From positions 194,596 through 258,595 of the forward strand of contig CAWFOM010000005.1 of NCBI GenBank assembly GCA_963817385.1: a stretch of 64,000 nucleotides of DNA, read 5' to 3'. Shown here piece after piece: positions 1 through 64,000 of this stretch (position 1 is the stretch's first letter; each line of letters starts with the position of its first letter). Made by a program: the position numbers and the translations under genes. The notes under the pieces were generated by a model. The model was not told the origin of the DNA, made no database searches, and saw only the letters and a program-made list of their open reading frames with translations. This DNA comes from an uncultured delta proteobacterium. Lineage in GTDB: Bacteria > Desulfobacterota > Syntrophia > Syntrophales > UBA5619.

Positions 1-650
1 TCCTGCTGTTCGACGAGGTGGTCGGGCACATGCGGGAACGGTTGGCGATACCCGAACCCGGAGAGATCCCTCTGGTGGAGCGGCTCAAGACGTCGGTGCG
101 GGAAGGGGTGGATTACCATCCCTACCTGCCCCGGGAGGACGGCCGTTTGCCGATGTCGGATTTCGGCGGGATACACCGGTACAACGTGACGGGCCTGTTC
201 CATGACATGTGGGGATTCCCCTCGGACAATCCGCAGGTCGTACACGACCTCCTGCGCCACCTGGTGGATAAGATCGAGACCCACGTCGATGAAGTGACGC
301 GCTACAAGGAATATTTTGTCGACGACGCGGAGATGCTCTTGATCTCGTACGGTTCATCGGCGCGTTCGGCGCTGCACGTGGTGATGGATCGCCGCCAGCA
401 CGGGGAGAGGATCGGGCTCCTGGAGCTCCAGACGCTGTGGCCCTTCCCCGCGAACCTGGTGCGGGAGAAGGCGGGGAACGCCCGCTACGTGGTGGTGGTG
501 GAGATGAACATGGGTCAGATTCTGCAGTCGGTCAAGCTGGCTGTGGATAAGCCGGAGCGGATCTTCCTGGCAAATCGTGTGGACGGGGTATTGATTACGC
601 CGGCGGATATACGCAACATTCTGCGGCTGATCCAGGGCAAAGGAGTCTGA
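1..650 (+). CDS. korA: 2-oxoacid (probably 2-oxoglutarate):ferredoxin oxidoreductase alpha subunit, C-terminal part; 5' end lies outside the window
   Basis: The reading frame is open to the window start. The C-terminal region (VVVVEMNMGQILQSVKLAV...) looks like alpha subunits of 2-oxoacid:ferredoxin oxidoreductases. The beta subunit gene follows after 1 nt, then gamma and sucCD. Confidence 0.85.
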   Translation, partial: LLFDEVVGHMRERLAIPEPGEIPLVERLKTSVREGVDYHPYLPREDGRLPMSDFGGIHRYNVTGLFHDMWGFPSDNPQVVHDLLRHLVDKIETHVDEVTRYKEYFVDDAEMLLISYGSSARSALHVVMDRRQHGERIGLLELQTLWPFPANLVREKAGNARYVVVVEMNMGQILQSVKLAVDKPERIFLANRVDGVLITPADIRNILRLIQGKGV

Positions 651-651
651 C

Positions 652-1455
652 ATGGCCGTAAAGGAATACATCCGGGAGAAGTTCTTTCCGCACATCTGGT
701 GCCCGGGCTGCGGACACGGGATCGTGCTCAACGGCCTCCTGCACGCCGTCGAGAACATGGGGTTGAAGAAGAACGACCTCGTGATGGTGTCGGGGATCGG
801 CTGTTCGTCCCGGATTGCCGGATACCTGGATTTCCACACGCTGCACACGATCCACGGGCGGGCGCTGGCGTTCGCCATCGGGGTGAAGATGAGCCGTCCG
901 GAGCTGACGCTCCTGGTGCCGATGGGCGACGGAGATGCATTGTCGATCGGGGGAAACCACTTCATCCATGCGTGCCGGCGGAATATCGATATGACGGCGA
1001 TCGTGATGAACAACCGGGTGTACGGGATGACGGGCGGCCAGTATTCGCCGCTTTCGGGATACGGCACCATGGCGACGACGGCCCCGTATACGAACATCGA
1101 TCAGGAGTTTGACATCGTCAGCATGGCAACGGCTTCCGGGGCGACGTTCGTGGCGCGCACCACGGCGTATCACGTCCAGCAGATGACCGATGTCCTGGAG
1201 GAGGCGATCCGGCACAAGGGATTTTCGGTCGTGGAGGTGATGTCGCCGTGCCCGACCTACTTCGGCAGGAAGAACAAGGAGGGAAGCGCGGTGGACATGA
1301 TGGAGAAGCTCAAGACCACGACCACGCCGATCGGCTCCAAGGCAAAACAGGAGGACCCTTCGCTGATCGAGCGGGGGGTGTTCGTGAAGAAGGAGATGCC
1401 GGAGTACTGTGACGAATATCAGAAGATCATCGAGCGGGCGATGAAGGGGAAGTGA
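652..1455 (+). CDS. korB: 2-oxoacid:ferredoxin oxidoreductase beta subunit (TPP-binding)
   Basis: 267 aa. It has the N-terminal WCPGCGHG motif and the GDGD...GGNH thiamine-PP motif (PMGDGDALSIGGNH) typical of beta subunits. Confidence 0.92.
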   Translation: MAVKEYIREKFFPHIWCPGCGHGIVLNGLLHAVENMGLKKNDLVMVSGIGCSSRIAGYLDFHTLHTIHGRALAFAIGVKMSRPELTLLVPMGDGDALSIGGNHFIHACRRNIDMTAIVMNNRVYGMTGGQYSPLSGYGTMATTAPYTNIDQEFDIVSMATASGATFVARTTAYHVQQMTDVLEEAIRHKGFSVVEVMSPCPTYFGRKNKEGSAVDMMEKLKTTTTPIGSKAKQEDPSLIERGVFVKKEMPEYCDEYQKIIERAMKGK

Positions 1456-1458
1456 GCT

Positions 1459-2004
1459 ATGGAGCGATGCAGGATGGTGTTTTCCGGTTCGGGCGGGCAG
1501 GGGGTGATCACGGCGGCGATCATTCTGGCCGAGGCCGCCGTACTGCATGAAAATCTCGTTGCCGTCCAGTCCCAGTCGTACGGTCCGGAGGCGCGAGGCG
1601 GCGCCACCCGCGCCGATGTCATCATCGCCGAATCCCCGGTCTACTTTCCGAAGGTGATCCAGCCCAATGTCCTGGTGTGTCTGACGCAGCAGGCGTATAC
1701 GAATTATTATTCCATCCTCCGTCCGGGCGGTCTGTTTGTCACCGACAGCCATTACGTCAAGCTGGGCAAGAAAGTGGATGCGCGCCAGGTGGAGCTGCCG
1801 ATGTTCGAGACGGTAATGGCAAAGGTCGGCCGGCCGATCGTTTTCAACATCTGCATGCTCGGAGCGGTGATCGGATTGACGAAGCTGGTCCGGCCCGATT
1901 CCATCATGAAGGTGCTCGAAGCCCAGATTCACCCCGGTTTTCTCGAGATGAACCGGCAGGCCCTCGATATCGGCATGAAACTGGTTGAAGGAATCGGCGA
2001 TTGA
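1459..2004 (+). CDS. korC: 2-oxoacid:ferredoxin oxidoreductase gamma subunit
   Basis: 181 aa with the GSGGQG motif near the N-terminus. It starts 3 nt after korB. Confidence 0.9.
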   Translation: MERCRMVFSGSGGQGVITAAIILAEAAVLHENLVAVQSQSYGPEARGGATRADVIIAESPVYFPKVIQPNVLVCLTQQAYTNYYSILRPGGLFVTDSHYVKLGKKVDARQVELPMFETVMAKVGRPIVFNICMLGAVIGLTKLVRPDSIMKVLEAQIHPGFLEMNRQALDIGMKLVEGIGD

Positions 2005-2256
2005 ATGCGTGTTCATGCATATGAGCCCACCCTTCCCCGGTCAGAATCACCGGGCTTTCATTGGGGGAAGCAACCATGCGCATTCCCGGAACAAATCAGT
2101 ATCTGATGCCCTCAAACAAGTACATTCCCCCCATTTCCATCCCCACCCGAACCCACCCCCATCGAAGAGGAGGAGCGTTCGGACATGGTGCGAAACCGTC
2201 AGAATATCGCCGATACTTGATATTCGGAAGGTGCGCAGGGACCACGGAGGTACGAC

Positions 2257-3420
2257 ATGAAGATCCATGAATACCAGGCAAAGAAACTGTTGCGGGATTA
2301 CGGGATTCCGGTGCCCCGCGGCGAGGTCGCCGCTACCCCGGAGAAGGCGCGCAGGCTCGCGGCTAAGCTGGCAGGACGGACCGTCGTCAAGGCGCAGATC
2401 CACGCCGGCGGCCGGGGGAGGGGCGGCGGCGTGAAACCGGCCGCTTCGCCGGATGAGGCCACTGCGGCCGCCCGGTCGATCCTCGGGATGCAGTTGGTGA
2501 CCCACCAGACGGGTCCGGAGGGGAAGAAGGTGCGCACGGTTCTCGTGGAGGAGGCGTCTGCTCCGCAACGGGAGTTGTACCTGAGCCTGGTAGTGGACCG
2601 ATCGCGGGGGAAGGAGTGCGTGGTGTTCATGGCCTCGGAGGCGGGCGGCATGGACATCGAGCAGGTGGCGGCAACAACCCCGGAGAAGATCGTCAAGTGC
2701 GCGATCCATCCTGCCGTGGGGTTCAGCCCGTTCCAGGCGCGCAAGCTCTCCGTCGGCCTGGGGCTGGACCCGGAACAGGGCCGGGAGTTCGCCCAGATCG
2801 CCCGGAACCTGTACCGGCTCTTCCTGGAGAAGGACTGCTCGCTGGTGGAGATCAACCCGCTGGCGATTACGGAAGCGGGCCGCCTGCTGGCGCTTGACAC
2901 GAAGATCACCTTCGATGATGACGGCCTGTACCGCCATCCCGAGATCCGTGAGCTGCGCGACCCGGACGAAGAGGAGCCGCTGGAGGTCGCCGCCAGGAGC
3001 GCCTCCGTGAACTACATCAAGCTGGACGGAAACGTCGGCTGCATGGTCAACGGGGCGGGACTGGCGATGACGACGATGGATTTGATCAAGATGGCGGGGG
3101 GCGAACCGGCGAACTTTCTCGACGTGGGAGGCAGCGCATCGCCGGAACAGATCGAGAAGGCCTTTCGCATCCTGACATCCGATCCGAGCGTGAAGTGCAT
3201 CCTCGTCAACATCTTCGGCGGGGTGCTGCGGTGCGACCGCGTCTCCGCCGGACTGATCCAGGCGGCGGGAAAGATCGATATGAAGCTGCCGATGGTCGTG
3301 CGGCTCCAGGGGACGAACGTGGAGGAGGGGCGCCGGATGCTCAAGGAGTCCGGGCTCAGCTTTACGGTGGCGGACGGCCTGTACGAGGCGGCCCAGAAGG
3401 CCGTTGCCCTGCTGGGATAG
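2257..3420 (+). CDS. sucC: Succinyl-CoA synthetase (ADP-forming) beta subunit
   Basis: 387 aa with the MKIHEYQAKKLLRDYGIPVP ATP-grasp N-terminus and a full-length SucC-like sequence. A GGAGG RBS lies upstream. Confidence 0.97.
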   Translation: MKIHEYQAKKLLRDYGIPVPRGEVAATPEKARRLAAKLAGRTVVKAQIHAGGRGRGGGVKPAASPDEATAAARSILGMQLVTHQTGPEGKKVRTVLVEEASAPQRELYLSLVVDRSRGKECVVFMASEAGGMDIEQVAATTPEKIVKCAIHPAVGFSPFQARKLSVGLGLDPEQGREFAQIARNLYRLFLEKDCSLVEINPLAITEAGRLLALDTKITFDDDGLYRHPEIRELRDPDEEEPLEVAARSASVNYIKLDGNVGCMVNGAGLAMTTMDLIKMAGGEPANFLDVGGSASPEQIEKAFRILTSDPSVKCILVNIFGGVLRCDRVSAGLIQAAGKIDMKLPMVVRLQGTNVEEGRRMLKESGLSFTVADGLYEAAQKAVALLG

Positions 3421-3457
3421 GTAGTCGCCGTGCGCCAGGGGGCTTCACCGCGGCGCT

Positions 3458-3505
3458 GGACATTTTCCGATCCTGCCCGGCGGCAGGATACCCCGGAAAA
3501 TCTCC
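3458..3505. repeat. REP/MITE-like imperfect palindromic element in the sucC-sucD spacer
   Basis: GGACATTTTCCG-ATCCTGCC-cggc-GGCAGGAT-acc-CCGGAAAATCTCC, followed by CAATGCGCC. The same arms recur at 46091-46211. Confidence 0.6.
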
Positions 3506-3619
3506 AATGCGCCGCCTGCTGAAGCCCCACTGCCACCCGGCTGAAGGTGAAAGTAGTAAAACTACTGAAATGAGTCTTAAGCGGCGGGAAGGTGATTCCC
3601 CAAGTGCTCAAAGGAGATT

Positions 3620-4504
3620 ATGATCATGGCCATATTGCTGGATCGCAATGCGCGCATCGTCATCCAGGGGATCACGGGCTCGGAGGGGAGCTTTCACACC
3701 CGGGAATCGGTGAAGATGGGGACCGCGGTCGTGGCCGGGGTCACGCCCGGCAAGGGCGGAACGGATCTGGACGGCATCCCCGTCTACAACCGGGTCATCG
3801 ATGCGGTGGAAAAGCACGGCGCCAACGTTTCGGGGATCTACACGCCGGCGGCGTTTGCACCCGATGCGATCTTTGAGGCGATCGAGGCGGGGATCGGGCT
3901 CATCGTCTGCATGACGGAGGGTATCCCCGTGCTCGAGATGATCAAGGTCAAGCAGGCGCTCCACGGTTCGGGCAGCCGGCTGATCGGCGCGAACTGTCCG
4001 GGGATCACGACCCCCGGGGTGGGAAAGGTCGGCTTCATGCCCAACTTCATCCACCGGGAGGGGAACGTGGGCGTCGTCTCGCGCAGCGGAACCCTCACCT
4101 ACGAGATGATCTGGCAGCTGACCACCCTGGGGATCGGCCAGTCCACTTCGGTCGGGATCGGCGGGGATCCGATCGCGGGGTCCGGTTTCATCGATATCCT
4201 GGAGCTCTACCAGCAGGATCCGCAGACGGAGGCGATCGTGATGATCGGCGAGATCGGGGGAACGGCGGAAGAGGAGGCGGCGGAGTTCATCCGGAGGCGG
4301 GTGACAAAGCCGGTGGTCTCTTTCATCGCCGGACGGTCTGCCCCCCCGGGGCGGAGGATGGGCCACGCCGGGGCAATCATCTCGGGCGGGAAGGGTACGG
4401 CCGAGGAGAAATTCACGGCCCTGGAGAGGGCCGGCGTCATTGTGGAAAAGAATCCCGCCGAGATCGGCAGTCGCGTGCAGGAGATCCTGAAGGCACGGAA
4501 ATAG
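3620..4504 (+). CDS. sucD: Succinyl-CoA synthetase alpha subunit (start may be the second ATG at 3626)
   Basis: 294 aa with [14 protein letters not shown] and the catalytic His loop [10 protein letters not shown]. An AAGGAG RBS lies at 3611-3616. Confidence 0.97.
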
Positions 4505-4624
4505 GACGGCGCCTCCTCACACGACGGGAGGCACCGGCACCCGCCTGGCCTCCCCGGCGGCGCGGGTGATCTGCTCCTCGTGGCAAAGCGCACCGCAGCA
4601 GATGAGTGTTTTTTCGACAGCCTG

Positions 4625-5563
4625 TCAGTCGATCTTGATAAAATCGGCTGCCGGCGGCGGACAGGTAAAGAATTCGGACCGTAAAATTCCCGCCCATTGC
4701 GCGTAGATTTTCAGGACCGACGTCGCGTCTTCCTGGTCCCACCCTCGGTACTGGGCCTGGAGCAACAACTGCTGATAGAGTCCTCCCACGGGCAGCATCA
4801 CGCCCAACTGCTTTGCCCGCTCGACGATGAGCCCCATATCCTTGACGGCCACGCTGACCTGTCCCTTGGGAGTAAACCGGCCGGCGAGCATATCCTTTCC
4901 CCTGGCCATGATCAGATCGCTCGAGGCCGCCCCGGTGGTGATGACATCGAGCATGACGGCTGGGTCTAAACCGGCCTTCATGCCCAGCGCCAGCCCTTCG
5001 ACAGCCGCCGCCTCATTGAGATAGAGGATGAGGTTGACGACCAGTTTGAGCATCGCCCCGTCGCCGTGTTTTCCCGCATACACGGTTTTTTTGCCGATCC
5101 GCTCCAGGACCGGCTTGACCTTGTTGAATATCGACTTTTTCCCCCCGGCCATGAAGACCATGTTGCCGACCCGCGCCTGGGCGGAGGAGCCCGAGATGGG
5201 GATATCCATCCAGTCGATTCCCTTGGCGGCCATGGTCTTTGCCATGGCTATCGTTTCCTCCGGAGGGGAGGTGCTCATATCGACGATAATCTGACCCTTG
5301 CGGACGCCCTTCAATATACCGGCCTTTCCCGCGACGACCTCCTGGAGAATCTTCCAGTTCGCCAGGGAGAGGATGATGAGATCCGCGTCTTTGACGGCCT
5401 GTTTGGGAGACGCCGCCGGCTTCATCCCCTGCGGGACGAGATCGGCCATCTGTTTTTTGACAATATCATACCCCGTAACGGAATATCCCGCCTTGAGGAG
5501 CAAGGCGGAAATGGGCGTCCCCATCATTCCCAGACCGATCACCGCAATCCTTTTGATCCCCAT
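4625..5563 (-). CDS. NAD(P)-dependent 3-hydroxyisobutyrate/6-phosphogluconate dehydrogenase-family oxidoreductase
   Basis: 312 aa with the Rossmann motif IAVIGLGMMGTPIS and overall HIBADH-like architecture. It is a paralog of the genes at 46295 and 47187. Confidence 0.85.
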   Translation of the reverse strand: MGIKRIAVIGLGMMGTPISALLLKAGYSVTGYDIVKKQMADLVPQGMKPAASPKQAVKDADLIILSLANWKILQEVVAGKAGILKGVRKGQIIVDMSTSPPEETIAMAKTMAAKGIDWMDIPISGSSAQARVGNMVFMAGGKKSIFNKVKPVLERIGKKTVYAGKHGDGAMLKLVVNLILYLNEAAAVEGLALGMKAGLDPAVMLDVITTGAASSDLIMARGKDMLAGRFTPKGQVSVAVKDMGLIVERAKQLGVMLPVGGLYQQLLLQAQYRGWDQEDATSVLKIYAQWAGILRSEFFTCPPPAADFIKID

Positions 5564-5862
5564 TTCTCACCGCCCGTTTTCGCACGTTTGCCCGGTATCC
5601 TCATTATTATCGCCTCCCGGTAGATGCATCGCCAAATTGAAGATCGAAGGGTGGAAGGCTATGGGAAAAATAACCGCTTGTCAATATGAAAAAAGACCGG
5701 CAGGAAGAGTGGGTTTATGAGGGTAAAAAAACTATTTTCATAAATGGATTTCACACTTGACAAAGCAGAAAATTCCTGTTACCGAAAGGTCCGTTTTGCC
5801 ATTGACAGGCCCTTGCCGCAGCAGGGGGGTGTCGTTTCCTTGAAACTATGCAGGGGGGGTGT

Positions 5863-6171
5863 ATGTTCATCTGGCTTTTTCACCGTATCAGCGGTGCAAC
5901 CCTGATCGTCCTTTTCAGCATCAAGATCCTCACCAGCTATTTTCTCTTCACCAAGGATAAAAAGCCCGACTGGGCCCTCAGCCTGCACCGGAACCCTGTC
6001 CTGGATATCCTGATCCTGATCCTTTTCACCTTTCACAGCCTCTACGGTCTGCGGACCGTAGCGATCGACCTCGGTTACCGGAAAGAAAAGCAACTGTTCT
6101 GGGTCTCGAACATAGCCGCCGCCCTCATCTCCGCGGCATTAATTTTTCTCTACGTAAAGGCTCAATCGTAA
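5863..6171 (+). CDS. sdhC: Succinate dehydrogenase/fumarate reductase membrane anchor, cytochrome b-type, single 3-TM subunit
   Basis: About 102 aa from the ATG at 5863 (G-rich RBS just upstream). It has three hydrophobic helices and the HRISG and FHSLYGLR His motifs reminiscent of SdhC/SdhD heme ligands. Its stop overlaps the sdhA start (TAATG). Confidence 0.65.
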   Translation: MFIWLFHRISGATLIVLFSIKILTSYFLFTKDKKPDWALSLHRNPVLDILILILFTFHSLYGLRTVAIDLGYRKEKQLFWVSNIAAALISAALIFLYVKAQS

Positions 6172-7881
6172 TGATTGCTCACGATATCCTCATCGTCGGC
6201 GGCGGTTTGACAGGGCTTCGGGCGGCCGTCGGCCTGTGCGACCGGTTCAACGTGGGGCTGATCTGCCAAGGTCTACCCGACCCGATCCCACTCCATTGCG
6301 GCGCAGGGAGGCCTCAACGCGGCCCTTACCAACAACCCCGAGAGCCGGGACGATTCCTGGGAAAAACACACCTTCGACACCGTTAAAGGGAGCGATTATC
6401 TTGCCGACCAGGATGCCGTGGAGATCATGTGCAAAGAGGGCATCAAGATCGTCTACGAGATGGAACATTGGGGATGCCCGTTCAGCCGGTTTCCCGACGG
6501 CTCCATCGCCCAGCGCCCCTTCGGCGGCGCCGGCTATCCCCGGACCTGCTACTCCGCGGATATCACCGGCCATGTGCTCCTCAACACCCTCTATGAGCGG
6601 GCCGTGGCAAAAGGGGTCAAGATCTATCCGGAATGGTTCGTCACCTCGCTGTGCATCGAAGAGGGCCTCTGTCACGGCGTCATCGCGCTGGATATTCAAA
6701 AAGGCACACTCATCCCGGTCCGGGCAAAGGAGACCTTCTTCGGCACCGGGGGCTACGGGCGGGTCTTCCAGCAATCCACCAACGCCCTGATCAACACGGG
6801 CGGCGGCATCGGGATGGCCTACAAGGCGGGCGTTCCCCTCAAGGACATGGAGTTCGTCCAGTTCCATCCCACCACGCTCATCGGCACCAACATCCTCATG
6901 TCGGAGGCCTGCCGGGGCGAGGGCGCATACCTGGTCAACAACCAGGGGGAGCGCTTCATGCAGCGCTACGTCCCCACCGCGATGGAGCTGGCGCCGCGGG
7001 ATATCGTCTCCCGGTGCATCCAGACGGAGATCAATGAGGGGCGCGGATTCGACCACCCCCTGGGGAAGCATGTCCATCTCGACCTGCGGCACCTGGGGGC
7101 ACAGAAGATCCTGGAGCGGCTTCCCGGCATCCGGAACATCAGCATCGATTTTCTCGGAATCGATCCCATCACCGACCCGATCCCCATCCAGCCCGGCCAG
7201 CACTACTCCATGGGGGGCATCGACGTCAACGCGCGGTGCGCCTCGGAAGTCCGCGGCTTCTACGCCGGCGGGGAATGCTCCTGCGTCAGCGTCCACGGCG
7301 CCAACCGCCTGGGCGGCAATTCACTCCTGGAAACCATCGTCTTCGGAAAACTGGCGGCGCAGGCGATCGACGAGGATATGACGACGAGCCCGCTGCCCCT
7401 CCCGGATGAAAAACCCCTTCTCCGGCTGAAGGACAAAATAGACGCCAAGATCCGGCGGCTGGCGGAGCCCGGCCGTCAGGAGAAGTACTACCGGATCCAC
7501 GCGGAGCTGGGCGCCACGATGACCGAAAAGGTGGGGGTCTTCCGGACCCGCACGGAGCTGGATGAGGCGCTGCAGGTCCTCATCGGCCTCAAGGAGCGTT
7601 ACCGGAAGGTCGGCATCTCCTCGGCGGTCCGGTACATGAATTACGAACTGATCAATGCCCTGGAGCAGGAGTATATGCTGGAAGTGGCCCATACGATCAT
7701 CCTGGGGGCCATCCTTCGGGAGGAGAGCCGTGGCGCCCACTTCCGGCTGGATTTCAAAACCCGGAACGACCAGGACTGGCTGAAGCACACCATTGCCCGG
7801 ATCGGCCCCGACGGTGAACCGGCGATCTCTTTCAAGGAGGTGACGATGACCCGGTATACGCCCATGGAGAGAAAATATTGA
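6171..7881 (+). pseudogene. sdhA: Succinate dehydrogenase/fumarate reductase flavoprotein subunit, interrupted by a single-base frameshift at about 6264-6265 (a sequencing error is possible)
   Basis: The N-terminus [19 protein letters not shown]...GLI is in frame 0. The conserved continuation (S/A)KVYPTRSHSIAAQGGLNAAL...DAVEIM runs in frame +1 from 6262 and joins the 487-aa ORF 6418-7881. Removing one base from ATCTGCCAAG restores I-S-K-V-Y. Confidence 0.9.
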
Positions 7882-8050
7882 TGACTTCGGAAAAAGCCCA
7901 TAGGCCGCGTTGCGCTTCCCCCCTCGTCGTTGCGGCGTACGAAGCAGTACGCCTCACTCCTCAGGGGTCGCGCGCCTTGCCTCCAGGTCTTTTTGCGAAG
8001 CCATCTGCCGCTGCCGGCTGTCTTGCGAAATTATTGGGGAGGCAGGAATA

Positions 8051-8794
8051 TTGATCAAGGCGAGTGCATACACCTTCAAGATTCTCCGGTATGACGCGCA
8101 GGACCCGGGAAGCGAACCCCGTTTTGCGACCTACCGGATCAGTGTCATCCCGGGACTCACGGTGTTGGCGGTCCTGAACCGGATCCGCGATGAGATCGAC
8201 GGGACGCTCGCTTTCAGGTCCTCCTGCCGGTCCGCCGTCTGCGGCTCCTGCGGTATGGTGATCAACGGGAAGATCGATCTCGCCTGCCGGACCCAGGTCG
8301 CCGCCTTCGGTACCGATACGATCATCCTGGAACCCCTGCCCAATCTCGAGGTGATCCGGGACCTGGTCGTCGACCTGACGCCGTTCTGGCGGATGTACGA
8401 GAAGATCCAGCCCTATCTGATCCGGAAGAGCCCCGCCCCCGAAAAGGAGATCCTCCAGAGCGAGGCGGAGCGTCAGCGGATCGACCAGTTCGTCAACTGT
8501 ATCCTCTGCGCCTGCTGCTACGGCGCCTGTCCGGTCCTCGCGAGAGAACCGGACTATGTGGGCCCGGCAGCGGCGGCCAAGCTGGAGCGGTTCGTCCTGG
8601 ATTCGCGGGATGAGCGGTCCGGCGAAGCCCTGGGGATCGTCAACGATGAGAGGGGCGTCTGGGCCTGCGACACGGTATTTCGCTGCATCGACGCCTGCCC
8701 GAAGGATGTGCGGCCCACCGATGCCATCGTGGGTCTTCGGAAAGCGATCGTGAAAAACCGTTTTCAAAAGATGCTGGGGAAAAGCGAACCATGA
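8051..8794 (+). CDS. sdhB: Succinate dehydrogenase/fumarate reductase iron-sulfur subunit (TTG start inferred)
   Basis: All three Cys clusters are present: CRSAVCGSCGMVINGKIDLAC, CILCACCYGACP and CDTVFRCIDACP. There is no in-frame ATG before the conserved YTFKILRY. The TTG at 8051 lies 8 nt after a GGGGAGG RBS. Confidence 0.85.
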   Translation: MIKASAYTFKILRYDAQDPGSEPRFATYRISVIPGLTVLAVLNRIRDEIDGTLAFRSSCRSAVCGSCGMVINGKIDLACRTQVAAFGTDTIILEPLPNLEVIRDLVVDLTPFWRMYEKIQPYLIRKSPAPEKEILQSEAERQRIDQFVNCILCACCYGACPVLAREPDYVGPAAAAKLERFVLDSRDERSGEALGIVNDERGVWACDTVFRCIDACPKDVRPTDAIVGLRKAIVKNRFQKMLGKSEP

Positions 8795-9261
8795 AACTTG
8801 ACTATTCCCTCATCACGAGGAGGACCTTTCTCAATACGCTCTTCGGCGGCTGGCTCGTCGCCTTCTTCTCCGGGACGATCTTCGCCCTGATGCGATTCGC
8901 CTTCCCCACCCTGGGCAAGGAGCCGGACTTCGTCGTCCTCAACCGGAGCGATTTTCTGGATCTGAAGAACAATTCGATCAAACGATTCCCCTGGGGCGGT
9001 ACGGTCGGGTTCTATTTCAAAAAGGCCGACGGCAGCATCCTGGCGCTCAAGGGCGTCTGCAGCCACATGGAATGCAACGTGGACTACAAACCGGCGGAGA
9101 AAAAGTTTTACTGCCCCTGCCATCAGGGATGGTTCGACGAAAACGGCAAGAACATCGCCGGGCCGCCCCCCAAACCACTCGAGATCTTCGTGATCACGGA
9201 GGAGGGTGAAAAGCTGATCATCGCCAGGAAGGGGGTCAAGGTTGAACTGCCCAAGGCTTAA
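8791..9261 (+). CDS. Rieske [2Fe-2S] protein of a cytochrome bc/b6f-type complex, with a twin-arginine signal
   Basis: 156 aa with a TRRTFL Tat-like motif plus a TM helix. The Rieske boxes CSHMEC and CPCHQG are present. Its ATG overlaps the sdhB stop (ATGA). Confidence 0.88.
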   Translation: MKLDYSLITRRTFLNTLFGGWLVAFFSGTIFALMRFAFPTLGKEPDFVVLNRSDFLDLKNNSIKRFPWGGTVGFYFKKADGSILALKGVCSHMECNVDYKPAEKKFYCPCHQGWFDENGKNIAGPPPKPLEIFVITEEGEKLIIARKGVKVELPKA

Positions 9262-10306
9262 AGACTGGCTCGAAGAGCGCTACGATCTGGAAGGGATGAA
9301 GAAGCTGGCGAAGAGCAAGCTCGTCCCGGAACACCGCTACGACCTCTGGTACTACACCGGCGGGATCACGCTCTTTCTGTTCATCGTCCAGTTTATCACG
9401 GGGATGCTGATGGCCCTGTACTATGTCCCCCATATCGATTTTGCCTACAAGAGCATCATCGAGATCGTCACCAAACTGAACATGGGCTGGTTCTTCCGCT
9501 CCCTCCATCACTGGGGGGCGCAGCTCGCCATCGTCTTTCTGTTCATCCACCTCTTCGGTACGCTGCTCTTGAAGTCCTACCGCAAGCCGCGGGAGTTCGT
9601 TTGGATTACGGGATTCATCCTCCTGGGCATCTCGATCTTCTTCGGGCTGAGCGGCTACCTGCTTCTCTGGGATGAGCGCGCCTTTGCCGCCGTCCGGGTG
9701 GCGACGGGCGGGGCCGGCGCCTTTCCGGTTATCGGGTGGTTCATCAAGGCCTTTCTCCGGGGGAGCATGGATGTGACCGGCGACACCCTCCTGCGCTTCT
9801 ACGCCTTCCATGTGGCCATACTGCCGATCATCACCCTGGGCCTGATCGGGCTGCACATTCTGCTGGTGCAGTATCACGGGATGAGCCTCCCCCTTTCCCT
9901 GCAGAAGGAGAAACGGCGGGAAATCCCCTTTTTCCCGAATGCCTTTTACCGGGATCTGGCGATCTGGCTGGTCGTCACGGGGGTTCTCGTGACCCTCACG
10001 GTGTACTTGCCGCCGGAGATCGGCGTGAAGGCCGATCCCCTCGCCCCCCCGCCGGAAAACGTCAAGCCCGAATGGTATTTTCTCTTCCTGATGCAGACCC
10101 TGAAGCTCTTCCCCGGCTCCATCCTGGGGATGAACGGGGAGACCATCGCCATCGTGATCGTCTCCGCTGCGATCTTCTTTTTCTTTCTCATCCCCTTTTT
10201 CGACCTAAAATCATCCCGGGGCGAGAAGAGCCCGCTCTTCACCTGGATCGGCGTGATCTATCTTCTCTACTTCCTCACGATGACGGCGGTGGGTTTTCTG
10301 AGTTAA
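9242..10306 (+). CDS. Cytochrome b (b6 plus subunit IV-like fusion) of a Rieske/cyt b complex; TTG start inferred
   Basis: 354 aa. The N-terminus KDWLEERYDL...YYTGGITL is cyt b6-like. Two His pairs are present, in HHWGAQLAIVFLFIHLF and FYAFHVAILPIITLGLIGLH. It overlaps the end of the Rieske gene. Confidence 0.88.
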   Translation: MNCPRLKDWLEERYDLEGMKKLAKSKLVPEHRYDLWYYTGGITLFLFIVQFITGMLMALYYVPHIDFAYKSIIEIVTKLNMGWFFRSLHHWGAQLAIVFLFIHLFGTLLLKSYRKPREFVWITGFILLGISIFFGLSGYLLLWDERAFAAVRVATGGAGAFPVIGWFIKAFLRGSMDVTGDTLLRFYAFHVAILPIITLGLIGLHILLVQYHGMSLPLSLQKEKRREIPFFPNAFYRDLAIWLVVTGVLVTLTVYLPPEIGVKADPLAPPPENVKPEWYFLFLMQTLKLFPGSILGMNGETIAIVIVSAAIFFFFLIPFFDLKSSRGEKSPLFTWIGVIYLLYFLTMTAVGFLS

Positions 10307-10315
10307 GGAGCTTCT

Positions 10316-10642
10316 ATGCGAGGGATCAGTATCGTCAGAGCGTTTCTCAGCCGGTTTTCTTTTACTCGGTCCGCGCGGCTGATGACGGCGGCGGTCCCGG
10401 CATTCCTGATGAACCCCGCCGTCTCCCCGGCAGCGGAAAAAGTGGCCGAAAAGGTGGCGGAAAAGATCGCCGTCTTTCCCACGGCACCCTACTACCAGTA
10501 CATCGCTTATGAATGCCTGGCCGTCTTCTGGATCGCGATCCTCGGCCTGCTCGTCATCATCCGTATGAAACTTCGGGAAATCGAACGTATCCAGGCACTG
10601 GGCGTGGAGCGGGATGACCAGGACGCCCCCTTGCTGCAGTAA
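10316..10642 (+). CDS. Hypothetical small membrane protein, last gene of the sdh-Rieske-cyt b operon
   Basis: 108 aa. An AAGGAG RBS lies 5 nt upstream and the gene starts 9 nt after cyt b. It has an EKVAEKVAEK low-complexity stretch followed by one TM helix (CLAVFWIAILGLLVIIRM). It has no CxxCH motif. Confidence 0.55.
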   Translation: MRGISIVRAFLSRFSFTRSARLMTAAVPAFLMNPAVSPAAEKVAEKVAEKIAVFPTAPYYQYIAYECLAVFWIAILGLLVIIRMKLREIERIQALGVERDDQDAPLLQ

Positions 10643-10763
10643 GCTCCGGGATCCTCATCACATCCCCCGAACCTCAGAGCAGCCCGTTGTCCGCTGCATC
10701 GCGTGGTCTATCCCTCTTTTTTCACAATGCAGGTGGGAGGTGTTCGGAGTTACGGTGGGCCGC

Positions 10764-11336
10764 TCAATACCATCCCATCAATCGGGAACGCAGATATTTC
10801 CGGGCGTCCTTATTGCCCATTTGAGCGGACACCTTGATGTTATCGGTGCCTTTGTAACCCTCTCCGGGCATGCCCCTCTGGATAAGGCCGAGAAAGAAAC
10901 GGGCTTCCACATGCTTTGGGTCCATAGCGACAACGTCGCTAAAATCCATCACGGCCAGATGGTATTCTTCCTCTCTTGCGAAGGCGATACCGCGATTGAA
11001 GCGAAACATCGCCTCATCGGGGTCGATGCCGATCGCCCGATTGTAATCCTGGATCGCCAAGCGGTAGTTTCCCAATTCGCTATAGGCGACACCCCTGTTG
11101 TTATACGCATGCGCGGAGTTGGGGGTCAGCTCGATAACCCGGCTGAAGGCCTCGACAGCCTTACGATAGTTGCCTATTTCTCCCATAAAACGTCCGCGGT
11201 CGAACCATTCCTGGGCGCTCAGCGCCGCATCCCGGCCTGCCGCCGAAGCAGGACAGATCGGTAAGCACAGATACGCAAAGACTAAGGTAAAAAACGAAAT
11301 CCGGATGAGTCTGATACGTAGCGCCAGTGTCTTCAT
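10764..11336 (-). CDS. Secreted/lipoprotein-like tetratricopeptide (TPR) repeat protein
   Basis: It has the signal-like N-terminus MKTLALRIRLIRISFFTLVFAYLCL and several TPR units (GNYRKAVEAFSRVIELTPNSAHAYNNRGVAY...). The start is taken at the internal ATG at 11336. Confidence 0.8.
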   Translation of the reverse strand: MKTLALRIRLIRISFFTLVFAYLCLPICPASAAGRDAALSAQEWFDRGRFMGEIGNYRKAVEAFSRVIELTPNSAHAYNNRGVAYSELGNYRLAIQDYNRAIGIDPDEAMFRFNRGIAFAREEEYHLAVMDFSDVVAMDPKHVEARFFLGLIQRGMPGEGYKGTDNIKVSAQMGNKDARKYLRSRLMGWY

Positions 11337-11560
11337 GAATGCCCGCCATGGGAATCCCGGCAGCACGGCATTATGTCCGTCCGGTCGATCGGCCCGGAGA
11401 TCCGCCGTACCCTGAGAATACTCATTTATTATCGGCAGAATTTCCGAAATACTTTATCCACCCCCGGTGGTTGTACCGTTAATCAAGGACATTAATAACT
11501 CTTGACAAACCTGTGGATTCCGATGCAGTCTGAAATACATAGTTAGGATGAGAATCATTC

Positions 11561-11851
11561 ATGACTGCTTCTGCTTCGCTTCATAAAAGGAAAACGCTGC
11601 TTCTCGTTGTCCTTTTTCTCGGTTTTTCCGCTTTCACGGCGGATATCCTGGATCTGCGCGAAGAACTTCACATCCTCTCCTGCCCTTACAGCAGTCTGGA
11701 CAACAACGTCTCGACCGGTTTAACCAATAACCATCCCTTCGTGCCGGAGCAGATTCCCACCCTGTGCTCCGTTCACCTGAAGGGATCGGCTAAAATATCA
11801 TTTCTGCATCTATTGCCCTACGGTTACCGCGCGCCTCCCTCATGGTCTTAG
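11561..11851 (+). CDS. Hypothetical protein with a signal-peptide-like N-terminus (weak call)
   Basis: 96-aa ORF in an AT-richer region with a hydrophobic N-terminus (LLLVVLFLGFSAF). It has only a weak RBS and no recognisable motif. Confidence 0.25.
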   Translation: MTASASLHKRKTLLLVVLFLGFSAFTADILDLREELHILSCPYSSLDNNVSTGLTNNHPFVPEQIPTLCSVHLKGSAKISFLHLLPYGYRAPPSWS

Positions 11852-12078
11852 GACCACTCGTTGTTCGGATTCCTTAGCTTCGTTCCAAATCCTTATGACC
11901 CACCGGCGGAAGGATAGCTGACGTATCTTTCGCCCCAGGGAAGAGTTTCCGAACATTTTTTCCGAAACATAATTCCATGATCTGCAGAATGTCTACGACA
12001 TGCGTTTGACGTTATTGATGTTTCCATAACATCAGGGATATTTGAAGATTCTCATGATGAAGGGAGGTGAGATACCGA

Positions 12079-12174
12079 ATGGACTCACGATTGATCGGAC
12101 TAGTCTTGGTAGCGGCGATGGTGTGTTGGGCTGCCTATAAAGTTTGGCAGATGCGTAAGGATAAGAAGCAATAA
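12079..12174 (+). CDS. Small single-TM peptide (31 aa), absent from the ORF track
   Basis: MDSRLIGLVLVAAMVCWAAYKVWQMRKDKKQ. A GGAGG RBS lies 11 nt upstream. It is a paralog of the next sORF. Confidence 0.45.
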   Translation: MDSRLIGLVLVAAMVCWAAYKVWQMRKDKKQ

Positions 12175-12237
12175 GGCGATCCGGCCCAGGAATAACCGCT
12201 GGGAGGATTTCCCCTTAAAGGATGGAGGATAAATAAC

Positions 12238-12336
12238 ATGGAGAGCTCATGGTTCGGCGGAATCATCATGCTGGTTATGGTGGTGGGTCTCGGCGTGTGG
12301 ATATGGCGGATGATGCGGCAGAGTAAAGAACAATGA
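12238..12336 (+). CDS. Small single-TM peptide (32 aa), absent from the ORF track
   Basis: MESSWFGGIIMLVMVVGLGVWIWRMMRQSKEQ. A GGAGG RBS lies 9 nt upstream. It has the same architecture and W-x-W-R/Q-M...K-x-Q tail as the sORF at 12079. Confidence 0.45.
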   Translation: MESSWFGGIIMLVMVVGLGVWIWRMMRQSKEQ

Positions 12337-12461
12337 AGGCTCAAGGGGCGACGGGATATTCCCGTAAGGTTGTATCTCCGTCAGCTCTTCGGATGGTGGA
12401 GTTTCATTGGAGGTAAAGCCGCGGAGAAAACAGTACCGTTCTCGTCCGGGAGGAAACCATT

Positions 12462-12686
12462 ATGACTGCAAACAAGACCTATAGTCACCATTGTACCAAA
12501 TGCAACAAGGAAACGACGCATGTACCGGCGCGTTCCCTGTCCGTGCGGGTCGCAATCCGCACCTGGAAAATTTTCATCTTCTTTATCAGCGCGGGGATGG
12601 TGTATCCTCACCCCCTTCCGTCTGATGAGGATGCAGTTGAGATAACCTGTACGAAATGCCTCACGCACAGCACCATCAACGGATAA
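12462..12686 (+). CDS. Small zinc-ribbon-like protein with a central hydrophobic segment
   Basis: 74 aa with two CTKC (CxxC) motifs, one near each end, flanking WKIFIFFISAGMVY. A GGGAGG RBS lies 8 nt upstream. Confidence 0.5.
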   Translation: MTANKTYSHHCTKCNKETTHVPARSLSVRVAIRTWKIFIFFISAGMVYPHPLPSDEDAVEITCTKCLTHSTING

Positions 12687-13079
12687 CATGCCCTCAGCGA
12701 CAGGCTGTTTCCGGGAGGTTCCGATCATGACGGCGTTTTCACGAAAGAAGCGCCGTCATGATCTCCCCGGTCGCCAAAAAAAAGGGATGGCCGGATCAGA
12801 AGAACGGGCAGATAAAGAAGAATCGTCATGCAGCCTGCCTATCCCTTCCAAAGGGGTTGAAGAAACATCCTTCTGCTGTTATAATCACGGATAATCGTTG
12901 TCGGCCTACCGGTGGTTCAGCGGGCGAGTCATGTAATGGCAGCGGGACCTGAAAGAGATTTTATTATCCAGAGAAAGCACCGCCATTCCCGGAATGAAGG
13001 GATTCGGATTCCCGTGCTAAGACATCCGTAACCAAGTCTCGCGTACCGTGGATATTTTTGACGATGAGGTTTCAATTCT

Positions 13080-14870
13080 ATGATCAGTTCCCTTGACTTA
13101 GGGTTGATCGGCAACGGCCGTATCGGGGCTTTGATTAATGACAGCGCCGAGATCGTCTGGAGCTGCCTGCCCCGTTTTGACGGCGATCCGGTTTTCTGCT
13201 CCCTGCTGAAGGAGCATCATGATGGTGAAGACTTCGGTTATTGCACCGTTGAGCTCGTCGATCTGGCTGCATCCGAGCAGTACTACCTCACCAACTCGGC
13301 GATTCTCGTTACGCGGATGACCGACACCCAGGGCGCCGTCGTGGAGGTGACGGACTTTTGCCCCCGCTTTCATCAGTACGGGCGCATGTTCACTCCCATG
13401 ATGCTGGTCCGGCAGATCAGGCGGGTGGACGGCGCACCCCGTATCCGCCTGCGGATCAGACCGGCATACGACTATGGCCGCCACCGCTGCCCGGTGACCT
13501 GCGGCAGCCATCACATCCGCTATGTGGCGCCTGATTGGGTTCTGCGGCTGACCACCGATATGTCCCTGACAGCGGTTCTCGAGGAGACGCCGTTCTTTCT
13601 GGAAGACAAGGCCACGCTGATCTTAGGGTCCGATGAGACCATTCCAGATACCATTAGCGAGCTGTCCCGTCGTTTTCTCGATGAGACGCTGGCCTTTTGG
13701 CACGAGTGGGTGCGGGAGATCGCCATTCCCTTCGATTGGCAGGACGTGGTCATCCGTTCCGCCATCACCTTGAAGCTCAATACCTTCGAGGATACGGGCG
13801 CCATTGTCGCCGCCATGACCACTTCCATACCCGAGGCGCCGGATTCAGTGCGCAATTGGGACTACCGTTACTGCTGGATCCGGGATGCCTATTTTGTGGT
13901 CAACGCCTTGAATCGCCTCAGCACGACCCAGACCATGGAGAAGTATCTGAGTTTCCTCGTCAACGTCGTGGCCGGCGCTCCCAACGGACGTATCCAGCCC
14001 GTGTACGGCATCGACGGCAGGGCTCGTCTGGACGAACGCGAGGTCGATTCGATTCCCGGGTACCGGGGCATGGGACCGGTGCGGATCGGCAACCAAGCCT
14101 ATGAGCAGATTCAGCATGACGTGTACGGATCGGCGATCCTGGCCGTCGCCCACGTCTTTTTCGACCGCCGTCTGGTACGCCGGGGGGACGAGGCGCTTTT
14201 TCGAAGACTGGAATCCTTGGGGGAAACGGCCGTCGCCGTCCACGATCAGCCGGACGCCGGGCTGTGGGAGCTCAGAGGGAGACTGCGCGTCCACACCTTC
14301 TCCGCCGTGATGTGCTGGGCAGCCTGTGATCGTCTGGCAAAGATCGCAGCGAAGCTGGGCCTTAGGGAACGTTCCGTCTACTGGCGCGACCGGGCGGATC
14401 GTATCCACACCGTCATCTGCAAGCGGGCCTGGAACGAGAAGAAACGGGCCTTTGTTGCCGTCTTTGAGGGAGATGCGCTTGATGCGAGCGTGCTGTTGTT
14501 GCACGATATCGGATTCCTTGAGGCCGGCGATCCCCGATTTTCCATGACGGTGGCGGCGATCGAACGGGAGCTCAAACGTGGCGATTACGTCTACCGCTAT
14601 ATCGAGGCCGACGACTTCGGCGTGCCGGAGAATGCCTTCGTGGTCTGCACCTTCTGGTACATGTACGCCCTGGCGGCGCTCGGGCGCATGGATGAAGCCC
14701 GGAATCTATTCGAAAATCTGATTGCCAGATGCAACCGCCACGGACTTCTTGCCGAACATATCAATCCCCGAACGGGTGAACAGTGGGGCAACTTCGTTCA
14801 GACCTACAGCATGGTGGGACTGATCAACTCGGCCATCCGGCTCAGCAGGCGCTGGGACAGGGCGTTCTGA
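13080..14870 (+). CDS. Glycoside hydrolase family 15 protein (glucoamylase/trehalase-like)
   Basis: 596 aa with the N-terminus LGLIGNGRIGALINDSAEIVWSCLPRFDGDPVFCSLL and a WDYRYCWIRDA motif typical of GH15. It sits upstream of otsA-otsB. Confidence 0.9.
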   Translation: MISSLDLGLIGNGRIGALINDSAEIVWSCLPRFDGDPVFCSLLKEHHDGEDFGYCTVELVDLAASEQYYLTNSAILVTRMTDTQGAVVEVTDFCPRFHQYGRMFTPMMLVRQIRRVDGAPRIRLRIRPAYDYGRHRCPVTCGSHHIRYVAPDWVLRLTTDMSLTAVLEETPFFLEDKATLILGSDETIPDTISELSRRFLDETLAFWHEWVREIAIPFDWQDVVIRSAITLKLNTFEDTGAIVAAMTTSIPEAPDSVRNWDYRYCWIRDAYFVVNALNRLSTTQTMEKYLSFLVNVVAGAPNGRIQPVYGIDGRARLDEREVDSIPGYRGMGPVRIGNQAYEQIQHDVYGSAILAVAHVFFDRRLVRRGDEALFRRLESLGETAVAVHDQPDAGLWELRGRLRVHTFSAVMCWAACDRLAKIAAKLGLRERSVYWRDRADRIHTVICKRAWNEKKRAFVAVFEGDALDASVLLLHDIGFLEAGDPRFSMTVAAIERELKRGDYVYRYIEADDFGVPENAFVVCTFWYMYALAALGRMDEARNLFENLIARCNRHGLLAEHINPRTGEQWGNFVQTYSMVGLINSAIRLSRRWDRAF

Positions 14871-14891
14871 CGGATAGGATGTGAGGATGTC

Positions 14892-17151
14892 ATGAAGCTT
14901 CGGGCGAAAAGAAAAGCACTGTTTCGTTCCCTGCGTCTCTCGCTGCGGTTCATCGTTCCTCTCGCCATCGCACTGGCGATACTGGCCTATTCCGTCGTGC
15001 CTCTTGTCGATAGGCTCAATCTCCGCTGGTCCGTCCGTGACATGGACATCCGTGCAAAGCTCATCGCCAGCACTCTTCAGGAACCTCTCACCGATCTTCT
15101 GCAACAAGGCAACAAATCCAAAATCAACGCCTTGTTCGCGCGTGCGCTTCGGGATGAACGGCTCTTTGCCCTCGGTTACTGCGACGAGGGGGGGAACATG
15201 CTCCATCGCACGCCGACATTTCCGAAGGATCTCAGTTGTACCTCGCCCGGTCCATCGGCGGATAAGCCGGGCCTTCTGCTGAAATTGCCCCAAGGGCTGG
15301 TCCATGTTGCGGTAAGTCCCTTGGCCTATGAAGGCATGCCCGCCGGGACCCTGATACTGGTCCATGACATGAGTTACGTCGAGAGGCGAAGCACCGATAC
15401 GCGGAAATATATCATCCTGCTGTTTGTCGTTCTCGGTGTGGTTACCTCACTGATCACGGTCTTCGTGGCCCACCTGAGCTGGCGCGGCTGGATGGAGGGC
15501 GTCAGGGCGATGTTGCGTGGCGAAGGGATACTGCGACCCTTCTCACGGCCCACAAACTCCGAATTGGAACCGCTCGTGGGCGATCTGCGCAGCCTGCTGC
15601 GGACGATTGACGAAGAACGGCGTTTTGCCGACGATGCCACCATCTCCTGGACGCCCGATACCCTGCGGGGCCTTCTCCACAAGCAGCTGTCCGGCGACCA
15701 GGTGCTGGTCGTCTCCAATCGGGAGCCCTACATCCACATGAAGAGTGAAACGGGCATTGAAGTGAAACGGCCGGCAAGCGGACTGGTCACAGCGGTCGAA
15801 CCGGTCATGCGCGCCTGTTCGGGGACATGGATTGCCCATGGCGGGGGCACCGCCGATCGGGAGGTCGTGGACCGGCACGACCGGGTGTCGATCCCTCCCG
15901 GGCATGCCGATTATACGCTGCGGCGCATCTGGCTCACCAAGGAGGAAGAGGACGGCTATTACTACGGGTTTTCCAATGAAGGTCTCTGGCCTCTGTGCCA
16001 CATCGCCCATGTTCGCCCCATTTTCCGCACCAGCGATTGGGAACAGTATGTGGCGGTGAACCAGCGCTTTGCCGATGCCGTGGTCGAGGAAGCCGACAGA
16101 GACGACCCGGTGGTCCTCGTGCAGGACTATCATTTTGCCCTCCTGCCGGCCATGATCCGCAGGCTCCTGCCCCGGGCGACACTGATCACCTTCTGGCACA
16201 TTCCCTGGCCCAACCCCGAATCCTTCGGCATCTGCCCCTGGCGTGAGGAATTGCTCCAGGGCATGCTCGGCAGCACCATCCTCGGCTTCCATACGCGTTT
16301 TCACTGCAAAAACTTTCTGGAAACCGTCGACCGCTATCTTGAAACCCGCATCGAGCACGAATCGTCGACCATCTCCCACGGCAGCATGCTGACCCTGGTG
16401 GAGAGCTATCCCATCTCGATCCAATGGCCGCCCCCCTGGCAGGAGACGCAGCCATCGGTGGAAGAGTGTCGCGCCTGGGTACAGCAGGCCCTGCACCTGG
16501 ATAAGGATCGCCTGATCGGATTGGGTGTGGACCGTCTGGATTACACGAAGGGCATCCTCGAACGCCTGCGGGCCGTTGAACTCCTGCTGGAACTGCATCC
16601 CGAGATGATCGGCCGCTTCACGTTCATCCAGACTCGCCGCCCCCTCCCGTTCCATCCTTGAAGACTACCAGGCCCTGGACACCCGGGTACGCTCCCTGGC
16701 CGCACGGATCAATGAACGGTTTTCCCGCGGTTCGTATCAGCCGGTCTGTCTCAGGATCGAACACCACGAACCCGAAGTGATCAACCGCTACTACCGCGCC
16801 GCCGATGTCTGCATGGTGACGAGCCTCCATGACGGCATGAATCTCGTGGCCAAGGAATACGTGGGCTCCCGCGACGATGAACGGGGCGTTCTGGTGCTGA
16901 GCCAGTTTACCGGCGCGGCTCATGAACTGCACGAGGCCCTGATCGTCAACCCCTATCACATAGAACAGACGGCGGATGCATTGTTCCAGGCCCTGACGAT
17001 GCCCGATTTCGAACAACGGGAAAGGATGTGCAGCATGCGCGCCCTGGTGAGGGACTTCAATGTTTATCGCTGGGCCGGGAGGATGCTGATCGATGCGGCG
17101 CGCATCCGGCAGCGGGAAAAGCTTGCCGTCCGGATCGGTCGCCCGTTATGA
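14892..17151 (+). pseudogene. otsA: Trehalose-6-phosphate synthase (GT20) with an N-terminal 2-TM extension, interrupted by a single-base frameshift at about 16632-16633
   Basis: ORF 14892-16661 carries the GT20 core (VLVVSNREPY..., GFSNEGLWPLCH, LVQDYHFALLP). The C-terminal part continues in frame +1 (IAAPSRSILEDYQ...[25 protein letters not shown]) through ORF 16777-17151. Deleting one base restores the conserved FIQIAAPSR. Confidence 0.9.
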
Positions 17152-17933
17152 CACGACGGGCGGCCATGACCTATCTGTTCAGTGACGCCGGACTCGCGGC
17201 CTTGCACGCCTTCATCGATCCTGCAACCCTGTTCGCATTTGATCTCGACGGGACCCTCGTCCCCATTGTCGCCGGCCCCGGAGACATCCGGGTGCCGCAG
17301 GCTGTTCGTATGGCACTCGCCGAACTTAAGGATCGGGCGGCGATGGCGATCATCACCGGCCGTTCCCGAATGGACGCCCTGCATCATCTCGGCGTCGAAC
17401 CCCGGTACCTTGTCGGAAATCATGGGTCGGAAGGGCTCCCCGGGTGGGAACGGTACGAGGAGGATTTCAGGCGGCTGGCGGGCGAATGGGAACGGCAACT
17501 GCACGGGATGATTCCCGATGGAGAAACTTCAGGTATTGTGGTCGAAAACAAGGGCATGTCGGTTTCGATCCACTATCGCGGTGCCGGAAACAGGCCGGCG
17601 GCCCGATCTCTTGTGCTTAGCGCCATTGGCCGGCTCGTCCCCCAACCCCGGGTGGTCGGCGGGAAGTATGTCGAGAACCTGCTGCCCGAGGAAGCGCCCG
17701 ACAAGGGGGTGGCGCTCCTGCAACTGATGAGCCGGGCGGGATGTGCGAAGGGGTTTTTTGTGGGTGATGACCAGACCGATGAGGACGTCTTTCATCTGGA
17801 CCGGAAGGAGCTCTTCACCGTGCGCGTGGGGATCGGGACAAGAAGCAGGGCTTGCTTTTTCCTGCGGGACCAGGGAGAGATCCTGTTGCTCCTCCGCCAC
17901 GTTAATGATGCACTTGCACAAATGAATCCGTAA
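17148..17933 (+). CDS. otsB: Trehalose-6-phosphate phosphatase (HAD family)
   Basis: The HAD motif I FAFDLDGTLVPIV is present. Its ATG overlaps the otsA stop (ATGA). Confidence 0.85.
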   Translation: MTRRAAMTYLFSDAGLAALHAFIDPATLFAFDLDGTLVPIVAGPGDIRVPQAVRMALAELKDRAAMAIITGRSRMDALHHLGVEPRYLVGNHGSEGLPGWERYEEDFRRLAGEWERQLHGMIPDGETSGIVVENKGMSVSIHYRGAGNRPAARSLVLSAIGRLVPQPRVVGGKYVENLLPEEAPDKGVALLQLMSRAGCAKGFFVGDDQTDEDVFHLDRKELFTVRVGIGTRSRACFFLRDQGEILLLLRHVNDALAQMNP

Positions 17934-17982
17934 ACGCCGCGGAAAATGCGCTCGCGGAAGGATTCACCGGGAGGGAAAGAAC

Positions 17983-19350
17983 ATGTTGACACAAAGAGTT
18001 GCGAATTTTGTCGGCGGCGTACGGACAGAGGATATTCCCCGGGATGCGCTTGACAAAGCCCGCCTTGGGATTACCGATTTCATCGGTGTTGCCGTAGCGG
18101 GGTCGCAAGAAGAGTCGAGCAGGCTCATCAGGGAGTACGGAACCGCGATGGGCGGCGCGGCCGAGGCGAGCATTATCGCGGCGGACGGGAAAACGTCCAT
18201 CGAGATGGCGGCCCTGATCAACGGAACAATGGGGCACGCGCTGGATTACGATGACATGTCGGTTGCTCCGATCGCGCACCCGTCGGTATTCCTGGCCCCG
18301 GCCATTCTGGCGGTCGGCGAGAGCATCGATGCGCCGGGCCGGGAGGTCCTCGCGGCGTACGTCGTGGGGTATGAGGTTGCCTGTTGCGTCGCCGAGCCGA
18401 TGTTTCAGAGTCACTATGTCCAGGGATGGCACAGCACGTCCACATTCGGGAGCCTGGGGGCGGCGGCGGCGGTGGCGTGGCTGTTGAAGCTGAATCCCCG
18501 ACAGGTAACAATGGCGATAGGGATTGCGGCGTCCCTGGCGTGCGGGCTCAGGCAGAACTTCGGCACCATGACCAAGCCGCTGCACGCGGGCAAGGCGGGC
18601 GCGAACGGAGTTCAGGCAGCCTTTTTGGCCCGGGCGGGATTTACCGCCGATGCGAGTATTATCGAGGCGCCGCTGGGTTTTGCCAAGGTCATGGGACACA
18701 GCGCCGAGGTTGACTGGTCCGCCGTGGGAGCAAACTTGGGGAAGACGTTTGTGATTACCGGCCCGGTCGGCATTGCCATCAAGCCGTATCCGTCGTGCGG
18801 CTTTACCCACACGGCTATAGACTGTGCACTGGATCTCAGACAACAGGGGGTCAAGACCGAAGAGATCGTTGCGATTGAGTTGGGCACGACCCCCTTTGAC
18901 AGGCAACTGCTCATCCACCATCGACCCGGGACCGGATTGGAAGGAAAGTTCAGTCTTGAGTACTGCGTGGCCCGCGCTCTCGTCTCAGGGGCGGTCCGCT
19001 TGAACCACTTTTCCGACAAAGGGGTGCGGGAGCCTGATGTGCTCGGTTTGATGGGACGGATGAAATGGGTGGAGAAGTTCCCGATGCCGGTCATGGGGAC
19101 CCCGGAGGGGTTCGGCGCCAAGAGTGTGACCGTTACGCTGAGAAACGGCGAGAACCATGACTCAACAGTCCGTGTCGCCAAAGGGATGCCGACGAATCCG
19201 CTCAGTGCTCATGAATTCAACGCAAAGTATCGGGATTGCGCCTCCCGGGGTTTATCGGAGGAGGCGGTTGAGGAGTCGTTATCACTGCTGACCGGCATGC
19301 AGAGGGTGGATGCGGTGAGGAAAATTATGGAGCGGATATCCAAGGCATAA
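17983..19350 (+). CDS. MmgE/PrpD family protein (2-methylcitrate dehydratase-like)
   Basis: 455 aa with a PrpD-family N-terminus (RVANFVGGVRTEDIPRDALDKARLGITDFIGVAVAG) and full-length similarity. Confidence 0.9.
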   Translation: MLTQRVANFVGGVRTEDIPRDALDKARLGITDFIGVAVAGSQEESSRLIREYGTAMGGAAEASIIAADGKTSIEMAALINGTMGHALDYDDMSVAPIAHPSVFLAPAILAVGESIDAPGREVLAAYVVGYEVACCVAEPMFQSHYVQGWHSTSTFGSLGAAAAVAWLLKLNPRQVTMAIGIAASLACGLRQNFGTMTKPLHAGKAGANGVQAAFLARAGFTADASIIEAPLGFAKVMGHSAEVDWSAVGANLGKTFVITGPVGIAIKPYPSCGFTHTAIDCALDLRQQGVKTEEIVAIELGTTPFDRQLLIHHRPGTGLEGKFSLEYCVARALVSGAVRLNHFSDKGVREPDVLGLMGRMKWVEKFPMPVMGTPEGFGAKSVTVTLRNGENHDSTVRVAKGMPTNPLSAHEFNAKYRDCASRGLSEEAVEESLSLLTGMQRVDAVRKIMERISKA

Positions 19351-19373
19351 TTACCACTCCTTCAACAGCTTTC

Positions 19374-19432
19374 ACCTTGCTTACCCCGCGGAAAGCTGCG
19401 GGGAATGTTCTCGCGGCGGATTCAAGATTACC
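19374..19432. repeat. Intergenic hairpin repeat (CCCCGCGG-n4-CYGCGGGG family)
   Basis: TTGCTTACCCCGCGGAAAGCTGCGGGGAATGTTCTCGCGGCGGATTCAAG closely matches 57828-57886. Confidence 0.6.
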
Positions 19433-19607
19433 ACAACAAAAAAGGCGGAACTTTCACTCAACATGTGGTATGGACCTCGGTGTAGATCGGCCGGCGACAA
19501 CCGCAGAAAGCACATTCCTGCTTTCCGCATCGATACAACCTGGTTACGCGAGTCAGAACAATGCGCGGATGACACATCAACTATGATGACTGGATAGAGG
19601 AGGTATA

Positions 19608-21188
19608 ATGACAACTGAGGCCCCGGCTATTTCGATTCATAAATCCCCTACCCCTGAATATCCGTTAAAACCCGTGCATCTTCCAAAATCGACAAAACGT
19701 CCGGGTCCTATGATTCCCCGGATGCGAAAAGTCTTTTTGATCTATTCATTCCTGGCGAATGCCCTTCTTCTCGGTGTCGGAACGGGCACCTGCCTGGCTT
19801 CCGGAACGGCGGCGGCTCATCCCATCGGTCAGTCCCTGGCCGTCTGGACGATCATTCCCTTCGCGGGGATCCTATTATCAATCGCCCTGTGTCCACTTCT
19901 GACGCCCCATTTCTGGCACCGTCATTTCGGAAAGGCATCGGCGTTCTGGGCGCTCCTGTTTGCCCTTCCGTTTCTGTATGTCTACCGGGGCGTCGCCTTT
20001 TACGAGATCCTCCACATCTTCCTTATCGATTATATCCCCTTCATCATCCTTCTCTGCGGGCTCTTCACGATATCCGGCGGCATCGTGCTGCGAGGCTCGC
20101 TCCGGGGTTCGCCCGCCGTCAACACCGTCATGCTGCTGATCGGGACCCTGCTGGCCTCTTTGATCGGCACAACAGGCGCTTCCATGGTGATGATCCGGCC
20201 GGTCCTCCGGGCCAATAAAAATCGCGTGAAGAAATCACACATTATCTGTTTTTTCATCTTCCTCGTGGCCAATATCGGGGGCTCCCTCACCCCCCTCGGC
20301 GATCCGCCCCTCTTCCTGGGCTTCCTGCACAACGTCCCCTTCTTCTGGGTGACGACGCACCTCCTGCCCCACATGCTGTTAGCTTCCCTGCTCCTTCTGG
20401 CCCTCTTTTATGTCATCGACCGGCACTACTTCCGTAAAGAGGAGAGGGAATCCCTGCCGCCGGCAACAACCACGGAAAAAGGCGAGGCGTTCGGGATCGA
20501 GGGCGTCCATAATTTCGCCCTTCTGGCCGGGGTCGTGGTTGTCATTCTCATCAGCGGCTACTGGCGGCCAGGTAATATTTCGGTCTTGGGCGTCACCGTC
20601 GATCTTCAGAACCTGCTCAGGGACGGGATGATCATCGTGCTGGGGCTCCTGTCCCTGTATAGTACGCCGAAACGGCTTCGGGAGGCCAACGAGTTCAGCT
20701 GGTTTCCCATCCTGGAGGTGGCGAAGCTCTTCGCCGCGATCTTCGTGACCATCATCCCGGCCCTGGCCATCCTGAAGGCCGGCACGCAGGGCGCCCTGGC
20801 AGCGCTTATCACGGCGGTCGAGACGCCCGCCCACTACTTCTGGGCCTCGGGCGCGCTGTCTTCCTTCCTTGACAACGCCCCAACCTACCTGACCTTTTTC
20901 AACATGGCCCTGGGGAAAATCGGGCTCTCCGAGGCGGCGGTGCCGGCGGCCCTGGCGGCGGGTACGGCCGCGACGAACCCCATCTTCATCAGCTACCTCC
21001 AGGCGATATCCGCCGGGGCGGTTTTCATGGGCGCCAACACTTATATCGGAAATGCCCCGAATTTCATGGTGAAATCGATCGCCGAAGAGGCGGGGGTGAA
21101 CATGCCCAGCTTTTTCGGTTACATGTTCAAGTACTCCATACCGTTCCTGATTCCGGTCTTTATTCTCATAACGTTTATCTTCTTTTAA
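19608..21188 (+). CDS. ArsB/NhaD/CitMHS-superfamily ion or anion permease
   Basis: 526 aa and polytopic, with the GGSLTPLGDPPLFLGF motif typical of this permease superfamily. A strong GGAGG RBS lies 5 nt upstream. Confidence 0.8.
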   Translation: MTTEAPAISIHKSPTPEYPLKPVHLPKSTKRPGPMIPRMRKVFLIYSFLANALLLGVGTGTCLASGTAAAHPIGQSLAVWTIIPFAGILLSIALCPLLTPHFWHRHFGKASAFWALLFALPFLYVYRGVAFYEILHIFLIDYIPFIILLCGLFTISGGIVLRGSLRGSPAVNTVMLLIGTLLASLIGTTGASMVMIRPVLRANKNRVKKSHIICFFIFLVANIGGSLTPLGDPPLFLGFLHNVPFFWVTTHLLPHMLLASLLLLALFYVIDRHYFRKEERESLPPATTTEKGEAFGIEGVHNFALLAGVVVVILISGYWRPGNISVLGVTVDLQNLLRDGMIIVLGLLSLYSTPKRLREANEFSWFPILEVAKLFAAIFVTIIPALAILKAGTQGALAALITAVETPAHYFWASGALSSFLDNAPTYLTFFNMALGKIGLSEAAVPAALAAGTAATNPIFISYLQAISAGAVFMGANTYIGNAPNFMVKSIAEEAGVNMPSFFGYMFKYSIPFLIPVFILITFIFF

Positions 21189-21203
21189 CGGGGAGGGGGT
21201 ATC

Positions 21204-21791
21204 ATGAATGAGCAATATTACGAGGTTGTTGTCGAGGGTAACCTCGACCTGATGAAGGGGTTTGTGATGGGCTTTCTCGCGGGTCGGGGCATCGAAGGCA
21301 GCGTGTTCTTTGACCAAGAATGCCACATCGAAGGGGAGTGCTCAACGGGCCCTCTCATGCGGCTGATAGGCATCCGCGACAACGCCGGTATCGTGATCGT
21401 CGGATCGGGGCTCCATGACCTCCTCGTTGCCGTGCTGAACAGACATCCGCAGGTCATCCCGCTGCGCATCCGGAAAGTCCGTCAGGTGTTGAGCGCTGCA
21501 TTCGACTGCAAATTCCGGGCGTACTCCCGGGAGGTCGGCGCGGAGCTCAAGGAGATCTTCAGCCGGATTCCGGAAGGGGTTGACGGGGAATCGGGGTTTG
21601 AAATGCATGAAAAGCTCGATCCCGAGGGCAAGGGGTTGGAGATGTTCACCCCCCTTCACGATTATGAGTTGACGGGGAAGGGGCGGATAGCGGGTTCGGT
21701 AAAAGAGGTCCTGCATCTGTACCACCGGCTGGGACGCTTCGAGGTGGTCGAACTGGGTGAGCTGGAACTCACATTCGGGAAACCCTTGTGA
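21204..21791 (+). CDS. Hypothetical soluble protein, probably co-transcribed with the permease
   Basis: 195 aa. A GGGGAGGGGG RBS is present and the gene starts 15 nt after the permease stop. I recognise no motif. Confidence 0.7.
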   Translation: MNEQYYEVVVEGNLDLMKGFVMGFLAGRGIEGSVFFDQECHIEGECSTGPLMRLIGIRDNAGIVIVGSGLHDLLVAVLNRHPQVIPLRIRKVRQVLSAAFDCKFRAYSREVGAELKEIFSRIPEGVDGESGFEMHEKLDPEGKGLEMFTPLHDYELTGKGRIAGSVKEVLHLYHRLGRFEVVELGELELTFGKPL

Positions 21792-21938
21792 ATGCAGGTT
21801 CCGGCGCACCATACGGGGATGAAATCTCGATAAAATATCCTTGACACTCACAGCAGCCCATCGTAAACTCCCCGCGTGGAAAAGTAGGTCCTTATCAATA
21901 ACAACGTTCCAATGAAATGCAATCAAAGGAGGGAAACG

Positions 21939-22982
21939 ATGTTGAAGACAAGACCGAGTCACCAGTTCGCGGCATTCCTGGCGGCCCTTGCCGCCGTCTT
22001 CGCTTTTTCGGCGATCAATCCTGCTCATTCTGCAGAGCGCAAGTCGATCCGCTGGGCAACGTCCAGTACGGGCTCTTACGGCTATAAGGTCGCGGCCCAG
22101 ATGACCAAGGTGTTGGAGGACGCTCTCGGCGGCGAATATACCGTCACGGTCAATCCCTATCCATCGACCACCGCCGCCATGAAGGCGACGATGGACGGCA
22201 ATGGGGAGATCGGCTACACGGCCGACGTCGGGATGACCGAAGTCTATGAGGGCACCGGCGGCTTCAAGGACTACAAGGCCGCCAAATCGAATATGGTCCA
22301 CACCTGGTATGCATACCCGATGGAGTCGTTCATGGCCGTGTACGCGCCGAAAGCCGGCCAATTCAAGTCCTGGGGCGACTTCAGCGGCAAGCCGGTCTTC
22401 TTCACCCCCGCCGGCTTCATGAACTGGCTCAATTTCCAGCGCATCTTCAAGGCGCTCGGCTATCAGTTCAAACACGTCCAGATCGGCGAGGCGGCCCAGG
22501 GCGACGCGCTCCAGGGCGGCACCATTGTCGGCGCCGTCGCCTACACGACCGCCGGCCGGTCGCTCGCGTCCTACTGGCGCGAGACCGAGCTGCGCATCGA
22601 CATCAAGGTGATCAACCCGAGCCCGGAAGAGGTCAAGAAACTGACCGCGGCGGGCCTCGCCCCCGTGGAGATCGACCCGGCGAAGGCATTCAGCAAGGAC
22701 GTAGGCGTGAAGACGGTCCTGGGCGTGCCGATCCTCTTCGGCTACAACGTTCGCGCGGACATGCCCGAGGATGTCGTCTACAAGATGCTGGGCAGTTTCT
22801 ATAAGGAGCGTGACAACCTGGCCAAGGCCGATCCGGGTTTCGGACCCATGGCGCGCGACTTCGTCGGCATGCAGGTGAAAGGCATCAATGCCAATCCGAC
22901 CATTCCGGTGCATGCGGGGCTGGTGAAGTTCCTCAAAGATCATAAGGCGTGGAACGACAAGTGGAAGATCGCCGGCAAGTGA
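21939..22982 (+). CDS. TAXI-family TRAP transporter solute-binding protein
   Basis: It has a signal peptide (FAAFLAALAAVFAFSAINPAHSA) and a TAXI-like core (RWATSSTGSYGYKVAAQM...). An AAAGGAGGG RBS precedes the ATG at 21939. Confidence 0.88.
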   Translation: MLKTRPSHQFAAFLAALAAVFAFSAINPAHSAERKSIRWATSSTGSYGYKVAAQMTKVLEDALGGEYTVTVNPYPSTTAAMKATMDGNGEIGYTADVGMTEVYEGTGGFKDYKAAKSNMVHTWYAYPMESFMAVYAPKAGQFKSWGDFSGKPVFFTPAGFMNWLNFQRIFKALGYQFKHVQIGEAAQGDALQGGTIVGAVAYTTAGRSLASYWRETELRIDIKVINPSPEEVKKLTAAGLAPVEIDPAKAFSKDVGVKTVLGVPILFGYNVRADMPEDVVYKMLGSFYKERDNLAKADPGFGPMARDFVGMQVKGINANPTIPVHAGLVKFLKDHKAWNDKWKIAGK

Positions 22983-23254
22983 TCGGACAACGGGCTTGCC
23001 GGGGGAGGGGAACCTGCGCCGCGACGGCGCCGGCTCCCGCCCCCGCACCTTACCAATCGCATGCAATTCGAAGAATCAGCGAAGCGAAGATAATACCATG
23101 GTCCGCGTGCGGCCGGGATCGGGTGCACGCAATAACGACGGATGGGAAAGTTCGTCTGTGCATTGTTTTGCTCTTTGCTGAGCATCGTCACTTATCGTAT
23201 CGGCGCTGTGGGCCGGAAGGCCGCAGACGCTTCGGGCCATAAAGGGGGGAACCC

Positions 23255-25216
23255 ATGCTGAGTGACCGGATTACGCGCCACGTTAACCTTCAGAACCTGA
23301 TATTCCTCTTGTCGATCTTCATGTTTGCCTGGCTATGCTGGTACTTCTACACCGGCTACGGCGGCCCGACCGAACTCGTGGCAAACCTTGTGCCGATCGC
23401 CCTGATGCTGCAGATCCTGCACCTGCACAAAAACGGTTTTATCTACAAGCGGCTGCCGCCGCTCGCGAATCATATCATCGTCGTTGTCTACCTCGCCGTC
23501 TGCTGTTACGCCTTCTACCATTTTCATGTGGAGTACGAGCAGATCTCGATCTGGCGGCAGGGTTCCTACACCACGGAAGATTTCATCATGGGCCTGTTGG
23601 TCTTCCTCCTGGTGATGGAGCTCTCACGGGTCGTCCATACTGAGTTGTTCTGGATGAACGCGGTTCTGGTGGTCTATACGCTTTGGGGTTACCTGAGCCC
23701 GGTCGACTTCTTCTGGCATCCGGGCACCTCCTTCTACCGGGTGATCACCTCGAGCACGGTCGAACTCTCAACCGGCATCTACGGGCAATACGCCCAGATC
23801 GCTCTGACGACGATCGCGGCGTTTTTGCTTCTGGCGGCGGCGGCGCGCGGCTTCGACGCCCAGGGGGCGATGGTCAGTTTCATGCAGCGGATCGCCGGAA
23901 AGTCGCGGCAAACGATCCCCCAGACGGCGGTGCTCGCCTCCTCCGCGGTCGGCATGATCAGCGGGAGCGGCGCGGCCAACGCCACCGTGGTCGGCGCCTT
24001 CACGATCCCGCTGATGAAACGCTACGGCGTCCCGGGGGAGTTCGCCGCTGCGGTGGAAACCGCGGCATCGATGGGCGGGCTCATCATGCCGCCGGTGATG
24101 GCGGTCGCCGGTTTCGTGATGGCGGAATTCCTCGGCGTCTCCTACTGGAGCGTGACGCTCCGCGGCTTTTCCCTCGCCTTCATTTACTACTCCACGCTCT
24201 CCCTGTCCGTGTATCTGCTGAGCGTGAGGCTGATGCCCTCCACGCCGATCGAGAAGATCACGTTGCCGGCCTACGACCAGATCAAGACGGCGATTTTCTT
24301 CATCGGGATCATCTTTCTCACCGTCCTGATGGGAGTGCTCAACTACGGGGAGCAGCTCGCAGGGCTCTATACCGGGGCCTTCATGTTCTCGCTCCTCATC
24401 CTGCTCTATCTCTATTTCAAGTATCTGCGGAAGGACCCGGCGGCGGACAAGGATTCGCTCTGGGCAAACATCCGCATCACGATCGAGACGCATGCCGAGA
24501 TGACCTCCTTCCTGACGCTGCTCCTGGCGACGCTCGGCATCATGGTCGGCCTGTTCACCGTTACCGGCTTCATCAACCGGATGGGAGGGATAATGCTGCG
24601 CGTCGGCGAGTGGAACGTCGTCGCCCTCATCCTGATGGCCTGGGTGTTCGGCTGGCTCGTCGGCGCGGGGCTCCCGCCGACGGCGACCTACATCGTTCTC
24701 GCGGTCATCATCGTGGACCCCATGCGCAAGCTCGGCATCGACCCCTGGATCGCGCATTTCTTCTGCTTTCTCTTGGCCGTGTGGGGCGAGCTGTCGCCGC
24801 CGACTTCGCTCGCCGCGGCGGTCTCCGCGCGGATCGCGGAGGCGTCATTCATCAAGACCATGTGGGAGGCGCTGAAACTCTGCCTGCCCATCACCATCAT
24901 GACATTTGCCATTTTCACCCGCTCCGACATCGTGGTAAGCCCGGGCTGGTGGCAGGTCGCCGATACCTTCATCGTGGCGCTCGGCTGCTGCAGCTTGACC
25001 TTCGCCCTGTTCGGAAGGTTTTTCCACAACGGGCGGGCGGACCTGATCATGCGCGCGGTATTTGCGCTCGCCGCGTTCGTGATGCTATTCCACCCGAATG
25101 ACAATGTACCCCGGATGATGGTCGTGATCGTCCTGCCGGCGGTGATTTACGGCGTCGTGCGCCACCGGCGGATCGCCCCGCCGAAGAGCGAGCCGCAGCC
25201 CCAGCCGGCCGTCTAA
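23255..25216 (+). CDS. TRAP transporter fused permease (TAXI-type DctQ-DctM fusion)
   Basis: 653 aa and highly hydrophobic. Its length and position next to the TAXI receptor fit this class. Confidence 0.9.
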   Translation: MLSDRITRHVNLQNLIFLLSIFMFAWLCWYFYTGYGGPTELVANLVPIALMLQILHLHKNGFIYKRLPPLANHIIVVVYLAVCCYAFYHFHVEYEQISIWRQGSYTTEDFIMGLLVFLLVMELSRVVHTELFWMNAVLVVYTLWGYLSPVDFFWHPGTSFYRVITSSTVELSTGIYGQYAQIALTTIAAFLLLAAAARGFDAQGAMVSFMQRIAGKSRQTIPQTAVLASSAVGMISGSGAANATVVGAFTIPLMKRYGVPGEFAAAVETAASMGGLIMPPVMAVAGFVMAEFLGVSYWSVTLRGFSLAFIYYSTLSLSVYLLSVRLMPSTPIEKITLPAYDQIKTAIFFIGIIFLTVLMGVLNYGEQLAGLYTGAFMFSLLILLYLYFKYLRKDPAADKDSLWANIRITIETHAEMTSFLTLLLATLGIMVGLFTVTGFINRMGGIMLRVGEWNVVALILMAWVFGWLVGAGLPPTATYIVLAVIIVDPMRKLGIDPWIAHFFCFLLAVWGELSPPTSLAAAVSARIAEASFIKTMWEALKLCLPITIMTFAIFTRSDIVVSPGWWQVADTFIVALGCCSLTFALFGRFFHNGRADLIMRAVFALAAFVMLFHPNDNVPRMMVVIVLPAVIYGVVRHRRIAPPKSEPQPQPAV

Positions 25217-25358
25217 GCGGGCCCTGGTCGGGTGTTGAAACACCCTGCTAAGATCAAACCATCAGTGCTCCAGGGAGCAAGGGGGACGGCCGCACCTTCC
25301 GGGTCTCTCCGATACGGCACACGGGAAGGTAGGAACAGTCAACTACGGGGAAGACGCG

Positions 25359-27041
25359 ATGATTTTTCATGACATTGTGATCGTCGGCGGGGGGCTGACG
25401 GGGTTGATGGCCGCCGTGGAGGCGCCGCCCGGTACGGACGTGGCCGTCATCAGCAAGATCTATCCTACCCGCTCCCACAGCGGGGCCGCCCAAGGCGGTT
25501 TCAACGCCGCCATGGGGGCGGATGATTCGGTGGAGAGCCACGTGTTCGACACGGTGAAGGGCGGCGACTATCTGGGGGATCAGGACGCCATTGAAGTGCT
25601 CTGTTCCGAAGGTCCGGAGGTGATCCGGCAACTGGAACAGATGGGCGTGCCCTGGTCCCGGACCCCGGACGGCCGCCCGGCCCAGCGTTCCCTGGGGGGC
25701 GCGGGCTTTCCCCGGGCGTGCTACGCCGCCGATATCTCCGGCCACGTGGTGCTCCACACCCTGTATGAGCGTGCGCTGGGCGCCGGGGTGCGCATCTACC
25801 CCGAGCGGCACCTGGTGGAACTGCTCCTGGAAGACGGCGCCCTGGCGGGGCTCCTGGTGTACGACCTCGCCACAGGGCGGCTGGAAGTGGTCCGCTGCCG
25901 GGTGGCGCTCCTGGCCACCGGCGGATACGGACGGATATTCCGCAAGACCACCAACGGCCACGCCAACACCGGGGACGGCACGGCCGTCGCCTACCGGGCG
26001 GGGGCCGTCCTGGCCGATATGGAGTTCGTGCAATTCCACCCCACCACCCTTTACGGCACCAACATCCTGATTTCCGAAGCGGCCCGGGGCGAGGGTGGCT
26101 ACTTGCGCAACGCCTCCGGGGAGCGGTTCATGGCCCGGTACGCTCCGCAGAAGATGGAACTGGCGCCCCGGGACGTGGTTTCCCGCTCGATCTTCCAGGA
26201 AATCAAAGAAGGACGTGGGTTGGGCGACGGCTACATTGATCTTGATCTTACCCATCTGGGTCCGGACAAGATACTCCGGCAGCTGCCCCAGATAAATGAC
26301 CTGTCCCACCTTTACGCGGCGGTGGACCCGGCCCAAACGCCGATCCCCATCGAGCCCGCCCAGCATTACAGCATGGGCGGCATCCGGGTCAACCTGGACT
26401 GCGAAACCACTATCCCCGGGCTCTTGGCCGCCGGTGAAACGGCGAACGTAAGCGTGCACGGGGCCAACCGCCTGGGCGGCAATTCGCTCCTCGAAACGGT
26501 GGTGTTCGGCCGCCGGGCCGGCAGGCGCATGCTGGAGACGGCGAAGCGTCCAATCCCACCGCCCCCGCACGCTTCGCTGGATCTGGCCATGTCACGCTGG
26601 CGGGCCAATTTCGGCGCCGGCAAACCCCGCAAGCCGGGCGACTCCGCATCCGCGATACGCGGAGCCATGAACCGCATCATGACGGATAAAGTGGGAGTGT
26701 TCCGCACCGGGGGGGAACTCCGGGAGGCCGTGGAGGATCTGGCCGCCCTGCGCCGCCGCTACGAGAAGCTGCGGGTCCCCGCCGGGGAGCGCCCCTTCAA
26801 CAGCCAACTCATCGAACACCTGGAACTGGGCTGTCTGCTGGAACTCAGCGAGATTACCGCCGGAGCCGCCTGCAGGCGCACTGAGAGCCGCGGCGCGCAC
26901 TACCGGCTCGACCACCCACGGCGAGATGATGCCAACTGGCTGAACCATACGTTGGTTCGGCGGGGCGGCGACGGGCAGCCGATGTATGAGGCCGGCCCCG
27001 TCACGATCACCCGGCTCCAGCCCCAGGAAAGGGGGTACTGA
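25359..27041 (+). CDS. Fumarate reductase/succinate dehydrogenase flavoprotein subunit, second copy
   Basis: 560 aa with [56 protein letters not shown] and RGAHYRLD motifs. Confidence 0.93.
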
Positions 27042-27042
27042 T

Positions 27043-27693
27043 ATGCGGCTCACCTTGAACGTCACCCGTTTCGACCCGCAAGCCGACGACAAACCCTCCT
27101 GCCGAACATACACCGTCGACTGGGAACGGCACGAAACCGTGCTGGATCTGCTCATGAGAGCGAGGCTTCAGGACCCCTCCCTGGCCTTCAGGCGCTCCTG
27201 CCGCAGCGGCATCTGCGGCTCCTGCGGTATGCACATCGGGGGCCGTTCCCGGCTTGCCTGCCAGACGCTGGTCCGGGAGGTGGCCGGCGACGGGGGCGGC
27301 CTGAGCATAACGCCGCTGCCGGGCTTCCGGCAGCTCAAAGATCTGGTGGTGGACATGGATCCATTCTTCGATGCGCTCAAGAGGGTGCTCCCCTGGGTCA
27401 TCACGATTCCGAACCATAACGGGCTGATTTCACCGGAGGATTCGGGGCTGATCGAGCCTCCCGCCACCTGCATCCTGTGCGGCGTCTGCGACGCCGAGGT
27501 GCATCCAGGCGGCAGGATTACCCCCGCCGCCCTGGTGAAAAACGTGCGGCTGGCGGTCGATCCCCGCGACGCCCTGGGGGGAGAGAGAATGAAGATCACC
27601 GGACTGTCACAAGAAGGACTGCACACGTTTAGGGAACTGCTCGCATCGGTCTGCCCCAAGGGGATCAAACTTCCTCCCGTGGCTCTGGAATAA
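27043..27693 (+). CDS. SdhB/FrdB-like iron-sulfur subunit lacking the [3Fe-4S] ligand set
   Basis: 216 aa with the 2Fe-2S motif CRSGICGSCGMHIGGRSRLAC. CILCGVC is followed by DAEVHP (no fourth Cys-Pro). Only one distal CP (SVCPKG) is present. The gene starts 1 nt after the flavoprotein stop. Confidence 0.85.
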   Translation: MRLTLNVTRFDPQADDKPSCRTYTVDWERHETVLDLLMRARLQDPSLAFRRSCRSGICGSCGMHIGGRSRLACQTLVREVAGDGGGLSITPLPGFRQLKDLVVDMDPFFDALKRVLPWVITIPNHNGLISPEDSGLIEPPATCILCGVCDAEVHPGGRITPAALVKNVRLAVDPRDALGGERMKITGLSQEGLHTFRELLASVCPKGIKLPPVALE

Positions 27694-27823
27694 AGTCGGG
27701 GTATCGAATCAGCGAGAAATGGGTCAATTTGAAATGGGCCGACGTAACGTAATCGGAAACCTTTCCCGAAAGCCTGATTATAGGATTCATCGATAGAGAT
27801 CTCAGCGGGATCTGCAAACGTTA

Positions 27824-29689
27824 TTAAAGGTCTTTTATACTATCTCCGAGGTCCAGCTTTTTCAAGGTCTCCGCTATGGGTTTACCGGTTTTGGGATCCC
27901 ATCCCATGAGGGTGTAATAATTTTCAATCATCCAATCCCATTTTTCCATGATATTTACCCCTTTCGCCGGACCATCGACCGGTATTGATCCATAGCGGGC
28001 GGAAGGACGCTCCAGTTCTTTCTTGAGACCGTGCCGGACGTTGAACATCCTCAACTGGTTGATGATACGTAGCCCTAACGTAAAAGCGTCCTCAAGGGTC
28101 CAGTTCCAGCCGGTGACTGCATTAAAGCATGCCAAGACCATTTTCGGGGCAGGTGATGCCAGCCGGCAGATGCCGACACAATCGTCAAATTGCCGGATAC
28201 CGTTGTATTTGGCGTTAAACGTGGAAATCTCTTCGTGTGAGAACTGATTCTCAACCGGCTCCATATTTACCAGCTCCGGTTGCACGCCCGCCCAGGTTGC
28301 CTCGATGGTGCCGGTGTTGGATAAACACGTGTCCATCAGTTCGAACCATCGGGTCTTCCCCCGATGATCATGCCCTCTGGGAGCAGCGCCTTTTTGCGTA
28401 TAGACCGCCCAATCTGCCGCTTCTCCACCTACTGTTCGGGAAGCCCGCATCACCCCTTCAGCAAGCAAATTCCCGAGATATCCCTCTCTTTTGGCGATAC
28501 GATTGAGAAGCTCCTTAACCGACTCCACCTTTCCCCAGGAAAGATCGAGGCCATCGGTATCCTTGGTAGTAAAGATGCCCTTCTCGAAGCATTCCATAGC
28601 CCAGCCGACGACCCAACTCGCTTCGTTACAATCTATCCCCAGTTTGTCCACCTCATTAGCGAGCATCACAACGGCGCCCAGGTCCGTGTTTCCGATTTGG
28701 GGGCCCCATGCCGAGAGTTGTTCATACTCAGGCTCTTCCCCAACAAACCCCGTGTAGGGACCTTCCGTGACGGTAGCTTCCTTGACGTGGGCAAGTCCGC
28801 ATTTATAACAGGGTTTAGAACGGATTTTAAAATGGGTTCTCAAATATTGACCGCTCATTCTCTCATGTTCGGGGAAAATGTTCGTGGTGTAATTCTTGAC
28901 CGGCAGGGATCCATCAGCATGGATTCTCGAAAAACTTCCGCCGGTGCCCCATTGATAATACTGTCCGCCCGCGCGAGTCTTTGCATACTCGATCAGCTCT
29001 TTGGCTTTCTCCTTGAGCAATCCTGGATCGAGTACGCCGAAGGCGGGTTTTGCCCGGTACGCCACGACCGCTTTGAGATTTTTTGAACCCATCACCGCCC
29101 CGAGACCGTTGTGCCCTGCCACGTGGCCTTCATCTCCCGTGATGCAGGCATAGCGAACCAAATTCTCGCCTGCGGGCCCAATGCCGTAAATGCTGACTTC
29201 CATCTTTTTTACCGCCAGATCGGATCGAATCTGACGCTCGGTGTCGCTGACATCCTTTCCTGCAAGATGTTCGGCATCATGAATCGTTGCGTTCCCGTCT
29301 TTGATGACCACGTAGATCAGTTTCGGGGATTTGCCCCTGAATATGATCCCGTCGTATCCGGAAAATTTCAGATAAGCGCCGAAGAATCCATTTGCCTGAG
29401 ACGAACCCGCAAGATTCGTCATCGGGCCCTTCGCCATAATATTTATTGTTGCAGCCCCCGCAACATCGGTCCCTGCTAAAGGTCCGGTGGTCCAGATCAA
29501 TCTGTTTTCCGCATCGGACCACTCTACCCCCGGAGGAACTTCCTCATATAGATACTTTGCCCCCAGGCCGACCCCACCAACCCATTTTTTGACATCAGCC
29601 AGACTCAATTCCTCTGATCCCGTCTTTCCGGTGGAAAGATCAATCCGTAAAACCTTTCCCGCATACCCGATACGTGTCAAGTCTGTCAT
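27824..29689 (-). CDS. aor: Aldehyde:ferredoxin oxidoreductase (tungstopterin AOR family)
   Basis: 621 aa with the N-terminus GYAGKVLRIDLSTGK...GGVGLGAKYLYEE and full-length AOR-family likeness. Confidence 0.93.
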   Translation of the reverse strand: MTDLTRIGYAGKVLRIDLSTGKTGSEELSLADVKKWVGGVGLGAKYLYEEVPPGVEWSDAENRLIWTTGPLAGTDVAGAATINIMAKGPMTNLAGSSQANGFFGAYLKFSGYDGIIFRGKSPKLIYVVIKDGNATIHDAEHLAGKDVSDTERQIRSDLAVKKMEVSIYGIGPAGENLVRYACITGDEGHVAGHNGLGAVMGSKNLKAVVAYRAKPAFGVLDPGLLKEKAKELIEYAKTRAGGQYYQWGTGGSFSRIHADGSLPVKNYTTNIFPEHERMSGQYLRTHFKIRSKPCYKCGLAHVKEATVTEGPYTGFVGEEPEYEQLSAWGPQIGNTDLGAVVMLANEVDKLGIDCNEASWVVGWAMECFEKGIFTTKDTDGLDLSWGKVESVKELLNRIAKREGYLGNLLAEGVMRASRTVGGEAADWAVYTQKGAAPRGHDHRGKTRWFELMDTCLSNTGTIEATWAGVQPELVNMEPVENQFSHEEISTFNAKYNGIRQFDDCVGICRLASPAPKMVLACFNAVTGWNWTLEDAFTLGLRIINQLRMFNVRHGLKKELERPSARYGSIPVDGPAKGVNIMEKWDWMIENYYTLMGWDPKTGKPIAETLKKLDLGDSIKDL

Positions 29690-29801
29690 GCTTTTTCTCC
29701 TTCAATCTCGTGGATCGATCACGGATGATATATCGTGGCTTCAGATTTCTACAACCACTATCATAATTATCTGAACGTTCATGTTCTTATGAACGGCAAC
29801 G

Positions 29802-30365
29802 TTATCGGGAACCGTTAACCCGATAACGGGATCTCCCCTCTTCGTAAAGATCACCGCCATATATATCGTTGATAACCGTCACCGGAAAATCCTGCACGTC
29901 GATCCGCCGGAGGGCCTCCGCCCCTAAATCTTCATAGGCGATGACCTCAACCCGCCTGATGCAGCGTGAAATCAGGGCGCCTGCGCCGCCGATGGCTCCA
30001 AGATAAACGGCCCCATATTTTTTCATCGCTTCCCGCACTTTCCGGGATCGCATCCCCTTGCCGACCATCCCTTTGAGCCCCTCGGCCATAAGCCGGGGGG
30101 AGTAGGCGTCCATCCGGTAACTGGACGTTGGTCCGGCGGATCCGACGATCTTCCCCGGTCTTGCCGGAGTCGGCCCCATGAAATAGATCACCTGGCCCTT
30201 CAGATCAACGGGAAGCCGCTCCCCCGCCTCCAGGGTTTCGATCATCCGTTTATGGGCCGCATCGCGTCCGACGTACATCACCCCCGTGAGAAGGAGCTCG
30301 TCGCCCGTATGGAGCGTTTCCACAACATCATCGCTCAGGGGGAGTTTTACCAGTCTGGCAATCAT
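29802..30365 (-). CDS. Class I (Fe-S) fumarate hydratase, beta subunit
   Basis: 187 aa with GVMYVGRDAAHKR and GPTSSYRMD motifs. It lies immediately downstream of the alpha subunit gene. Confidence 0.92.
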   Translation of the reverse strand: MIARLVKLPLSDDVVETLHTGDELLLTGVMYVGRDAAHKRMIETLEAGERLPVDLKGQVIYFMGPTPARPGKIVGSAGPTSSYRMDAYSPRLMAEGLKGMVGKGMRSRKVREAMKKYGAVYLGAIGGAGALISRCIRRVEVIAYEDLGAEALRRIDVQDFPVTVINDIYGGDLYEEGRSRYRVNGSR

Positions 30366-30380
30366 TCCCTCCTCCCTCCC

Positions 30381-31226
30381 TCAGAGAGTCGCTCCCCGGT
30401 GTCTGACACTGTGACATTGGAGATTAACCGCCACGGGAAGGGCGGCGATATGAGTGGGAAAGACCTCGACATGAACGGCCAGGGCGGTGATCCTCCCTCC
30501 GTAGCCCATAGCCCCGATCCCCAGGGCATTGACGCGGTTTAATATCTCGTTTTCGAGCCCGGCAATCTCGGAATCCGGGTGCGGATCGCCTACCCTGCGG
30601 AGAAGCGCCTGTTTAGCCAAGAGCATGCATTTTTCCGCAGTCCCCCCGATCCCCACACCGACGATAACGGGCGGACAGGGGTTGGCGCCCGCCGCATCGA
30701 CAGATTTCACGACAAAATCGATGACTCCCTGACGCCCCTCGGCGGGGGTCAGCATCGCGAGCCGGCTCATGTTCTCACTGCCAAACCCTTTCGAGAGGGC
30801 GGTAATTTTCAGCTTTTCGCCCGGTACTATCGCGGTATGGATCACCGCCGGCGTATTGTCCCCGGTGTTTGTTCTCACTGAAAACGGTTTCTCAACTATC
30901 GATTTGCGCAGGTATCCATCGGCATACGCACGACGCACGCCCCCCTGAACGGCCTCGTAAAGATCCCCTCCGATGACATGCACGTCCTGTCCCAGCTCCA
31001 GAAAAACTACCGCCATACCTGTGTCCTGGCATAACGGGACTTCATCCCCGGCCGCGGTTTGCGCGTTTTCCCGCAATTTGGCAAGCACGTTGCGAGCCGC
31101 CGGGGATTCTTCCCGTTCCTCCGCCAGCATGAGGGCGGTCATCACGTCTTCCGGGAGGTGGTAACAGGCATCCTGCAGAAGCGTGGAAATGGTTTCCGTC
31201 ACCAGGTTTGCATGGATTTCCCGCAT
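30381..31226 (-). CDS. Class I (Fe-S) fumarate hydratase, alpha subunit
   Basis: 281 aa with PLCQDTGMAVVF and GVGIGGT motifs. Confidence 0.92.
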   Translation of the reverse strand: MREIHANLVTETISTLLQDACYHLPEDVMTALMLAEEREESPAARNVLAKLRENAQTAAGDEVPLCQDTGMAVVFLELGQDVHVIGGDLYEAVQGGVRRAYADGYLRKSIVEKPFSVRTNTGDNTPAVIHTAIVPGEKLKITALSKGFGSENMSRLAMLTPAEGRQGVIDFVVKSVDAAGANPCPPVIVGVGIGGTAEKCMLLAKQALLRRVGDPHPDSEIAGLENEILNRVNALGIGAMGYGGRITALAVHVEVFPTHIAALPVAVNLQCHSVRHRGATL

Positions 31227-31302
31227 AGGGCCGCCTCTTCAGACCAGCGTTAATCGACCACCGGACAATCGGTAATCTTCAGGAGTTGGAACGATCCGGC
31301 CT

Positions 31303-32052
31303 TTACTTCTTCCCGGACAACTGCCCCGCCACCGAGGCGGTGGCCTTGGCAACGGCCTCCTGGTCGCCCAGGTAGTAGTGGTTGACGGCATGGAGCTGAT
31401 CATCCAGTTCATAGACGAGGGGGATCCCCGTCGGGATATTCAGCTCCGTGATCACCTCGTCGGGGATCTTGTCCAGATATTTCACCAGGGCGCGCATGCT
31501 GTTTCCGTGGGCCGCGATGAGGGCCCGTTTCCCCCTGCGGAGGTCCGGAACGATCACCTCATGCCAGTAGGGAAGGACCCGTTCGAGGGTGTTCTTGAGC
31601 GATTCCGTCCGCGGCACTTCTTCCGGCTTCAGACCCGCATATCGGGGATCTCGTCCCGGGAACCGTTCGTCCGACTCGTTGAGTGCCGGGGGGGGAGTAT
31701 CGTAGCTCCGCCGCCAGACATGCACCTGCTCCATCCCGAATTTTTCGGCGGTCTCCTTCTTGTTGAGCCCCTGCAGGGCGCCGTAATGGCGTTCGTTGAG
31801 CCTCCAGGAGCGGGTGACGGGGATCCACATCAGGTCCATCTCGTCCAGGGCGATCCAGAGCGTCCGGATCGCCCGCTTGAGGACCGATGTGTAGGCAAGG
31901 TCAAATACATGGCCTCTCTCCTTCAGGAGCCTTCCCGCCTCGTGCGCCTCGCGGATCCCCTGTTCGGTCAGATCGACGTCGGTCCAGCCGGTAAAACGGT
32001 TCTCCAGGTTCCAGGTGCTCTCCCCATGACGCAGTAAAACCAGCCTGATCAT
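31303..32052 (-). CDS. gpmA: 2,3-bisphosphoglycerate-dependent phosphoglycerate mutase
   Basis: 249 aa with [25 protein letters not shown] and a full-length match. Confidence 0.95.
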
Positions 32053-32161
32053 CGCTCTCCTCCATTATGATTCATGAATGGTTTCTGAAGTTCATGCCGC
32101 TTCGACCGAAGTCTAAGAAGTATGGCATATCTTGAGAGTAACGGCAAGGGTCTAAAAGTGT

Positions 32162-32203
32162 CAAAAAAGGAAGAGGGCAGTCCCCGGGAAGGAACTGCCC
32201 TCT
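32162..32203 (-). terminator. Rho-independent terminator downstream of the 69-aa gene
   Basis: On the minus strand: AGAGGGCAGT-(12 nt loop)-ACTGCCCTCT followed by TCCTTTTTTG. Confidence 0.65.
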
Positions 32204-32345
32204 CTTTACCCATTGCAGGTGCGTCTTGAACCGCTCGCTTCATCGAGAAGCGGGGGCGGCGATAAAAAACCTGCCCGGATCCTGCACCCAAAACCGAACA
32301 AGCATCCGGCTCAGCCATGCATCGGGATGCTGTTACTCTTGTAGT

Positions 32346-32555
32346 CTAACCGACCTTGGGGGCCGTCTTGACCCGGCGGGATGATGTCAAAATCGGCCCC
32401 TCGGAGAAGACAATCACAATACCGATAAGGCAGACAAAGGCGCCGACAAACGCACAAATAATTTGGACGAATGTCGGTGGCTCAAAAACACTTATAAGAC
32501 ATAGCCCCGTAATTGCAACAATTATGGTAACGAGCCCACCCAGCTTTTCTAACAT
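32346..32555 (-). CDS. Small 2-TM membrane protein (69 aa), copy 1
   Basis: MLEKLGGLVTIIVAITGLCLISVFEPPTFVQIICAFVGAFVCLIGIVIVFSEGPILTSSRRVKTAPKVG. A GGGAGG RBS is present. 55 of 69 residues are identical to the ORF at 34817-35026. Confidence 0.65.
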   Translation of the reverse strand: MLEKLGGLVTIIVAITGLCLISVFEPPTFVQIICAFVGAFVCLIGIVIVFSEGPILTSSRRVKTAPKVG

Positions 32556-32676
32556 ATTTACCTCCCTGCATATGTGATTCGGAAAATCAGGATACCCTGG
32601 TCCGACTACCAGCACGGATCCTCGGACCAGATATGTAAGTGAATGATCGCTACTAATGTAGTTAATGATTACTTGT

Positions 32677-32706
32677 ATAATAGTTAATACTAACTTATAA
32701 TGTCAA
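32677..32706 (-). promoter_or_regulatory. Sigma70-like promoter for the 69-aa gene (TTGACA-18-TATTAT)
   Basis: Minus strand: TTGACA (32706-32701), 18-nt spacer, TATTAT (32682-32677). The spacer shares AAGTTAGT...CTATTA with the promoter at 33670-33698. Confidence 0.45.
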
Positions 32707-32978
32707 GGTAATTTTTAACAGATAATTTTTCAGGCGGAAGATAAAAAAAGTCCATGTCCAAACGGTGACAATGGATAAGTAGAATGATGCGTTGTTGAAA
32801 GTTCCATTAAATCCGATTTTCGTTATGAGAGGGAAAAGCGTTAACATGTTGGCTGGCTTGAGTTTGAGTGATATGGAGCCCGGCTCAAGCCAGCTAAAAA
32901 TTGCGGAAGAAGGCTGAGGAAGCGTGCATCTAAATTGCTGCAACCACTAAGGCCGGCGTTATGAAAGGAAGCCCAGCC

Positions 32979-33305
32979 ATGGAATGGAAGAAAATTGTGG
33001 CCATCATTCGAAAGGATAAGCTGCGAGACGTAGAAGAGTGCCTGAAAGATCTTCGGGTAAAAGGTATCAGTGTGACGAGGGGAAAAGGCTACGGGGAGTA
33101 TGCAAACTTTTTTTCATCGGACTGGTGCGTGATGCATGCCCGGATCGAGATATATTGTGAACCCTCACGAACGGACGGGATCATCCAGGCCATTATGGAT
33201 GCAGCCCATACCGGGTCGGCGGGCGATGGTATCGTGGCCTTGATTCCAGTGGAAAAGCTGTACAGGATTAGAAGCAAGACAGAAGCGAAATATGAGGAAG
33301 AATAG
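32979..33305 (+). CDS. P-II (GlnB)-family signal-transduction protein with a short, atypical T-loop
   Basis: MEWKKIVAIIRKDKLRDVEECL...GISVTRGKGYG...GDGIVALIPVEKLYRIRS matches the P-II fold signature. It is not next to amtB or glnA. Confidence 0.8.
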   Translation: MEWKKIVAIIRKDKLRDVEECLKDLRVKGISVTRGKGYGEYANFFSSDWCVMHARIEIYCEPSRTDGIIQAIMDAAHTGSAGDGIVALIPVEKLYRIRSKTEAKYEEE

Positions 33306-33428
33306 GGAATTAAGCTTTCCCCGCGGGCAGCGAAAAAATACCGTCGGGAAGACGCCGCGGCCGCAACGGCAGATAGCTACAGCAATTGAACCATCATGCC
33401 CACCGCCTTGACTGCGGTCGCAAAGTTC

Positions 33429-33590
33429 CTATGAGCCATACCGCCTCAGAAAGGCCATGACGAACACAAGCACAAAAAAAGCCATCCCAACACATGCTAA
33501 GGCGATTCGTATATATTTCTTGGTCTTGCTTTCCTCCTCAGGTTGAGCCGTCCCTATAACGTCCCGTAATACGCTGCGTACTTCTTTCAT
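33429..33590 (-). CDS. Small single-TM protein (53 aa), absent from the ORF track
   Basis: MKEVRSVLRDVIGTAQPEEESKTKKYIRIALACVGMAFFVLVFVMAFLRRYGS. A GGAGGTG RBS lies 4 nt upstream, and a strong promoter lies further upstream. Confidence 0.5.
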   Translation of the reverse strand: MKEVRSVLRDVIGTAQPEEESKTKKYIRIALACVGMAFFVLVFVMAFLRRYGS

Positions 33591-33669
33591 GTCACACCTC
33601 CAAAAATAGTTATCAGATATGTCGAGTCATACTGCTTGCCTTACGATACATAAGTTATTGTTTGTATAT

Positions 33670-33698
33670 TTAATAGTGAATGATAACTAACTTGTCAA
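33670..33698 (-). promoter_or_regulatory. Sigma70-like promoter for the 53-aa gene (TTGACA-17-TATTAA)
   Basis: Minus strand: TTGACA (33698-33693), 17-nt spacer AGTTAGTTATCATTCAC, TATTAA (33675-33670). Confidence 0.45.
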
Positions 33699-33843
33699 GA
33701 GGAATTGGTGCAGAGAAAAAAATGCGTTCTTGCGGGGAATGACTTCTATGCAACGGAGATTTTTGATGGACTCGTGGGAATGGGAGCGGCGACGCATCCT
33801 GCGGGTAAAAAATTGTCACCGAAGGCGAACCCGGCAGAGGATT

Positions 33844-34446
33844 TTAGCGACGGGCAACGGCGTCGCGGTAGATCTGCCAGAGGGAGGTGTACTTTTCGAT
33901 CAGCTTGAAGCTGCCCTCGCTGAGGGACCAGATGTTCACCAGTCCCTGGATGAGGGCGAAGAGCAATGTCGCTGAGGCCTCCAGGTCAATGTCTTTGCGG
34001 ACAGCGCCGTCTCGGACCCCGTCGGAGAGGAGTTCCTTCAGACGGGAGATGTATTTGCTGATCGCCTGAGACGCCTGTTTGTTAAGTTTTCGATCGCCGA
34101 GGCTGATGATCTCGGCAATGACCTGAAAGGAGATTCCCTTGCGCAGGTCGATTGCGGAAAAATGATTCCCGATGATTTTCTCGATGGTGTCGAGTGTAAC
34201 CGGTTCAGCACCCGCACGCTCCGGCGAGATGTCCCGGAGAAGGATCTCTTCGATATGGCTGAGCAGGAAGGAGAGGATACTCTTCTTGCTCGTGAAATGG
34301 CGGTAGATGGCCGCTTCGGAAATGCCGACCTGCGCGGCGATCCTCTTGACTGTTAGATGTTCGCTGCCGTATTTGAAGATCAGCTTCGCTGCGGCCTCGA
34401 TTATCTGCTGCTGCCTGAATTCCGTATTTTTTCTCTTTGTGACCAT
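33844..34446 (-). CDS. TetR/AcrR family transcriptional regulator
   Basis: It has the N-terminal HTH FRQQQIIEAAAKLIFKYGSEHLTVKRIAAQVGISEAAIYRHFTSK. The start is taken at the ATG at 34446, which has an AGGAG RBS. Confidence 0.9.
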   Translation of the reverse strand: MVTKRKNTEFRQQQIIEAAAKLIFKYGSEHLTVKRIAAQVGISEAAIYRHFTSKKSILSFLLSHIEEILLRDISPERAGAEPVTLDTIEKIIGNHFSAIDLRKGISFQVIAEIISLGDRKLNKQASQAISKYISRLKELLSDGVRDGAVRKDIDLEASATLLFALIQGLVNIWSLSEGSFKLIEKYTSLWQIYRDAVARR

Positions 34447-34582
34447 CGCCCCCGCTCCTGGAATAGATCCACCGGACCATGCCCCGGTCATTTGGCCAAA
34501 AAGCCGCGTTAGTTTTGACGTACCGGGGGTACGAACGTATCGGAAGTTTCACTGCACGGGGATGCAATAAAATATCGGTATC

Positions 34583-34611
34583 AATATAATGAACCGCGAG
34601 GACAAAATCAA
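34583..34611 (-). promoter_or_regulatory. Candidate promoter of the TetR gene (TTGATT-17-TATATT)
   Basis: Minus strand hexamers lie at 34611-34606 and 34588-34583. The palindrome CGTACC-ggg-GGTACG (34519-34533) lies between the promoter and the start codon and could be an operator. Confidence 0.35.
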
Positions 34612-34816
34612 ACTATTTTCTCTGATATACAAATGGGTGGGCTAAGGGGTTGTTGCCGTGATAAGATCAACGGGTGAGGCCCCACGGAACGGCCGGATGG
34701 CCCGACTGATCTGCTTCCCGTCGGGATTGGTGATCGCCACCATCGCCAGTAACAGCAGAACAAGCAATATCGGCAGAGTTTAGGAAAATCACATCGGAAG
34801 CCGTTACTCTTGTAGT

Positions 34817-35026
34817 CTAACCGACCTTGGGGGCCGTCTTGACCCGGCGGTCTTTTGTAAGAATCTGCCCCTCAGCGAAGCAAAACACAACGCCGATAAG
34901 ACAGACAAAGCTGCCGACTAACGCACAGATAATTTGGACGAATGTCGGCGGCTCAAAAACACTGATAAGCGCTAACCCTATGACTGCGACGACTATGGTA
35001 ACGAACCCACCCAGTTTTTCCAACAT
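34817..35026 (-). CDS. Small 2-TM membrane protein (69 aa), copy 2
   Basis: It is a paralog of 32346-32555. Nucleotide similarity extends about 25 nt past the stop codon (GTTACTCTTGTAGT shared). Confidence 0.65.
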   Translation of the reverse strand: MLEKLGGFVTIVVAVIGLALISVFEPPTFVQIICALVGSFVCLIGVVFCFAEGQILTKDRRVKTAPKVG

Positions 35027-35045
35027 ATTTGATCCCCCATTACGA

Positions 35046-35309
35046 CTAACATTGAAATCCGCTCGCGACGGGCGCGGAGCCGGAGACAGGTCGTATGATC
35101 GATTTGTTCCGTATATTCGGTTTTCGTTGACGAATCGTTGTCCGGACCATTAGCCTTTTCCCGAAGTGCACAATGGTGTAAAGCATGAGACAGCCGACGG
35201 CAATCACCAGACAAAAAATGATCATGGCATGCACGGGCAGCTTGGTGATCAGCGACCACAGAATGAAATTACCGGCGATGGCGCCGACTACAGACAAAAA
35301 ATGTCGCAT
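35046..35309 (-). CDS. Hypothetical small membrane protein (87 aa)
   Basis: An AGGAGG RBS lies 6 nt upstream. It has two hydrophobic helices. It lies between dctM and copy 2 of the 69-aa gene. Confidence 0.55.
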   Translation of the reverse strand: MRHFLSVVGAIAGNFILWSLITKLPVHAMIIFCLVIAVGCLMLYTIVHFGKRLMVRTTIRQRKPNIRNKSIIRPVSGSAPVASGFQC

Positions 35310-35395
35310 CTTTTTCCTCCTGATGGTGGTTTTCGCGAATCAGGCAATTTTCATCCCCGCGTCGGGCGTTGAAATTCCCGGCTCGGAAGCCTCTG

Positions 35396-37334
35396 TCATC
35401 CCTTGTACACCAGGGACGGCACCCACAGACCGATCTGCGGGAAGAGGTAGAGCAAAAGATCGCCAAGCACCTGGATCACCATGAACGGCAGCATCCCGAT
35501 GAAGATCTGGTTGAGCGTCACATGCGGCGGCGCCACCCCCTTCAGGTAGAAGGCGGCCATCGCCACCGGCGGCGAGAGGAACGCCGTCTGGAGGTTCAGG
35601 GCCACGAGCAGACCGAAGAAGAGCGGATCGATGTTAAAGTGCGCCAGGAGCGGGATGAAGATCGGCATGAAGATGACGATGATCTCGGTCCACTCCAGCG
35701 GCCAGCCGAGGAGGAAGATGATCACCTGCGCCAGGAGCATGAACTGGGTCGGCGTCATGTCCATCGATTTCACCCAGTCGTTGATGATCTCCTGACCGCC
35801 CAGGAGCGCGAAGGCCGCCGCGAAGATGCTCGAACCGATGAAGAGCCAGCAGACCATGGCCGAGGTCTTGGCGGTGAGGAAGACCGACTCCTTCACGACG
35901 GTGAAGTTGAGCTGTTTGTACGCGGCCGCCAGGACAAACCCCCCGAAGGAGCCCATCGCCGCCGCTTCGGTCGGGGTCGCGAGCCCCACGACGATCGTCC
36001 CGAGGACCCCGAGGATGATAAGGGCCAGCGGGAAGAACGATCCGAGGAGCATCTTGAAGATCTCGAGACGGGCGAAGGTGAAGATTACATAAAAGATCAC
36101 CGTCCCCGCCGCAACGATGCCGAATGTGATCCAGAACACCAGGGGGGGGCGTTACGAGGCGGCGCCGTCGGTGCGGCCGGGGCAGTCTCGGCCACGGCGG
36201 CAGGCGGCTGCGGGGCCTCCGGTGCGGCCGGGGCAACCTGCGTCGCCTGACCGGGTTCGGCCGGGGGCTCCGCCAGGCCCACCGCGCCTTCCGGCTCCTG
36301 GAGACTGCCGGTGTCGGTCGAGACCTCCGTGCTCTCCGTTGACGCCATACCCATCTCTTGCACTCCCGACGTGTCGATTAACGAGGGGGCCGTCGTCCAG
36401 AGGTAGATCACCAGAACGAAGAGCGCGGCCGCGCGCCAAAGGAAGGATGGCGATGATCAGGTGACTGACCAATGTCTTCATCGGAACGTCGGCGTTCCGC
36501 TTCCCCTTGATCGCGCCGATCAATCCCGACCATGACGTTGTTGCTCTTCTTGGAGATCACTTCCGCGAACTTGGGCAGATCGACGCGCTGCTCCTCCTCG
36601 GAGAGGGGCGGGGCGATGCTCGGCTTGAGCTTCGCGGAGATGATGATGTAGCCGAGATAGAGGGAGGTCAGCATGAGGCCGGGCAAAAAGGCCCCAGCGT
36701 AGAGCTGGACGACCGAGACGCCCGCGGTCGCGCCGTAGAGGATCAGGAGGACCGACGGCGGGATCAGGATGCCGAGGGTCCCCCCCGCGGTCACGACCCC
36801 CGCCGAGAGACGGATGCTGTATCCGGCCTTGAGCATCGCCGGAAAGGCAAGGAGGCCCATGAGCGTCACGACCGCGCCGATGATCCCGGTGGCGGTGGCG
36901 AAGATCGCGCAGGTGATGACCGTCGCGACGGCGAGCGACCCGGGGATCCGGGAGGTCGCCAGGTGGAGACTCTTGAAGAGCCTGCCGATCAGGTTGGCCC
37001 GTTCGACGAGGTACCCCATGAAGACGAAGAGCGGTATCGAGATCAGAACGTCGTTGTTCATGACGGCATAGGCCCGCTGCGACACCAGATCGAACGTATG
37101 GTCCACCGCCGTATTCGGGTTTTGGCTGTAATAGGCGAAAAAGGCGAACATCGTCCCCATCCCCATGAGGGTGAAGGCGGTGGGAAAGCCGAGCATGATC
37201 GCGATGACGATCATCGCCAGCATTAAAAGGCCCAGGTGGCCGTCGGTCCACTGTGACGGCGGGGGCATCATCCAGAACACGCCGATCACCACCAGTGCCA
37301 TGATAGATAATCCGAACCAGGCTTCTTTTCTCAT
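35396..37334 (-). pseudogene. dctM: TRAP transporter large permease (DctM, FcbT3-like) with a long internal insertion and three frame disruptions
   Basis: The N-terminal part is ORF 36408-37334 and the C-terminal part is ORF 35396-36139. The segments between them read sensibly only by switching frames at about 36524, about 36430 and in the G8 run at 36142-36149. The insertion contains a Pro/Ala/Glu/Thr-rich tract. Confidence 0.85.
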
Positions 37335-37957
37335 TTGTCGCCCCCTTTTCCGTGCGTCACATACTCATCGAGCTTCGCGATATCATCGTCGGTGACGTGC
37401 ACCGTCGCCTTCAGTTTCTCGACGTCGACCTCCTCGACGTCCTGGATGCGCGAGGGCCACTTGCCATCCTTCAGGCACAGGACGCAGCGGACCATCTCGA
37501 CGAAGCCCTGCACGAGGATAAACGCCCCGGCGATCGGGATGATGGTCTTGAAGTGGTAGAGAGGCGGACCGTCGGCGGTGATGCTCGAATGCTCGAAGAT
37601 CCGCCAGGAGTCGCCGGCATAGTAGAAGCCGGCCCAGCAGAGGGCGGTCACCCCGGGGAGGAAAAAGAGGATGTAGAGCGTCAGGTCGAGGGCGGCCTGC
37701 ACACGCTGCGGGAAGAAACCGTAGAGGACGTCGCCGCGGACCATGCCGTTCTTCGAGAGGGTGTAGGCGCCCGCCATCATGAACAGGATCCCGTACATCT
37801 GGATCATGATATCGAAGGCCCACGAGTGCGGTGCGTCCATGGCGTAGCGAGCGTACACCTCGTAGGTGATCAGAAAGGTGAGCCCCACGATGAGCCAGGA
37901 GAACGCCTGGCCGGCAAATGTGCTGATCTTGTCGATGGTAAGCAGTAATTTCTGCAT
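37331..37957 (-). CDS. dctQ: TRAP transporter small permease (DctQ, FcbT2-like)
   Basis: 208 aa with 4 TM helices. Its stop overlaps the dctM start (ATGA). Confidence 0.85.
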   Translation of the reverse strand: MQKLLLTIDKISTFAGQAFSWLIVGLTFLITYEVYARYAMDAPHSWAFDIMIQMYGILFMMAGAYTLSKNGMVRGDVLYGFFPQRVQAALDLTLYILFFLPGVTALCWAGFYYAGDSWRIFEHSSITADGPPLYHFKTIIPIAGAFILVQGFVEMVRCVLCLKDGKWPSRIQDVEEVDVEKLKATVHVTDDDIAKLDEYVTHGKGGDK

Positions 37958-38028
37958 ATTTACACCTTTACTAAAAATCAGCCATCCGGGCGACGCCCGG
38001 ATGGCTGATCGATGATGTCGTGGACCTT

Positions 38029-39213
38029 TTACTTCTTCTTCGGTTCGGCCTTCGCGGGTTCAGCCTTTGCGGGTGCGGCCTTCCTGCCGAAGTAGTGGTT
38101 ATAGGCCATGCGCCGGTTGACGTTGGTATCCATGTCCCAGGCCACCGTGCGCTTGGCAAACTCTATCTGCGATGCGACGATCTCCTTGAACAGGGGGTTA
38201 TCCGCCGACTTCTTCTTCACGATCTCATCATAGAGGACGAGCTCCCTGGCCAGGATCGCGTCGGGGGTCTTGTAGAACTTCACCTTGTCCTTGGTCTGGA
38301 GCTCGATGTAGTCCTTCGAGTAGCGGTCAATCGACTTCCAGGACATGTCGGCCGAGGCGGCTTCCACGCCGTTGTCGATGATCGCCTTCAACTTGGCGGG
38401 CAGCGCGTCGTACTTGGTCTTGTTGAACAGGATTTCGAACTGCTCCGCGTTTTGGTGGAAGCTCTGGAGCATGCACACCTTCGAGACGTCGGGGAAACCG
38501 AGCAGCCGGTCGGACGAAGCATTGTTGAACTCCGCCCCATCCAGCAGGCCGCGATCCAGGGCCGGGACGATCTCGCCGCCGGGGAGGGCGTTCACCGCAC
38601 AGCCCAAGGCGGTGAAGAGGTCGACGGAGAGACCCACGGTCCGGAACTTGAGCCCCTTGAGGTCCTCGATCTTGGTGATGGGCTTCTTGAACCAGCCGAA
38701 GGGCTGCGTAAACATCGGCCCGTAGGGGAAAGAGGCGACGTTCGCGCCGATGGATGCATAGAGCTTCGCCAGCAACTCCTTGCCGCCGCCGTACTTGTGC
38801 CAGGAGAGGAGCATGTTGGCGTCCATACCGTAGCCGGGGCCCGATCCCCAGAGGGCCAGGGCGTTCTGCTTGCCGTAGTGGTAGACGATGACGCCGTGGG
38901 CGCCGTCGAGCGTCCCCTTGGAGACCGCATCCAGAACGCCGAAGGCCGGGACGACGGAGCCGGCAGGGAGCACTTCGATCTTGAGATCGCCGCCGGTCAT
39001 GTCGTTGATCTTCTTGGCGAAGTCAAGGGCATACTCGTGGAAGATGTCCTTGGTCGGCCAGGTGCTCTGCCATCTCATGCTGATCGGCCCCTGCGCCTTG
39101 AGGATCGAGGGGAACCCCAGGGTTGCGGCCCCGGCCGTCACTGCGGCAGCGGCGGTGAGAAAATTGCGGCGTGATACGCCCTTCGTCTCTTTACCCAGTA
39201 CTTTCTTTGTCAT
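38029..39213 (-). CDS. dctP: TRAP transporter substrate-binding protein (DctP/FcbT1-like) with a twin-arginine signal
   Basis: MTKKVLGKETKGVSRRNFLTAAAAVTAGAATLG is a Tat signal. A DctP-like core follows, then a Lys/Ala/Pro-rich C-terminal tail. An AAGGAGGAGGG RBS precedes the ATG at 39213. Confidence 0.88.
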   Translation of the reverse strand: MTKKVLGKETKGVSRRNFLTAAAAVTAGAATLGFPSILKAQGPISMRWQSTWPTKDIFHEYALDFAKKINDMTGGDLKIEVLPAGSVVPAFGVLDAVSKGTLDGAHGVIVYHYGKQNALALWGSGPGYGMDANMLLSWHKYGGGKELLAKLYASIGANVASFPYGPMFTQPFGWFKKPITKIEDLKGLKFRTVGLSVDLFTALGCAVNALPGGEIVPALDRGLLDGAEFNNASSDRLLGFPDVSKVCMLQSFHQNAEQFEILFNKTKYDALPAKLKAIIDNGVEAASADMSWKSIDRYSKDYIELQTKDKVKFYKTPDAILARELVLYDEIVKKKSADNPLFKEIVASQIEFAKRTVAWDMDTNVNRRMAYNHYFGRKAAPAKAEPAKAEPKKK

Positions 39214-39530
39214 AATACCCTCCTCCTTAGTTATTGGTAAAAATTGACTGCCTGACTTGAGAACCCATTCACCCGACACTAATTAACAGGACCTATGCCG
39301 AAACCCTGCGGTTTCGGTTAATCGGTTGCCATTTTACCGGTGTTCTGCGAATCGTTTATCCAATGCATGTAAGGCAGAGATGAGAGAATATGACGAGGGG
39401 ACCATTTCCTGCTGAACGCATCCGACATGTGGTTAATATCCAACATCAATCATCCCGTTCGCGAGAACCGCACAACCAAGGCATCTGAAAGATTGCTAAA
39501 TTATATTAATCACTTATATAAGCGCATCGT

Positions 39531-39575
39531 GTTGATAGGTGGTTGATACTAATCTCCGGAATCGTAATTTGTCAA
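39531..39575 (-). promoter_or_regulatory. Candidate promoter (TTGACA-18-TAGTAT) overlapping a GTTGATA direct repeat, upstream of dctPQM
   Basis: Minus strand: TTGACA at 39575-39570 and TAGTAT at 39551-39546. On the plus strand GTTGATA occurs at 39531-39537 and 39542-39548 (11-bp period). The site is about 330 nt from the dctP start, so the assignment is tentative. Confidence 0.3.
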
Positions 39576-39715
39576 GCAAAAACATCCCCTGGACGGGGTT
39601 CCGGGGCGGGAAATCGGACAGGCGGTCGCCATGACAATCCAAGCGGTCGAAAATCGCGCCCGACCGGCAGCTAAGAGACGGAGAAACGGACCTACCCTCC
39701 CGGACAGAACGCTCC

Positions 39716-40426
39716 TCAGAAGTGCAATTTGTCTCTCAGCACCCGAAGGTAGCGGCGGCTCACGGGGACAAGCCGGCCCGATTTCGTCTTGATGTCGGCA
39801 AGCATGTTTTCGCGGAGGATGATTTCGTCCACCAAATTAATATTGACAAGGAACTGCTTGTGGCATCGGACGAGCGGAGTCTTGTTCTCGATAACCTGGA
39901 GGGTGAGTTCCGTGTAAAACTCGCCGCCGGAGGTGATCACATACACCCCCGCCTCACCGGATCGGACATATTCGATCTCCTCCACATCGATGAGTTTGAT
40001 GGTAAAGGCTTGGAGGCAGGGAATCTTCTGAATATCGGAACCCGTAAACACCGTTTTACCGCCCTCGGCAAACCTTTTCTTGAGTTTCTCCACGGTCTTC
40101 AGGAGCCGCTCTTTTTCGACCGGCTTGAGCAGGTAGTCGAGGGCGTTTTCCTCGAAGGCCTTGAGGGCGTATTCGTCATACGCGGTGACAAAAACGACGT
40201 CCGGCATGAGATTCCCGTCGATCATCCCGAGCAGCTCGAATCCGTTGATCACCGGCATCTGGATATCAAGGAACAGCACATCGGGTTTTTCCTTCCTGAT
40301 GGCCTGTATCGCCTCCAGGGCGTTGGCGCATTTCCCCGCGACCGTAAATTCACCGGTCTCGTTGAGCATGGCCTCCAGTTCTTGACGGGCATAGATCTCA
40401 TCATCGACGATCAGGGCGCGCATCAT
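39716..40426 (-). CDS. LytTR/LytR-family response regulator
   Basis: 236 aa with a receiver domain (ALIVDDE...DVLFLDIQMP) and a C-terminal LytTR domain. Confidence 0.93.
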   Translation of the reverse strand: MMRALIVDDEIYARQELEAMLNETGEFTVAGKCANALEAIQAIRKEKPDVLFLDIQMPVINGFELLGMIDGNLMPDVVFVTAYDEYALKAFEENALDYLLKPVEKERLLKTVEKLKKRFAEGGKTVFTGSDIQKIPCLQAFTIKLIDVEEIEYVRSGEAGVYVITSGGEFYTELTLQVIENKTPLVRCHKQFLVNINLVDEIILRENMLADIKTKSGRLVPVSRRYLRVLRDKLHF

Positions 40427-42099
40427 GACGCATGGCTCTCCAGAGGAATTTGCACGGTAACCCGCGTGACCTCATTCGGCACGCAGGAGATCGCCACCCC
40501 GGAATCACTGCCGAAATGCCCCTTGAGCCGTTTGTCGACGATCTTGATCCCGTGGCCGTCGTCCGTTACCTTCTCGTGATAGATCCCGGCATTATCCTCG
40601 ATCTCGATGAACGCCCGGCCATCCGTCCGAAAGGCCTTGATCCTGGCCACCCCCGGCCCCATCGTCCGCGAAATCCCGTGTTTGAAGGCGTTCTCGACGA
40701 GCGGCTGCAGGGTGAAGGTGGGAAGGATCACCGTGAGCAGGGAGGGGTCGATATCGATCTCGACCGCCAAACGATCGTCGTAGCGCGCCTTCTCGATCTG
40801 CAGATAGGAATTCACCTGGTCGAGTTCCTCCTCCAGTGTCGACAGATCATTGCCGCGCTTGAGGTTCTTGCGGAAAAAGTTGGACAGATGGATGAGCAGA
40901 TCCTTGCACCGCGCGGCGTCGATCCTGAGGACCGCGATGATCGTATTGAGGGAGTTGAACAGGAAGTGCGGGTTCACCTGCGCCTGGAGGAGTTTCAGTT
41001 CGGACTGCACCAGGAGGTTCTTCTGCATCTCATAGCGGGCCTGGAGCAGCTGGTTCGACAGGAGACGCGCAATCCCCTCGCCGAGGGTTTTGTTCATATT
41101 GAGAAAGCGCTTGTTCTTGGGTTCGAAGAGCTGGATCGTCCCGATCACGTCATTGTCGATATGGAGGGGAACCACGAGCACGGAGGTCAGCGGGCAGGTC
41201 TCCGACAGCGGGCAGGTGTACCGGTCATGTCCGCCGGCGGCGAACATGACCCGGTTTTCCCGGATCGCCTTCAGGGAGAAGGGGGACGCGAGCTGATTGC
41301 CCGGCTGGTGGTGATCCGTACCCTGGCCGACAAAGGCCAGCACCTTCTCCTTATCGGTAATGGCCACCGCACCCACGCCGGTTTCCTTATGGATGATCTT
41401 CGCCAGCGCTACGGCCGATTCACCGGTGATGCCCTTCGCAAGGATGTTCAGCGTCCTCTCCGCGATCTTGAACGCCTTTGTCGAGGAGACGGCGGCAATC
41501 CGATCGACCATGTTCTTCTGGTCGCGGATGATGCTCATGAACAGGGCGGCGCCGACGGCGTTCGAGGCGATCATCGGGACGGCGATAACCTTGACCAGGG
41601 TCACGGCATTGTCGAAAGGACGGGAGATCAGGAGAATGACGGCCATCTCGAGAATCTCCGCGCCGAAGGCGGTGAGAAAGGCGATCTTCGGATCGAACAG
41701 GGACTCCGACCGGTTCTTCCTCGACAGATGCCAATGGACGAGCCCGCCGATCATCCCCGCGAGCGTGGTTGCGAGTCCGCAGGAGGTGGCGGTAAATCCT
41801 CCCAGAAAATAGCGATGGACCCCGCCGGTGAATCCTACGGCCGTTCCGAGCATGGGTCCCCCGATGATGCCTGCCAATACCGCGCCGATGGCCCGGGTGT
41901 TGGCGATGGCGTCATGGACGGGCGTGCCCAGATAGGTGCCCAAGATCGACAGGCACGAGAAGACGACGTAGAGGTAGAGTTTGTCGATCGCACTGATCGT
42001 GTCCGTGGTCAGGGACTTGAACAGCGGGGATTTGCAGTAGATGTAGGCGATAACCACAAAAACCGACATCGCCTGGGTCATACGAAAGAGAATTTCCAT
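40423..42099 (-). CDS. LytS/YehU(BtsS)/YpdA-type sensor histidine kinase (5TM-Lyt, GAF, His_kinase domains)
   Basis: 558 aa with a polytopic N-terminus, a central GAF-like region and the NPHFLFNSLN motif. Its stop overlaps the regulator start. Confidence 0.93.
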   Translation of the reverse strand: MEILFRMTQAMSVFVVIAYIYCKSPLFKSLTTDTISAIDKLYLYVVFSCLSILGTYLGTPVHDAIANTRAIGAVLAGIIGGPMLGTAVGFTGGVHRYFLGGFTATSCGLATTLAGMIGGLVHWHLSRKNRSESLFDPKIAFLTAFGAEILEMAVILLISRPFDNAVTLVKVIAVPMIASNAVGAALFMSIIRDQKNMVDRIAAVSSTKAFKIAERTLNILAKGITGESAVALAKIIHKETGVGAVAITDKEKVLAFVGQGTDHHQPGNQLASPFSLKAIRENRVMFAAGGHDRYTCPLSETCPLTSVLVVPLHIDNDVIGTIQLFEPKNKRFLNMNKTLGEGIARLLSNQLLQARYEMQKNLLVQSELKLLQAQVNPHFLFNSLNTIIAVLRIDAARCKDLLIHLSNFFRKNLKRGNDLSTLEEELDQVNSYLQIEKARYDDRLAVEIDIDPSLLTVILPTFTLQPLVENAFKHGISRTMGPGVARIKAFRTDGRAFIEIEDNAGIYHEKVTDDGHGIKIVDKRLKGHFGSDSGVAISCVPNEVTRVTVQIPLESHAS

Positions 42100-42354
42100 G
42101 GAGTATTAGCCGTCACGCTGCCGGCTTGCAGGTCGTTTGGTGGTACATGAAGTATTGCTAAATCATCTTGACCATTTACATGCATACTTTCCGATGCGGT
42201 GTGACGGTACCATCCGTACTAATTAGTTGTCAACGGAAAAAAGGTGACACCCCGTCTTTTTTATTTTCTCTTCCCGGAAAAAACTGATATAAGCTACCGC
42301 GCAGTTGCTCGGCAATCTCCCTGTTCCATTGAAGAAACATTGAGGAAGGAAAAA

Positions 42355-43320
42355 ATGAAAAAACAAATTTATGTCGCCCGAGAGGTTTTTCAAGAAGTCC
42401 TGGATTTTCTGGCGCCTCATTTTGCCGTTGCCGCCAATCAGGAAGACACGGTCCTCACCGCGGAGGAGCTGGCCCGGGTGCTCGCCGACAAGGACGGGGC
42501 CATGACGACGCTCACCGAACGGATCGACGAGGATCTCCTGAGCCGTTGTCCCCGCCTGAAGGCGGTCTGCAACATCGCCGTGGGGTACAACAATATCGAT
42601 CTGGCCGCCTGCAGCGCCCACGGCGTCATGGCCACCAACACCCCGGGGGTCCTGGACGACACCACGGCCGATTTCGCCTGGACGCTGATCCTCGCCACCG
42701 CCCGCCGGCTGAACGAGGCCGAGGCCTACGTCCGGGAAGGCCGATGGGACAAGTGGAAGCTCAAGCAATTCCTCGGCCTCGATGTCCACCATGCCACGCT
42801 GGGAATTGTCGGCCTGGGACGGATCGGCCAGGTAGTGGCCCGCCGCGCAGTGGGTTTCGAGATGGAGGTGCTCTACCACGATGTGCAACGGGCCGCCCCG
42901 GCAATCGAAGCCGCCTGCCGGGCCAGGTATGTGACCAAGGAGGAGCTCTTTCGCAAGGCGGACATCGTCACGATCCATATCCCTTACAGCAAGGAGACCC
43001 ACCATGCGATCGGCGCCCCGGAGATCGCCCTCATGAAAAAATCGGCGATCCTCATCCATGCCGCCCGGGGCGGGGTGGTGGACGATGCCGCACTGGTCGA
43101 GGCGCTCCGCAGAGGGACCATTGCCGGCGCCGGCCTCGATGTCTTCGAAGGGGAACCCGCCATCCATCCGGGATTCCGGGAACTGAAAAATGTGGTCCTG
43201 TCGCCTCATATCGCCAGTTCTTCCGAGCGGACCCGCTTCAACATGGCCATGAAGGCCGCGGAGAATCTTGTCGCCGCCCTGACTTCCGGCAATCCCCCGA
43301 ACCTTTTGAATCGGGGGTGA
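42355..43320 (+). CDS. D-isomer-specific 2-hydroxyacid dehydrogenase (glyoxylate/hydroxypyruvate reductase-like)
   Basis: It has VGLGRIGQVVARRA NAD binding and a GhrB-like sequence. The start is taken at MKKQIYV, which has a GAGGAAGGA RBS. Confidence 0.88.
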   Translation: MKKQIYVAREVFQEVLDFLAPHFAVAANQEDTVLTAEELARVLADKDGAMTTLTERIDEDLLSRCPRLKAVCNIAVGYNNIDLAACSAHGVMATNTPGVLDDTTADFAWTLILATARRLNEAEAYVREGRWDKWKLKQFLGLDVHHATLGIVGLGRIGQVVARRAVGFEMEVLYHDVQRAAPAIEAACRARYVTKEELFRKADIVTIHIPYSKETHHAIGAPEIALMKKSAILIHAARGGVVDDAALVEALRRGTIAGAGLDVFEGEPAIHPGFRELKNVVLSPHIASSSERTRFNMAMKAAENLVAALTSGNPPNLLNRG

Positions 43321-43356
43321 AAGCGAAGTAAGCGGATAAAAGGAGGTCGTAAAATC

Positions 43357-44682
43357 ATGGACAAGCCCATGCACACCCTGAGCCTGAGGGAAGCCGCAGA
43401 CGGGATCAAAAACCGGCGATTCACCTCCGAAGAGTACACCCGGGCCCTCCTCGCGAGGATCGCATCGATTGATGAAGCGATCCAGGCCTGGACCTGGCTC
43501 AAGCCTGAAGAGGCGATCGAGGCCGCCCGCCGTTCCGACCGTCATCTCCGGTCCGGCGGCACACCCGGCCCCCTCCAGGGCCTGCCGATCGGGGTGAAGG
43601 ATATCTTTGCCACCGCCGGCGTGCCCACGCAAATGGGTTCTCCCGCCTTTGCCGGCCATATCCCGACCGAGTCGGCCGCGGTGATTGCACGGCTCGAGGC
43701 CCGGGGGGCCTTTGTCATGGGGAAGACCGTCACCACCGAATGCGCCTTTCTCTCCCCCGGAAAGACCATGAACCCCTGGAATCCGGTGCATACGCCGGGC
43801 GGATCGTCGAGCGGCTCCGCCGCCGCGGTCGCGGCAGGCTTTGTCCCGGCCGCCCTGGGCACGCAAACCAACGGTTCCGTCATCAGGCCCGCCGCCTTTT
43901 GCGGGGTCGTGGGCTTCAAGCCGACCCAGGGGGTGATCCCCATCGCGGGCGCCCTGACGTTCAGCCACACCCTGGATCAGCCGGGCATCCTGACCCGAAG
44001 CGTGGAGGATGCCGCCTTCCTCGCGGCCTCCCTGGCCGACGAAGGAACCCCACTTTCTGGGTCGATCCCCGACTGCTCCGCGCCTCCCCGCCTGGCGGCT
44101 GTCAGAACGCCCGTCTGGGAGCAGGCCGAGGAGCACGCCAAACGGAATTTCCGGGAGACCATCGAAGCATTGCGCAATGGCGGCGCCCAGGTCGAGGAGT
44201 GCGAACTGCCCGAGCTATTCAGCCTCGCCCACCGGGCGATCCGGACCATCATGGCCGCCGAGTCCGCCTTGAACCTGGAGGCGCTCGCTCTCAACCATGC
44301 CCCCCTCCTGAGTGCAACCTTGGGGAATTTTCTCGCCGAGGGAAGGGCAACGGGGGCGGTGGACTATCTGCGGGCCATGAAGACGCGCCAGAGCCTGCAA
44401 ACGGAACTGGAGCGATTTCTCATGCGATACGACGCCATCATCACCCCTCCCACGACGGGAGAAGCCCCGGCTACGCTCGAACAAACGGGTAACCCCACCT
44501 TCTGCTCGATCTGGAGCCTCTGCGGCGTCCCGGCGATTACGATCCCGGTGGGATTCGGACCTCGGGGGCTGCCGCTGGGCTTGCAGATCGTTGGCCCGCG
44601 GGGGAAAGATGGACAGCTCTTGTCTGCGGCCCGCTGGTGCGAGGGGTTGTTTCCCTTTCCCCCCTGGAGGGAAAAACCTTGA
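43357..44682 (+). CDS. Amidase-signature family amidase
   Basis: 441 aa with the GGSSSGSAAAVAAGF signature and PIGVKDIF. Confidence 0.9.
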   Translation: MDKPMHTLSLREAADGIKNRRFTSEEYTRALLARIASIDEAIQAWTWLKPEEAIEAARRSDRHLRSGGTPGPLQGLPIGVKDIFATAGVPTQMGSPAFAGHIPTESAAVIARLEARGAFVMGKTVTTECAFLSPGKTMNPWNPVHTPGGSSSGSAAAVAAGFVPAALGTQTNGSVIRPAAFCGVVGFKPTQGVIPIAGALTFSHTLDQPGILTRSVEDAAFLAASLADEGTPLSGSIPDCSAPPRLAAVRTPVWEQAEEHAKRNFRETIEALRNGGAQVEECELPELFSLAHRAIRTIMAAESALNLEALALNHAPLLSATLGNFLAEGRATGAVDYLRAMKTRQSLQTELERFLMRYDAIITPPTTGEAPATLEQTGNPTFCSIWSLCGVPAITIPVGFGPRGLPLGLQIVGPRGKDGQLLSAARWCEGLFPFPPWREKP

Positions 44683-45965
44683 ATCTCCATCATCTTCTGA
44701 CGAAGAGGACCTGTGAAAAAGGTCCTCTCCGCGTCGGTCTGATCGGCGCCGGCAAGTTCGGCAGCATGTTTATGGCCCAGGCCGGGAGCACCGAGGGGAT
44801 TCACCTCGCCGCCATTGCCGACCTGGCCCCTGCGAGGGCCATCGCTGCGCTCAAGCGGACCGGCTGGCGTGACGGGCAAGGGACGGCCGCCTCCCTCCCG
44901 GATGCCCTGGCCAACGGGACCACCTTCATCACCGATGACGCTATCGGCATGATCTCCTCCCCCGGCCTGGACGTGATCATCGATGCCACGGGGAGCCCCT
45001 CCGCTGGCATCGCCCACGTCCTCGCCTGCTGCCGGCAGAGGAAGCATATCGTCATGGTCAACGTTGAAGCGGATGCCCTGGCCGGGCCGCTATTGGCACG
45101 GCGGGCGCATGAGGCGGGAATCGTCTACTCCCTGGCCTACGGCGACCAGCCGGCCCTCATCTGCGAGATGGTGGACTGGGCGCGCGCCTGCGGCTTTACG
45201 GTGGTTGCCGCCGGCAAGGGAACGAAATACCTGCCCGTCTATCACCGCTCGACGCCGGATACGGTATGGGGCTATTACGGCTTTACCGAGGAGCAGGTGG
45301 CGCGGGGGGATTTCAACGCCAAGATGTTCAACTCCTTCCTGGACGGAACAAAGTCGGCAATCGAAATGGCCGCCGTTGCCAATGCGACCGGCCTCCTTCC
45401 TCCCCGGGACGGGCTTCGCTTTCCACCCTGCGGCGCGGACGATCTCCCGCGTATCCTGAAGCCCCGTAACGCGGGAGGGCTCCTGGATGATGCCGGACAG
45501 GTGGAGGTGGTCTCCAGCCTGGAGAGGGACGGACGGCCCGTATACCGTGACCTGCGCTGGGGCGTCTTCGTGACCTTTACCACCGCAAATAGCTACTCGG
45601 CCCAGTGTTTCCGTGAGTACGGCGTCGTGACCGATGAGAGCGGCCGCTACTCGGCCCTCTACCGGCCGGCCCACCTGATCGGCCTCGAACTCGGCATCAG
45701 CGTGGCCTCGGTGGCGCTCCGCGGCGAACCGACCGGATCGGCGCAGGATTTCACCGGGGACGTGGCGGCCACGGCAAAAAGCGACCTGCTCCCCGGGGAT
45801 ATCCTGGACGGGGAAGGAGGTTCGACCGTCTACGGGACCCTCCTGCCGGCCCGCAAATCCATCGCCTCCGGGTACCTCCCCATCGGCCTCGCCCATGGGG
45901 TCAAGGTCGTCAAGAATCCAGTCACCGCCGGCGAGATGGTCAGGTGGGACGATGTCACTCTATAA
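44679..45965 (+). CDS. NAD(P)-binding, SAF-domain oxidoreductase (homoserine dehydrogenase-like, COG4091-type); TTG start inferred
   Basis: It has LRVGLIGAGKFGSMF Rossmann and C-terminal SAF-like GDILDGEGGSTVYG motifs. The start is uncertain; a TTG overlaps the amidase stop. Confidence 0.75.
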   Translation: MNLHHLLTKRTCEKGPLRVGLIGAGKFGSMFMAQAGSTEGIHLAAIADLAPARAIAALKRTGWRDGQGTAASLPDALANGTTFITDDAIGMISSPGLDVIIDATGSPSAGIAHVLACCRQRKHIVMVNVEADALAGPLLARRAHEAGIVYSLAYGDQPALICEMVDWARACGFTVVAAGKGTKYLPVYHRSTPDTVWGYYGFTEEQVARGDFNAKMFNSFLDGTKSAIEMAAVANATGLLPPRDGLRFPPCGADDLPRILKPRNAGGLLDDAGQVEVVSSLERDGRPVYRDLRWGVFVTFTTANSYSAQCFREYGVVTDESGRYSALYRPAHLIGLELGISVASVALRGEPTGSAQDFTGDVAATAKSDLLPGDILDGEGGSTVYGTLLPARKSIASGYLPIGLAHGVKVVKNPVTAGEMVRWDDVTL

Positions 45966-46090
45966 AGGACAGGACGAGACGGTGAAATTCCGCCGGGAGA
46001 TGGAGACCGTCTTCAAAAAGGAGTGGGGAATGTAAGGCGGACGGAAGCGGACGTACCTCGATCTTGAAGACGAGATCCCTCCGCGCCTGA

Positions 46091-46211
46091 GGACATTTTT
46101 CCGACCCTGCACCCCTCGCTTCGCTGCCGGGAAAAAACTCGCGCTTCGCGCTCGGACATTTTTCCCGGCGGTCGCTCCGCTCAAGGGGCAGGGTACTCCG
46201 GAAAAATCTCC
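46091..46211. repeat. Two tandem REP/MITE-like palindromic units of the same family as 3458-3505
   Basis: Unit 1 is GGACATTTTTCCG...CGGGAAAAAACTC (46091-46140). Unit 2 is GGACATTTTTCCCGG...CCGGAAAAATCTCC (46154-46211), followed by CAATGGCGC. Confidence 0.6.
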
Positions 46212-46294
46212 AATGGCGCTTCCGGGATCACATATCCAAGCCACCAAATGTTTACGATAAAAGAAAGCGCATCAGCAGACAAAGGATCACAAAC

Positions 46295-47176
46295 ATGAGC
46301 ATGAACGTCGGTTTCATCGGTCTGGGTATCATGGGAACCCCCATGGCCCTCAATCTCGCCCGCGGCGGCTATCCCCTGTGGGTTTGCGACCGCCGGGTCG
46401 AAGCGGCGGCGCCGCTTGTGGCCGCCGGCGCCCGAGCCTGCGCTTCTTCGGAAGAGGCGGTGCGCGCCGCCGAAGTTATCATTATCATGGTACCCGACAC
46501 CAGTGCGGTGGAGCAGGCGATCATGGGACCGAACGGGGTCCTGGCAGGGGCGAAACCCGGGGCTGCCGTCGTGGTAATGAGCACGATCTCCCCGGAGGCC
46601 GCCCGCTCCCTCGCCGCCCGGCTCTGGGAGCACGAAGTGGAGATGCTCGACGCCCCGGTATCGGGAGGGGAGGCGGAAGCCGCAGAAGGATCCCTGACGA
46701 TCATGGCGGGGGGAAAACCGGAAGTCTTCGAGCGCGTTAAGCCGCTCTTCGAGCGCCTAGGGAAGAATATCGTTCATGTCGGCCCCACCGGCGCGGGGCA
46801 GTTGGCCAAGGCCTGCAACCAGATCCTGGTTACGATGGCCATCGAAGGGGTGGCCGAGGCGTTTACCTTCGCCCGGAAAAACGGCGTGGATCCACACCGG
46901 GTGCGGGAGGCCCTCCTGGGCGGTTTTGCGGGCAGCAAAGCCCTGGAGGTCCAGGGGAAACGGATGCTGGATCGTGATTTCCAGCCGGGATTCAGGGCGC
47001 GTCTCCATCAAGAGGACCTGCGGATCATCATGGAGACAGCGCACGCGGCGGGTCTTGCCCTGCCCGGTTCCGCCCTGGCGGCCCAGCACATGAACGCCCT
47101 CATCGGAAGCGGAGACGGGGAGTTGGATTCTTCGGCCTTCGTGAACGTGATCGAACGATTGAATGAAGGCAAGTGA
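46295..47176 (+). CDS. 2-hydroxy-3-oxopropionate (tartronate semialdehyde) reductase-like HIBADH-family dehydrogenase
   Basis: 293 aa with VGFIGLGIMGTPMALNL and a GarR/GlxR-like full-length sequence. Confidence 0.88.
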   Translation: MSMNVGFIGLGIMGTPMALNLARGGYPLWVCDRRVEAAAPLVAAGARACASSEEAVRAAEVIIIMVPDTSAVEQAIMGPNGVLAGAKPGAAVVVMSTISPEAARSLAARLWEHEVEMLDAPVSGGEAEAAEGSLTIMAGGKPEVFERVKPLFERLGKNIVHVGPTGAGQLAKACNQILVTMAIEGVAEAFTFARKNGVDPHRVREALLGGFAGSKALEVQGKRMLDRDFQPGFRARLHQEDLRIIMETAHAAGLALPGSALAAQHMNALIGSGDGELDSSAFVNVIERLNEGK

Positions 47177-47186
47177 GAGAGACGAA

Positions 47187-48071
47187 ATGTTGACGAACGT
47201 CGGTTTTATCGGTTTAGGGGTGATGGGGAGACCCATGGCCCTGAACCTCATCAAAGGCGGTTATCGCCTCCGGGTGTACGGACGGCGGAAAGAGACGATG
47301 GCCCCCCTGCTGGAGGCCGGCGCCACCGCCTGCGGGTCGCCGGAAGAAGTCGCCAGGGGCTGTGACGTCGTCTTTACCATGGTGACCACCACCCAGGATG
47401 TCCTGGCGGTCGTTCTGGGTGAGCGGGGCGTTGTCGCCGGCGCCCGACGGGGCGCCATCCTGGTGGATATGGGGACCATCTCGCCCGCCGCCACGCGCAC
47501 GATCGCCGCACGGCTCGCAGAGGCGGGTATCGAGGCGCTCGACGCCCCCGTTTCGGGCGGGGGAATCGGGGCGATAAACGGAACCCTTTCCATCATGGTA
47601 GGGGGGAAACCGGAGATATTTGAGCGGGTCAAACCGCTTTTTTCCTGCATGGGGAAGAACATCGTCCATATCGGTCCGAACAGCGCCGGGCAGGTCGCCA
47701 AGGCCTGCAATCAGATCGTCATGCTCATGACCCTTCAGGGCCTGGCCGAGGCGTTCACCTTCGCGCGCAAGAACGGATTGGATCCGCAAAAGGTGTATGA
47801 GTCATTAGCCGGGGGCGCCGCCGAGTGCAGAATTCGGGAAGTGCTGGGGAAACGGATGGTGGAGAGAAATTACGTCCCCGGAATCGAAGCGCGTCTCCAC
47901 TACAAAGACATCCAGATCGTTCTCAACGAAGCCCATGCCCTCGGCATGGCGCTGCCGGGGACCGCCCTGGTAACCCAGATGTTCAACGCCCTCATCGGCC
48001 GCGGCGGCGGCAACGAAGATTCTTCACAGCTCGTGGAAGTGATCGAGACCCTATCGAAACCCCGGCAATAA
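47187..48071 (+). CDS. Second, tandem tartronate semialdehyde reductase-like dehydrogenase
   Basis: It is a paralog of the preceding gene (VGFIGLGVMGRPMALNL...). An internal segment is copied as a decayed fragment at 54375-54546. Confidence 0.88.
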   Translation: MLTNVGFIGLGVMGRPMALNLIKGGYRLRVYGRRKETMAPLLEAGATACGSPEEVARGCDVVFTMVTTTQDVLAVVLGERGVVAGARRGAILVDMGTISPAATRTIAARLAEAGIEALDAPVSGGGIGAINGTLSIMVGGKPEIFERVKPLFSCMGKNIVHIGPNSAGQVAKACNQIVMLMTLQGLAEAFTFARKNGLDPQKVYESLAGGAAECRIREVLGKRMVERNYVPGIEARLHYKDIQIVLNEAHALGMALPGTALVTQMFNALIGRGGGNEDSSQLVEVIETLSKPRQ

Positions 48072-48110
48072 AATACCCGGCCCTTGCAATCGAGGAACAT
48101 CCCTTGGGGG

Positions 48111-49308
48111 TCACTTTCTCACATTCATCATAAAGATCGGCAGGGCTGCGATCAGCATCGACGCTATCACCCAGAATGAAAGCTGATAACTATAACGGGC
48201 GATCAGGAATCCCGCCAGGATGGGGCCTGAGGCATGCCCTATGTCGAAGATCGTGCCGAAGGCGCCCATAGCGGTGCCGAAGTGCTTTTCCTTGCACAGA
48301 TCGGCGACCAAGGCGGCGCCGGACGACGTAACGACCGCTCCGCCCAGGCCGAAGAACGCCGCAGCGATCATAAGCATCGAGAAGCCGGTCAATAGCGGGA
48401 TCGCGCCGAACGATATGGCGCATATCAACAAGCCGATTGAGATAAGAGCTGTTCTTCCATACCTGTCCGACATTTTCCCCATGATCGGCTTGGAGAGGAT
48501 GGTCGTGACCACCTGCACACCCCACAAGATCCCGGCCTGAAATTCGTTGAGGCCGGCGACGGTTACCGCATAGATGGGAAGAAAAGCTTCCAAAGCCCCG
48601 ACGGTCATGTTCTGCAAGCCTTCCATGACTGATGTGATAACGATCCGTTTATCGCTCCCGACCTCTTTGATCCCTGAAACGAACCGCTTGATTGCCTCCG
48701 ATCGGCCGGTTCCCGCTTCAACGGATTTTTCATCCCTGAGCAATCCGAAGAGACAAGAGCAGCGCCATCATCCCGGTGATCCCGCTCAGGAGATAGGCAT
48801 AATGGAATTCTGTAAGGGACGGCGCGGCAGTACCAACAGCGCTGTGCAGGATGAACCCGCCGAGCGGCGCTCCGAGGAGATTCCCGATGATGGTGACGGA
48901 AGAGAACCACGACATCATCTCGCCCTTTTTATTGCCTGCAACATCCGCCACCACCGCCATGGATACAGGACCGTAAATCGCCGTTGCAAGGCCATGGATG
49001 AATCGGATGATGATGAGCGGATAATAGCTCTCTACCCAGAGATAAGCGAAGGGCATGAAGGCGAAGAAGAGCAGCCCGATGAGCATCGTCCTCTGCCTGC
49101 CGATGATATCCGAGAGAGCGCCAGCCGGCAGTTTGAAGAATATCCCCGTAACCGTTGAAATACCCACGGCAAACCCAATGGCTTCGGGTCCTGCGCCGAG
49201 ATAAAGTGCAAAGAGGGGAAGTACGGGGCTTCTCGCAAGGGCGTAAGAGAGCCTCGCGAAGAACCCGACAGTGCAGAGTGCGGTGAAGGGAGAGAGTAAT
49301 TTGTTCAT
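48111..49308 (-). pseudogene. MFS transporter interrupted by one frameshift at about 48740
   Basis: The N-terminal half is in ORF 48730-49377 (from MNKLLSPF) and the C-terminal half is in ORF 48111-48743. The two frames join at ...GMMALLLSL / LLRDEKSVE. Its ATG overlaps the chrA stop (ATGA). Confidence 0.8.
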
Positions 49309-50591
49309 ATGACGATGAATATCTTCCAGATATATCCCGCGCCAGCCGATCCAGCGATCACCGGGATCATCTCCCACTTGAAGCGTTGCATGCCGATGAA
49401 GGCGATCACGGCCGCCGCGAGGGCATACCAGTCAAATCCACCGGTGTCGGGTATGAGGGTATGATAGGTGAAGAGTACCGCGAGGTTTAACACGACCCCG
49501 ACCACCGCCGCAGTGATGGCCTTAAGGGCGGAACCCAGCTTCACATTTTTTCTGAGAGTCTCAATAAAGGGCGCAAGCAGGAAGATCATCATGAACGATG
49601 GGATGAAGGTGACCCAGGTAGCAAGCAGGCCGCCGATGGCGCCGCCAAGGGCAGGAGGCAGTCCCTGTGCATGATGGTACCCCGCAAGGTAGCCCACGAA
49701 CTGATTGACCATGATGAGCGGCCCGGGTGTGCTTTCGGCAAGACCGAGACCGTCCATCATCTGCTCGGGCATGATCCAGTGGTAATGGCTCACGGCCTGC
49801 TGACCGATATACCCCAGGACGGCGTACGCGCCGCCGAACGTGACTATCGCGGCCTTGCTGAACAGGATGCCGATGTCGATGAAGGTGTCGTTCCAGCCCC
49901 GCCAAAGTCCGATGATGATAAGGGGCAATATCCACAGAATGAGAAATACCGCGAGGACCTTGAAAAAACGTCCCCACGTGCGACGTGCGTCGACGCCGCT
50001 GTTCGGTGGGTCCGTTGGGGCTGGGGGTGTCGGCGGGGCATCACTGTTCGTCAGAGCGGTACCGAAAAAATAGCCGATCAGGCCGGCGGATAATATAATG
50101 ACCGGGAACGGCACGTTGAAAAAGTATATCCCGATGAATGCCGCGGCTGCAAGGGCAAACAGGTATCGAGTCTTCAGCGTTTTTTGACCGATACGAAGCA
50201 CCGCCTCAAGCACGATGGCCACCACGGCGGGTTTCAGCCCGTAGAAGACGGCAGTGACCATCGGCACCGCGCCGAGCGATGCATACAGCCAGGCGAGCCC
50301 CCAAAGGATGAAAATGGACGGCAGCACGAACAGACCGCCTGCCAGGATCCCGCCCCATTTTCCGTTCAGATGCCAGCCGATGTAGGTGGCGAGCTGCTGC
50401 GCCTCGGGACCGGGAAGGAGCATGCAGAAGTTAAGCGCCTGGAGGAAGTGATCCTCGGCGATCCATTTCTTTTTTTCGACCAGTTCTCTGTGCATCATCG
50501 CGATCTGGCCGGTGGGGCCGCCGAAGTTGATGAACCCGAGCTTCAGCCAGTATCGTATAGCTTCAGAAAAAGGTATGCCGCTTTGTACCAT
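49305..50591 (-). CDS. chrA: Chromate ion transporter (CHR family)
   Basis: 428 aa with LKLGFINFGGPTGQIAMMHRELVEKKKWI and a duplicated CHR domain. Confidence 0.9.
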   Translation of the reverse strand: MVQSGIPFSEAIRYWLKLGFINFGGPTGQIAMMHRELVEKKKWIAEDHFLQALNFCMLLPGPEAQQLATYIGWHLNGKWGGILAGGLFVLPSIFILWGLAWLYASLGAVPMVTAVFYGLKPAVVAIVLEAVLRIGQKTLKTRYLFALAAAAFIGIYFFNVPFPVIILSAGLIGYFFGTALTNSDAPPTPPAPTDPPNSGVDARRTWGRFFKVLAVFLILWILPLIIIGLWRGWNDTFIDIGILFSKAAIVTFGGAYAVLGYIGQQAVSHYHWIMPEQMMDGLGLAESTPGPLIMVNQFVGYLAGYHHAQGLPPALGGAIGGLLATWVTFIPSFMMIFLLAPFIETLRKNVKLGSALKAITAAVVGVVLNLAVLFTYHTLIPDTGGFDWYALAAAVIAFIGMQRFKWEMIPVIAGSAGAGYIWKIFIVI

Positions 50592-50901
50592 TATTGAATC
50601 TCTTCCGTTATTATGTTTTTGACTGATGCCGCATCTCGAATATAGCCATCCCTTTCTCCGGAAACATTTGATAAAAATCTGCTTTTGTGACGTGGAAGTA
50701 TACGATGGGCGGCCTTGTGAATCAATGAAAGAAAGAATGGCGATTACTATTTGAAATATTAGCCGGAAAGGAGATTTCTCCTGGCTGTTCGGCGCCGTGC
50801 TCTCAGCATCTTCGTCAAGATTGACGATTTGTGACCTACAGTCAATTAAGGATAGTCATCTGAAATCGAAACCTCGGCAATCATTATGATGCGATTCGAT
50901 G

Positions 50902-50946
50902 AAAAAAGGGGGGCGGCGGAGAGACCCGGAGGTCGTCCCGCCGCCT
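50902..50946 (-). terminator. Rho-independent terminator after tctA (copy 1)
   Basis: On the minus strand: GGCGGCGG...(interrupted stem)...CCGCCGCC followed by CCCCTTTTTTC. Confidence 0.7.
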
Positions 50947-50954
50947 TGGTAGGA

Positions 50955-52478
50955 TTACAGCGATTCCACGTTGAGGGTGACCTTCCCGTATCCGAGCTTC
51001 TTCATCACCGCGCGAAACACCGGCGTCAGATAGGCCAGGATGGCCGCCCCCATAAAGAGCAGCGAGATGGGACGGACAAAGAAGATGCTGAAATCACCCC
51101 CCGACAGCATCAGGGATTGGCGGAGCGAGTTTTCCGCCAGCCGCCCCAGGACCAATGCCAGGACCAAAGGCACGATCGGATACTTGAGCTTATTCATGAT
51201 ATAGCCCAGGATGCCGAAGCCGAGCATCATCCAGACGTCGAAGACGTTGTTGTTGGTCGTGAAGGCCCCGACCGTGGCGAAGATGACGATGAAGCACATG
51301 AGGATCGTATAGGGCACCCGCAAAAGCGAGACGAAGACCGGGATGAGGAAGATGTTCATCAGGACCAGGAGGAGATTCCCGATGAACTTGCTCGATATGA
51401 GGCCCCAGACCAGATCGGCGTTGTTCTGGAAGAGGAGCGGACCGGGCCTGATCCCCCACATCATGAAGCCGGCCAGCATGACCGCCGTCGTCGGGGAGCC
51501 GGGGACACCCAGGGCGAGGAGCGGAGCAAAGCCGCTGATCGAGGCGGCGTTGTTCGCCGCTTCGGGCGAGGCGATCCCCTCGATGATGCCGGTGCCGAAC
51601 TTCTCCGGATGCCTGGAGACCCGCTTCTCGGCGAGGTAGGCGAGAAACGAGGCGGTCGTGATCCCCCCGGCGGGGATGAGCCCGATGAAGAACCCGATGA
51701 CCCCGCCCCGGAAGATCGCCCAGCGCGACGCGATCCAGTCATCCCAGGTGAGGAACATATCCTTCAGCTTTATCTTCTGCTTGAGCAGTCCCCGCTCCTC
51801 CCCCTGTTCCAGGCTGTTGAACACCTCGGCCAGGCCGAAGATGCCGCAGATGATGACGATAAAGTCGATTCCTCCCATCAGTTGAGGGGTGCCGAAGGCG
51901 TAACGGGGGACGCCGCTCATAATATCGAGCCCGATGACCGAGATGAAAAGCCCCACCAGGGTGGAGATGATGATCTTCATGGGATCGCCCCCGCCGAAGA
52001 CGGTGAGCATCCCGAATGCCATCATCGCCAGGCCGAAGTATTCGGGCGGTCCGAAACGGAGCGCGAACTTGGCCAGGGCCGGGGCGAACGACATCAAGAG
52101 GACCACGGAGAGCGTTCCGGCGATCCAGGAGCCGATCGCCGCCACGGAGAGGGCCGCCCCCGCGCGTCCTTTCATGGCCATCTGATACCCGTCGAGGCAG
52201 GTCATCACCGACGAGGATTCCCCGGGGACGTTGATAAGAACCGACGTGATCGTGCCGCCGTAGGCCACGCCGTAGTAGATCCCGGCAAACAGGATGATCG
52301 CCGAGGTGGGGTTGACCGAGAAGGTCAGGGGGAGCAAGAGGGCGACCGCGGTGGGCGCCCCGATCCCCGGCAGGACCCCGACGAGCTGACCCACGATACA
52401 TCCGGCAAGGCAGTACAAGAGATTTTCCCACGTCAGGGAGATGGAAAAACCCATCATCAAATTGTTCCAGAGTTCCAT
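50955..52478 (-). CDS. tctA: Tripartite tricarboxylate transporter large permease
   Basis: 507 aa with the TctA-family N-terminus (LAGCIVGQLVGVLPGIGAPTAVALLLPLTF). Confidence 0.93.
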   Translation of the reverse strand: MELWNNLMMGFSISLTWENLLYCLAGCIVGQLVGVLPGIGAPTAVALLLPLTFSVNPTSAIILFAGIYYGVAYGGTITSVLINVPGESSSVMTCLDGYQMAMKGRAGAALSVAAIGSWIAGTLSVVLLMSFAPALAKFALRFGPPEYFGLAMMAFGMLTVFGGGDPMKIIISTLVGLFISVIGLDIMSGVPRYAFGTPQLMGGIDFIVIICGIFGLAEVFNSLEQGEERGLLKQKIKLKDMFLTWDDWIASRWAIFRGGVIGFFIGLIPAGGITTASFLAYLAEKRVSRHPEKFGTGIIEGIASPEAANNAASISGFAPLLALGVPGSPTTAVMLAGFMMWGIRPGPLLFQNNADLVWGLISSKFIGNLLLVLMNIFLIPVFVSLLRVPYTILMCFIVIFATVGAFTTNNNVFDVWMMLGFGILGYIMNKLKYPIVPLVLALVLGRLAENSLRQSLMLSGGDFSIFFVRPISLLFMGAAILAYLTPVFRAVMKKLGYGKVTLNVESL

Positions 52479-52492
52479 ACGCTAAACCCTTT

Positions 52493-52945
52493 CTACCACC
52501 CGATCATGCCCATGGGCAGCGGGATATCCAGCCACTGGGCAAAGACGATATGAATGAAGATGGCCGATATCACCGCCGTTACGCCGCACGTCATTATCTT
52601 ATGCTTCCCGATGATCCGCATGGCCGCGGCCGTGCAAAGAGCAAGCCCGACCGAGAATCCTACAAACGGGAACAGGAGAAAGGTGATGACAATCAGGGCC
52701 AGCATCTGGAATCCCAGTTTGGACCGTGGAGAAAGAAAAGCCCCCATATCGGCGCCGCCTTTCTTCCGGAAAACTTTGAGCACTTCGAAAACGCCGCCGA
52801 CCAAAACACCGATGCCGATCCAGAAGGGGAGGAATCCGGCACCCGGGCCCAAATCCGTGTAATAATGGAGCGGGAGGGAAAAAACGACGATGAAGAGACC
52901 GAGCAGCAAAACTGCCCCTGCCCCGATTAACTCAGCGCGCCACAT
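52493..52945 (-). CDS. tctB: Tripartite tricarboxylate transporter small permease
   Basis: 150 aa with 4 TM helices. It lies between tctC and tctA. Confidence 0.8.
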   Translation of the reverse strand: MWRAELIGAGAVLLLGLFIVVFSLPLHYYTDLGPGAGFLPFWIGIGVLVGGVFEVLKVFRKKGGADMGAFLSPRSKLGFQMLALIVITFLLFPFVGFSVGLALCTAAAMRIIGKHKIMTCGVTAVISAIFIHIVFAQWLDIPLPMGMIGW

Positions 52946-53188
52946 GCATTATTCTCCTTCACATTCCGATCGTCACCTACTCCCCGGACAGGACTTTCGG
53001 GGGAGGTATGTCAGGTAAATACGATTTCCGGTACTTCGCCGATATGCCCCCGGCTAAACTCCGTCCCGTCAGAGAAACACGCCGGGGGTAACGCGATCGA
53101 TCGGTCGCCACGGCAGGTAGTCCAGGCGATCATAAGCCGAACACACCTGCCGCGGCGCCATGTTTGATGTCATTGTACAACCAGAGGC

Positions 53189-54175
53189 CTATTTCAGGAT
53201 CTCCAGTTCCCGCAGGATGTCCCCAAAGAGCTTTTCATTCTTCACGACGAACTGCGAAAACTCCTTGCTCCCCAGGAAGTAAGGGCTGAGCATATACTGC
53301 TTCAGGTACTTTTCCTTCCACATTGTCGTCTCGGTCATCTTCTTCATGAGAGTCTCATAATAGGCGGCCGCTTCCGGAGAGATCTTCGGGGGGGCGGCGA
53401 TCCCGCGGAAGAAGAAAAAGATGACGTCATACCCTTTCTCCTTGAAGGTGGGAACATCCTTCAACAGGGTAAGACGGCTCTCCTTCGCCACGGCAAGGGG
53501 CCGGACCATCTTGGCGTCGTACTGCGGGACGAATTCGCTCGGATTGGCCCAGATCATGTTGACATGACCGCCCAAGAGCGCCGTGATGCACTCCCCGCCG
53601 CTGTTGAAGGGGATGTAGCGCAGCTTGATGCCCGCCGCCTTCTCGAAGAGGCGGTTGCACATCTGATCTTCCTGCCCCGTGCCCGTCCCCGCAATAGTCA
53701 GGGTCTGCTTTTTTGCCGCCGCGACGATGTCTTCGATCGTCTTATAGGGAGAGTCCGTCTTGACGACGATGAGCTGTTCATCCAGGGCCAGGTTGGCGAT
53801 CATGGTGAGATCCTTGTAGGTCGCCGACCCCTTCCCCACCACCATCGGAGCAGTGATCTGGCCGGAGATGAAGGTCACCAACATATGGTCATTGCCGGGC
53901 TGCTGGGCGACCGACGTCTGACCGATGGTACCGCTCCCGCCGGGCTGATTGACCACCAGAAACCGTTCCGGGCAGAGCTTCTCGCTCTTGATGGCGGTGT
54001 CGATGGAGCGGGCGAAGACGTCGCTGCCGCCGCCCGGCGCAAAGGGAGCGACTATGGTGATCGGTTTGGTCGGCTTGAATTCGGCGGCCAGCACCCCGGC
54101 GCTGTACACGAAGAACGCCAGCGTGACCAGCACGACTGCCTGCAACATCTTTCCTCTGTACGGGCTTGCTTTCAT
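53189..54175 (-). CDS. tctC: Tripartite tricarboxylate transporter substrate-binding protein (Bug family)
   Basis: It has a signal peptide and the PFAPGGGSDVFAR motif. The start is taken at MKASPYRG. Confidence 0.88.
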   Translation of the reverse strand: MKASPYRGKMLQAVVLVTLAFFVYSAGVLAAEFKPTKPITIVAPFAPGGGSDVFARSIDTAIKSEKLCPERFLVVNQPGGSGTIGQTSVAQQPGNDHMLVTFISGQITAPMVVGKGSATYKDLTMIANLALDEQLIVVKTDSPYKTIEDIVAAAKKQTLTIAGTGTGQEDQMCNRLFEKAAGIKLRYIPFNSGGECITALLGGHVNMIWANPSEFVPQYDAKMVRPLAVAKESRLTLLKDVPTFKEKGYDVIFFFFRGIAAPPKISPEAAAYYETLMKKMTETTMWKEKYLKQYMLSPYFLGSKEFSQFVVKNEKLFGDILRELEILK

Positions 54176-54317
54176 CTCTCTTCCTCCTTTAAAGTTAATC
54201 AAAAGAATTCCTGAACACCGTAACGTTTGAATTACCCTTATCGCGCAAATATCATAAAAACCATCTTTGCGGTAAAAAATTTTACGGCTCGAACGGAATG
54301 CACCGATGATGACATCG

Positions 54318-54368
54318 GGTGGCCGCCAGATAATCCAGCGCCGCCATCACCCCGCCTTGCTTGCGGGG
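54318..54368 (-). pseudogene. Fragment of the 3' end of a serine-glyoxylate-type aminotransferase gene
   Basis: It translates to KQGGVMAALDYLAA, against KQGGVMAAMDYLAAR at the end of the intact gene at 57881-59047. The nucleotide alignment is clear by eye. Confidence 0.7.
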
Positions 54369-54374
54369 GAGGCC

Positions 54375-54546
54375 CGCGAGGCCTTCACCTTCGCGCGCAA
54401 GAACAGATTGGATCCACGGAGAGTGTGTACAAGTCATTTCCCGGGGGGCGCCGACGAATACAAAATTCGGAAAGTGCTGGGGAAACGGATGGTGGAGCGG
54501 TACGTCCCCGGGATCGAGGCACATCTCCACTACAAAGATATCCAAT
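54375..54546 (+). pseudogene. Decayed internal fragment of the tartronate semialdehyde reductase-like gene at 47187-48071
   Basis: It aligns to about 47746-47934 (EAFTFARKN.LDP...VLGKRMVER.YVPGIEA.LHYKDIQ) with substitutions and indels. It has no start or proper end. Confidence 0.8.
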
Positions 54547-54553
54547 GCCCGAA

Positions 54554-56053
54554 CTACTTCGATAGGGCTCCGCGGAGCTTACCCCACAAAAGCGTAATCG
54601 CCGGCCAGAACAGCAGGAGGAGCCCGGCGGTCATAATCGCGCCGACAAGCCAGTTTGAAAAGAAAATACTCAATGCTCCCTGGGATCCCAATATGGCCTG
54701 GCGGAACGAGACTTCGGTCGGGTCTCCAAGCACTATGGCCAATATCAGAGGTGCCAATGGATAATCCAGCTTTTTAAAGACATAACCGATAACGCCGAAT
54801 AACAGCATGGTCCAGATGTTGAACATGGCATTGTTCACGGAGAAGGCGCCGATCGCACACACCACGACAATGACCGGGGCGATGATCGAAAAGGGGATGC
54901 GAAGGATCGCCGCGAAGAGCGGCACGGTGGAAAGAACGATGACCAGGCCGACGACGTTCGACAGATACATGCTGGCGATCAGGCCCCAGACAAAGTCCTT
55001 TTGCTCGATGAACAAGAGCGGTCCCGGCTGCAGCCCCCAGATCATCAGGCCGCCCAGCAGCACCGCCGCAGTGGCAGAGCCGGGGATGCCCAGCGCCATC
55101 ATCGGCAGGAGCGCGGCGCAGCCGGACCCGTGGGCGGCCGTCTCGGGTGCAAGCACGCCTTCCAGTTCACCGGTGCCGAATTTGTCGCCATTTTTTGAAA
55201 TTTTCTTGGCAAGGCCGTAGCTCATGAAGGATGCGGCGGTTGCGCCGCCCGGTTTGAAACCCATCCAGGCACCGATGACCATGCCTAAGAGCAGCGTCAG
55301 CCAGTACCTCGGCAACTTTTTCCATGTCTGCCACACGACCGACGGGTTAATCTTGGCGTGAACCCCTTCGAATTTAAGACCCTCTTCCATGCTGACCAGG
55401 ATTTCCCCGACGCCGAACAGGCCGATCACCACGACCAGGAAATCGACGCCCCTGAGCAGCTCGGACCAGCCAAAGGTGAGGCGGAGCGTGCCGCTGACGT
55501 TATCCATGCCGATTTGTGCCACGCCAAAGCCCAACATCAGGGAGGCGATGGTCTTGAATGGGTCCTTCCCTGTGCCGATGAAACTGGCAAAGGTAAGAAA
55601 ATAGACGGCAAAGAATTCAGGTGGGCCGAATTCCAGCGCAAAATTTGCCACCAGCGGCGCAAGAAAGGTGATCATCAAAACGGAAAAAAGGGCGCCGAAG
55701 AACGATCCGGTGAAGGAGGCAGTGAGAGCTTCACCGGCCCTCCCCTGCTGGGCCATGGGGTAGCCGTCGAACGTGGTGGCCACCGAATGGGATTCACCGG
55801 GAATATTGAACAGGATCGAGGTGATGGCCCCCGCAAACAAGGAGCCCCAATAGATGCACGACAGCATGACGATTGCCGAGGTGGGAGACATGGTAAACGT
55901 AAGCGGCAGCAGGATAGCAACGCCATTCGGCCCTCCCAGGCCCGGCAGCACGCCGACGAGGACTCCCAGTATAAGGCCGATCGCCATCATGCCGAGGTTA
56001 TACCAGCTCAGGATAACCGAAAAACCATGGAACAGATTTAACACGTTCTCCAC
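54554..56053 (-). CDS. tctA: Tripartite tricarboxylate transporter large permease, second system
   Basis: 499 aa, TctA family (GVLVGVLPGLGGPNGVAILLPLTF). Confidence 0.93.
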   Translation of the reverse strand: MENVLNLFHGFSVILSWYNLGMMAIGLILGVLVGVLPGLGGPNGVAILLPLTFTMSPTSAIVMLSCIYWGSLFAGAITSILFNIPGESHSVATTFDGYPMAQQGRAGEALTASFTGSFFGALFSVLMITFLAPLVANFALEFGPPEFFAVYFLTFASFIGTGKDPFKTIASLMLGFGVAQIGMDNVSGTLRLTFGWSELLRGVDFLVVVIGLFGVGEILVSMEEGLKFEGVHAKINPSVVWQTWKKLPRYWLTLLLGMVIGAWMGFKPGGATAASFMSYGLAKKISKNGDKFGTGELEGVLAPETAAHGSGCAALLPMMALGIPGSATAAVLLGGLMIWGLQPGPLLFIEQKDFVWGLIASMYLSNVVGLVIVLSTVPLFAAILRIPFSIIAPVIVVVCAIGAFSVNNAMFNIWTMLLFGVIGYVFKKLDYPLAPLILAIVLGDPTEVSFRQAILGSQGALSIFFSNWLVGAIMTAGLLLLFWPAITLLWGKLRGALSK

Positions 56054-56094
56054 TTGACAATCCTCCTATGCGGCAGTGCTTCAGTTGGAACAGT

Positions 56095-56610
56095 TCAATA
56101 GCCCAACAGGGATTCCAGCGGCCCCTTGGGGAGCGGAACCATGAACTGAATTTCAAACATATAAAAAAGCAGTACACTGATGCCGACGCTGACCAAGATG
56201 ACTTTAGGCCAACTGAACCGGGCCATCACCCGCATGAAACCGCCGATGAACAGGGCGGAGGCGACATAGATGCCGATGAATTGGGTGGCCAGTACATAGA
56301 AAACAGCAGGTATCAGCACGCAAAGCACCTGTTTGAAGCGGTCCCAGGAAACGAAGAGCTCATGATTGCGGTGTTTGCCGAAAAGCGCCCTGAGAAAAAC
56401 AACCACGCTTGAAATACTGATGATGGCCCCGGTGCGGAACGGAAAGTATCCCGCCTGAGGCCCTTCAGGGGCCCAACCCATCCCGATTCTCTGACCGTCC
56501 ATCATCATCACAACGCCGATGAGGAAGATGGCGACTGCCACGATCAGCTCCGCTGCCTGATACGTCAACCGGACTGAACGAGGTCGTTCCTGCGTTTGTT
56601 TCTGTTCCAT
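56095..56610 (-). CDS. tctB: Tripartite tricarboxylate transporter small permease, second system
   Basis: 171 aa with 4 TM helices. It lies between tctC and tctA. Confidence 0.8.
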   Translation of the reverse strand: MEQKQTQERPRSVRLTYQAAELIVAVAIFLIGVVMMMDGQRIGMGWAPEGPQAGYFPFRTGAIISISSVVVFLRALFGKHRNHELFVSWDRFKQVLCVLIPAVFYVLATQFIGIYVASALFIGGFMRVMARFSWPKVILVSVGISVLLFYMFEIQFMVPLPKGPLESLLGY

Positions 56611-56702
56611 GCACTACCTCCCATGACGAACGGGGAAACAGCGCGCCGGTCCGGCGGTTCGAGCTCGGTACCCGAACCCGCCGGAACCGGCGTGATTCTG
56701 AA

Positions 56703-57722
56703 CTATTTCTTGGCTGCAAACCCGGCTTCGGTCATCAGCTTCACGTGTTTTGCCATATCTTTTTTCAGGAAGTCGACAAACTCGTCTCCGGTGGCATAGT
56801 GCCTGGTGAGCGCCATGTTCTCGGTGTAGTCTTTCCACTCCGTCGTTTCGGAAACCTTTTTCAGCAGGTCGGCGTAGAACGCAACCTGTTCCTTGGTGGT
56901 TCCGGGCGGCAGGAAGAAAGCGCGCAGCATCTGGTATTGCACGTCGATTCCCTGCGACTTGCAGGTAGGGATATCGGACCATGCGATGTCGGCTACTTTT
57001 TTCTTGTAGTCCATGGGCTTGTCGGAGAAGACGCACAGGGCGCGCGCCTTGCCGGCCCGCCACTGGGCAACGTTCTCGCTGGGGTTGTTGACATTGGAAT
57101 CGATGTGTTTGCCAGCCAGTTGGATTTGAGCCTCGCCTCCGCTTTTATAGGGGATGTAGGTTATTTTCTTCCCGACAACTTTTTCGAATGCAACCGAGAT
57201 GATCTGGTCTTCCCGCTTCGAGCCGGTGCCGCCCATCTTGAAAGTCCCCTCCGGCGCCGCTTTTATGGCATTCACATAGTCCTTGGCTGTCTTGTACGGC
57301 GAATCTGAATGGACCCACAGGATAAAATCATCCAAGGCGATCATTGCCACCGGGTTGAAGTTTTCCCAGCCGAGCGGCAGATTCTGCGCGATCGGCAGGG
57401 TATAGATGAGGGAGAACGCTACCAGGAGTTTGTGGGGATCAGCCTTGGACTCTTTGACATCCATGGCGCCCTCGGCGCCGCTCGCGCCGCCCTTGTTAAG
57501 GATCATAACAGGCTGATTCATCAATTTGTACTTCAGGATGATGCCCTGGATTGTGCGCGCCATCTGGTCTGACGCACCGCCCGCACCGGCGGGAACAATG
57601 AACTCCACCGGTTTGGTGGGTTCCCAGGCGGCGGCGGGGGCTGCGGTTGCAACACTGGTCAGTGCTGCCACGACGAGCAGCAGCACTCCATACCATAATT
57701 TTCTGATCTTTCGTTTCATCAT
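56703..57722 (-). CDS. tctC: Tripartite tricarboxylate transporter substrate-binding protein, second system
   Basis: The start is taken at MMKRKIRKLWYGVLLLVVAAL, which has an AAGGAGG RBS. The upstream part of the track ORF runs through the hairpin repeat. It has the Bug-family motif PAGAGGASDQMAR. Confidence 0.88.
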   Translation of the reverse strand: MMKRKIRKLWYGVLLLVVAALTSVATAAPAAAWEPTKPVEFIVPAGAGGASDQMARTIQGIILKYKLMNQPVMILNKGGASGAEGAMDVKESKADPHKLLVAFSLIYTLPIAQNLPLGWENFNPVAMIALDDFILWVHSDSPYKTAKDYVNAIKAAPEGTFKMGGTGSKREDQIISVAFEKVVGKKITYIPYKSGGEAQIQLAGKHIDSNVNNPSENVAQWRAGKARALCVFSDKPMDYKKKVADIAWSDIPTCKSQGIDVQYQMLRAFFLPPGTTKEQVAFYADLLKKVSETTEWKDYTENMALTRHYATGDEFVDFLKKDMAKHVKLMTEAGFAAKK

Positions 57723-57778
57723 ATCCTCCTTATTAATTACGTGCATATTGCGGAACACCATGGTTCCGATTTGAAGCT

Positions 57779-57886
57779 CTCCGCAGCAAGCTGCGGAGAA
57801 TCTTCGATCCTTAAGAGGAACAAACCGGTTTTGCTCGCTTACCCCGCGGCAAGCCGCGGGGAATGCGCTCGCAGGCGGATTCAACG
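57779..57886. repeat. Two tandem hairpin repeat units (CTCCGCAG-caag-CTGCGGAG and CCCCGCGG-caag-CCGCGGGG) of the same family as 19374-19432
   Basis: 57828-57886 aligns with 19374-19432 over about 55 nt with few mismatches. It lies between the aminotransferase gene and tctC. Confidence 0.6.
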
Positions 57887-59047
57887 GGCAGCAAGGTAAT
57901 CCATCGCCGCCATCACACCACCCTGTTTATAAGGTACACCTGCGAGGGCGAAACCCATCTCGACGCCGCCGAGGGTCCCGATCAGCATCAGGTCGCTGAA
58001 TGCACCCAAATGCCCGATCCTAAAGACCCGGTCCTTCAGTTTGCCCAGGCCGCTTCCCAGGGACATGTTGAACTTGTCGAGGACCGCCGCTCGGTAGTCA
58101 TCGGCGCCTTTCTCCCCCGGCATCACCACGGTCGTCAGGACCGGGCTGTACTCATCCGGATTGAGGCAGAGGTTCTCCAGCCCCCAGGCCCGGACAGCCC
58201 GGCGTGTCGCCTCGCCGTGCCGCCTGTGGCGCGTAAAGACGTTTTCGAGCCCCTCCTCCGCAAGCAGGTGGAGGGCTTCCCGGAGACCGTAGAGCATGTT
58301 GGTCGCCGGAGACGAGGGGAAGAAGCCTCCCTTGTTGGCGTTCAGCATCTCATCCCACGCCCAGTAGGACTTGGTCAGCCGCGCGCTCTTTGACGCGGCG
58401 AGCGCCTTGGCGCTGATCGCGTTGAAGCCGAGACCCGGCGGCAGCATCAGCCCCTTCTGGGAACAGCCCACCGTGACATCCACCCCCCATTCGTCGTGGC
58501 GGTAATCGATGGAACCGAGGGAGGAGATCGTATCCACCATGAAGAGGGCCGGATGGCCGACGCGGTCGATCGCCTTGCGGATTTCGGCCACCCGGCTCGT
58601 CACGCCGGTCGAGGTCTCATTGTGCACAACCATCACGGATTTGATTGCATGACCGCGGTCCTCGGCAAGCTTCGCCTCGACCGCGGCGGGATCGACGCCG
58701 TGACGCCAGTCGCCGGGGACAAAATCAACCACCAGCCCCAGACGGAGAGCCATATTCCTCCAGAGGGTCGCAAAGTGACCCGTCTCGAACATGAGCACCT
58801 TGTCGCCGGGGGACAGGGTGTTGACCAGTCCCGCCTCCCACGCGCCGGTCCCCGATGAGGCAAAGATCACGACCGGTCCGGCCGTTTTAAAAATCTCCTT
58901 CAATCCGGCGAGCACTTCAAGACTCAGGGCCTTGAATTCCGGGCCTCGGTGATCGATCGTAGGCTTGGCCAGAGCCCGAAGCACCTGCTCGGGCACATTC
59001 GTCGGCCCGGGGATCTGCAAGAAATGACGACCGCTCGGGTATGCCAT
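57881..59047 (-). CDS. Class V aminotransferase (serine-glyoxylate / alanine-glyoxylate aminotransferase-like)
   Basis: 388 aa with HFLQIPGPTNVPEQVLRA, GCSQKGLMLPPGLGF (PLP-lysine context) and a full-length match. Confidence 0.9.
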   Translation of the reverse strand: MAYPSGRHFLQIPGPTNVPEQVLRALAKPTIDHRGPEFKALSLEVLAGLKEIFKTAGPVVIFASSGTGAWEAGLVNTLSPGDKVLMFETGHFATLWRNMALRLGLVVDFVPGDWRHGVDPAAVEAKLAEDRGHAIKSVMVVHNETSTGVTSRVAEIRKAIDRVGHPALFMVDTISSLGSIDYRHDEWGVDVTVGCSQKGLMLPPGLGFNAISAKALAASKSARLTKSYWAWDEMLNANKGGFFPSSPATNMLYGLREALHLLAEEGLENVFTRHRRHGEATRRAVRAWGLENLCLNPDEYSPVLTTVVMPGEKGADDYRAAVLDKFNMSLGSGLGKLKDRVFRIGHLGAFSDLMLIGTLGGVEMGFALAGVPYKQGGVMAAMDYLAAR

Positions 59048-59058
59048 ATCGTTCCTCC

Positions 59059-60793
59059 TTATTTTTTCTTCCAGTCAGTCCAGGGGTGATCCGTGACGGA
59101 CGGATCCGCCACGCGGTTGAAGACATTCAGAATCATCTTCGCCTTCGCCAACGGCTCCATTTTTTTGTCGGTGTGGACGATCAGCTTGGCACCGAACTTT
59201 TCATTACAGAGCTTCGAGAGAGTCTCCATCGTTTTAGGGCTCCCCGTAACCGGCAAGCAGGGCCAGAAGTAGGTCGAAACGCCCATCGCCACCAGGCTCA
59301 GGGCCTCGCCCACCTCGGCGCTCCGGTGGGCCTCGGCGAAGCAGGCCAGGATCGGCAGATCGCGGACGGCCTTCTTGGATGCCGCGGCCAGGGCGAGCAG
59401 GAATTCGGTCACACCGCCGTTCTCGCTGGTGCCCAGATCGATGACGGCGGGAAGGTTCTTGCCGGCGGCCTTGAGCAGATCGGCCACGGCCTTGCCGCAG
59501 TGCTTTTCACGCTGCTTGGGATTCAGGAGGCCGTATTTCGCCAGGCTCACGCTCGCATCTCCCTCGGAGAGGCACAGGATGCCGCCATTCAGGAATTCCT
59601 GCGCCAGGGTCACAAAGGGCAGATCCTGGGTGAACTTCACATTGTTCGTCCCCGCGAGGATCGCGATCCCCTTGATCTTTCCCTTGGCGAGGGCATCGGC
59701 GATCTTCTTGACGTCGAGATTCGCTGCGGAAAGCCCCATGAGGGCGGTCTCTTTCGCCTCGGGGATGTCCCGGGCTATCGAGCGGCGGAATTCAAACGCG
59801 TCTGACGGCCTTATCGACGATCGACTTGGCCAGGGCATCCGGGCTTTGCGCCTTGAGGACGCCCGTCGCGACAACAGATACCTGGTACTCCGCGGCGATC
59901 GCGGCCAGAGACGGGTTGACGAACTGATCACCCGTCACGATCAGATCGACGGCGCCGGTCATGAGCGGCAGCTCCTGGGAGCCGTAGCTCGTCACCGGGG
60001 CGAACGTATAGGGCGAAAGCAGCGGATCGGTGCAGACGCCTGCGACCGTCACCTTCTTCTTGGCCGCGGCGGCGGCGATCTTCGCCTTCAGGACCGGAGA
60101 GAAACGGCCGTAGAGCAGGATCGTCGCAGCACCAGTCTTCAGGACCCCCATGTTGACCTCGACCTCGGCCGGAGCGACGCCGAAGACCGCCTTTTTGAGT
60201 CCGCCCTGGAGCTTCTGGGCAAAGGCGCCCAAGAGCGCCGCCTTGAAGGCCCAGAAGAGCGTCTCCTCGACACCGGCGACGCCGCCTTCCACCTTCTGGG
60301 AGGCCTTGAACAGATCCTTGGCCACACCCTGCGGGCAGATCCCCACCTCTTCCCAGGCGGCGATGAGGGCCTTGGGGAAGGCCTTCTTCAAGGATGGAGC
60401 GCCGTCCTTCAGAAGGGCTTCGATTGAGGCAACAATCTTCTTCGTCTCGCCGACATTCTTGGGTTTCATCGCCCCGGAGGCGATCCCTTCCACAAAATCA
60501 CTGACCTGATCCAGGGAGGCCATGGTCCCCTTGAGGACCAGCTTCAGCAGGGTCTGGACGGCCAGGGTGTCCTTATCCTTCCCGCAAACGCCCAGCTTGT
60601 TGACGTCCCGGAAGGGGTGGCTGATGCAGGGCCCCTGGAGGCAATCCCGGCAGCTTAATCCCGATTCGCAGAAACCGCATTCGGGGAGCTGTCCCTCGAA
60701 ACGGTCCCACACCAGTTTCAACCCCTTGTCTGCCGCTTTCGGCAGGAAATGCTCTGCTGCGTTATCGGCAGTCTTCTTCTGGATGAACTCCAT
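59059..60793 (-). pseudogene. CooS/hybrid-cluster-protein superfamily protein (Ni-CODH catalytic subunit-like), one frameshift at about 59803
   Basis: It has the N-terminal Cys motif CGFCESGLSCRDCLQGPC...GVCGKD. The N-terminal 333-aa ORF (59792-60793) and the C-terminal ORF (59059-59931) join at ...SIVDKAVR / AFEFRRSIARDIPE after a one-base shift. Confidence 0.75.
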
Positions 60794-60869
60794 GGTAAAT
60801 CTCCTTTCTGATCCTTATCGTCCGCGACCTATTCGGTCATCGGTCAAATGGTGATTGACTCGTGTCTGA

Positions 60870-61322
60870 TTAGAATTTCTTTTTCCGATAGTCCTTCCTC
60901 TCGACGAGGGAGAGGGCTCCAGTCGGACAAACCTCCGCGCAGATCGGATAGCCCATGTTCCGGCAGCGGTCGCACTTGATCGCCACCTTCATGGACGACG
61001 AAGGGTTGATGATTCCGAAAGGACACACCATGACGCACATCCAGCAGGCTATGCAGGTCGGCTCGTTGACGTAAACCAGTCCCGTTTCCGGATCGCGACG
61101 CATGGTCCCGTTGGGGCAGGCGTCCAGACAGGGGGCGTCCTCGCAATGCCGGCATTGCAGCGCAAACGGCTGGCCCTCTACATAGACCCGGGGCACCGGA
61201 TGAGGCTCCTCGTTAATGGCCTTGGCGAGCTCCCTGGAATTGGACGCGATTTCCGTCCCGCACCAGAGTTCGCACTGATGGCATCCCGTACACTTTTGCT
61301 TGTCCACCATTAATACTTTCAC
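60870..61322 (-). CDS. CooF-like 4x[4Fe-4S] ferredoxin (GTG start inferred)
   Basis: Four Cys clusters are present: CTGCHQCELWC, CRHCEDAPCLDACP, CIACWMCVMVCP and CDRCRNMGYPICAEVCP. A GAGGAGGA RBS lies 4 nt before the GTG at 61322. The track fuses this ORF to the upstream gene only because of a frameshift. Confidence 0.8.
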   Translation of the reverse strand: MKVLMVDKQKCTGCHQCELWCGTEIASNSRELAKAINEEPHPVPRVYVEGQPFALQCRHCEDAPCLDACPNGTMRRDPETGLVYVNEPTCIACWMCVMVCPFGIINPSSSMKVAIKCDRCRNMGYPICAEVCPTGALSLVERKDYRKKKF

Positions 61323-61375
61323 ATTTTCCTCCTCACTCGAAACATGGTGCTCGTTATCGAAAACGGATCCGGGCA

Positions 61376-62685
61376 TTACAGGCCCGTATCCATCAGCTCC
61401 TTGTACTCCGGTTCGCGAAAATTTGTCGGCGTTTCTCCTGAGGATCGGCAGGAGATCCATGAAACTCAGCCGATCGCTCATCAACAGGGGAATGGAATCA
61501 GCGACGGGGATCTGCTTCTTCAGCAGCATCGACATCAGACCGGCCTTCTGGGTATGGCCGACCAGGATCGCCCCGATGAGTTTCCCATTTCTCAGGACCA
61601 GCTTCTTATAGACATCCTTCGTCCTCACCCGGATCTCCCGGAATTCGTCATCGTCGGAGGTCATCGCGCAGGATTCGGCATGGGTCACCCCCATAGAGAT
61701 GGCGGGGATCCCGATGAAGTTGCCGATGGAGTTGCGCCGGTAGGAACCGGGATACGCCGTCTTCTTGCCGGCCATGTTGAACCCGGCGATGCGGCCCTGC
61801 TCGAAGGCGCAGGGCCAGATGGCGTTGAGGAACCAGGTGTTCCGAGCGATGTCGTGGGTCTCCGCGGCATCGCCGGCGGCATAGACGTCCGGGGCGCTGG
61901 TCGCCATGAATTCATCGACCCGGATCCCCTTCATGTCGCCGATCGTGAGTTTCGCCTGGACGGCCAGATCGATCCGCCGGACGGACACCCACCGACAGGA
62001 CGACCATGTCGCAGGGAAGCTCGCGGTTGTCGGTCACGACACCCGTGACGCGCTTGTCACCCTTGAACTTCAGGGCCTTCTCCCCGGTGATTACCTCGAT
62101 CCCGAGGTCCTCGATCCGCTTGCGGACGATCTCGGCCGCCTCCGCATCGAAGACGGTCGGCATCACCTGGCCGAGCTGTTCCAGAAGGGTTGCCTTGATC
62201 CCCCGCCGGGTCAGGCTGATGCAGGCCTCGACGCCGATGGAGCCGGCGCCGATGACGACAGCCCGTTTCCCCTTCATGTTGTAGATCTTCTCCGCATCGG
62301 CCATGGTCTTCAGGGTAGAGATCCCCTCTTTGTCGATCCCCGGAATGGGCGGGACGATCGCCTTGCCGCCCGTGGCGAGCAGGAGCTTGTCGAAGGTGTA
62401 TTTCTTCCCATCGGATGCCTTGACGGTCTTGGCGGTGGGGTTCAGATCGGTGACCTTCACCCCCATGTGGGGGGTCACCTTGTTCTCTTCAAAGAAATCG
62501 GACGTCCTGAAATTGAGCAACGGCTTGGAAAGCTCCTCCGCAACGTAGTACGGCAGGAGGACTCTCGAAAAGAGGGGGGTCTCTTCATCGCTGAACAGGT
62601 CGATCTGGGAATCTTTATCCAGTGACCGGATGGATTCGACGGCACTGATCGCCGCGGCGCTCCCTCCTACAATGATGTATCGCAT
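61376..62685 (-). pseudogene. FAD/NAD(P)-dependent pyridine nucleotide-disulfide oxidoreductase (FNOR-like), two frameshifts (about 61978 and about 61420)
   Basis: It has MRYIIVGGSAAAISA and AVVIGAGSIGVE dinucleotide folds. The frames join at ...LSVGVRP / RIDLAVQAKL. The natural C-terminus (REPEYKELMDTGL-stop) is reached only after a second shift in the AAATTTTCG context. Confidence 0.8.
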
Positions 62686-62744
62686 CTTCTTCTCCTTCCT
62701 TCATTTTCTCAATGAATGGGACAATCCCGCTGACCGGCAGGATT

Positions 62745-63392
62745 TCAGTACAGGCTGTGCACCGAATAGAGGGGGAGCAGCTCCTTGAAGAGCTGAATGC
62801 CCCGGGTCACATTGTAGTTGCCGCAGGAACAGCACTCCGCCATTTCGAGGCAGCACTCCTCGATCGTTCTGCGCCCCCGTTTCACGTCGCGGACCATCTT
62901 GCGAACCAGATCCGAGGCGATCATCGCGTGACCGCACATAGTGACCGTCTGGAGGATCTCGAAATCGGGAAGCCGGCTCGTGTTGCCCCAGGTGCCGAGG
63001 GAGTATTCGAGGGAGTGAATCCGGCCCAGCCCCGCCTCCGTCATGCACTGCTGGACGATATCGGGAATGCCCGAGATGATGACCGAGATGCCGGGCCGGT
63101 CATCCTTGAGCTCCTTCAGGAGGGAGACGATCTTCTCCCGGTTGTCGAAGGTGCACTCGACGATCGTCCCGTCCGTCACGCGGCTCAGGATATCGTCCAT
63201 CGTCGTATTGTAGATGTTGCCGGTTTTCATATCGCCCAGGTTGATCGGGCCGTGCTTGTAGCAGATGCTCAGGAACTTCTTGGTCTTGGGCGCCGAACCC
63301 TTCTTGTTGACGCCGGTCGCCGGACAGCCCAGGACGACAAAATCGTTGCTCAGGCTCTCCCGGGTTCCCCTGCGGTGCAGACTGTGTGTCAT
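62745..63392 (-). CDS. Hypothetical Cys-rich protein
   Basis: 215 aa. An AAAGGAGGAG RBS is present. The C-terminal cluster is CCLEMAECCSCGNYN. I recognise no family. Confidence 0.7.
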   Translation of the reverse strand: MTHSLHRRGTRESLSNDFVVLGCPATGVNKKGSAPKTKKFLSICYKHGPINLGDMKTGNIYNTTMDDILSRVTDGTIVECTFDNREKIVSLLKELKDDRPGISVIISGIPDIVQQCMTEAGLGRIHSLEYSLGTWGNTSRLPDFEILQTVTMCGHAMIASDLVRKMVRDVKRGRRTIEECCLEMAECCSCGNYNVTRGIQLFKELLPLYSVHSLY

Positions 63393-63404
63393 GATACTCC
63401 TCCT

Positions 63405-64000
63405 TTACTGTTCTTCATCGGTGAACGTGAAGTGCGGTTCGCCCAATCCCATGTTGTTCTTGCTGTTGATGGAGTGCCACATGCCCAGCTTCTCGAAGAC
63501 CGGGACGATGGGGACTTCTCCCTTCGGCGGGACCTTCGTGATTACTTCCACGGTGAAGACCGTATCGAGCGTCTTGGCCACATCCTGGAGGATCTTGAGG
63601 ACCTCGGGCAGCCTCTCCAGCTTGCACTTCCCCTCGATGATGGCCGAGGTCGCCTTTTCGTTGACCACGTCGTCGCGGAGTTTTCCCGTGGTCTTGTCGG
63701 ACATGAAGTGGGTCACCGGGTTTTCCGCCGCCAGTTGATACCCGAGATCGGCCTTCATCAGCGCCATGGCCACGGTCTCGACATCCCGGAAATAGGCGCC
63801 CACCCCGGGGCGTCCCAGTTCGATGCCGACGCCCACCTCGCCGGGGAGGAAGGTGCCCTTGACGTCGTTCGTCTTCATCTCCTCCGTCCCGCGGCCGGGC
63901 GTCTGCGATCCCATGAACTCGATCATGGGATTGCTCAGAACGCCGCGCACCTCGCGGGGCCAGGGTTCTTCCGGTTGGAAAAGGGCATTCACCGGACAGA
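63405..64000 (-). CDS. Hypothetical protein; the 5' end probably lies beyond the window
   Basis: The frame stays open to position 64000; the track start at 63992 is only an internal GTG. The gene ends 12 nt before the next gene. I recognise no family. Confidence 0.6.
   Translation of the reverse strand, partial: CPVNALFQPEEPWPREVRGVLSNPMIEFMGSQTPGRGTEEMKTNDVKGTFLPGEVGVGIELGRPGVGAYFRDVETVAMALMKADLGYQLAAENPVTHFMSDKTTGKLRDDVVNEKATSAIIEGKCKLERLPEVLKILQDVAKTLDTVFTVEVITKVPPKGEVPIVPVFEKLGMWHSINSKNNMGLGEPHFTFTDEEQ

What the first reader, a model, noticed from the sequence alone, without database searches (positions are those of the whole stretch)
5863..10642. Succinate dehydrogenase genes translationally coupled to a Rieske/cytochrome b module that has no cytochrome c partner
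Six co-directional genes are packed with overlapping or near-overlapping boundaries. The sdhC-like stop overlaps the sdhA start (TAATG). The sdhB stop overlaps the Rieske start (ATGA at 8791-8794). The Rieske gene overlaps the cyt b start. A 108-aa membrane protein follows cyt b after 9 nt with its own AAGGAG RBS. The Rieske protein has a Tat motif plus CSHMEC/CPCH. Cyt b has both His pairs. None of the six products contains a CxxCH heme-c motif. Only one small 3-TM anchor is present, rather than an SdhC+SdhD pair or a 5-TM anchor. Established knowledge: SQR/QFR enzymes reduce or oxidise quinone, and Rieske/cyt b complexes oxidise quinol and normally pass electrons to a c-type cytochrome or equivalent. 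Inference: a quinone-reducing and a quinol-oxidising module are expressed as one unit. This could be a dedicated succinate-to-menaquinone-to-Rieske/b route or a supercomplex. Such an arrangement would be relevant to the energetically uphill succinate oxidation step in anaerobes and syntrophs.
Basis: partly seen in the sequence, partly recalled or inferred. Interest (0 to 1): 0.7.

Follow-up and report, generated by a model that had tools for sequence, protein, structure and literature searches.

The report
Succinate dehydrogenase operon-fused to cytochrome-c-less Rieske/cytochrome b
In a large group of anaerobic, mostly syntrophic bacteria the genes for succinate dehydrogenase are welded to those of a Rieske/cytochrome b complex that has lost its usual cytochrome c partner, which suggests an undescribed combined respiratory enzyme.

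Summary
Window 5863-10642 encodes sdhC (single 3-helix anchor), sdhA, sdhB, a Tat-type Rieske protein, a 7-helix cytochrome b and a small membrane protein. The stop/start overlaps are as described. Three corrections apply: a 169-nt spacer separates sdhA and sdhB, cytochrome b starts at TTG 9242, and the sdhA "frameshift" is one extra G at 6265.

The linkage is strongly conserved. In 80 species-level genomes of Syntrophales and Syntrophorhabdales, 71 of 71 loci with enough flank have sdhB directly upstream of Rieske. A second clade with 44% identical cytochrome b has sdhC-sdhB-Rieske-cytb without sdhA.

Sister lineages almost always carry a multihaem cytochrome c after cytochrome b (48 of 49). 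The SDH-linked clade never does (0 of 68).

The anchor keeps the proximal-haem histidine but has an invariant lysine where class A anchors have the distal-haem histidine. orf108 matches the eighth helix that clade-2 cytochrome b carries fused.

Best reading: one functional unit, probably a supercomplex. In it the dihaem cytochrome b and outer quinone site give SDH the transmembrane path needed for proton-motive-force-driven succinate oxidation. Physical association, direction and electron path are inferred. I found no prior description.

The parts
5863..6171 (+). sdhC-like membrane anchor, 102 aa, 3 helices; the only anchor gene
   Evidence: - Family match: Pfam Sdh_cyt 35 bits (cutoff 25.8), TIGR02970 E 2.8e-9.
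- Structure: AF2 pLDDT 91, helices at 2-28, 45-69 and 75-101. The best PDB fold is M. smegmatis Sdh2 SdhC, 6LUM, TM 0.77.
- Invariant across both clades: H7, R8, S10, G11, K21, H42, D48, H58, G62, R64, D69.
- K21 aligns with His C47, the distal-haem ligand of 6LUM. H58 aligns with His C87, the proximal-haem ligand.
6171..7881 (+). sdhA flavoprotein; reading frame broken by one extra G at 6265; 569 aa once repaired
   Evidence: - TIGR01812 752.8 bits (cutoff 567.3) on the repaired protein.
- The insertion is absent from 7 relatives.
- The N-terminus starts directly with the FAD fold (MIAHDILIVGGG), so there is no export signal.
7882..8050 (+). 169-nt sdhA-sdhB spacer, absent from most relatives
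   Evidence: - Read.
- Similar spacers occur in L004 (166 nt) and L076 (159 nt); 51 loci instead overlap by 4 nt.
- It folds at -71 kcal/mol, z -2.2.
8051..8794 (+). sdhB iron-sulfur subunit, 247 aa, TTG start behind GGGGAGG
   Evidence: - NF004616 280 bits (cutoff 228); Fer2_3 plus Fer4 domains.
- All three cluster motifs are present in the sequence.
8791..9261 (+). Rieske iron-sulfur protein, 156 aa, twin-arginine signal/anchor; start overlaps the sdhB stop (ATGA)
   Evidence: - PF00355 E 4e-12. The best PDB matches are b6f Rieske proteins.
- R10, R11, C90, H92, C95, C108, C110, H111 and G113 are invariant in 75 sequences.
- Box II reads CPCHQGWF where b6f has CPCHGSQY.
9242..10306 (+). cytochrome b, 354 aa, b6 plus subunit IV fused, 7 helices; TTG start 20 nt inside the Rieske gene
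   Evidence: - PF00033 E 9e-44 and PF00032.
- H89, H103, H190, H205 and PEWY are invariant.
- The b6 Cys35 position holds Tyr.
- The -20 nt overlap is found in 68 loci.
10316..10642 (+). orf108: signal peptide plus a single-helix subunit of about 60 aa; likely the split-off eighth helix of cytochrome b
   Evidence: - No Pfam, NCBIfam or PDB match.
- Conserved in 70 loci, mainly the helix and the KLREIER tail.
- hhalign 93%, E 3e-7, to the C-terminal extension of clade-2 cytochrome b.
18..4504 (+). context: korA (C-terminal part), korB, korG (2-oxoacid:ferredoxin oxidoreductase), sucC, sucD upstream on the same strand
   Evidence: - ORFs.
- The same kor-sucCD-sdhCAB-Rieske-cytb order occurs in L082, with Pfam annotation.
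- sucCD lies upstream in many Syntrophales loci.

Best explanation
The six genes encode one functional respiratory unit. Its first part is a complex II made of SdhA, SdhB and a single 3-helix haem-b anchor, which probably acts as an SdhC homodimer. Its second part is a cytochrome-c-less, menaquinol-type Rieske/cytochrome b complex. That complex consists of a Tat-exported Rieske protein predicted to be low-potential, a 7-helix dihaem cytochrome b with an intact Qo motif, and orf108 as its detached eighth helix.

In this lineage the multihaem cytochrome c that follows cytochrome b in sister lineages was lost. sdhC and sdhB (and usually sdhA) sit directly in front of the Rieske gene.

Proposed mechanism (inferred):
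1. The anchor has lost the distal haem that menaquinone-dependent class A and B enzymes use to carry electrons to an outer-face quinone site.
2. Cytochrome b (haems bH and bL) and the Rieske/Qo site supply that path and that site within a supercomplex.
3. Electrons from succinate cross the membrane with the help of the membrane potential. Menaquinone is reduced with protons taken from the outside.
4. This is a reverse redox loop. It makes the uphill oxidation of succinate (about +30 mV) by (methyl)menaquinone (about -74 mV or lower) possible. The same machine could run backwards as a charge-separating quinol:fumarate reductase.

Shown: gene identities, cofactor ligands, conserved translational coupling, lineage-specific absence of cytochrome c, and replacement of the distal-haem ligand.

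Inferred: physical association, homodimeric anchor, electron path and direction.

My estimates: about 0.8 that SDH and Rieske/cytochrome b are an obligately co-expressed, functionally coupled unit. About 0.4 that they form a supercomplex with direct electron exchange of the kind described.
For: 1. Conserved linkage. 88 relatives were found among species-level genomes, and 80 loci were examined. All are Syntrophales or Syntrophorhabdales metagenome-assembled genomes apart from one record labelled Ignavibacteriales, probably mis-binned. 60 carry all six genes in order. 71 of 71 loci with enough flank have sdhB directly upstream of Rieske.
2. Conserved coupling. sdhB/Rieske overlap by 4 or 11 nt in 68 loci. 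Rieske/cytochrome b overlap by 20 nt in 68 loci.
3. Deeper conservation. The clade with cytochrome b about 44% identical (P0126, P0272, P0276) has sdhC-sdhB-Rieske-cytb without sdhA nearby. L087 (P0130) has an sdhB fragment directly upstream of Rieske.
4. Replacement of cytochrome c. 48 of 49 outgroup loci carry a cytochrome c gene with at least four CxxCH motifs, nine in most, right after or fused to cytochrome b. No outgroup locus has sdh genes next to Rieske. 0 of 68 clade-1 loci have any ORF with three or more CxxCH within about 8 kb.
5. Anchor. It is closest to class A SdhC (6LUM). The proximal-haem histidine is kept (H58 aligns with His C87). The distal-haem histidine position (His C47) holds an invariant lysine. 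An invariant outer-face loop and H42 suggest a role on the outer side.
6. Rieske centre. Gly and Phe occupy the two potential-tuning positions. The same pattern is used to predict a potential below +200 mV in the cytochrome-c-less haloarchaeal Nar-linked complexes (PMC3509893).
7. All cofactor ligands are invariant, so the proteins are under selection.
8. orf108 corresponds to the fused eighth helix of clade-2 cytochrome b.
9. Reverse redox loops that drive (methyl)menaquinone reduction are documented in Syntrophus (bioRxiv 10.64898/2026.08.18.745454).
Against: - No direct evidence of physical contact exists. Operon fusion can reflect co-regulation alone.
- The Rieske cluster sits on the outer face and SdhAB on the inner face. 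The proposed route for the Rieske electron therefore needs a carrier that has not been identified. H42 and K21 are only candidates.
- Reducing quinone at a Qo site is the reverse of its normal reaction.
- A periplasmic acceptor encoded elsewhere cannot be excluded, because whole genomes could not be searched.
- The kor-sucCD context fits a reductive, biosynthetic fumarate reductase role equally well.
- The quick NJ tree does not resolve whether the SDH-linked clades share a single origin.
- The hhalign match for orf108 covers a transmembrane helix, where composition inflates scores.
Confidence: 0.5

Rival explanations
1. Complexes II and III are ordinary and separate, and are merely co-transcribed. 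SDH reduces menaquinone at its inner-face site. The Rieske/cytochrome b complex oxidises menaquinol in a normal Q cycle and hands electrons to a periplasmic carrier encoded elsewhere, such as a soluble cytochrome c or a copper protein. The shared operon only balances expression or favours quinol channelling.
For: - All Q-cycle elements are intact: Qo PEWY, four haem histidines, a conserved His near the inner-face site, and a mobile Tat-exported Rieske protein.
- The SdhC residues of the inner-face quinone site (HRxSG, D69) are invariant.
- Rieske genes in haloarchaea can sit apart from their partners.
- Only about 8 kb on each side of the cluster, and 64 kb of the window, were searched for cytochrome c.
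Against: - Sister clusters keep their multihaem c next to cytochrome b in 48 of 49 cases. Relocating it in every one of about 70 genomes while sdh genes move in would be an odd coincidence.
- Clade 2 keeps sdhC-sdhB with Rieske/cytb but not sdhA. That looks like assembly of a membrane module rather than pathway co-regulation.
- Strict anaerobes offer no obvious high-potential acceptor.
- Succinate to menaquinone at the inner face without energy input is uphill by about 100 mV.
Confidence: 0.28
2. The unit works mainly as a menaquinol:fumarate reductase in a reductive TCA branch: oxaloacetate to fumarate, succinate, succinyl-CoA and then 2-oxoglutarate. The Rieske/cytochrome b module oxidises menaquinol at the outer face and feeds fumarate reduction. 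This gives syntrophs an energy-conserving sink for menaquinol made by acyl-CoA oxidation.
For: - The cluster follows korABG and sucCD on the same strand in the window and in many Syntrophales loci. That set can run reductively to 2-oxoglutarate.
- Complex II enzymes are reversible (established knowledge).
- Menaquinol disposal is the bottleneck in these organisms.
Against: - SdhA carries Gln in RSHSIAAQGG. Gong et al. read that residue as indicating SDH function, but it is not decisive.
- Releasing 2 H+ outside and taking up 2 H+ inside per fumarate costs more than the roughly 100 mV span provides at normal proton-motive force (my calculation from standard potentials).
- Syntrophorhabdales loci lack the kor and suc neighbours.
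- An anabolic flux hardly explains such a conserved dedicated machine.
Confidence: 0.15
3. The wiring is Mitchell's original Q cycle. SDH docks at the inner-face (centre N) site of cytochrome b and supplies the second electron for quinone reduction there, while haem bH supplies the first. The Rieske centre still passes electrons to an external acceptor.
For: - Historically, Mitchell proposed SDH as donor 'd' to centre N (PMC5600118).
- SdhB, the proximal haem and the centre N site all lie on the inner face, so the topology is compatible.
- The anchor retains only the proximal-haem ligand.
Against: - It still needs an unidentified acceptor for the Rieske centre.
- It has no precedent in any characterised complex.
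- Nothing in the sequence specifically supports docking at centre N.
Confidence: 0.05
4. The operon is dead in this genome because sdhA is frameshifted.
For: One extra G at 6265 breaks the frame after codon 31.
Against: - It is the only lesion. The remaining 538 codons are open and highly conserved.
- The other five genes are intact with invariant ligands.
- Several related long-read assemblies show scattered frameshifts (L011, L075), which is typical of assembly error.
Confidence: 0.02

Closest known systems
Class A complex II (dihaem succinate:menaquinone oxidoreductase, M. smegmatis Sdh2, PDB 6LUM)
   Same: - SdhA and SdhB are canonical.
- The anchor is the closest sequence and fold relative.
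- The proximal-haem histidine and the HRxSG motif are kept.
- A small single-helix extra subunit exists in both (SdhF there, orf108 here).
- Succinate oxidation by menaquinone is thought to need a transmembrane electron path.
   Different: - There is only one anchor gene instead of SdhC plus SdhD.
- The distal-haem histidine is replaced by an invariant lysine.
- No SdhF similarity was found.
- The genes are welded to Rieske/cytochrome b.
Haloarchaeal Rieske/cytochrome b-nitrate reductase (Nar) gene cluster
   Same: - A Rieske/cytochrome b module sits in one cluster with another oxidoreductase.
- The cluster has no cytochrome c gene.
- The Rieske protein has Gly and Phe at the potential-tuning positions and is predicted to be low-potential (PMC3509893).
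   Different: - There the partner enzyme faces the outside, like the Rieske centre, and a soluble cytochrome b is proposed as shuttle.
- Here SdhA has no export signal and faces the cytoplasm, so electrons would have to cross the membrane.
- The two cytochrome b lineages are unrelated.
Rieske/cytochrome b complexes with a multihaem cytochrome c (Acidobacteria, delta-proteobacteria and relatives; 'green clade'-like, 7-helix unsplit cytochrome b)
   Same: - They are the nearest cytochrome b relatives at 41-56% identity.
- Shared features: Rieske-then-cytb gene order, a 14-residue spacing between the helix D histidines, the PEWY motif and seven helices.
   Different: - They carry a multihaem c, nine CxxCH in most, after or fused to cytochrome b in 48 of 49 loci.
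- They have no sdh neighbours.
- The window's clade has the opposite pattern.
Class B dihaem SQR/QFR (Bacillus subtilis, Wolinella succinogenes) and the Syntrophus ETF:methylmenaquinone oxidoreductase reverse redox loop
   Same: The proposed working principle is the same. Electrons from a relatively high-potential donor cross the membrane through two b haems to an outer-face quinone site, driven by proton-motive force (established knowledge for B. subtilis).
   Different: - The proteins are entirely different.
- Here the dihaem wire would be a Rieske-dependent cytochrome b. This has not been shown for any enzyme.
Class F complex II (M. smegmatis Sdh1) with a membrane-embedded Rieske-type cluster
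   Same: A complex II that uses a Rieske-type [2Fe-2S] centre in quinone chemistry and has a single anchor gene (PMC8054011).
   Different: - There the cluster is part of a 6-helix SdhC inside the membrane.
- Here it is a separate Tat-exported bc-type Rieske protein paired with cytochrome b.
- The two are not homologous.

Membership tests
Complex II superfamily (SQR/QFR) | Flavoprotein with the FAD fold and the histidine for covalent FAD (RSHS motif) | tested here: met
   TIGR01812 752.8 bits against a cutoff of 567.3; RSHSIAAQGG is present and conserved.
Complex II superfamily (SQR/QFR) | Iron-sulfur subunit with [2Fe-2S], [4Fe-4S] and [3Fe-4S] motifs | tested here: met
   NF004616 280 bits against a cutoff of 228. 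CRSAVCGSCG, CILCACCYGACP and CDTVFRCIDACP are present.
Complex II superfamily (SQR/QFR) | Membrane anchor of a described class A-F (two 3-helix subunits, one 5-helix, one 6-helix, or the amphipathic type) | tested here: not met
   There is a single 3-helix Sdh_cyt gene. No second anchor gene occurs in the window or in 80 relatives. The classes are as listed in PMC10238741.
Class A complex II (dihaem) | Histidine in anchor helix I that ligates the distal haem (His C47 in 6LUM) | tested here: not met
   That position aligns with Lys21, which is invariant in both clades.
Class A complex II (dihaem) | Histidine in anchor helix II that ligates the proximal haem (His C87 in 6LUM) | tested here: met
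   That position aligns with the invariant His58.
Rieske/cytochrome b (bc-type) complexes | Rieske protein with CxHxxC and CxCH boxes and a twin-arginine N-terminal anchor | tested here: met
   PF00355. C90, H92, C95, C108, C110, H111 and R10-R11 are invariant in 75 sequences.
Rieske/cytochrome b (bc-type) complexes | Cytochrome b with two histidine pairs and a Qo PEWY motif | tested here: met
   H89, H103, H190 and H205 are invariant and PEWY nearly so (one Y279F) in 69 sequences. PF00033 and PF00032 match.
Rieske/cytochrome b (bc-type) complexes | A high-potential acceptor subunit (cytochrome c1, f, dihaem or multihaem c, or a copper protein) encoded with the complex | tested here: not met
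   No CxxCH occurs in the six products. 0 of 68 related loci have an ORF with three or more CxxCH within about 8 kb, against 48 of 49 in outgroups. A carrier encoded elsewhere was not testable.
b6f / 'green clade' type cytochrome b | Cysteine that binds haem ci (Cys35 of b6) and a split b6/subunit IV | tested here: not met
   The Cys35 position holds Tyr. b6 and subunit IV are fused in one 354-aa protein.
Physical complex II-Rieske/cytochrome b supercomplex | Co-purification or a structural interface between the subunits | not testable with these tools
   Only monomer structure prediction was available. Genetic linkage is the sole evidence.

The most novel reading that the evidence does not exclude
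This is a new class of complex II. Its quinone-reactive membrane module is a Rieske/cytochrome b complex. Succinate/fumarate takes the place of cytochrome c as the redox partner of the Rieske/b module. The Qo site runs as a two-branch (confurcating or bifurcating) menaquinone site that couples succinate oxidation to proton-motive force. That would be a natural fusion of respiratory complexes II and III, and a living relative of Mitchell's original Q-cycle idea.
Probability: 0.3. Interest if true: 0.88.

Novelty: new variant of a known kind. Interest (0 to 1): 0.72.

Why it matters
Succinate oxidation is the hardest thermodynamic step in syntrophic propionate oxidation (PMC10308238). The same step is expected to matter in alkane degradation by fumarate addition, where fumarate must be regenerated. 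How bacteria that use menaquinone, or the even lower-potential methylmenaquinone, pay for that step is only understood for dihaem anchors.

This cluster is found in dozens of Syntrophales (including Smithella) and Syntrophorhabdales species. These organisms are common in digesters, aquifers, peat and sediments. The cluster suggests a second solution, built from a Rieske/cytochrome b complex that gave up its cytochrome c.

If confirmed, three things would follow:
- A new class of complex II would be added.
- It would be shown that a Qo site can be recruited to a cytoplasmic dehydrogenase.
- There would be a bacterial case of a dedicated complex II-III assembly. Complex II is otherwise conspicuously absent from respiratory megacomplexes (PMC10238741).

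The finding also corrects annotation. orf108 is a subunit, the cytochrome b start is a TTG, and these 'cytochrome b6' genes are not photosynthetic or cytochrome-c-reducing.

Tried and rejected
- **Literature.** Ten full-text searches combined Rieske, cytochrome b or bc, succinate dehydrogenase or fumarate reductase, Syntrophus, Smithella, Syntrophorhabdus, sdhB and sdhC. None returned a paper describing this linkage. Subscription-only papers are not covered.
- **Expression data.** The supplement search of the digester metatranscriptome paper gave nothing usable.
- **orf108.** It has no Pfam, NCBIfam or PDB match, including no match to SdhF.
- **Source genome.** The exact-protein look-up failed, because the source annotates the ATG-started 336-aa form. 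Cluster look-up showed only that a 97% identical protein is labelled Syntrophales.
- **Metagenome scan.** The scan aimed at clade 2 returned no close clade-2 members, only outgroups. These became a useful control.
- **Short contigs.** Context look-ups for P0123, P0124 and P0139 hit contigs too short to be informative.
- **Phylogeny.** The quick NJ tree could not settle whether the SDH-linked clades are monophyletic.
- **Rejected ideas.**
  - A periplasm-facing SDH, like the epsilon-proteobacterial methylmenaquinol:fumarate reductase, is ruled out because SdhA has no Tat signal and the MFR profile matches only from position 47.
  - Haem ci in cytochrome b is ruled out because the Cys is missing.
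  - A dead operon is ruled out.
  - The promoter and terminator scans gave only weak consensus hits and no convincing internal terminator.

Full report
**1. What is in the window**

Positions 5863-10642 carry six co-directional genes.

| Gene | Coordinates | Size | Evidence |
|---|---|---|---|
| sdhC-like anchor | 5863-6171 | 102 aa | Pfam Sdh_cyt, 35 bits, cutoff 25.8 |
| sdhA | 6171-7881 | 569 aa repaired | TIGR01812, 752.8 bits, cutoff 567 |
| sdhB | 8051-8794 | 247 aa | NF004616, 280 bits, cutoff 228 |
| Rieske | 8791-9261 | 156 aa | PF00355 |
| cytochrome b | 9242-10306 | 354 aa | PF00033 plus PF00032; b6 and subunit IV fused |
| orf108 | 10316-10642 | 108 aa | no family match |

They are TAATG at sdhC/sdhA, ATGA at sdhB/Rieske, a 20-nt Rieske/cytochrome b overlap, and a 9-nt gap with AAGGAG before orf108.

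Three corrections apply:
- sdhB most likely starts at TTG 8051 behind GGGGAGG. This leaves a 169-nt spacer after sdhA.
- Cytochrome b starts at TTG 9242. The source annotation uses an internal ATG, giving 336 aa (P0003).
- The sdhA frameshift is a single extra G at 6265 that none of 7 relatives has. The rest of the gene is open and conserved, so I treat it as an assembly error.

No product contains CxxCH. No ORF of 150 aa or more in the 64 kb has two or more such motifs.

Upstream on the same strand lie korA, korB, korG, sucC and sucD. A reverse-strand dehydrogenase gene is inserted before sdhC.

**2. Conservation of the linkage**

A scan of one genome per species with the cytochrome b found 88 relatives. 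The 80 loci kept come from Syntrophales (Syntrophaceae, Syntrophus and Smithella-like) and Syntrophorhabdales genomes. One record labelled Ignavibacteriales is probably mis-binned. Cytochrome b identity ranges from 56 to 92%.

tblastn with all six proteins shows the same order wherever the contig allows:
- 60 of 80 loci have all six genes in order.
- 71 of 71 loci with at least 1.3 kb upstream of cytochrome b have sdhB directly before Rieske.

The coupling itself is conserved:
- sdhB/Rieske overlap by 4 or 11 nt in 68 loci.
- Rieske/cytochrome b overlap by 20 nt in 68 loci.
- sdhA/sdhB overlap by 4 nt in 51 loci.

All cofactor ligands are invariant across 69-75 sequences. These are the Rieske Cys and His residues, the twin arginines and four cytochrome b histidines; PEWY is nearly so, with one Y279F.

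**3. The linkage goes deeper than this clade**

In a library clustered at 50% identity, the next cytochrome b relatives are only 41-47% identical.

One group (P0126, P0272, P0276; 437-441 aa) sits in loci with sdhC (101 aa)-sdhB-Rieske-cytb. These loci have no sdhA nearby and no cytochrome c. A further relative (P0130) has an sdhB fragment directly upstream of Rieske.

So the constant core is the membrane-proximal set: SdhC, SdhB, Rieske and cytochrome b. That is easier to explain by joint assembly than by pathway co-regulation.

**4. Cytochrome c was lost, not merely unlinked**

- Other near relatives are fused to multihaem c domains (P0125, P0127, P0135).
- Others are followed by a multihaem c gene (P0128; an acidobacterial locus).
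- In 80 metagenome loci with cytochrome b 44-56% identical to clade 2, none has sdh genes next to Rieske.
- Of those loci, 48 of 49 with enough downstream sequence carry a cytochrome c with at least four CxxCH, nine in most, right after or fused to cytochrome b.
- In the window's clade, 0 of 68 loci have any ORF with three or more CxxCH within about 8 kb. Fisher p is about 3e-32.

A quick NJ tree places the SDH-linked groups outside the multihaem groups but does not resolve whether they share one origin.

**5. orf108**

The family has a variable signal-peptide-like N-terminus. It is followed by a conserved stretch of about 60 residues: a short outer segment, one helix, and a KLREIER tail.

Clade-2 cytochrome b proteins have a C-terminal extension with one more helix in the same topology. 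Profile-profile comparison aligns it with orf108 (93%, E 3e-7, 34 columns).

The AF2 model of P0276 places that helix with high confidence. The model aligns over about 420-430 columns with 8-helix bc1 cytochrome b.

I therefore read orf108 as a split-off eighth helix of cytochrome b and not as a redox partner. It has no conserved Cys, His or Met. A role like the single-helix SdhF of M. smegmatis Sdh2 cannot be excluded, but no similarity was found.

**6. The anchor**

- The closest solved relative by sequence and by fold is SdhC of the class A dihaem enzyme M. smegmatis Sdh2. The AF2 model has pLDDT 91.
- In that structure the proximal haem is ligated by His C87 and His D107. The distal haem is ligated by His C47 and His D65 (PMC7447783).
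- In the alignment, His C87 corresponds to the invariant His58 here. His C47 corresponds to Lys21, which is invariant in both SDH-linked clades.
- No second anchor gene exists. The simplest model is an SdhC homodimer holding one proximal haem and no distal haem. This is an inference.
- The outer-face loop, H42, R43 and D48 are unusually conserved for an anchor. This hints at a function on the outer side.

This architecture fits none of the described classes A-F.

**7. The Rieske/cytochrome b module**

- The Rieske protein has the disulfide cysteines.
- It has Gly and Phe where high-potential proteins have Ser and Tyr. The same pattern is used to predict a potential below +200 mV in the cytochrome-c-less haloarchaeal Nar-linked complexes (PMC3509893).
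- Cytochrome b has the 14-residue histidine spacing in helix D.
- It lacks the cysteine for haem ci.

**8. How it most likely works**

Succinate (about +30 mV) cannot reduce menaquinone (about -74 mV) without energy input. Syntrophus uses methylmenaquinone, which has a lower potential than menaquinone, so the step is harder still.

Class A and B enzymes solve this with two haems that carry electrons to an outer-face quinone site. Protons are then taken from outside, which makes a reverse redox loop. This is established knowledge for B. subtilis, and the same principle is shown for the Syntrophus ETF:methylmenaquinone oxidoreductase.

The anchor here has lost the distal-haem ligand. Yet it is invariably encoded with a dihaem cytochrome b that has an outer-face quinone site and no acceptor of its own.

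My best explanation is that the two form one unit. In it, cytochrome b and the Rieske/Qo site provide the transmembrane path and the outer quinone site for SDH.

My estimate from standard potentials:
- Two charges per succinate (about 300 meV at 150 mV) suffice to drive the 208 meV uphill reaction.
- The reverse reaction, an electrogenic fumarate reductase, would be unfavourable under standard conditions.
- A full Q cycle plus return of the electrons would be far too costly in the fumarate-reducing direction.

The weak point is the route of the electron that must pass through the outer-face Rieske centre. No carrier for it has been identified.

I put about 0.8 on an obligately coupled unit. 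I put about 0.4 on a supercomplex with direct electron exchange.

**9. Rivals**

- Separate complexes with an acceptor encoded elsewhere: 0.28.
- Mainly a fumarate reductase for a reductive branch, suggested by the kor-sucCD context in Syntrophales but not in Syntrophorhabdales: 0.15.
- Mitchell's original Q-cycle wiring, with SDH donating to centre N: 0.05.
- A dead operon: 0.02.

**10. Comparison with what is known, and novelty**

Rieske/cytochrome b modules recruited to other enzymes are known. The haloarchaeal Nar cluster is documented. Anammox complexes are another example, from my own knowledge.

Complex II is diverse, with classes A-F. Class F even contains a membrane Rieske-type cluster.

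I found no description of sdh genes welded to a cytochrome-c-less Rieske/cytochrome b complex in ten full-text searches. [quoted passage not shown]

I classify the finding as a new variant of known kinds: a new combination with a new anchor architecture. It would become a new class of complex II if the physical coupling is confirmed. Interest: 0.72.

Noticed in passing
window 6265: A single extra G breaks sdhA after codon 31. It is absent from 7 related loci and sits in a non-homopolymer context (atctGccaag). It is probably an assembly error.
   Followed up: yes
window 7882-8050: A 169-nt GC-rich spacer lies between sdhA and sdhB and folds stably (-71 kcal/mol, z -2.2). Spacers of similar length occur in L004 (166 nt) and L076 (159 nt), whereas most relatives overlap these genes by 4 nt. 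It could be an inserted element or a regulatory RNA.
   Followed up: partly
window 21912-27693: A second sdhA/sdhB-like pair with no membrane anchor follows a TAXI-type TRAP transporter (receptor 21912-22982, fused permease 23255-25216). sdhA2 (25359-27041) scores 707 bits on TIGR01812. sdhB2 (27043-27693) seems to lack most cysteines of the third Fe-S cluster. A second sdhA also lies 6-7 kb downstream of the cluster in L002, L003 and L009.
   Followed up: partly
window 18-4504 and 4625-5563: korA, korB, korG, sucC and sucD precede the cluster on the same strand, as in L082. A reverse-strand 2-hydroxy-3-oxopropionate reductase/HIBADH-like gene (4625-5563) is inserted between sucD and sdhC in this genome only. 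In relatives such as L001, sucD is followed almost directly by sdhC.
   Followed up: partly
window 9242-9298: The public annotation of the identical protein (P0003, 336 aa) starts cytochrome b at an internal ATG. The TTG start, 20 nt inside the Rieske gene, restores the conserved N-terminal WLEER region and is conserved in 68 loci.
   Followed up: yes
L014 (PEWR01000120.1): A locus with the full cluster at 82-84% identity is labelled Ignavibacteriales. It is probably a mis-binned Syntrophales contig.
   Followed up: no
L088-L090 (GCA_964409935.1 and others): Clade-2 loci share a conserved neighbourhood: cobalamin biosynthesis genes, a long sigma-70 factor of about 555 aa, and phosphofructokinase. 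Two of them also carry a HAD hydrolase next to sdhC-sdhB-Rieske-cytb. The organism was not identified, and where its sdhA lies is unknown.
   Followed up: no
window 10764-11366 (-): A TPR-repeat protein with a signal-peptide-like N-terminus lies convergent just downstream of orf108. A 61% identical copy is in the same position in L002.
   Followed up: no
window 9242-10306 (NCBIfam hit): The N-terminal half of cytochrome b scores 170 bits (cutoff 290) on NF040969 'selenite/tellurite reduction operon b-type cytochrome ExtP'. This may be another case of a b6-like cytochrome recruited to a non-cytochrome-c reductase system.
   Followed up: no

Follow-up and report, generated by a model that had tools for sequence, protein, structure and literature searches.

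A self-contained cassette of four small-protein genes, narrowly distributed and recurrently followed by tatA

Does a patch of lower GC content, lying between a TPR gene and the GH15/trehalose genes of an uncultured delta proteobacterium, encode small membrane proteins and, if so, what might these do? The stretch of DNA analysed, which we refer to as the window, is 64,000 nucleotides long, and within it the patch has a GC content of 47–51% against 55–64% in the flanks (0.47–0.51 across 11300–12500 and 12800–13250, and 0.55–0.64 to either side), as a first-pass annotation made from the sequence alone had described. That annotation listed, for the patch from 11400 to 13079, a tandem pair of single-TM peptides and a CxxC...CxxC mini-protein, each with its Shine-Dalgarno sequence; all three ORFs, here named pepA, pepB and zn74, are found exactly where it had placed them, but the inventory overlooked a further gene (orf96), a terminal hairpin and a lost tatA. 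The order in the resulting cassette is orf96, pepA, pepB and zn74, followed by the terminal hairpin (Table 1), and a conserved Shine-Dalgarno GGAGG precedes each of the four genes, 7–11 nt 5' of the start codon.

Table 1. Features of the cassette region and its flanks, in positions of the window
Feature	Position	Strand	Remarks
TPR gene	10764-11366	minus	Pfam
Candidate -35 element (CTTGACAA block)	11501..11508	+	TTGACA at 11502-11507; ~55 nt 5' of orf96 start
orf96	11561..11851	+	96 aa; first gene of the cassette
pepA Shine-Dalgarno	12062-12067	+	GGGAGG
pepA	12079-12174	+	31 aa, MDSRLIGLVLVAAMVCWAAYKVWQMRKDKKQ; single-pass membrane peptide (predicted)
pepB Shine-Dalgarno	12224-12229	+	GGAGGA
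pepB	12238-12336	+	32 aa, MESSWFGGIIMLVMVVGLGVWIWRMMRQSKEQ; single-pass membrane peptide (predicted)
zn74 Shine-Dalgarno	12448-12454	+	GGGAGGA
zn74	12462..12686	+	74 aa; CTKC at residues 11-14 and 63-66
Stem-loop closing the cassette	12723..12763	+	16 bp; no U-tract after the stem-loop
Remnant of tatA ribosome-binding site and start codon, AGAAGAATCGTCATG	12816..12830	+	aligns with AGGAGAATCGTTATG
Lineage-specific junction, cassette to GH15 operon	12831..13063	+	
Best promoter-like site of the region	12857-12885	+	TTGAAG, 17-nt spacer, TATAAT, TG upstream; consensus match only
GH15 gene	13080-14870	same strand as the small ORFs	Pfam
GT20/OtsA-type gene	14892 onward		Pfam

ORFs of this size are plentiful by chance, with 92 of at least 25 aa within 7 kb, and it is their conservation, in the form of intact frames, purifying selection, freedom from indels and their being the sole ORFs kept open, that lifts the small ORFs above this background. 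All four are intact, with an ATG start, GGAGG and a stop codon, not only in the window but also in L081, L083, L089 and L090, four further lineages in which they follow the same order with near-constant spacing. Compared to the window, the ORFs of these four lineages are 71–93% identical, at nucleotide and amino acid level, and the coding segments align at 79–93% identity with zero indels, while the spacers show 58–76% identity and do contain indels, with the exception of the pepB-zn74 spacer, which is 85% identical in the closest relative, L089. Substitutions are concentrated at third codon positions, and dN/dS ranges from 0.07 to 0.40 for pepA, 0.06 to 0.31 for pepB, 0.24 to 0.86 for zn74 and 0.19 to 0.44 for orf96. 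The only ORFs of the region that are open in all five lineages are the four of the cassette and two short out-of-frame ORFs nested in pepB and zn74. A 115-aa ORF antisense to zn74 (12381-12728, minus strand) was also considered and rejected, as its frame is interrupted in L083 and L090 and it is absent from the protein collection. A structured non-coding element as the main feature is likewise rejected, since both covariation terms for the two long spacers are positive, with no net covariation. No RNA family in Rfam matched either the region 10500-14000 at E <= 1 or the whole window at gathering thresholds. With reading frames intact and synonymous changes in excess in relatives, the proposal that the single-TM peptides and the CxxC...CxxC mini-protein are real small-protein genes is strongly supported by conservation, and all four ORFs of the cassette are genuine protein-coding genes under purifying selection.

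The cassette is a self-contained unit that remains whole as the genes around it vary. In the window and L081 it is preceded by TPR and cytochrome b genes, in L083 by a SecG gene, in L089 by a P-type ATPase gene, in L090 by a TerC gene and in a contig from JGI by an MFS transporter gene. The CTTGACAA block is identical in all five lineages, and the DNA further upstream is unalignable; the alignment of the five lineages shows no -10 element that is both conserved and convincing, so that we can only infer a promoter role for the block. The distribution of the cassette is confined to a narrow clade, with all taxonomically labelled relatives belonging to the Syntrophales or to unclassified Deltaproteobacteria, and L089 is among the matches listed for a metagenome scan with the zn74 profile. 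An origin from a mobile element is unsupported, given that no match was found in viral contigs (searched with the orf96 profile only) or in plasmids (searched with orf96 and zn74), nor any repeats flanking the cassette.

The stem-loop that closes the cassette has perfect 13-bp arms and is unique within the window. It is found in 6 of 7 lineages, with a dG of -26 to -38 kcal/mol, and in its alignment 94.8% of the cells are paired and two pairs show compensatory changes. In four of the seven lineages (L081/82, L083-88, L089 and L090/91) the cassette is directly followed by tatA (PF02416), which forms a separate ORF of 64–67 aa in L081, L083, L089 and L090 and is itself followed by three different genes across those lineages. 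tatA is missing after the cassette in the other three (the window, L092 and L093), and the hairpin is kept where tatA is absent. The short motif AGGAGAATCGTTATG, to which the remnant in the window aligns, precedes the TatA genes of L081, L083, L089 and L090; from 12830 on, identity of the window to its relatives falls to 39–46%, and no tatA was found by tblastn in the 64-kb window. The window has thus lost tatA and kept only the Shine-Dalgarno sequence and the ATG. The junction that follows has no counterpart in either the cassette relatives or the GH15 relatives. The link between cassette and tatA is one of synteny only, and the strong conserved hairpin that stands between zn74 and tatA may mean that tatA is transcribed separately.

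The four genes are unevenly represented among called proteins. For orf96, 276 homologs are on record, nearly all 96 aa long, while a word-indexed search returned 11 close homologs of zn74 and an exhaustive search among 1.84 billion proteins returned 17 representatives at 50% clustering, all stand-alone and of ~74 aa, which suggests that the four genes may not always travel together or that zn74 often goes uncalled. A concatenated pepA+pepB query found three called homologs only. Identical sequences are on record for orf96, pepB (P0138) and zn74, each on an NCBI/ENA contig of 580,689 bp that is probably one and the same. For pepA, no identical sequence was found in public gene calls, though its three neighbours have exact matches; the earlier statement that none of the three small ORFs stood in the list of open reading frames at the right size is therefore, as regards public gene calls, only partly true.

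The sequences of pepA and pepB suggest micro-proteins that cross the inner membrane once, probably with their short acidic N-terminus on the outer side and their basic tail on the cytoplasmic side. Averaged over 15 residues, their Kyte-Doolittle hydropathy peaks at 2.59 (pepA) and 2.64 (pepB). In pepA, which is 71–83% identical at the amino acid level across the five lineages in which it is intact, the hydrophobic core comprises residues 5–19, the C-terminal side carries a net charge of +4, the tail is of variable length (38 aa in L089 and P0014) and the variable sites distribute as 7/6/14 over the three codon positions. pepB, likewise intact in five lineages at 78–88% amino acid identity, has 21 invariant columns out of 32 in an alignment of 8 sequences, variable sites distributed as 8/3/16 (p = 0.008) and small-residue motifs of the form GG...GLG. 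The two peptides, which had been described as clear paralogs, are indeed similar, sharing 8–9 identities in 31 positions, with a BLASTP E-value of 2e-4 (in a single comparison) and an hhalign probability of 72% (E = 3e-5), but the relationship is less than clear, as the observed score was reached in 78 of 5000 shuffles in which the N-terminus, the TM segment and the tail were each kept as a block of their own. We therefore regard paralogy between them as plausible but not proven.

The other two proteins may also span the membrane once. orf96 has a basic N-terminal stretch (HKRK), one hydrophobic segment at residues 13–27 and the conserved motifs ADILDLREEL..SCPYSSLDNNV and ISFLHLLPYG(Y/F)RAPPSWS, and its charge distribution predicts an N-in/C-out topology. 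In zn74, the CxxC knuckles C11/C14 and C63/C66 flank a hydrophobic helix (approximately residues 26–44), and a YPH motif is conserved. The four cysteines and P49 are kept down to 28–32% identity, C14 being invariant and C11, C63 and C66 present in at least 90% of the sequences down to 28% identity. AF2 models zn74 as a hairpin, a helix and a hairpin (pLDDT 60.6 and 70.0) with both CxxC pairs at hairpin turns, so that zn74 combines the two marks of a zinc ribbon, two CxxC at predicted β-hairpin turns and four conserved cysteines. In this it resembles eL42/L44e-type ribbons, which carry an insert between their knuckles, and the archaeal CPxCG micro-proteins; unlike in eL42/L44e, however, zn74 has as its insert a hydrophobic helix that probably sits in the membrane, with the conserved YPH motif after it. 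The charges of +4 on the N-terminal and -3 on the C-terminal side of this helix suggest that it crosses the membrane, also N-in/C-out, in which case the two CxxC pairs would end up on opposite sides, ruling out the one shared zinc site implied by the AF2 model. The cysteine knuckles could serve in metal binding or in disulfides.

None of the four proteins has a match above threshold in Pfam, NCBIfam, PHROGs, PADLOC or the sequences of the PDB, and pepA, pepB and orf96 found no match in the PDB by either sequence or fold. For zn74, similarity to the eL42/L44e-type zinc ribbons is weak and non-significant (sequence E = 0.003; fold E = 0.027, TM-score ~0.45). pepB matches FixQ (PF05545) with E = 0.052 and 13.9 bits, below the Pfam gathering threshold of 29 bits, and the FeoB-associated Cys-rich membrane protein family (PF12669) reaches 17.8 bits with pepA and 13.4 bits with pepB, at a cutoff of 27; the FixQ and PF12669 matches span the TM helix only, and neither ccoNOP nor feoB was found beside the cassette in five genomic contexts. 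pepA and pepB share with TatA/TatE (PF02416) a small, N-out, single-TM form, but they have no FGxxKLP hinge and no amphipathic helix, and none of the four proteins matches the TatA/B/E family at E <= 1. In the literature, we found nothing relevant on small membrane proteins with tatA, a zinc ribbon or Syntrophus. The cassette represents a new, narrow small-protein family.

How this family is to be interpreted depends on four readings that compete with a role in a membrane complex. The small ORFs might be chance products of non-coding DNA that acts as a leader or regulatory region for the GH15/trehalose operon, as they lie directly 5' of GH15 on the same strand, their spacers have conserved lengths and ORFs of such size frequently arise by chance. 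However, the closest GH15 relative (L001, 89% amino acid identity) lacks the whole patch, with shared DNA beginning only at 13064, none of 80 GH15 loci contains the cassette ORFs, and in every other lineage the cassette stands without GH15, beside unrelated genes. The substitution pattern is, in addition, of coding type, with no net covariation in the spacers and no Rfam match. This reading, which had been put forward earlier as what would overturn the small-gene interpretation, is hardly credible and effectively refuted: the variation of the upstream neighbours and the lack of the cassette in the closest GH15 relative mark it as an independent unit rather than a GH15 leader. A better founded but still unlikely proposal is that pepA and pepB are tandem-duplicated, membrane-depolarising peptides akin to type I toxins and held in check by antisense RNA or mRNA structure. 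Many known type I toxins, among them TisB, Fst, Ibs, Ldr and AapA1, are likewise shorter than 60 aa, with a single hydrophobic TM helix and a basic C-terminal tail, and loci of this kind often contain tandem duplicates; the GC content of the patch below that of its flanks would also fit, as would two weak promoter-like sites on the minus strand (12488-12459 and 11995-11966, with 9 of 12 positions matched in both). Such minus-strand matches are, however, no more numerous than in shuffled sequence and overlap plus-strand coding constraints, no antisense ORF or element is conserved in the five lineages, and Rfam returned nothing. Moreover, each peptide has a strong, conserved Shine-Dalgarno sequence, and the sole predicted hairpin that would sequester one, itself weakly supported, precedes zn74. 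Unlike type I toxins, pepA and pepB are not monocistronic but are encoded, together with two further conserved proteins, in a four-gene unit of fixed order, are under strong purifying selection (dN/dS down to 0.06–0.3) and are conserved across lineages whose neighbours have changed.

The genomic surroundings of the window suggest another reading, in which the peptides are small accessory subunits of a neighbouring Rieske/cytochrome b complex, comparable to PetG/L/M/N or CcoQ. Genes for Rieske and cytochrome b proteins and for a 108-aa protein lie ~1.3 kb upstream of the cassette in the window and in L081, the small subunits of b6f-type complexes are typically peptides of ~30 aa with a single TM helix, and pepB has its weak match to FixQ. 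But the TPR gene intervenes on the opposite strand, no cytochrome b genes are present in the retrieved DNA of L083, L089, L090 and the JGI contig, the FixQ score is far under the cutoff and the peptides show no similarity to solved small subunits, which leaves this reading quite improbable. We give even less credence to the idea that pepA and pepB act as a pair, either as a leaderless two-peptide bacteriocin or as membrane-active toxins, with immunity provided by zn74 and/or orf96. The order pepA, pepB, zn74, which is conserved, does recall class IIb bacteriocin operons, where two peptide genes are followed by the gene of a small membrane protein, and both ~30-aa peptides are rich in Trp and have one cationic end, with Gly-based helix-packing motifs in pepB. 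Against this, the peptides have no double-glycine leader and begin directly with the TM segment, they are fully hydrophobic and TM-like rather than amphipathic, and no ABC exporter or modification gene lies beside the cassette in five contexts. The host, furthermore, is of a Gram-negative-type Syntrophales lineage, and we know of no two-peptide bacteriocin systems in such lineages; an antagonistic toxin would be expected to show diversifying selection, whereas the very low dN/dS of pepB is more in keeping with a structural role.

Of the functions between which the first-pass annotation did not decide for the peptides, the evidence accordingly goes against a type I toxin (no conserved antisense ORF or promoter was found, and the arrangement is not monocistronic) and points instead to peptides that serve a membrane complex as small subunits or accessories, based on the fixed four-gene order, the strong Shine-Dalgarno sequences, the dN/dS of ~0.1–0.3 and the recurrent adjacency to tatA. 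The closest parallels are small single-pass accessory proteins of bacterial membrane complexes, such as CydX (cytochrome bd), KdpF, AcrZ, CcoQ/FixQ (CcoQ in cbb3 oxidase), PetG/L/M/N (cytochrome b6f) and Prli42 (a 31-aa anchor of the stressosome). Like pepA and pepB, these combine a length of ~30 aa, one TM helix and a charged tail with their own ribosome-binding sites, an operon shared with membrane proteins, purifying selection and a history of missed annotation. In contrast to them, pepA and pepB show no sequence similarity to any of these proteins and have no large partner complex in their operon, where all co-encoded proteins are small.

Our best explanation overall, which we consider moderately probable, is that the cassette encodes four single-pass membrane proteins that form or join an inner-membrane complex, possibly one linked to the Tat system. 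The four proteins would be made together from one transcript, their TM helices would mediate assembly, with the GG...GLG motifs of pepB contributing, and the product would be either a hetero-oligomeric membrane complex of their own or a set of accessory subunits docked onto a larger one. The process served may be protein export or membrane homeostasis, to which the repeated tatA adjacency points, together with the presence of secG and a DedA/VTT gene in one lineage. A bolder version, to which we attach a rather low probability, is that orf96, pepA, pepB and zn74 constitute, together with TatA, a lineage-specific Tat accessory or a TatA-based device for membrane repair or export in the Syntrophales, in which zn74 would act as a cysteine or metal switch. 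If so, the Tat system of these syntrophs would be a machine of five or more components.

Syntrophales are environmentally important, hard-to-culture syntrophic anaerobes, and syntrophy depends on the machinery for energy-limited electron transfer and export that resides in their membranes. Small membrane proteins are systematically under-annotated, and functions have been assigned to them, to our knowledge, in no more than a few model bacteria; the cassette adds to them four co-conserved micro-proteins from this order, and its adjacency to tatA provides a concrete, testable hypothesis on their role. If the link to tatA is real, they would represent a new kind of Tat accessory; otherwise, they still contribute four validated small genes to annotation.

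The three small ORFs that the first-pass annotation placed in the interval 11400-13079 are present in the sequence, each with the claimed Shine-Dalgarno motif (GGAGG-type, 7-11 nt 5' of pepA, pepB and zn74), and the patch is indeed less GC-rich (0.47-0.51 vs 0.55-0.64 on both sides). They encode two single-TM peptides, pepA and pepB, and a mini-protein with two CxxC pairs, zn74; a further ORF in the same interval, orf96, had gone unmentioned. A TPR gene (minus strand) flanks the patch on one side and GH15 followed by an OtsA-type GT20 gene (plus strand) on the other, with Rieske and cytochrome b genes farther upstream of the cassette. Since there are 92 ORFs of ≥25 aa within the same 7 kb, an ORF of ∼30 codons carries no meaning on its own, and conservation decides.

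Coordinates of the cassette and of neighbouring features in the window
Feature	Position	Strand	Remarks
108-aa ORF	10316-10642	+	directly 3' of cytochrome b gene; AEKVAEKVAEKIA repeat, C-terminal hydrophobic segment
Invariant CTTGACAA block	11501-11508	+	∼55 nt upstream of orf96; lineages unalignable beyond it
orf96	11561-11851	+	96 aa
Two local hairpins	11899-11975		orf96-pepA spacer; GGCGGAAGGATA...TATCTTTCGCC and GTTTCCGAA-CATTTT-TTCCGAAAC
pepA	12079-12174	+	31 aa
pepB	12238-12336	+	32 aa
Nested ORF in pepB	12249-12326	+	25 aa, out of frame
Antisense ORF	12381-12728	-	115 aa; spans all of zn74
zn74	12462-12686	+	74 aa; CTKC at residues 11-14 and 63-66
Nested ORF in zn74	12491-12625	+	44 aa, out of frame
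16-bp stem-loop	12723-12763	+	3' of zn74; single occurrence in window
tatA ribosome-binding site and ATG remnant (AGAAGAATCGTCATG)	12816-12830	+	similarity falls to 39-46% beyond
Lineage-specific junction	12831-13063	+	234 nt, from tatA remnant to start of GH15 homology
Best sigma-70-like match of region	12857-12885		within junction
GT20 gene	14892-17151	+	appears split
GT20, first ORF	14892-16661	+	589 aa; profile positions 2-317 of 473
GT20, second ORF	16777-17151	+	124 aa; remainder of domain

A search with zn74 retrieved 11 full-length homologs (73-91% identity), on whose contigs ORFs of 96, 31 (sometimes called as 43), 32 and 74 aa are usually followed by the gene of a 64-67-aa TatA (PF02416). 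With a metagenome locus among the matches listed (L089) added, the complete cassette occurs in at least five distinct lineages, namely the window, the Syntrophales MAG locus L081, L083 (with L084-88), L089 and L090 (with L091), and its families seem confined to Syntrophales-type lineages. Sequences identical to orf96, pepB and zn74 of the window are on file among public gene calls, each on a 580,689-bp NCBI/ENA contig that is probably one and the same; pepA has no such record.

Conservation of the frames, which the first-pass annotation had proposed to check in relatives, is borne out by intact reading frames in 5/5 lineages, an excess of synonymous change and third-position variation. Each of the four ORFs keeps its ATG, GGAGG motif and stop codon in all five, and the three spacers are near-constant in length (223-231, 61-63 and 123-128 nt). 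Pairwise Nei-Gojobori dN/dS is 0.07-0.40 for pepA, 0.06-0.31 for pepB, 0.24-0.86 for zn74 and 0.19-0.44 for orf96, at a dS of typically 0.2-0.9 (up to about 1.8 in pepB), and variable sites are most frequent at third codon positions (7/6/14 at positions 1/2/3 in pepA, 8/3/16 in pepB). Relative to the window, coding segments show 79-93% identity and zero indels; the spacers contain indels and are 58-76% identical, close to the expectation for sequence free of constraint at this dS, except for the pepB-zn74 spacer of the closest relative, L089 (85%). From these comparisons we regard all four, with high confidence, as protein-coding genes.

In a scan of both strands, these four are the only ORFs open in 5/5 lineages, bar the two nested ones, which are most simply a by-product of conserved host sequence. 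The antisense ORF was rejected, as it is open in the window, L081 and L089 and broken in L083 and L090. Gene callers could be led by it to suppress zn74, which may account in part for the much smaller number of recorded homologs of zn74 than of orf96 (11 against 276). RNAalifold analysis of the two long spacers gave no net covariation, and no Rfam family matched. The first of the two hairpins in the orf96-pepA spacer has a positional counterpart of different sequence in L083, L089 and L090; the covariation statistics are unconvincing with five sequences.

The cassette is bounded upstream by the CTTGACAA block, a candidate -35 element near which no convincing conserved -10 was found, and downstream by the stem-loop, which recurs in 6/7 lineages (dG -26 to -38 kcal/mol) with 94.8% of alignment cells paired and two pairs showing compensatory changes (in L092 and L093). 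As no U-tract follows, it does not qualify as a canonical intrinsic terminator; it may serve as a 3'-end or mRNA-stability element. Beyond the hairpin lies tatA in L081/82, L083-88, L089 and L090/91, followed in turn by DedA/VTT (L083, L089), prpD (L081) or tctA (L090). L089 carries, in the stretch 5226-5533 of its locus, an insertion of ∼170 nt between hairpin and tatA that is lacking in the other lineages.

The window has lost this tatA, which was not detected anywhere in its 64 kb. In L092 the L081-type downstream gene (prpD) is present and tatA cleanly absent, and in L093 a HicAB pair takes its place. The junctions of these three tatA-less loci differ, and gain or loss of tatA has therefore occurred here more than once, while the hairpin remains with the four-gene core. 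In L093 (740-1599) a 49-aa ORF comes next after zn74, and then the HicB/HicA toxin-antitoxin pair. The sigma-70-like match in the window's junction is plausibly the promoter of the GH15 operon.

The immediate upstream gene also varies across lineages: TPR and cytochrome b in the window and L081, secG (itself after tpiA) in L083, a P-type ATPase in L089, TerC in L090 and an MFS transporter in a JGI contig. The orf96 profile matched no viral contig, neither orf96 nor zn74 matched a plasmid, and no flanking repeats were found around the cassette, which behaves as an autonomous chromosomal operon, neither part of a neighbouring operon nor a mobile element.

Elsewhere in the window, the 108-aa ORF is conserved at the equivalent position in L081, matches no Pfam or NCBIfam family, and may encode an additional subunit of the Rieske/cytochrome b complex. 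The GT20 counterpart in L001, the closest GH15 relative, is one 752-aa ORF, and the split in the window reflects either a pseudogene with a frameshift or a fault in the assembly.

None of the four products gave anything above threshold in Pfam, NCBIfam, PHROGs, PADLOC or PDB sequences; the families are new to curated libraries, while their kind, small single-pass membrane proteins partly missed by annotation, is well known. PepA and PepB each contain one strongly hydrophobic stretch (residues 5-19 and 8-22), and their acidic or neutral N-termini and basic tails (+4 and +2) predict an N-out/C-in orientation. PepB is highly conserved (21/32 columns invariant, with Gly-rich packing motifs); the PepA tail varies in length, and in L089 a change of the usual stop (TGA to TGT) gives a 38-aa read-through product. 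The two had been called clear paralogs: a modest likeness stands (BLASTP E = 2e-4; hhalign probability 72%), the word "clear" does not (region-preserving shuffle p ∼0.016), and paralogy is likely but not proven. Zn74 forms a narrow family (17 representatives at 50% clustering among 1.84 billion proteins) of stand-alone proteins of about 74 aa, with C11, C14, T18, a YPH motif (P49), C63 and C66 conserved and only weak similarity to eL42/L44e-type zinc ribbons. AF2 models two beta-hairpin knuckles and a helix at 26-44 (pLDDT 60.6, or 70.0 with a more diverse alignment); charges of +4 ahead of the helix and -3 behind it suggest that it crosses the membrane N-in/C-out. The two CxxC pairs would then lie on opposite membrane faces, in conflict with a single intramolecular zinc site. 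Orf96, almost invariant in length, is basic at its N-terminus and has a single TM or signal-anchor segment; a conserved block stands on either side of its variable middle.

That the patch is merely a non-coding leader of GH15 is effectively refuted: the small ORFs occur in 0/80 loci obtained by anchoring on GH15, and in the closest of these (L001, a deltaproteobacterial MAG, 89% aa identity) DNA similarity to the window begins only at 13064, 16 nt before the GH15 start, so that the patch lies outside the conserved upstream region of that operon. PepA and PepB might instead be type I toxin-like peptides, which we consider improbable given the operon structure, strong Shine-Dalgarno motifs, low dN/dS and lack of any conserved antisense element found. 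Slightly less credible still is that they belong, as accessory subunits, to the neighbouring Rieske/cytochrome b complex, a linkage absent in three other contexts, and a two-peptide bacteriocin with its immunity protein is very improbable, there being neither leader nor exporter, nor amphipathicity in the peptides.

What the comparisons establish is a set of four small genes in one orientation, conserved together and under purifying selection, with their own ribosome-binding sites, delimited by the conserved block upstream and the conserved hairpin downstream, frequently with tatA next. They are very probably real small membrane-protein genes forming one unit. All four products would be membrane-anchored, made together and joined in function, either in a small hetero-oligomeric membrane complex of their own or as accessories to a larger complex. 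Among the leads, tatA is the most specific; along with secG and DedA, present in one lineage, it suggests a role in protein export or membrane homeostasis. A link to Tat/export is a tentative proposal, and the combined reading of a real membrane-protein gene unit so linked has somewhat better than even standing. A bolder reading, in which the cassette proteins belong to a TatA-based machine as accessory subunits not recognised before, is rather unlikely.

Follow-up and report, generated by a model that had tools for sequence, protein, structure and literature searches.

Anchorless relatives of complex II

Pairs of SdhA- and SdhB-type proteins that are encoded without a membrane anchor have been noted before. 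S. fumaroxidans carries such a copy, SdhAB-1 (Sfum_0172-0174), which Plugge et al. regarded as "not a conventional Sdh or Frd", and Pelotomaculum thermopropionicum carries SDH2 (PTH_1490-1492), which was called a "cytoplasmic FRD" (Kosaka et al. 2023). The membrane-bound enzyme has also been adapted to methylsuccinate: the F119L substitution in E. coli SdhA arose independently in two evolutions that selected for growth on this compound, it raises kcat/KM for turning methylsuccinate into mesaconate about two-fold, and an engineered E. coli module of Sdh F119L, FumA and a citramalate-cleaving lyase takes methylsuccinate to pyruvate and an acetyl unit. Of methylsuccinate, it is the S enantiomer that E. 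coli Sdh uses. The genes for the known methylsuccinate isomerases always adjoin a methylsuccinyl-CoA dehydrogenase gene and are found almost only in Pseudomonadota (Gonner et al. 2025). Here we compare with these systems a second SdhA/SdhB-type pair in a 64,000-nucleotide stretch of DNA from an uncultured delta proteobacterium (the whole stretch is called the window below).

The sdhA2/sdhB2 gene pair

The sdhA2 gene (bp 25359-27041, + strand) encodes a SdhA/FrdA-type flavoprotein of 560 amino acids with Pfam FAD_binding_2 and Succ_DH_flav_C domains, and sdhB2 (bp 27043-27693, + strand) encodes an iron-sulfur subunit of 216 amino acids that matches Pfam Fer2_3 (104 bits) and is part of family alignment A1; both reading frames are intact. 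The full sdhB2 open reading frame spans bp 26986-27693, and the ATG at bp 27043 is almost certainly the real start, since it lies one base past the sdhA2 stop codon, has GGAAAGGGGG on its 5' side and gives a length that matches those of the 213-217-amino-acid homologs. Translation of this SdhB-type gene is coupled to that of sdhA2. SdhA2 scores above the cut-off of NCBIfam TIGR01812 (707.7 bits; cut-off 567.3) and SdhB2 above that of TIGR00384 (150 bits; cut-off 88), and the two score 502 bits against M. smegmatis Sdh2 (6LUM_A) and 118 bits against E. coli SdhB (1NEK_B), respectively. Alignment to 1NEK_A and 6LUM_A places the covalent-FAD histidine of SdhA2 at His40 and the catalytic residues at His227, Ser239/Glu240, Arg271, His336 and Arg371; these correspond to E. 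coli H45, H242, T254-E255, R286, H354 and R399 and are invariant among family members. No signal peptide is predicted on SdhA2. Assignment of SdhA2 as the L-aspartate oxidase NadB was rejected, as its TIGR00551 score of 391 falls below the cut-off of 452.75 and an SdhB-type partner gene is present.

The region upstream of the pair, all on the + strand, includes genes for a 455-amino-acid MmgE/PrpD-family protein of the epimerase/isomerase type (bp 17983-19350; Pfam), a CitMHS_2-family carboxylate transporter (bp 19608-21188; Pfam, 611 bits) that is missing from the syntenic locus L007, a TAXI-family TRAP solute-binding protein (bp 21912-22982; TIGR02122, 90.5 bits, cut-off 84.35) and a fused TRAP permease of the DctQM type (bp 23255-25216; TIGR02123, 361 bits, cut-off 320). 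Downstream, on the - strand, an aldehyde:ferredoxin oxidoreductase (AOR)-family gene (bp 27824-29689; Pfam AFOR_N and AFOR_C) is convergent with sdhB2, and beyond it lies a two-subunit class I (Fe-S) fumarate hydratase (bp 29802-31226; beta 29802-30365, alpha 30381-31226; NF005310 and NF004885 above cut-off), which occupies the same position in L007. The first-pass annotation of this DNA had placed the TRAP permease and the AOR gene on either side of the pair in the same way. Any link between the AOR-family gene and the pair is uncertain. L020 and L024 have AOR-like genes in the neighborhood of the pair, and L007 has none.

That annotation had also seen no sdhC/D-like gene on either side of the pair, and this extends well beyond the window. 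No sdhC/D-like gene, CCG-domain gene or small hydrophobic open reading frame adjoins the pair in the window, and no SdhC/SdhD-type anchor gene lies within 10 kb of it there or in more than 20 related loci. A 195-amino-acid open reading frame between the two transporters (bp 21204-21791, + strand) has no Pfam or NCBIfam match; its hydropathy profile is that of a soluble protein, so it is not expected to be an anchor. Identity as a type E SQR/QFR or as TfrAB was rejected as well: there is no CCG match among the annotated neighbors, and the TfrB model gives 89.9 bits against a cut-off of 385.

Iron-sulfur ligands of SdhB2

Ligands were assigned from a HMMER alignment of SdhB2 to E. coli SdhB (1NEK_B). 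The four [2Fe-2S] ligands, Cys53, Cys58, Cys61 and Cys73 (bp 27199-27261, + strand), correspond to E. coli C55, C60, D63 and C75 and are invariant in alignment A1. All four [4Fe-4S] ligands are present and likewise invariant in A1, C143, C146, C149 and C204 corresponding to E. coli C149, C152, C155 and C216; the first three form the ferredoxin motif C143-x2-C146-x2-C149, which is followed by DAEVHP (bp 27469-27507, + strand), and the fourth is retained as Cys204-Pro205 in a shortened second motif, FRELLASVCP (bp 27628-27657, + strand). The three [3Fe-4S] ligands have no counterpart: the residues opposite E. coli C159 and C212 are Val153 and Leu200, and C206 falls against a gap. SdhB2 ends 11 residues past its last Cys-Pro. 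Its sole extra cysteine, C20, is not conserved.

The first-pass annotation had quoted the motifs CRSGICGSCGMHIGGRSRLAC (2Fe-2S), CILCGVC, DAEVHP and SVCPKG, all of which are present, and had concluded that the Cys-Pro that normally follows CILCGVC is replaced and that the [2Fe-2S] and [4Fe-4S] clusters are kept with all three [3Fe-4S] ligands gone. The alignment agrees on each point, Val153 standing at the C159 position, and the pattern is moreover conserved throughout the family. The second motif is indeed reduced to a single CP, but its canonical form is C-x5-C-x3-CP and not the C-x6-C-x3-CP given there.

A conserved two-cluster family

The same cysteine pattern (4/4 + 4/4 + 0/3) is found in 187 of 191 homolog cluster representatives. 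Among 90 fetched loci, the 23 that score above 330 bits and two intermediates all lack the three [3Fe-4S] cysteines, and all 65 canonical SdhB proteins, the window's SdhB1 among them, have 11 of 11; HMM score, cysteine pattern and tail length separate these 25 family loci cleanly from the 65 canonical proteins. The tail past the last Cys-Pro is 8-31 residues long in the family and at least 21 in the canonical SdhB proteins of the same scan; in complex II structures this tail touches the anchor and the quinone site. The SdhB proteins of three added loci (L091-L093) score 331-359 bits with the family HMM. In a neighbor-joining tree of the flavoprotein, an analysis that the earlier annotation had proposed, the family SdhA proteins are monophyletic (20 of 20 tips) and form one clade apart from canonical SdhA. 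The hosts of this clade are strictly anaerobic syntrophs and sulfate reducers of the Syntrophales, Syntrophobacterales and Desulfobaccales, relatives of Pelotomaculum and Desulfotomaculum, and some Chloroflexota. No description of the family definition, its active-site change or its pathway context was found in the literature.

Across phyla and down to 49% identity there is no variation in the eight ligands that remain, in the catalytic residues or in the family-specific residues, which argues for purifying selection; on such sequence evidence the SdhB2 cysteine pattern is not a product of decay, and SdhA2B2 is a predicted cytoplasmic, anchorless member of the SdhAB/FrdAB family that forms a distinct clade. 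With membrane anchor, C-terminal tail and [3Fe-4S] cluster all lost, the [4Fe-4S] cluster should be the terminal center, and use of quinone by SdhA2B2 should be impossible. The family-wide loss of the third cluster and the absence of an anchor thus favor the soluble, quinone-independent enzyme that had been suggested from the window.

The substrate pocket of SdhA2

The dicarboxylate pocket of SdhA2 has Leu112 (codon at bp 25692-25694, + strand) in its "FGG" loop, aligned with E. coli F119, a residue 3.9 Å from the substrate analog in 2WDV; in Chloroflexus SdhA, the FGGA loop is part of the lining of the succinate pocket. Leucine occupies this position in all 20 family members and in L091-L093 (23 of 23), and phenylalanine in 40 of 41 canonical SdhA proteins, including the window's SdhA1. 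In residues flanking the pocket the family differs further, with Asn for Gly at 235 (Asn235), Phe for Ile at 48, and AQ ahead of His336. An "ISEA(A/V)RGEGG" loop is found in M. smegmatis Sdh2 as well. The leucine is suggestive of a methylsuccinate-type substrate, though not decisively so: since the gain from F119L in E. coli is only two-fold, leucine alone is no proof of specificity, and the remaining dicarboxylate-binding residues are identical to those of true succinate dehydrogenases, which counts against the methylsuccinate reading.

The PrpD-family companion and gene context

A PrpD-like gene lies no more than 10 kb from the pair in 15 of 20 loci across phyla, and also in L091 and L093; two of the five loci without one within 10 kb are short contigs. 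The closest solved relative of the PrpD-like protein is iminodisuccinate (IDS) epimerase (210 bits, versus 112 bits for cis-aconitate decarboxylase). Residues H85, D88, H99, Y145, H150, K198 and K266, which are the catalytic set of IDS epimerase and methylsuccinate isomerase, are all kept by the window protein and by 16 of 16 linked homologs, and the second-base Tyr145 is Met in cis-aconitate decarboxylase. A 2-methylcitrate dehydratase (PrpD) was rejected for this neighbor (46 bits against a cut-off of 950; 32 against 575). There is no acyl-CoA dehydrogenase gene in its neighborhood; SdhA2B2 holds that position. An epimerase companion would have a rationale in the use of the S enantiomer by E. 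coli Sdh. The PrpD-like gene beside the SdhAB2 homolog in the L006 genome is expressed in a syntrophic propionate oxidizer.

The order lyase, CoA ligase, PrpD-like, SdhA, SdhB recurs frequently. An operon with a CitE/RipC-like lyase and a SucCD-like ligase is present in 7 of the 20 loci, and 6 of the 20 as well as L092 have a family III CoA-transferase akin to the succinyl-CoA:mesaconate transferases; no lyase, ligase or CoA-transferase gene was found near the pair in the window. Class I fumarase adjoins the pair in the window, L007 and L011 and lies nearby in L009. Hydration of mesaconate by class I fumarase is given in PMC12290011 (Fig. 6 legend), and the window's enzyme is a candidate mesaconase. 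The context fits succinate and fumarate too, with the pair beside fumarase in the window, L007 and L009 and a methylmalonyl-CoA pathway cluster in L009. Candidate redox partners are encoded directly 3' of the pair in a related locus (a 62-amino-acid ferredoxin) and directly upstream of sdhA in L009 and L093 (an FrhB-like 2x[4Fe-4S] protein); tblastn found no FrhB-like sequence anywhere in the window.

Proposed function and alternatives

What is observed is the pattern of ligands, the family as such, the synteny and the substitution in the active site. Building on them, there is about an even chance that SdhA2B2 is a cytoplasmic, quinone-independent oxidoreductase for a substituted succinate, most likely the (S)-methylsuccinate/mesaconate couple, in a branched C5-dicarboxylate pathway. 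The invariant leucine and the catalytic set of the PrpD-like neighbor strengthen the "(methyl)succinate-type dehydrogenase" option of the first-pass annotation, and its hint that the PrpD gene and the TRAP transporter mark a dedicated C4/C5-dicarboxylate pathway is borne out by the PrpD synteny across phyla (15 of 20 loci). Judging from the retained ligands, electrons would run between the covalent FAD, [2Fe-2S] and [4Fe-4S], and the soluble partner may be a small ferredoxin or, in some genomes, the FrhB-like flavo-iron-sulfur protein encoded next to the pair. The substrate would most probably be a C2-substituted pair rather than succinate and fumarate themselves. Gene content suggests that the PrpD-family neighbor is an epimerase resembling methylsuccinate isomerase, by which the other enantiomer is supplied or removed, that class I fumarase hydrates mesaconate to citramalate, and that a SucCD-like CoA ligase or family III CoA-transferase, with a CitE/Ccl-like lyase, could in other genomes link citramalate to acetyl-CoA and pyruvate. 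Either imported methylsuccinate may be oxidized, or mesaconate-type acids may be reduced as an electron sink. Oxidation of a succinate-type C-C bond has a potential of about 0 to +30 mV and is unfavorable with ferredoxin or NAD+, so a purely catabolic, oxidative role would be without an obvious acceptor.

A plain soluble fumarate reductase or reversible succinate dehydrogenase, reducing fumarate in the cytoplasm with electrons that NADH or ferredoxin supplies through a soluble partner, and serving fumarate fermentation or a reductive TCA branch as proposed for P. thermopropionicum SDH2, is a rather unlikely alternative. In Kosaka et al. (2023), the anchorless SDH2 (FrhB-like protein, SdhA and SdhB) is credited with the NADH:fumarate oxidoreductase activity that P. 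thermopropionicum extract shows in soluble form, and the contig with the Pelotomaculum FrhB-like gene encodes an SdhB of the SdhB2 family; however, that attribution comes from a crude-extract assay on fumarate and not from a purified enzyme, and the S. fumaroxidans copy went undetected in proteomes, those of fumarate-grown cells included. Every succinate-binding catalytic residue is retained, fumarase adjoins the pair in the window and L007, L009 has its methylmalonyl-CoA pathway cluster, and a low-potential terminal [4Fe-4S] cluster would suit a reductase; but the invariant Phe-to-Leu change and the lyase/ligase operon are left unexplained, as is the near-universal link to a PrpD protein of the epimerase type, an activity for which succinate and fumarate, both achiral, have no need, and the motif Gln in SdhA2 is an "SQR-type" residue according to the literature.

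A bulkier substituted succinate is improbable, be it tricarballylate/aconitate (TcuA chemistry), an alkylsuccinate or an iminodisuccinate-like compound. In the tricarballylate variant citrate would come from aconitate through hydration by the PrpD-like protein and then be cleaved by a Ccs-like ligase and a CitE-like lyase, and there are pointers to citrate in the ligase beta subunit of L012 and L009 (matching Pfam Citrate_bind instead of Ligase_CoA), in the lyase (best against citE, 242 bits, versus 178 for RipC/Ccl) and in the CitMHS_2 "citrate transport" gene of the window and the CitMHS genes of L091. PrpD-family substrates include tricarboxylates, the modeled methylsuccinate isomerase pocket could fit larger C3 substituents, and Leu for Phe would free space for larger groups. 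Yet the PrpD-like protein is closer to epimerases than to 2-methylcitrate dehydratase or cis-aconitate decarboxylase and has the two-base Tyr, the nearest family III CoA-transferases act on C2-C5 dicarboxylates, and tricarballylate finds no supporting model match, all scores to named families being below cut-off. It is very improbable indeed that the pair is quinone-linked or membrane-docked through an anchor or third cluster from another locus (such as the Rieske/cytochrome b genes in the first sdh cluster), or is a decaying, non-functional paralog. A canonical SdhA1B1-Rieske-cytochrome b cluster does lie 15-19 kb upstream in the window and occurs in L007, L010 and L011, sdhA1 is frameshifted in this assembly, and proteomics did not detect S. 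fumaroxidans SdhAB-1; but the Rieske/cytochrome b linkage is confined to the window's close relatives, a signal peptide is absent from the flavoprotein, the C-terminal tail is short in all members, and the invariance of ligands, catalytic and family-specific residues across phyla speaks for purifying selection.

Returning to the methylsuccinate reading, a narrower proposal can be made tentatively, at somewhat less than an even chance: SdhA2B2 would be a natural, dedicated, soluble two-cluster Sdh-type methylsuccinate:mesaconate oxidoreductase, linked to ferredoxin or an FrhB-like protein, in an undescribed anaerobic free-acid C5 route. That route would combine SdhA2B2 and the epimerase that partners it with class I fumarase and with a system that cleaves citramalate or citramalyl-CoA, and its acids would include methylsuccinate made from itaconate. 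It may be catabolic, or it may be a disproportionation in which one part of an unsaturated acid is cleaved, giving acetyl-CoA plus pyruvate, and another is reduced as an electron sink.

If this is right, the complex II catalytic dimer has been repurposed in anaerobes as a soluble enzyme for substituted succinates, and the subfamily can be recognized by eight rather than 11 cysteines, a short C-terminus and leucine at the F119 position. All family genes are now annotated as "succinate dehydrogenase/fumarate reductase", which may mislead metabolic reconstruction of syntrophic propionate oxidizers, in which succinate oxidation is the energetic bottleneck. Methylsuccinate and related C5-dicarboxylates are abundant in anoxic habitats; their metabolism there, and the roles of many uncharacterized PrpD-family proteins, become testable. 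Synthetic CO2-fixation designs depend on E. coli SdhA F119L, and a natural enzyme could replace the mutant.

Comparison with known systems

SdhA2B2 shares with the SdhA/SdhB and FrdA/FrdB subunits of complex II (1NEK, 1KF6, 6LUM) the two-subunit fold, the covalent-FAD histidine, the catalytic His/Arg/His/Arg and the [2Fe-2S] and [4Fe-4S] ligands, but it lacks the [3Fe-4S] ligands, has a short C-terminus and the pocket leucine, and falls in a separate clade; with no membrane anchor it should have no quinone site. S. fumaroxidans SdhAB-1 and P. thermopropionicum SDH2 similarly have no transmembrane subunit and an incomplete set of Fe-S motifs. Family members are present in a Syntrophobacter sp. 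locus (CoA-transferase, SdhA, SdhB), and in L093, a contig with the Pelotomaculum FrhB-like gene, the SdhB is within the family HMM range with the two-cluster cysteine pattern and the SdhA has LGG, N and AQHY; we infer that Sfum_0172-0174 and PTH_1490-1492 belong to the SdhA2B2 family. Plugge et al. read the [4Fe-4S] motif of SdhAB-1 as missing, whereas in our alignment of SdhB2 all four ligands are retained. Unlike P. thermopropionicum SDH2, the window pair has no FrhB-like gene upstream of sdhA.

The lab-evolved "methylsuccinate dehydrogenase", E. coli SdhA F119L, shares the Phe-to-Leu change at this position of the pocket; the E. coli enzyme, with its single engineered change, is bound to the membrane, has three clusters and is linked to quinone, and SdhA2B2 is natural, soluble and two-cluster, with more pocket-flanking changes. 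TfrAB, the type E SdhABEF/FrdABEF enzymes and the five-subunit NADH-fumarate reductase of Hydrogenobacter are likewise non-classical complex II relatives without a heme b anchor, but they have CCG/HdrB-like domains or extra subunits and a third cluster or a substitute for it, and SdhB2 has no such neighbor. TcuA belongs to the same flavoprotein superfamily and desaturates a substituted succinate. Unlike SdhA2 it has no SdhB-type partner, using the membrane Fe-S protein TcuB instead, and it is not among the best 25 NCBIfam matches of SdhA2. Finally, the PrpD-like companion resembles the (S)-(R)-methylsuccinate isomerases (PA0881 and C. necator Q0K3E6) and IDS epimerase 2HP0 in its MmgE/PrpD fold and in H85, D/E88, H99, Y145, H150, K198 and K266, but, unlike the genes of the characterized methylsuccinate isomerases, its gene adjoins SdhA2B2, and does so in anaerobes.

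The anchorless SdhA2B2 pair and its surroundings

The SdhA2B2 genes lie on the forward strand, and an ORF check of the window finds both where the first-pass annotation had placed them. The first, sdhA2 (25359–27041), encodes a 560-aa flavoprotein with FAD_binding_2 and Succ_DH_flav_C domains; its score with the NCBIfam SdhA/FrdA subfamily model is 707.7 bits, above the cut-off of 567.3, and inspection of its sequence found no signal peptide. The sdhB2 ORF spans 26986–27693; judging from the sequence its true start is almost certainly the ATG at 27043, one base 3′ of the sdhA2 stop and with a GGAAAGGGGG stretch just 5′ of it, since the resulting length of 216 aa is common to its homologs. Domain and family-model searches also bear out the earlier description of the neighboring genes. 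Upstream of the pair on the same strand are a PrpD-family gene (17983–19350), a CitMHS_2 transporter, a soluble 195-aa ORF with no family match, a TAXI binding protein gene and a fused TRAP permease gene; convergent and downstream are an aldehyde:ferredoxin oxidoreductase (AOR)-family gene (27824–29689, reverse strand) and a two-subunit class I fumarase, also on the reverse strand. The TAXI binding protein has a single weak match among solved structures, which is uninformative on its ligand. There are no small hydrophobic ORFs in either intergenic region flanking the pair, a scan for sigma-70 promoters and terminators gave no interpretable signal for it, and matches in a sigma-54 pattern search were no more numerous than expected by chance.

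Carboxylate uptake systems are unusually abundant in the window, with two TctC genes, one TctA gene and a DctPQM TRAP system besides the TAXI-TRAP and CitMHS_2 transporters; uptake systems and dehydrogenase-like genes occupy 53189–57884 and 35399–39279 (both reverse strand) and 44637–48071 (forward strand). Because these systems and 3-hydroxyisobutyrate-dehydrogenase-like genes (three, one of them at 4625–5563) are so plentiful, the window suggests a region given over to organic-acid metabolism. The gap from the first sdh cluster to the PrpD-like gene is filled by GH15 glycosidase/trehalase-like, GT20 (trehalose-6-phosphate synthase-like) and trehalose phosphatase genes (13080–17933, forward strand), in place of which the syntenic locus L007, from a Syntrophales MAG, has only a TPR gene.

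The first sdh cluster (6171–10306, forward strand) is composed of SdhA1, SdhB1 (with all 11 Cys), a Rieske protein (8791–9261) and a cytochrome b/b6-type protein (9242–10306), without SdhC or SdhD, and the order is identical in three loci from other genomes (L007, L010 and L011). Such a Rieske/cytochrome b module replacing the classical anchor is unusual. An apparent frameshift lies in sdhA1 at about 6262–6270: its first 31 residues (MIAHDILIVGGG...GLI) read in one frame and everything after them (KVYPTRSHSIAAQGG...) in the +1 frame, as a single additional base would produce; it is either an assembly indel or the mark of a pseudogene. The TRAP large permease gene dctM (35399–37334, reverse strand) is likewise split between two frames that overlap at 36453–36550, and its L007 ortholog is intact (639 aa). 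With at least two apparent frameshifts, assembly indels are possible in the window; sdhA2 and sdhB2 are intact.

Iron-sulfur ligands and the SdhB2 family

Every motif quoted in the first-pass annotation is present in SdhB2, and alignment to E. coli SdhB upholds its reading that all three [3Fe-4S] ligands are gone and the other two clusters kept. The [2Fe-2S] ligands are C53, C58, C61 and C73, and the [4Fe-4S] ligands C143, C146, C149 and C204 align with E. coli C149, C152, C155 and C216; the E. coli [3Fe-4S] ligands C159, C206 and C212 are replaced by Val153, a gap and Leu200, respectively. Supply of the missing ligands from elsewhere in SdhB2 is rejected, as the invariant cysteines number only eight and conservation does not extend to the ninth, C20. 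In complex II the C-terminal tail of SdhB contacts both anchor and quinone site; this tail is shortened in SdhB2, which stops 11 residues after its last Cys-Pro. An AlphaFold2 model of SdhB2 has a confident N-terminal domain and low-confidence cluster loops (mean pLDDT 74.7), and Foldseek with this model matched SdhB/FrdB only, at a TM of about 0.5.

A first protein search gave 1274 matches, and all 120 of the 120 listed (identity down to 49%) lack the three [3Fe-4S] cysteines and keep the other eight. After a second search, 187 of 191 cluster representatives have the full [2Fe-2S] (4/4) and [4Fe-4S] (4/4) ligand sets and no [3Fe-4S] ligand (0/3). Of the other four, three are short of one cysteine from the retained set of eight, and the fourth has one Cys among the three [3Fe-4S] positions. 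Such family-wide conservation rules out chance or decay as the origin of the SdhB2 cysteine pattern. A profile made from an alignment of 30 family members was applied to 90 loci, mostly taken from a scan of species-representative genomes that gave at least 80. The 23 family loci score at least 331 bits, lack the three cysteines and have tails of 8–17 residues after the last Cys-Pro, and the 65 canonical SdhBs, including the window's SdhB1 (ORF 7910–8794), score at most 198 bits, have 11/11 cysteines and have tails of at least 21 residues; two Chloroflexota loci are intermediate (about 240 bits, three cysteines missing, tails of 21 and 31 residues). The comparisons drew on some 23 non-redundant family loci, with ORFs of fetched loci called mechanically and neighboring genes grouped by BLAST. 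In a tree with 41 canonical SdhAs, built by the neighbor-joining method only, the flavoproteins whose genes immediately precede those of family SdhBs group as one clade (20/20 tips).

The family occurs in Syntrophales (where L007 is syntenic with the window), Syntrophobacterales/Syntrophobacteraceae, Desulfobaccales, one Desulfomonile MAG, Pelotomaculum spp., Desulfovirgula and Desulfoscipio geothermicus, and on the Chloroflexota side in one Anaerolineales and one Chloroflexia MAG. Neither P. thermopropionicum nor S. fumaroxidans is named among the SdhB matches listed; the probable tie between the family and their published loci is drawn through loci L092 and L093 (the latter a Pelotomaculum-type contig). 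Anchorless two-cluster SdhABs have been noticed before in part and are uncharacterized. S. fumaroxidans sdhAB-1 has no transmembrane subunit, and its SdhB was read as missing both the [4Fe-4S] and [3Fe-4S] motifs and “not a conventional Sdh or Frd” (Plugge et al. 2012); it was undetected in proteomes. The Pelotomaculum copy has been termed a cytoplasmic fumarate reductase (Kosaka et al.). Our literature searches turned up no definition of the family, no assignment of its retained [4Fe-4S] ligands, no mention of the pocket leucine described below, and no connection of the pair with a C5-dicarboxylate route and a PrpD protein of the epimerase type.

The flavoprotein pocket

SdhA2 retains the covalent-FAD His and all catalytic residues. 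Comparison of 20 family with 41 canonical SdhAs for positions fixed in the family and different elsewhere gave a short list, several of which border the dicarboxylate site. Leu112, at the position of E. coli F119, is Leu in 20/20 family members and Phe in 40/41 canonical proteins; the window's SdhA1 has Phe here, and three further family loci have Leu. Asn235 (E. coli G250, in the active-site loop) is Asn in 20/20 and Gly in 38/41, respectively. Phe48 (E. coli I53, after the AAQGG motif) is Phe in 18/20 and mostly Ile (31/41) in canonical proteins, and Ala334-Gln335 (E. coli T352-C353, before catalytic His336) are each conserved in 19/20, where canonical proteins have Gly or Thr and then Ala, Met or His. 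In the Chloroflexus enzyme the succinate pocket is made by two loops, of which the FGGA loop is one. According to two preprints, E. coli evolved to methylsuccinate dependence gained sdhA F119L; F119 lies 3.9 Å from the substrate analog in 2WDV, the mutant's catalytic efficiency for methylsuccinate to mesaconate is up about two-fold, and the S enantiomer of methylsuccinate is a substrate of the wild-type enzyme. The family's invariant natural Leu, sitting at the F119 position, is thus the same change that was selected in the laboratory for methylsuccinate use.

A second, shorter flavoprotein (534 aa) that clusters with SdhA-type sequences is encoded in Desulfoscipio geothermicus (L013, 13335–14939). 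Its gene, 3 kb downstream of the pair, follows a sigma-54 activator and has no adjoining SdhB; a search of the protein for the FGG-loop, active-site-loop (S/T-E-x2-RGEG) and P-x2-HY-x-MGG motifs found none of them.

The PrpD-like protein and conserved gene neighbors

Among solved structures the closest relative of the PrpD-like protein is iminodisuccinate epimerase (210 bits). Cis-aconitate decarboxylase scores lower (112 bits) and has Met at the Tyr145 position, and so is disfavored as its function, as is 2-methylcitrate dehydratase (46 bits against a cut-off of 950). In the itaconate cluster of Pseudomonas/Cupriavidus, the PrpD-family member acts as an (S)-(R)-methylsuccinate isomerase, by a two-base His/Tyr mechanism; a C2/C3-substituted succinate backbone is common to all substrates of that PrpD family, and the mesaconase role in this metabolism is filled by a class I fumarase (Gonner et al. 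2025). The seven catalytic residues listed there (H85, D/E88, H99, Y145, H150, K198 and K266) are kept in the window protein and in 16/16 family-linked homologs. Plasmid-borne homologs are at most 39% identical and mostly uncharacterized; among the closest, one from a Haloprofundus plasmid (38.8%) lies beside acyl-CoA dehydrogenase, MaoC hydratase, CoA-transferase and TAXI binding protein genes, a cluster of the methylsuccinate/itaconate type. Literature searches on the family together with PrpD yielded only a remark on the Peptococcaceae MAG that is the source of locus L006: its PrpD-like gene is expressed in a propionate oxidizer and of unknown function (Singh et al. 2023). In L006 a PrpD-like gene adjoins the SdhAB2 homolog.

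In 20 non-redundant family loci, ORFs up to 10 kb away from the pair were grouped into clusters. An SdhA-type gene lies directly upstream in 20/20 and a PrpD-family gene is present in 15/20 (of the five loci without one, two are short contigs), as well as in L091 and L093. A CitE/HpcH-like lyase with SucC-like and SucD-like CoA ligase subunits occurs in 7/20 loci, from Bacillota, Thermodesulfobacteriota and Chloroflexota, usually in the order lyase, ligase beta, ligase alpha, PrpD-like, SdhA, SdhB, and this operon is often preceded by a sigma-54 activator. The lyase scores 242 bits with citE and 178 bits with the itaconate-pathway lyase RipC/Ccl. A family III CoA-transferase, akin to succinyl-CoA:dicarboxylate transferases including the mesaconate enzyme, is present in 6/20 loci and in L092. 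There is no third subunit common to all loci; ferredoxin, FrhB-like, DUF1847, DJ-1/PfpI, CMD and AtuA plus DUF4387 genes each accompany only some. The ferredoxin has 62 aa and the FrhB-like protein two [4Fe-4S] motifs, and each is encoded beside the pair in some genomes. A tblastn search of the window found no FrhB-like protein, DUF1847, small ferredoxin, family III CoA-transferase or HpcH lyase.

Several less frequent neighbors deserve mention. Cys-rich DUF1847 genes, whose product could be a metal-binding partner or maturation factor, lie directly downstream of sdhB2 homologs in L009 (10651–11292), L013 (10781–11371) and L021 (10680–11312). AtuA-family and DUF4387 genes lie beside the PrpD-like/SdhAB genes in L091 (4470–6160, a Syntrophobacteraceae MAG) and L093 (3709–5440). 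In L004 (4415–6349) and L019 (4449–6383), of a Bacillota propionate-oxidizer lineage, a 644-aa flavoprotein of the Old-Yellow-Enzyme/enoate-reductase type (Oxidored_FMN plus Pyr_redox_2) is encoded behind a sigma-54 activator and before PrpD-like, SdhA, SdhB and ferredoxin genes. AOR-family genes lie near the pair in three unrelated genomes, the window (27824–29689), L020 (16570–18273) and L024 (3509–5284). In the latter two, iron-type alcohol dehydrogenases and a gene with a metallo-beta-lactamase fold occur alongside them; AOR and SdhA2B2 may be functionally linked.

Possible function of SdhA2B2

SdhA2B2 is an SdhAB-type pair with a flavin site, [2Fe-2S] and [4Fe-4S] ligand sets and a modified pocket, without third cluster or anchor, and its linkage to C-C-lyase/CoA-activation genes and to a PrpD protein of the epimerase type is conserved. 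Its [4Fe-4S] cluster would be the point at which electrons enter or leave to a soluble partner, for which the 62-aa ferredoxin or the FrhB-like protein of some genomes are candidates; the window encodes neither. The strongest rival to a C5-dicarboxylate role is a plain soluble fumarate reductase. Kosaka et al. assigned the soluble NADH:fumarate reductase activity that they measured in P. thermopropionicum extract to the anchorless SDH2 (FrhB-like, SdhA and SdhB), and in L093, whose SdhB is a family member, the gene order is PrpD-like, FrhB-like, SdhA, SdhB. However, that assignment is based on a crude-extract assay, and a fumarate reductase would account for neither the Leu nor the epimerase nor the lyase operon.

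Tricarballylate, aconitate or another bulky substrate is a further rival, one that agrees with the ligase's match to Citrate_bind, the lyase's lean toward citE and the CitMHS transporters, but the PrpD protein is epimerase-like and the CoA-transferases are of the dicarboxylate type. That the pair uses a borrowed anchor or is decaying is unlikely given its conservation. As the substrate pair we favor a 2-substituted succinate that is chiral, together with its unsaturated counterpart, most likely (S)-methylsuccinate/mesaconate, whose enantiomers would be interconverted by the PrpD-like protein.

The transporters, sigma-54 activators and lyase suggest catabolism of an imported acid. Oxidation of a succinate-type bond, at about 0 to +30 mV, has no evident electron acceptor where neither quinone nor membrane potential is used, and a terminal cluster of low potential is suited to reduction. 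Speculatively, these catabolic and reductive hints would be reconciled by a disproportionation of unsaturated C5 acids. In the (S)-methylsuccinate/mesaconate route, the class I fumarase would supply citramalate, from which the ligase or transferase and the lyase would yield acetyl-CoA and pyruvate. These are the same steps as in the engineered E. coli module composed of Sdh F119L, FumA and citramalate lyase.
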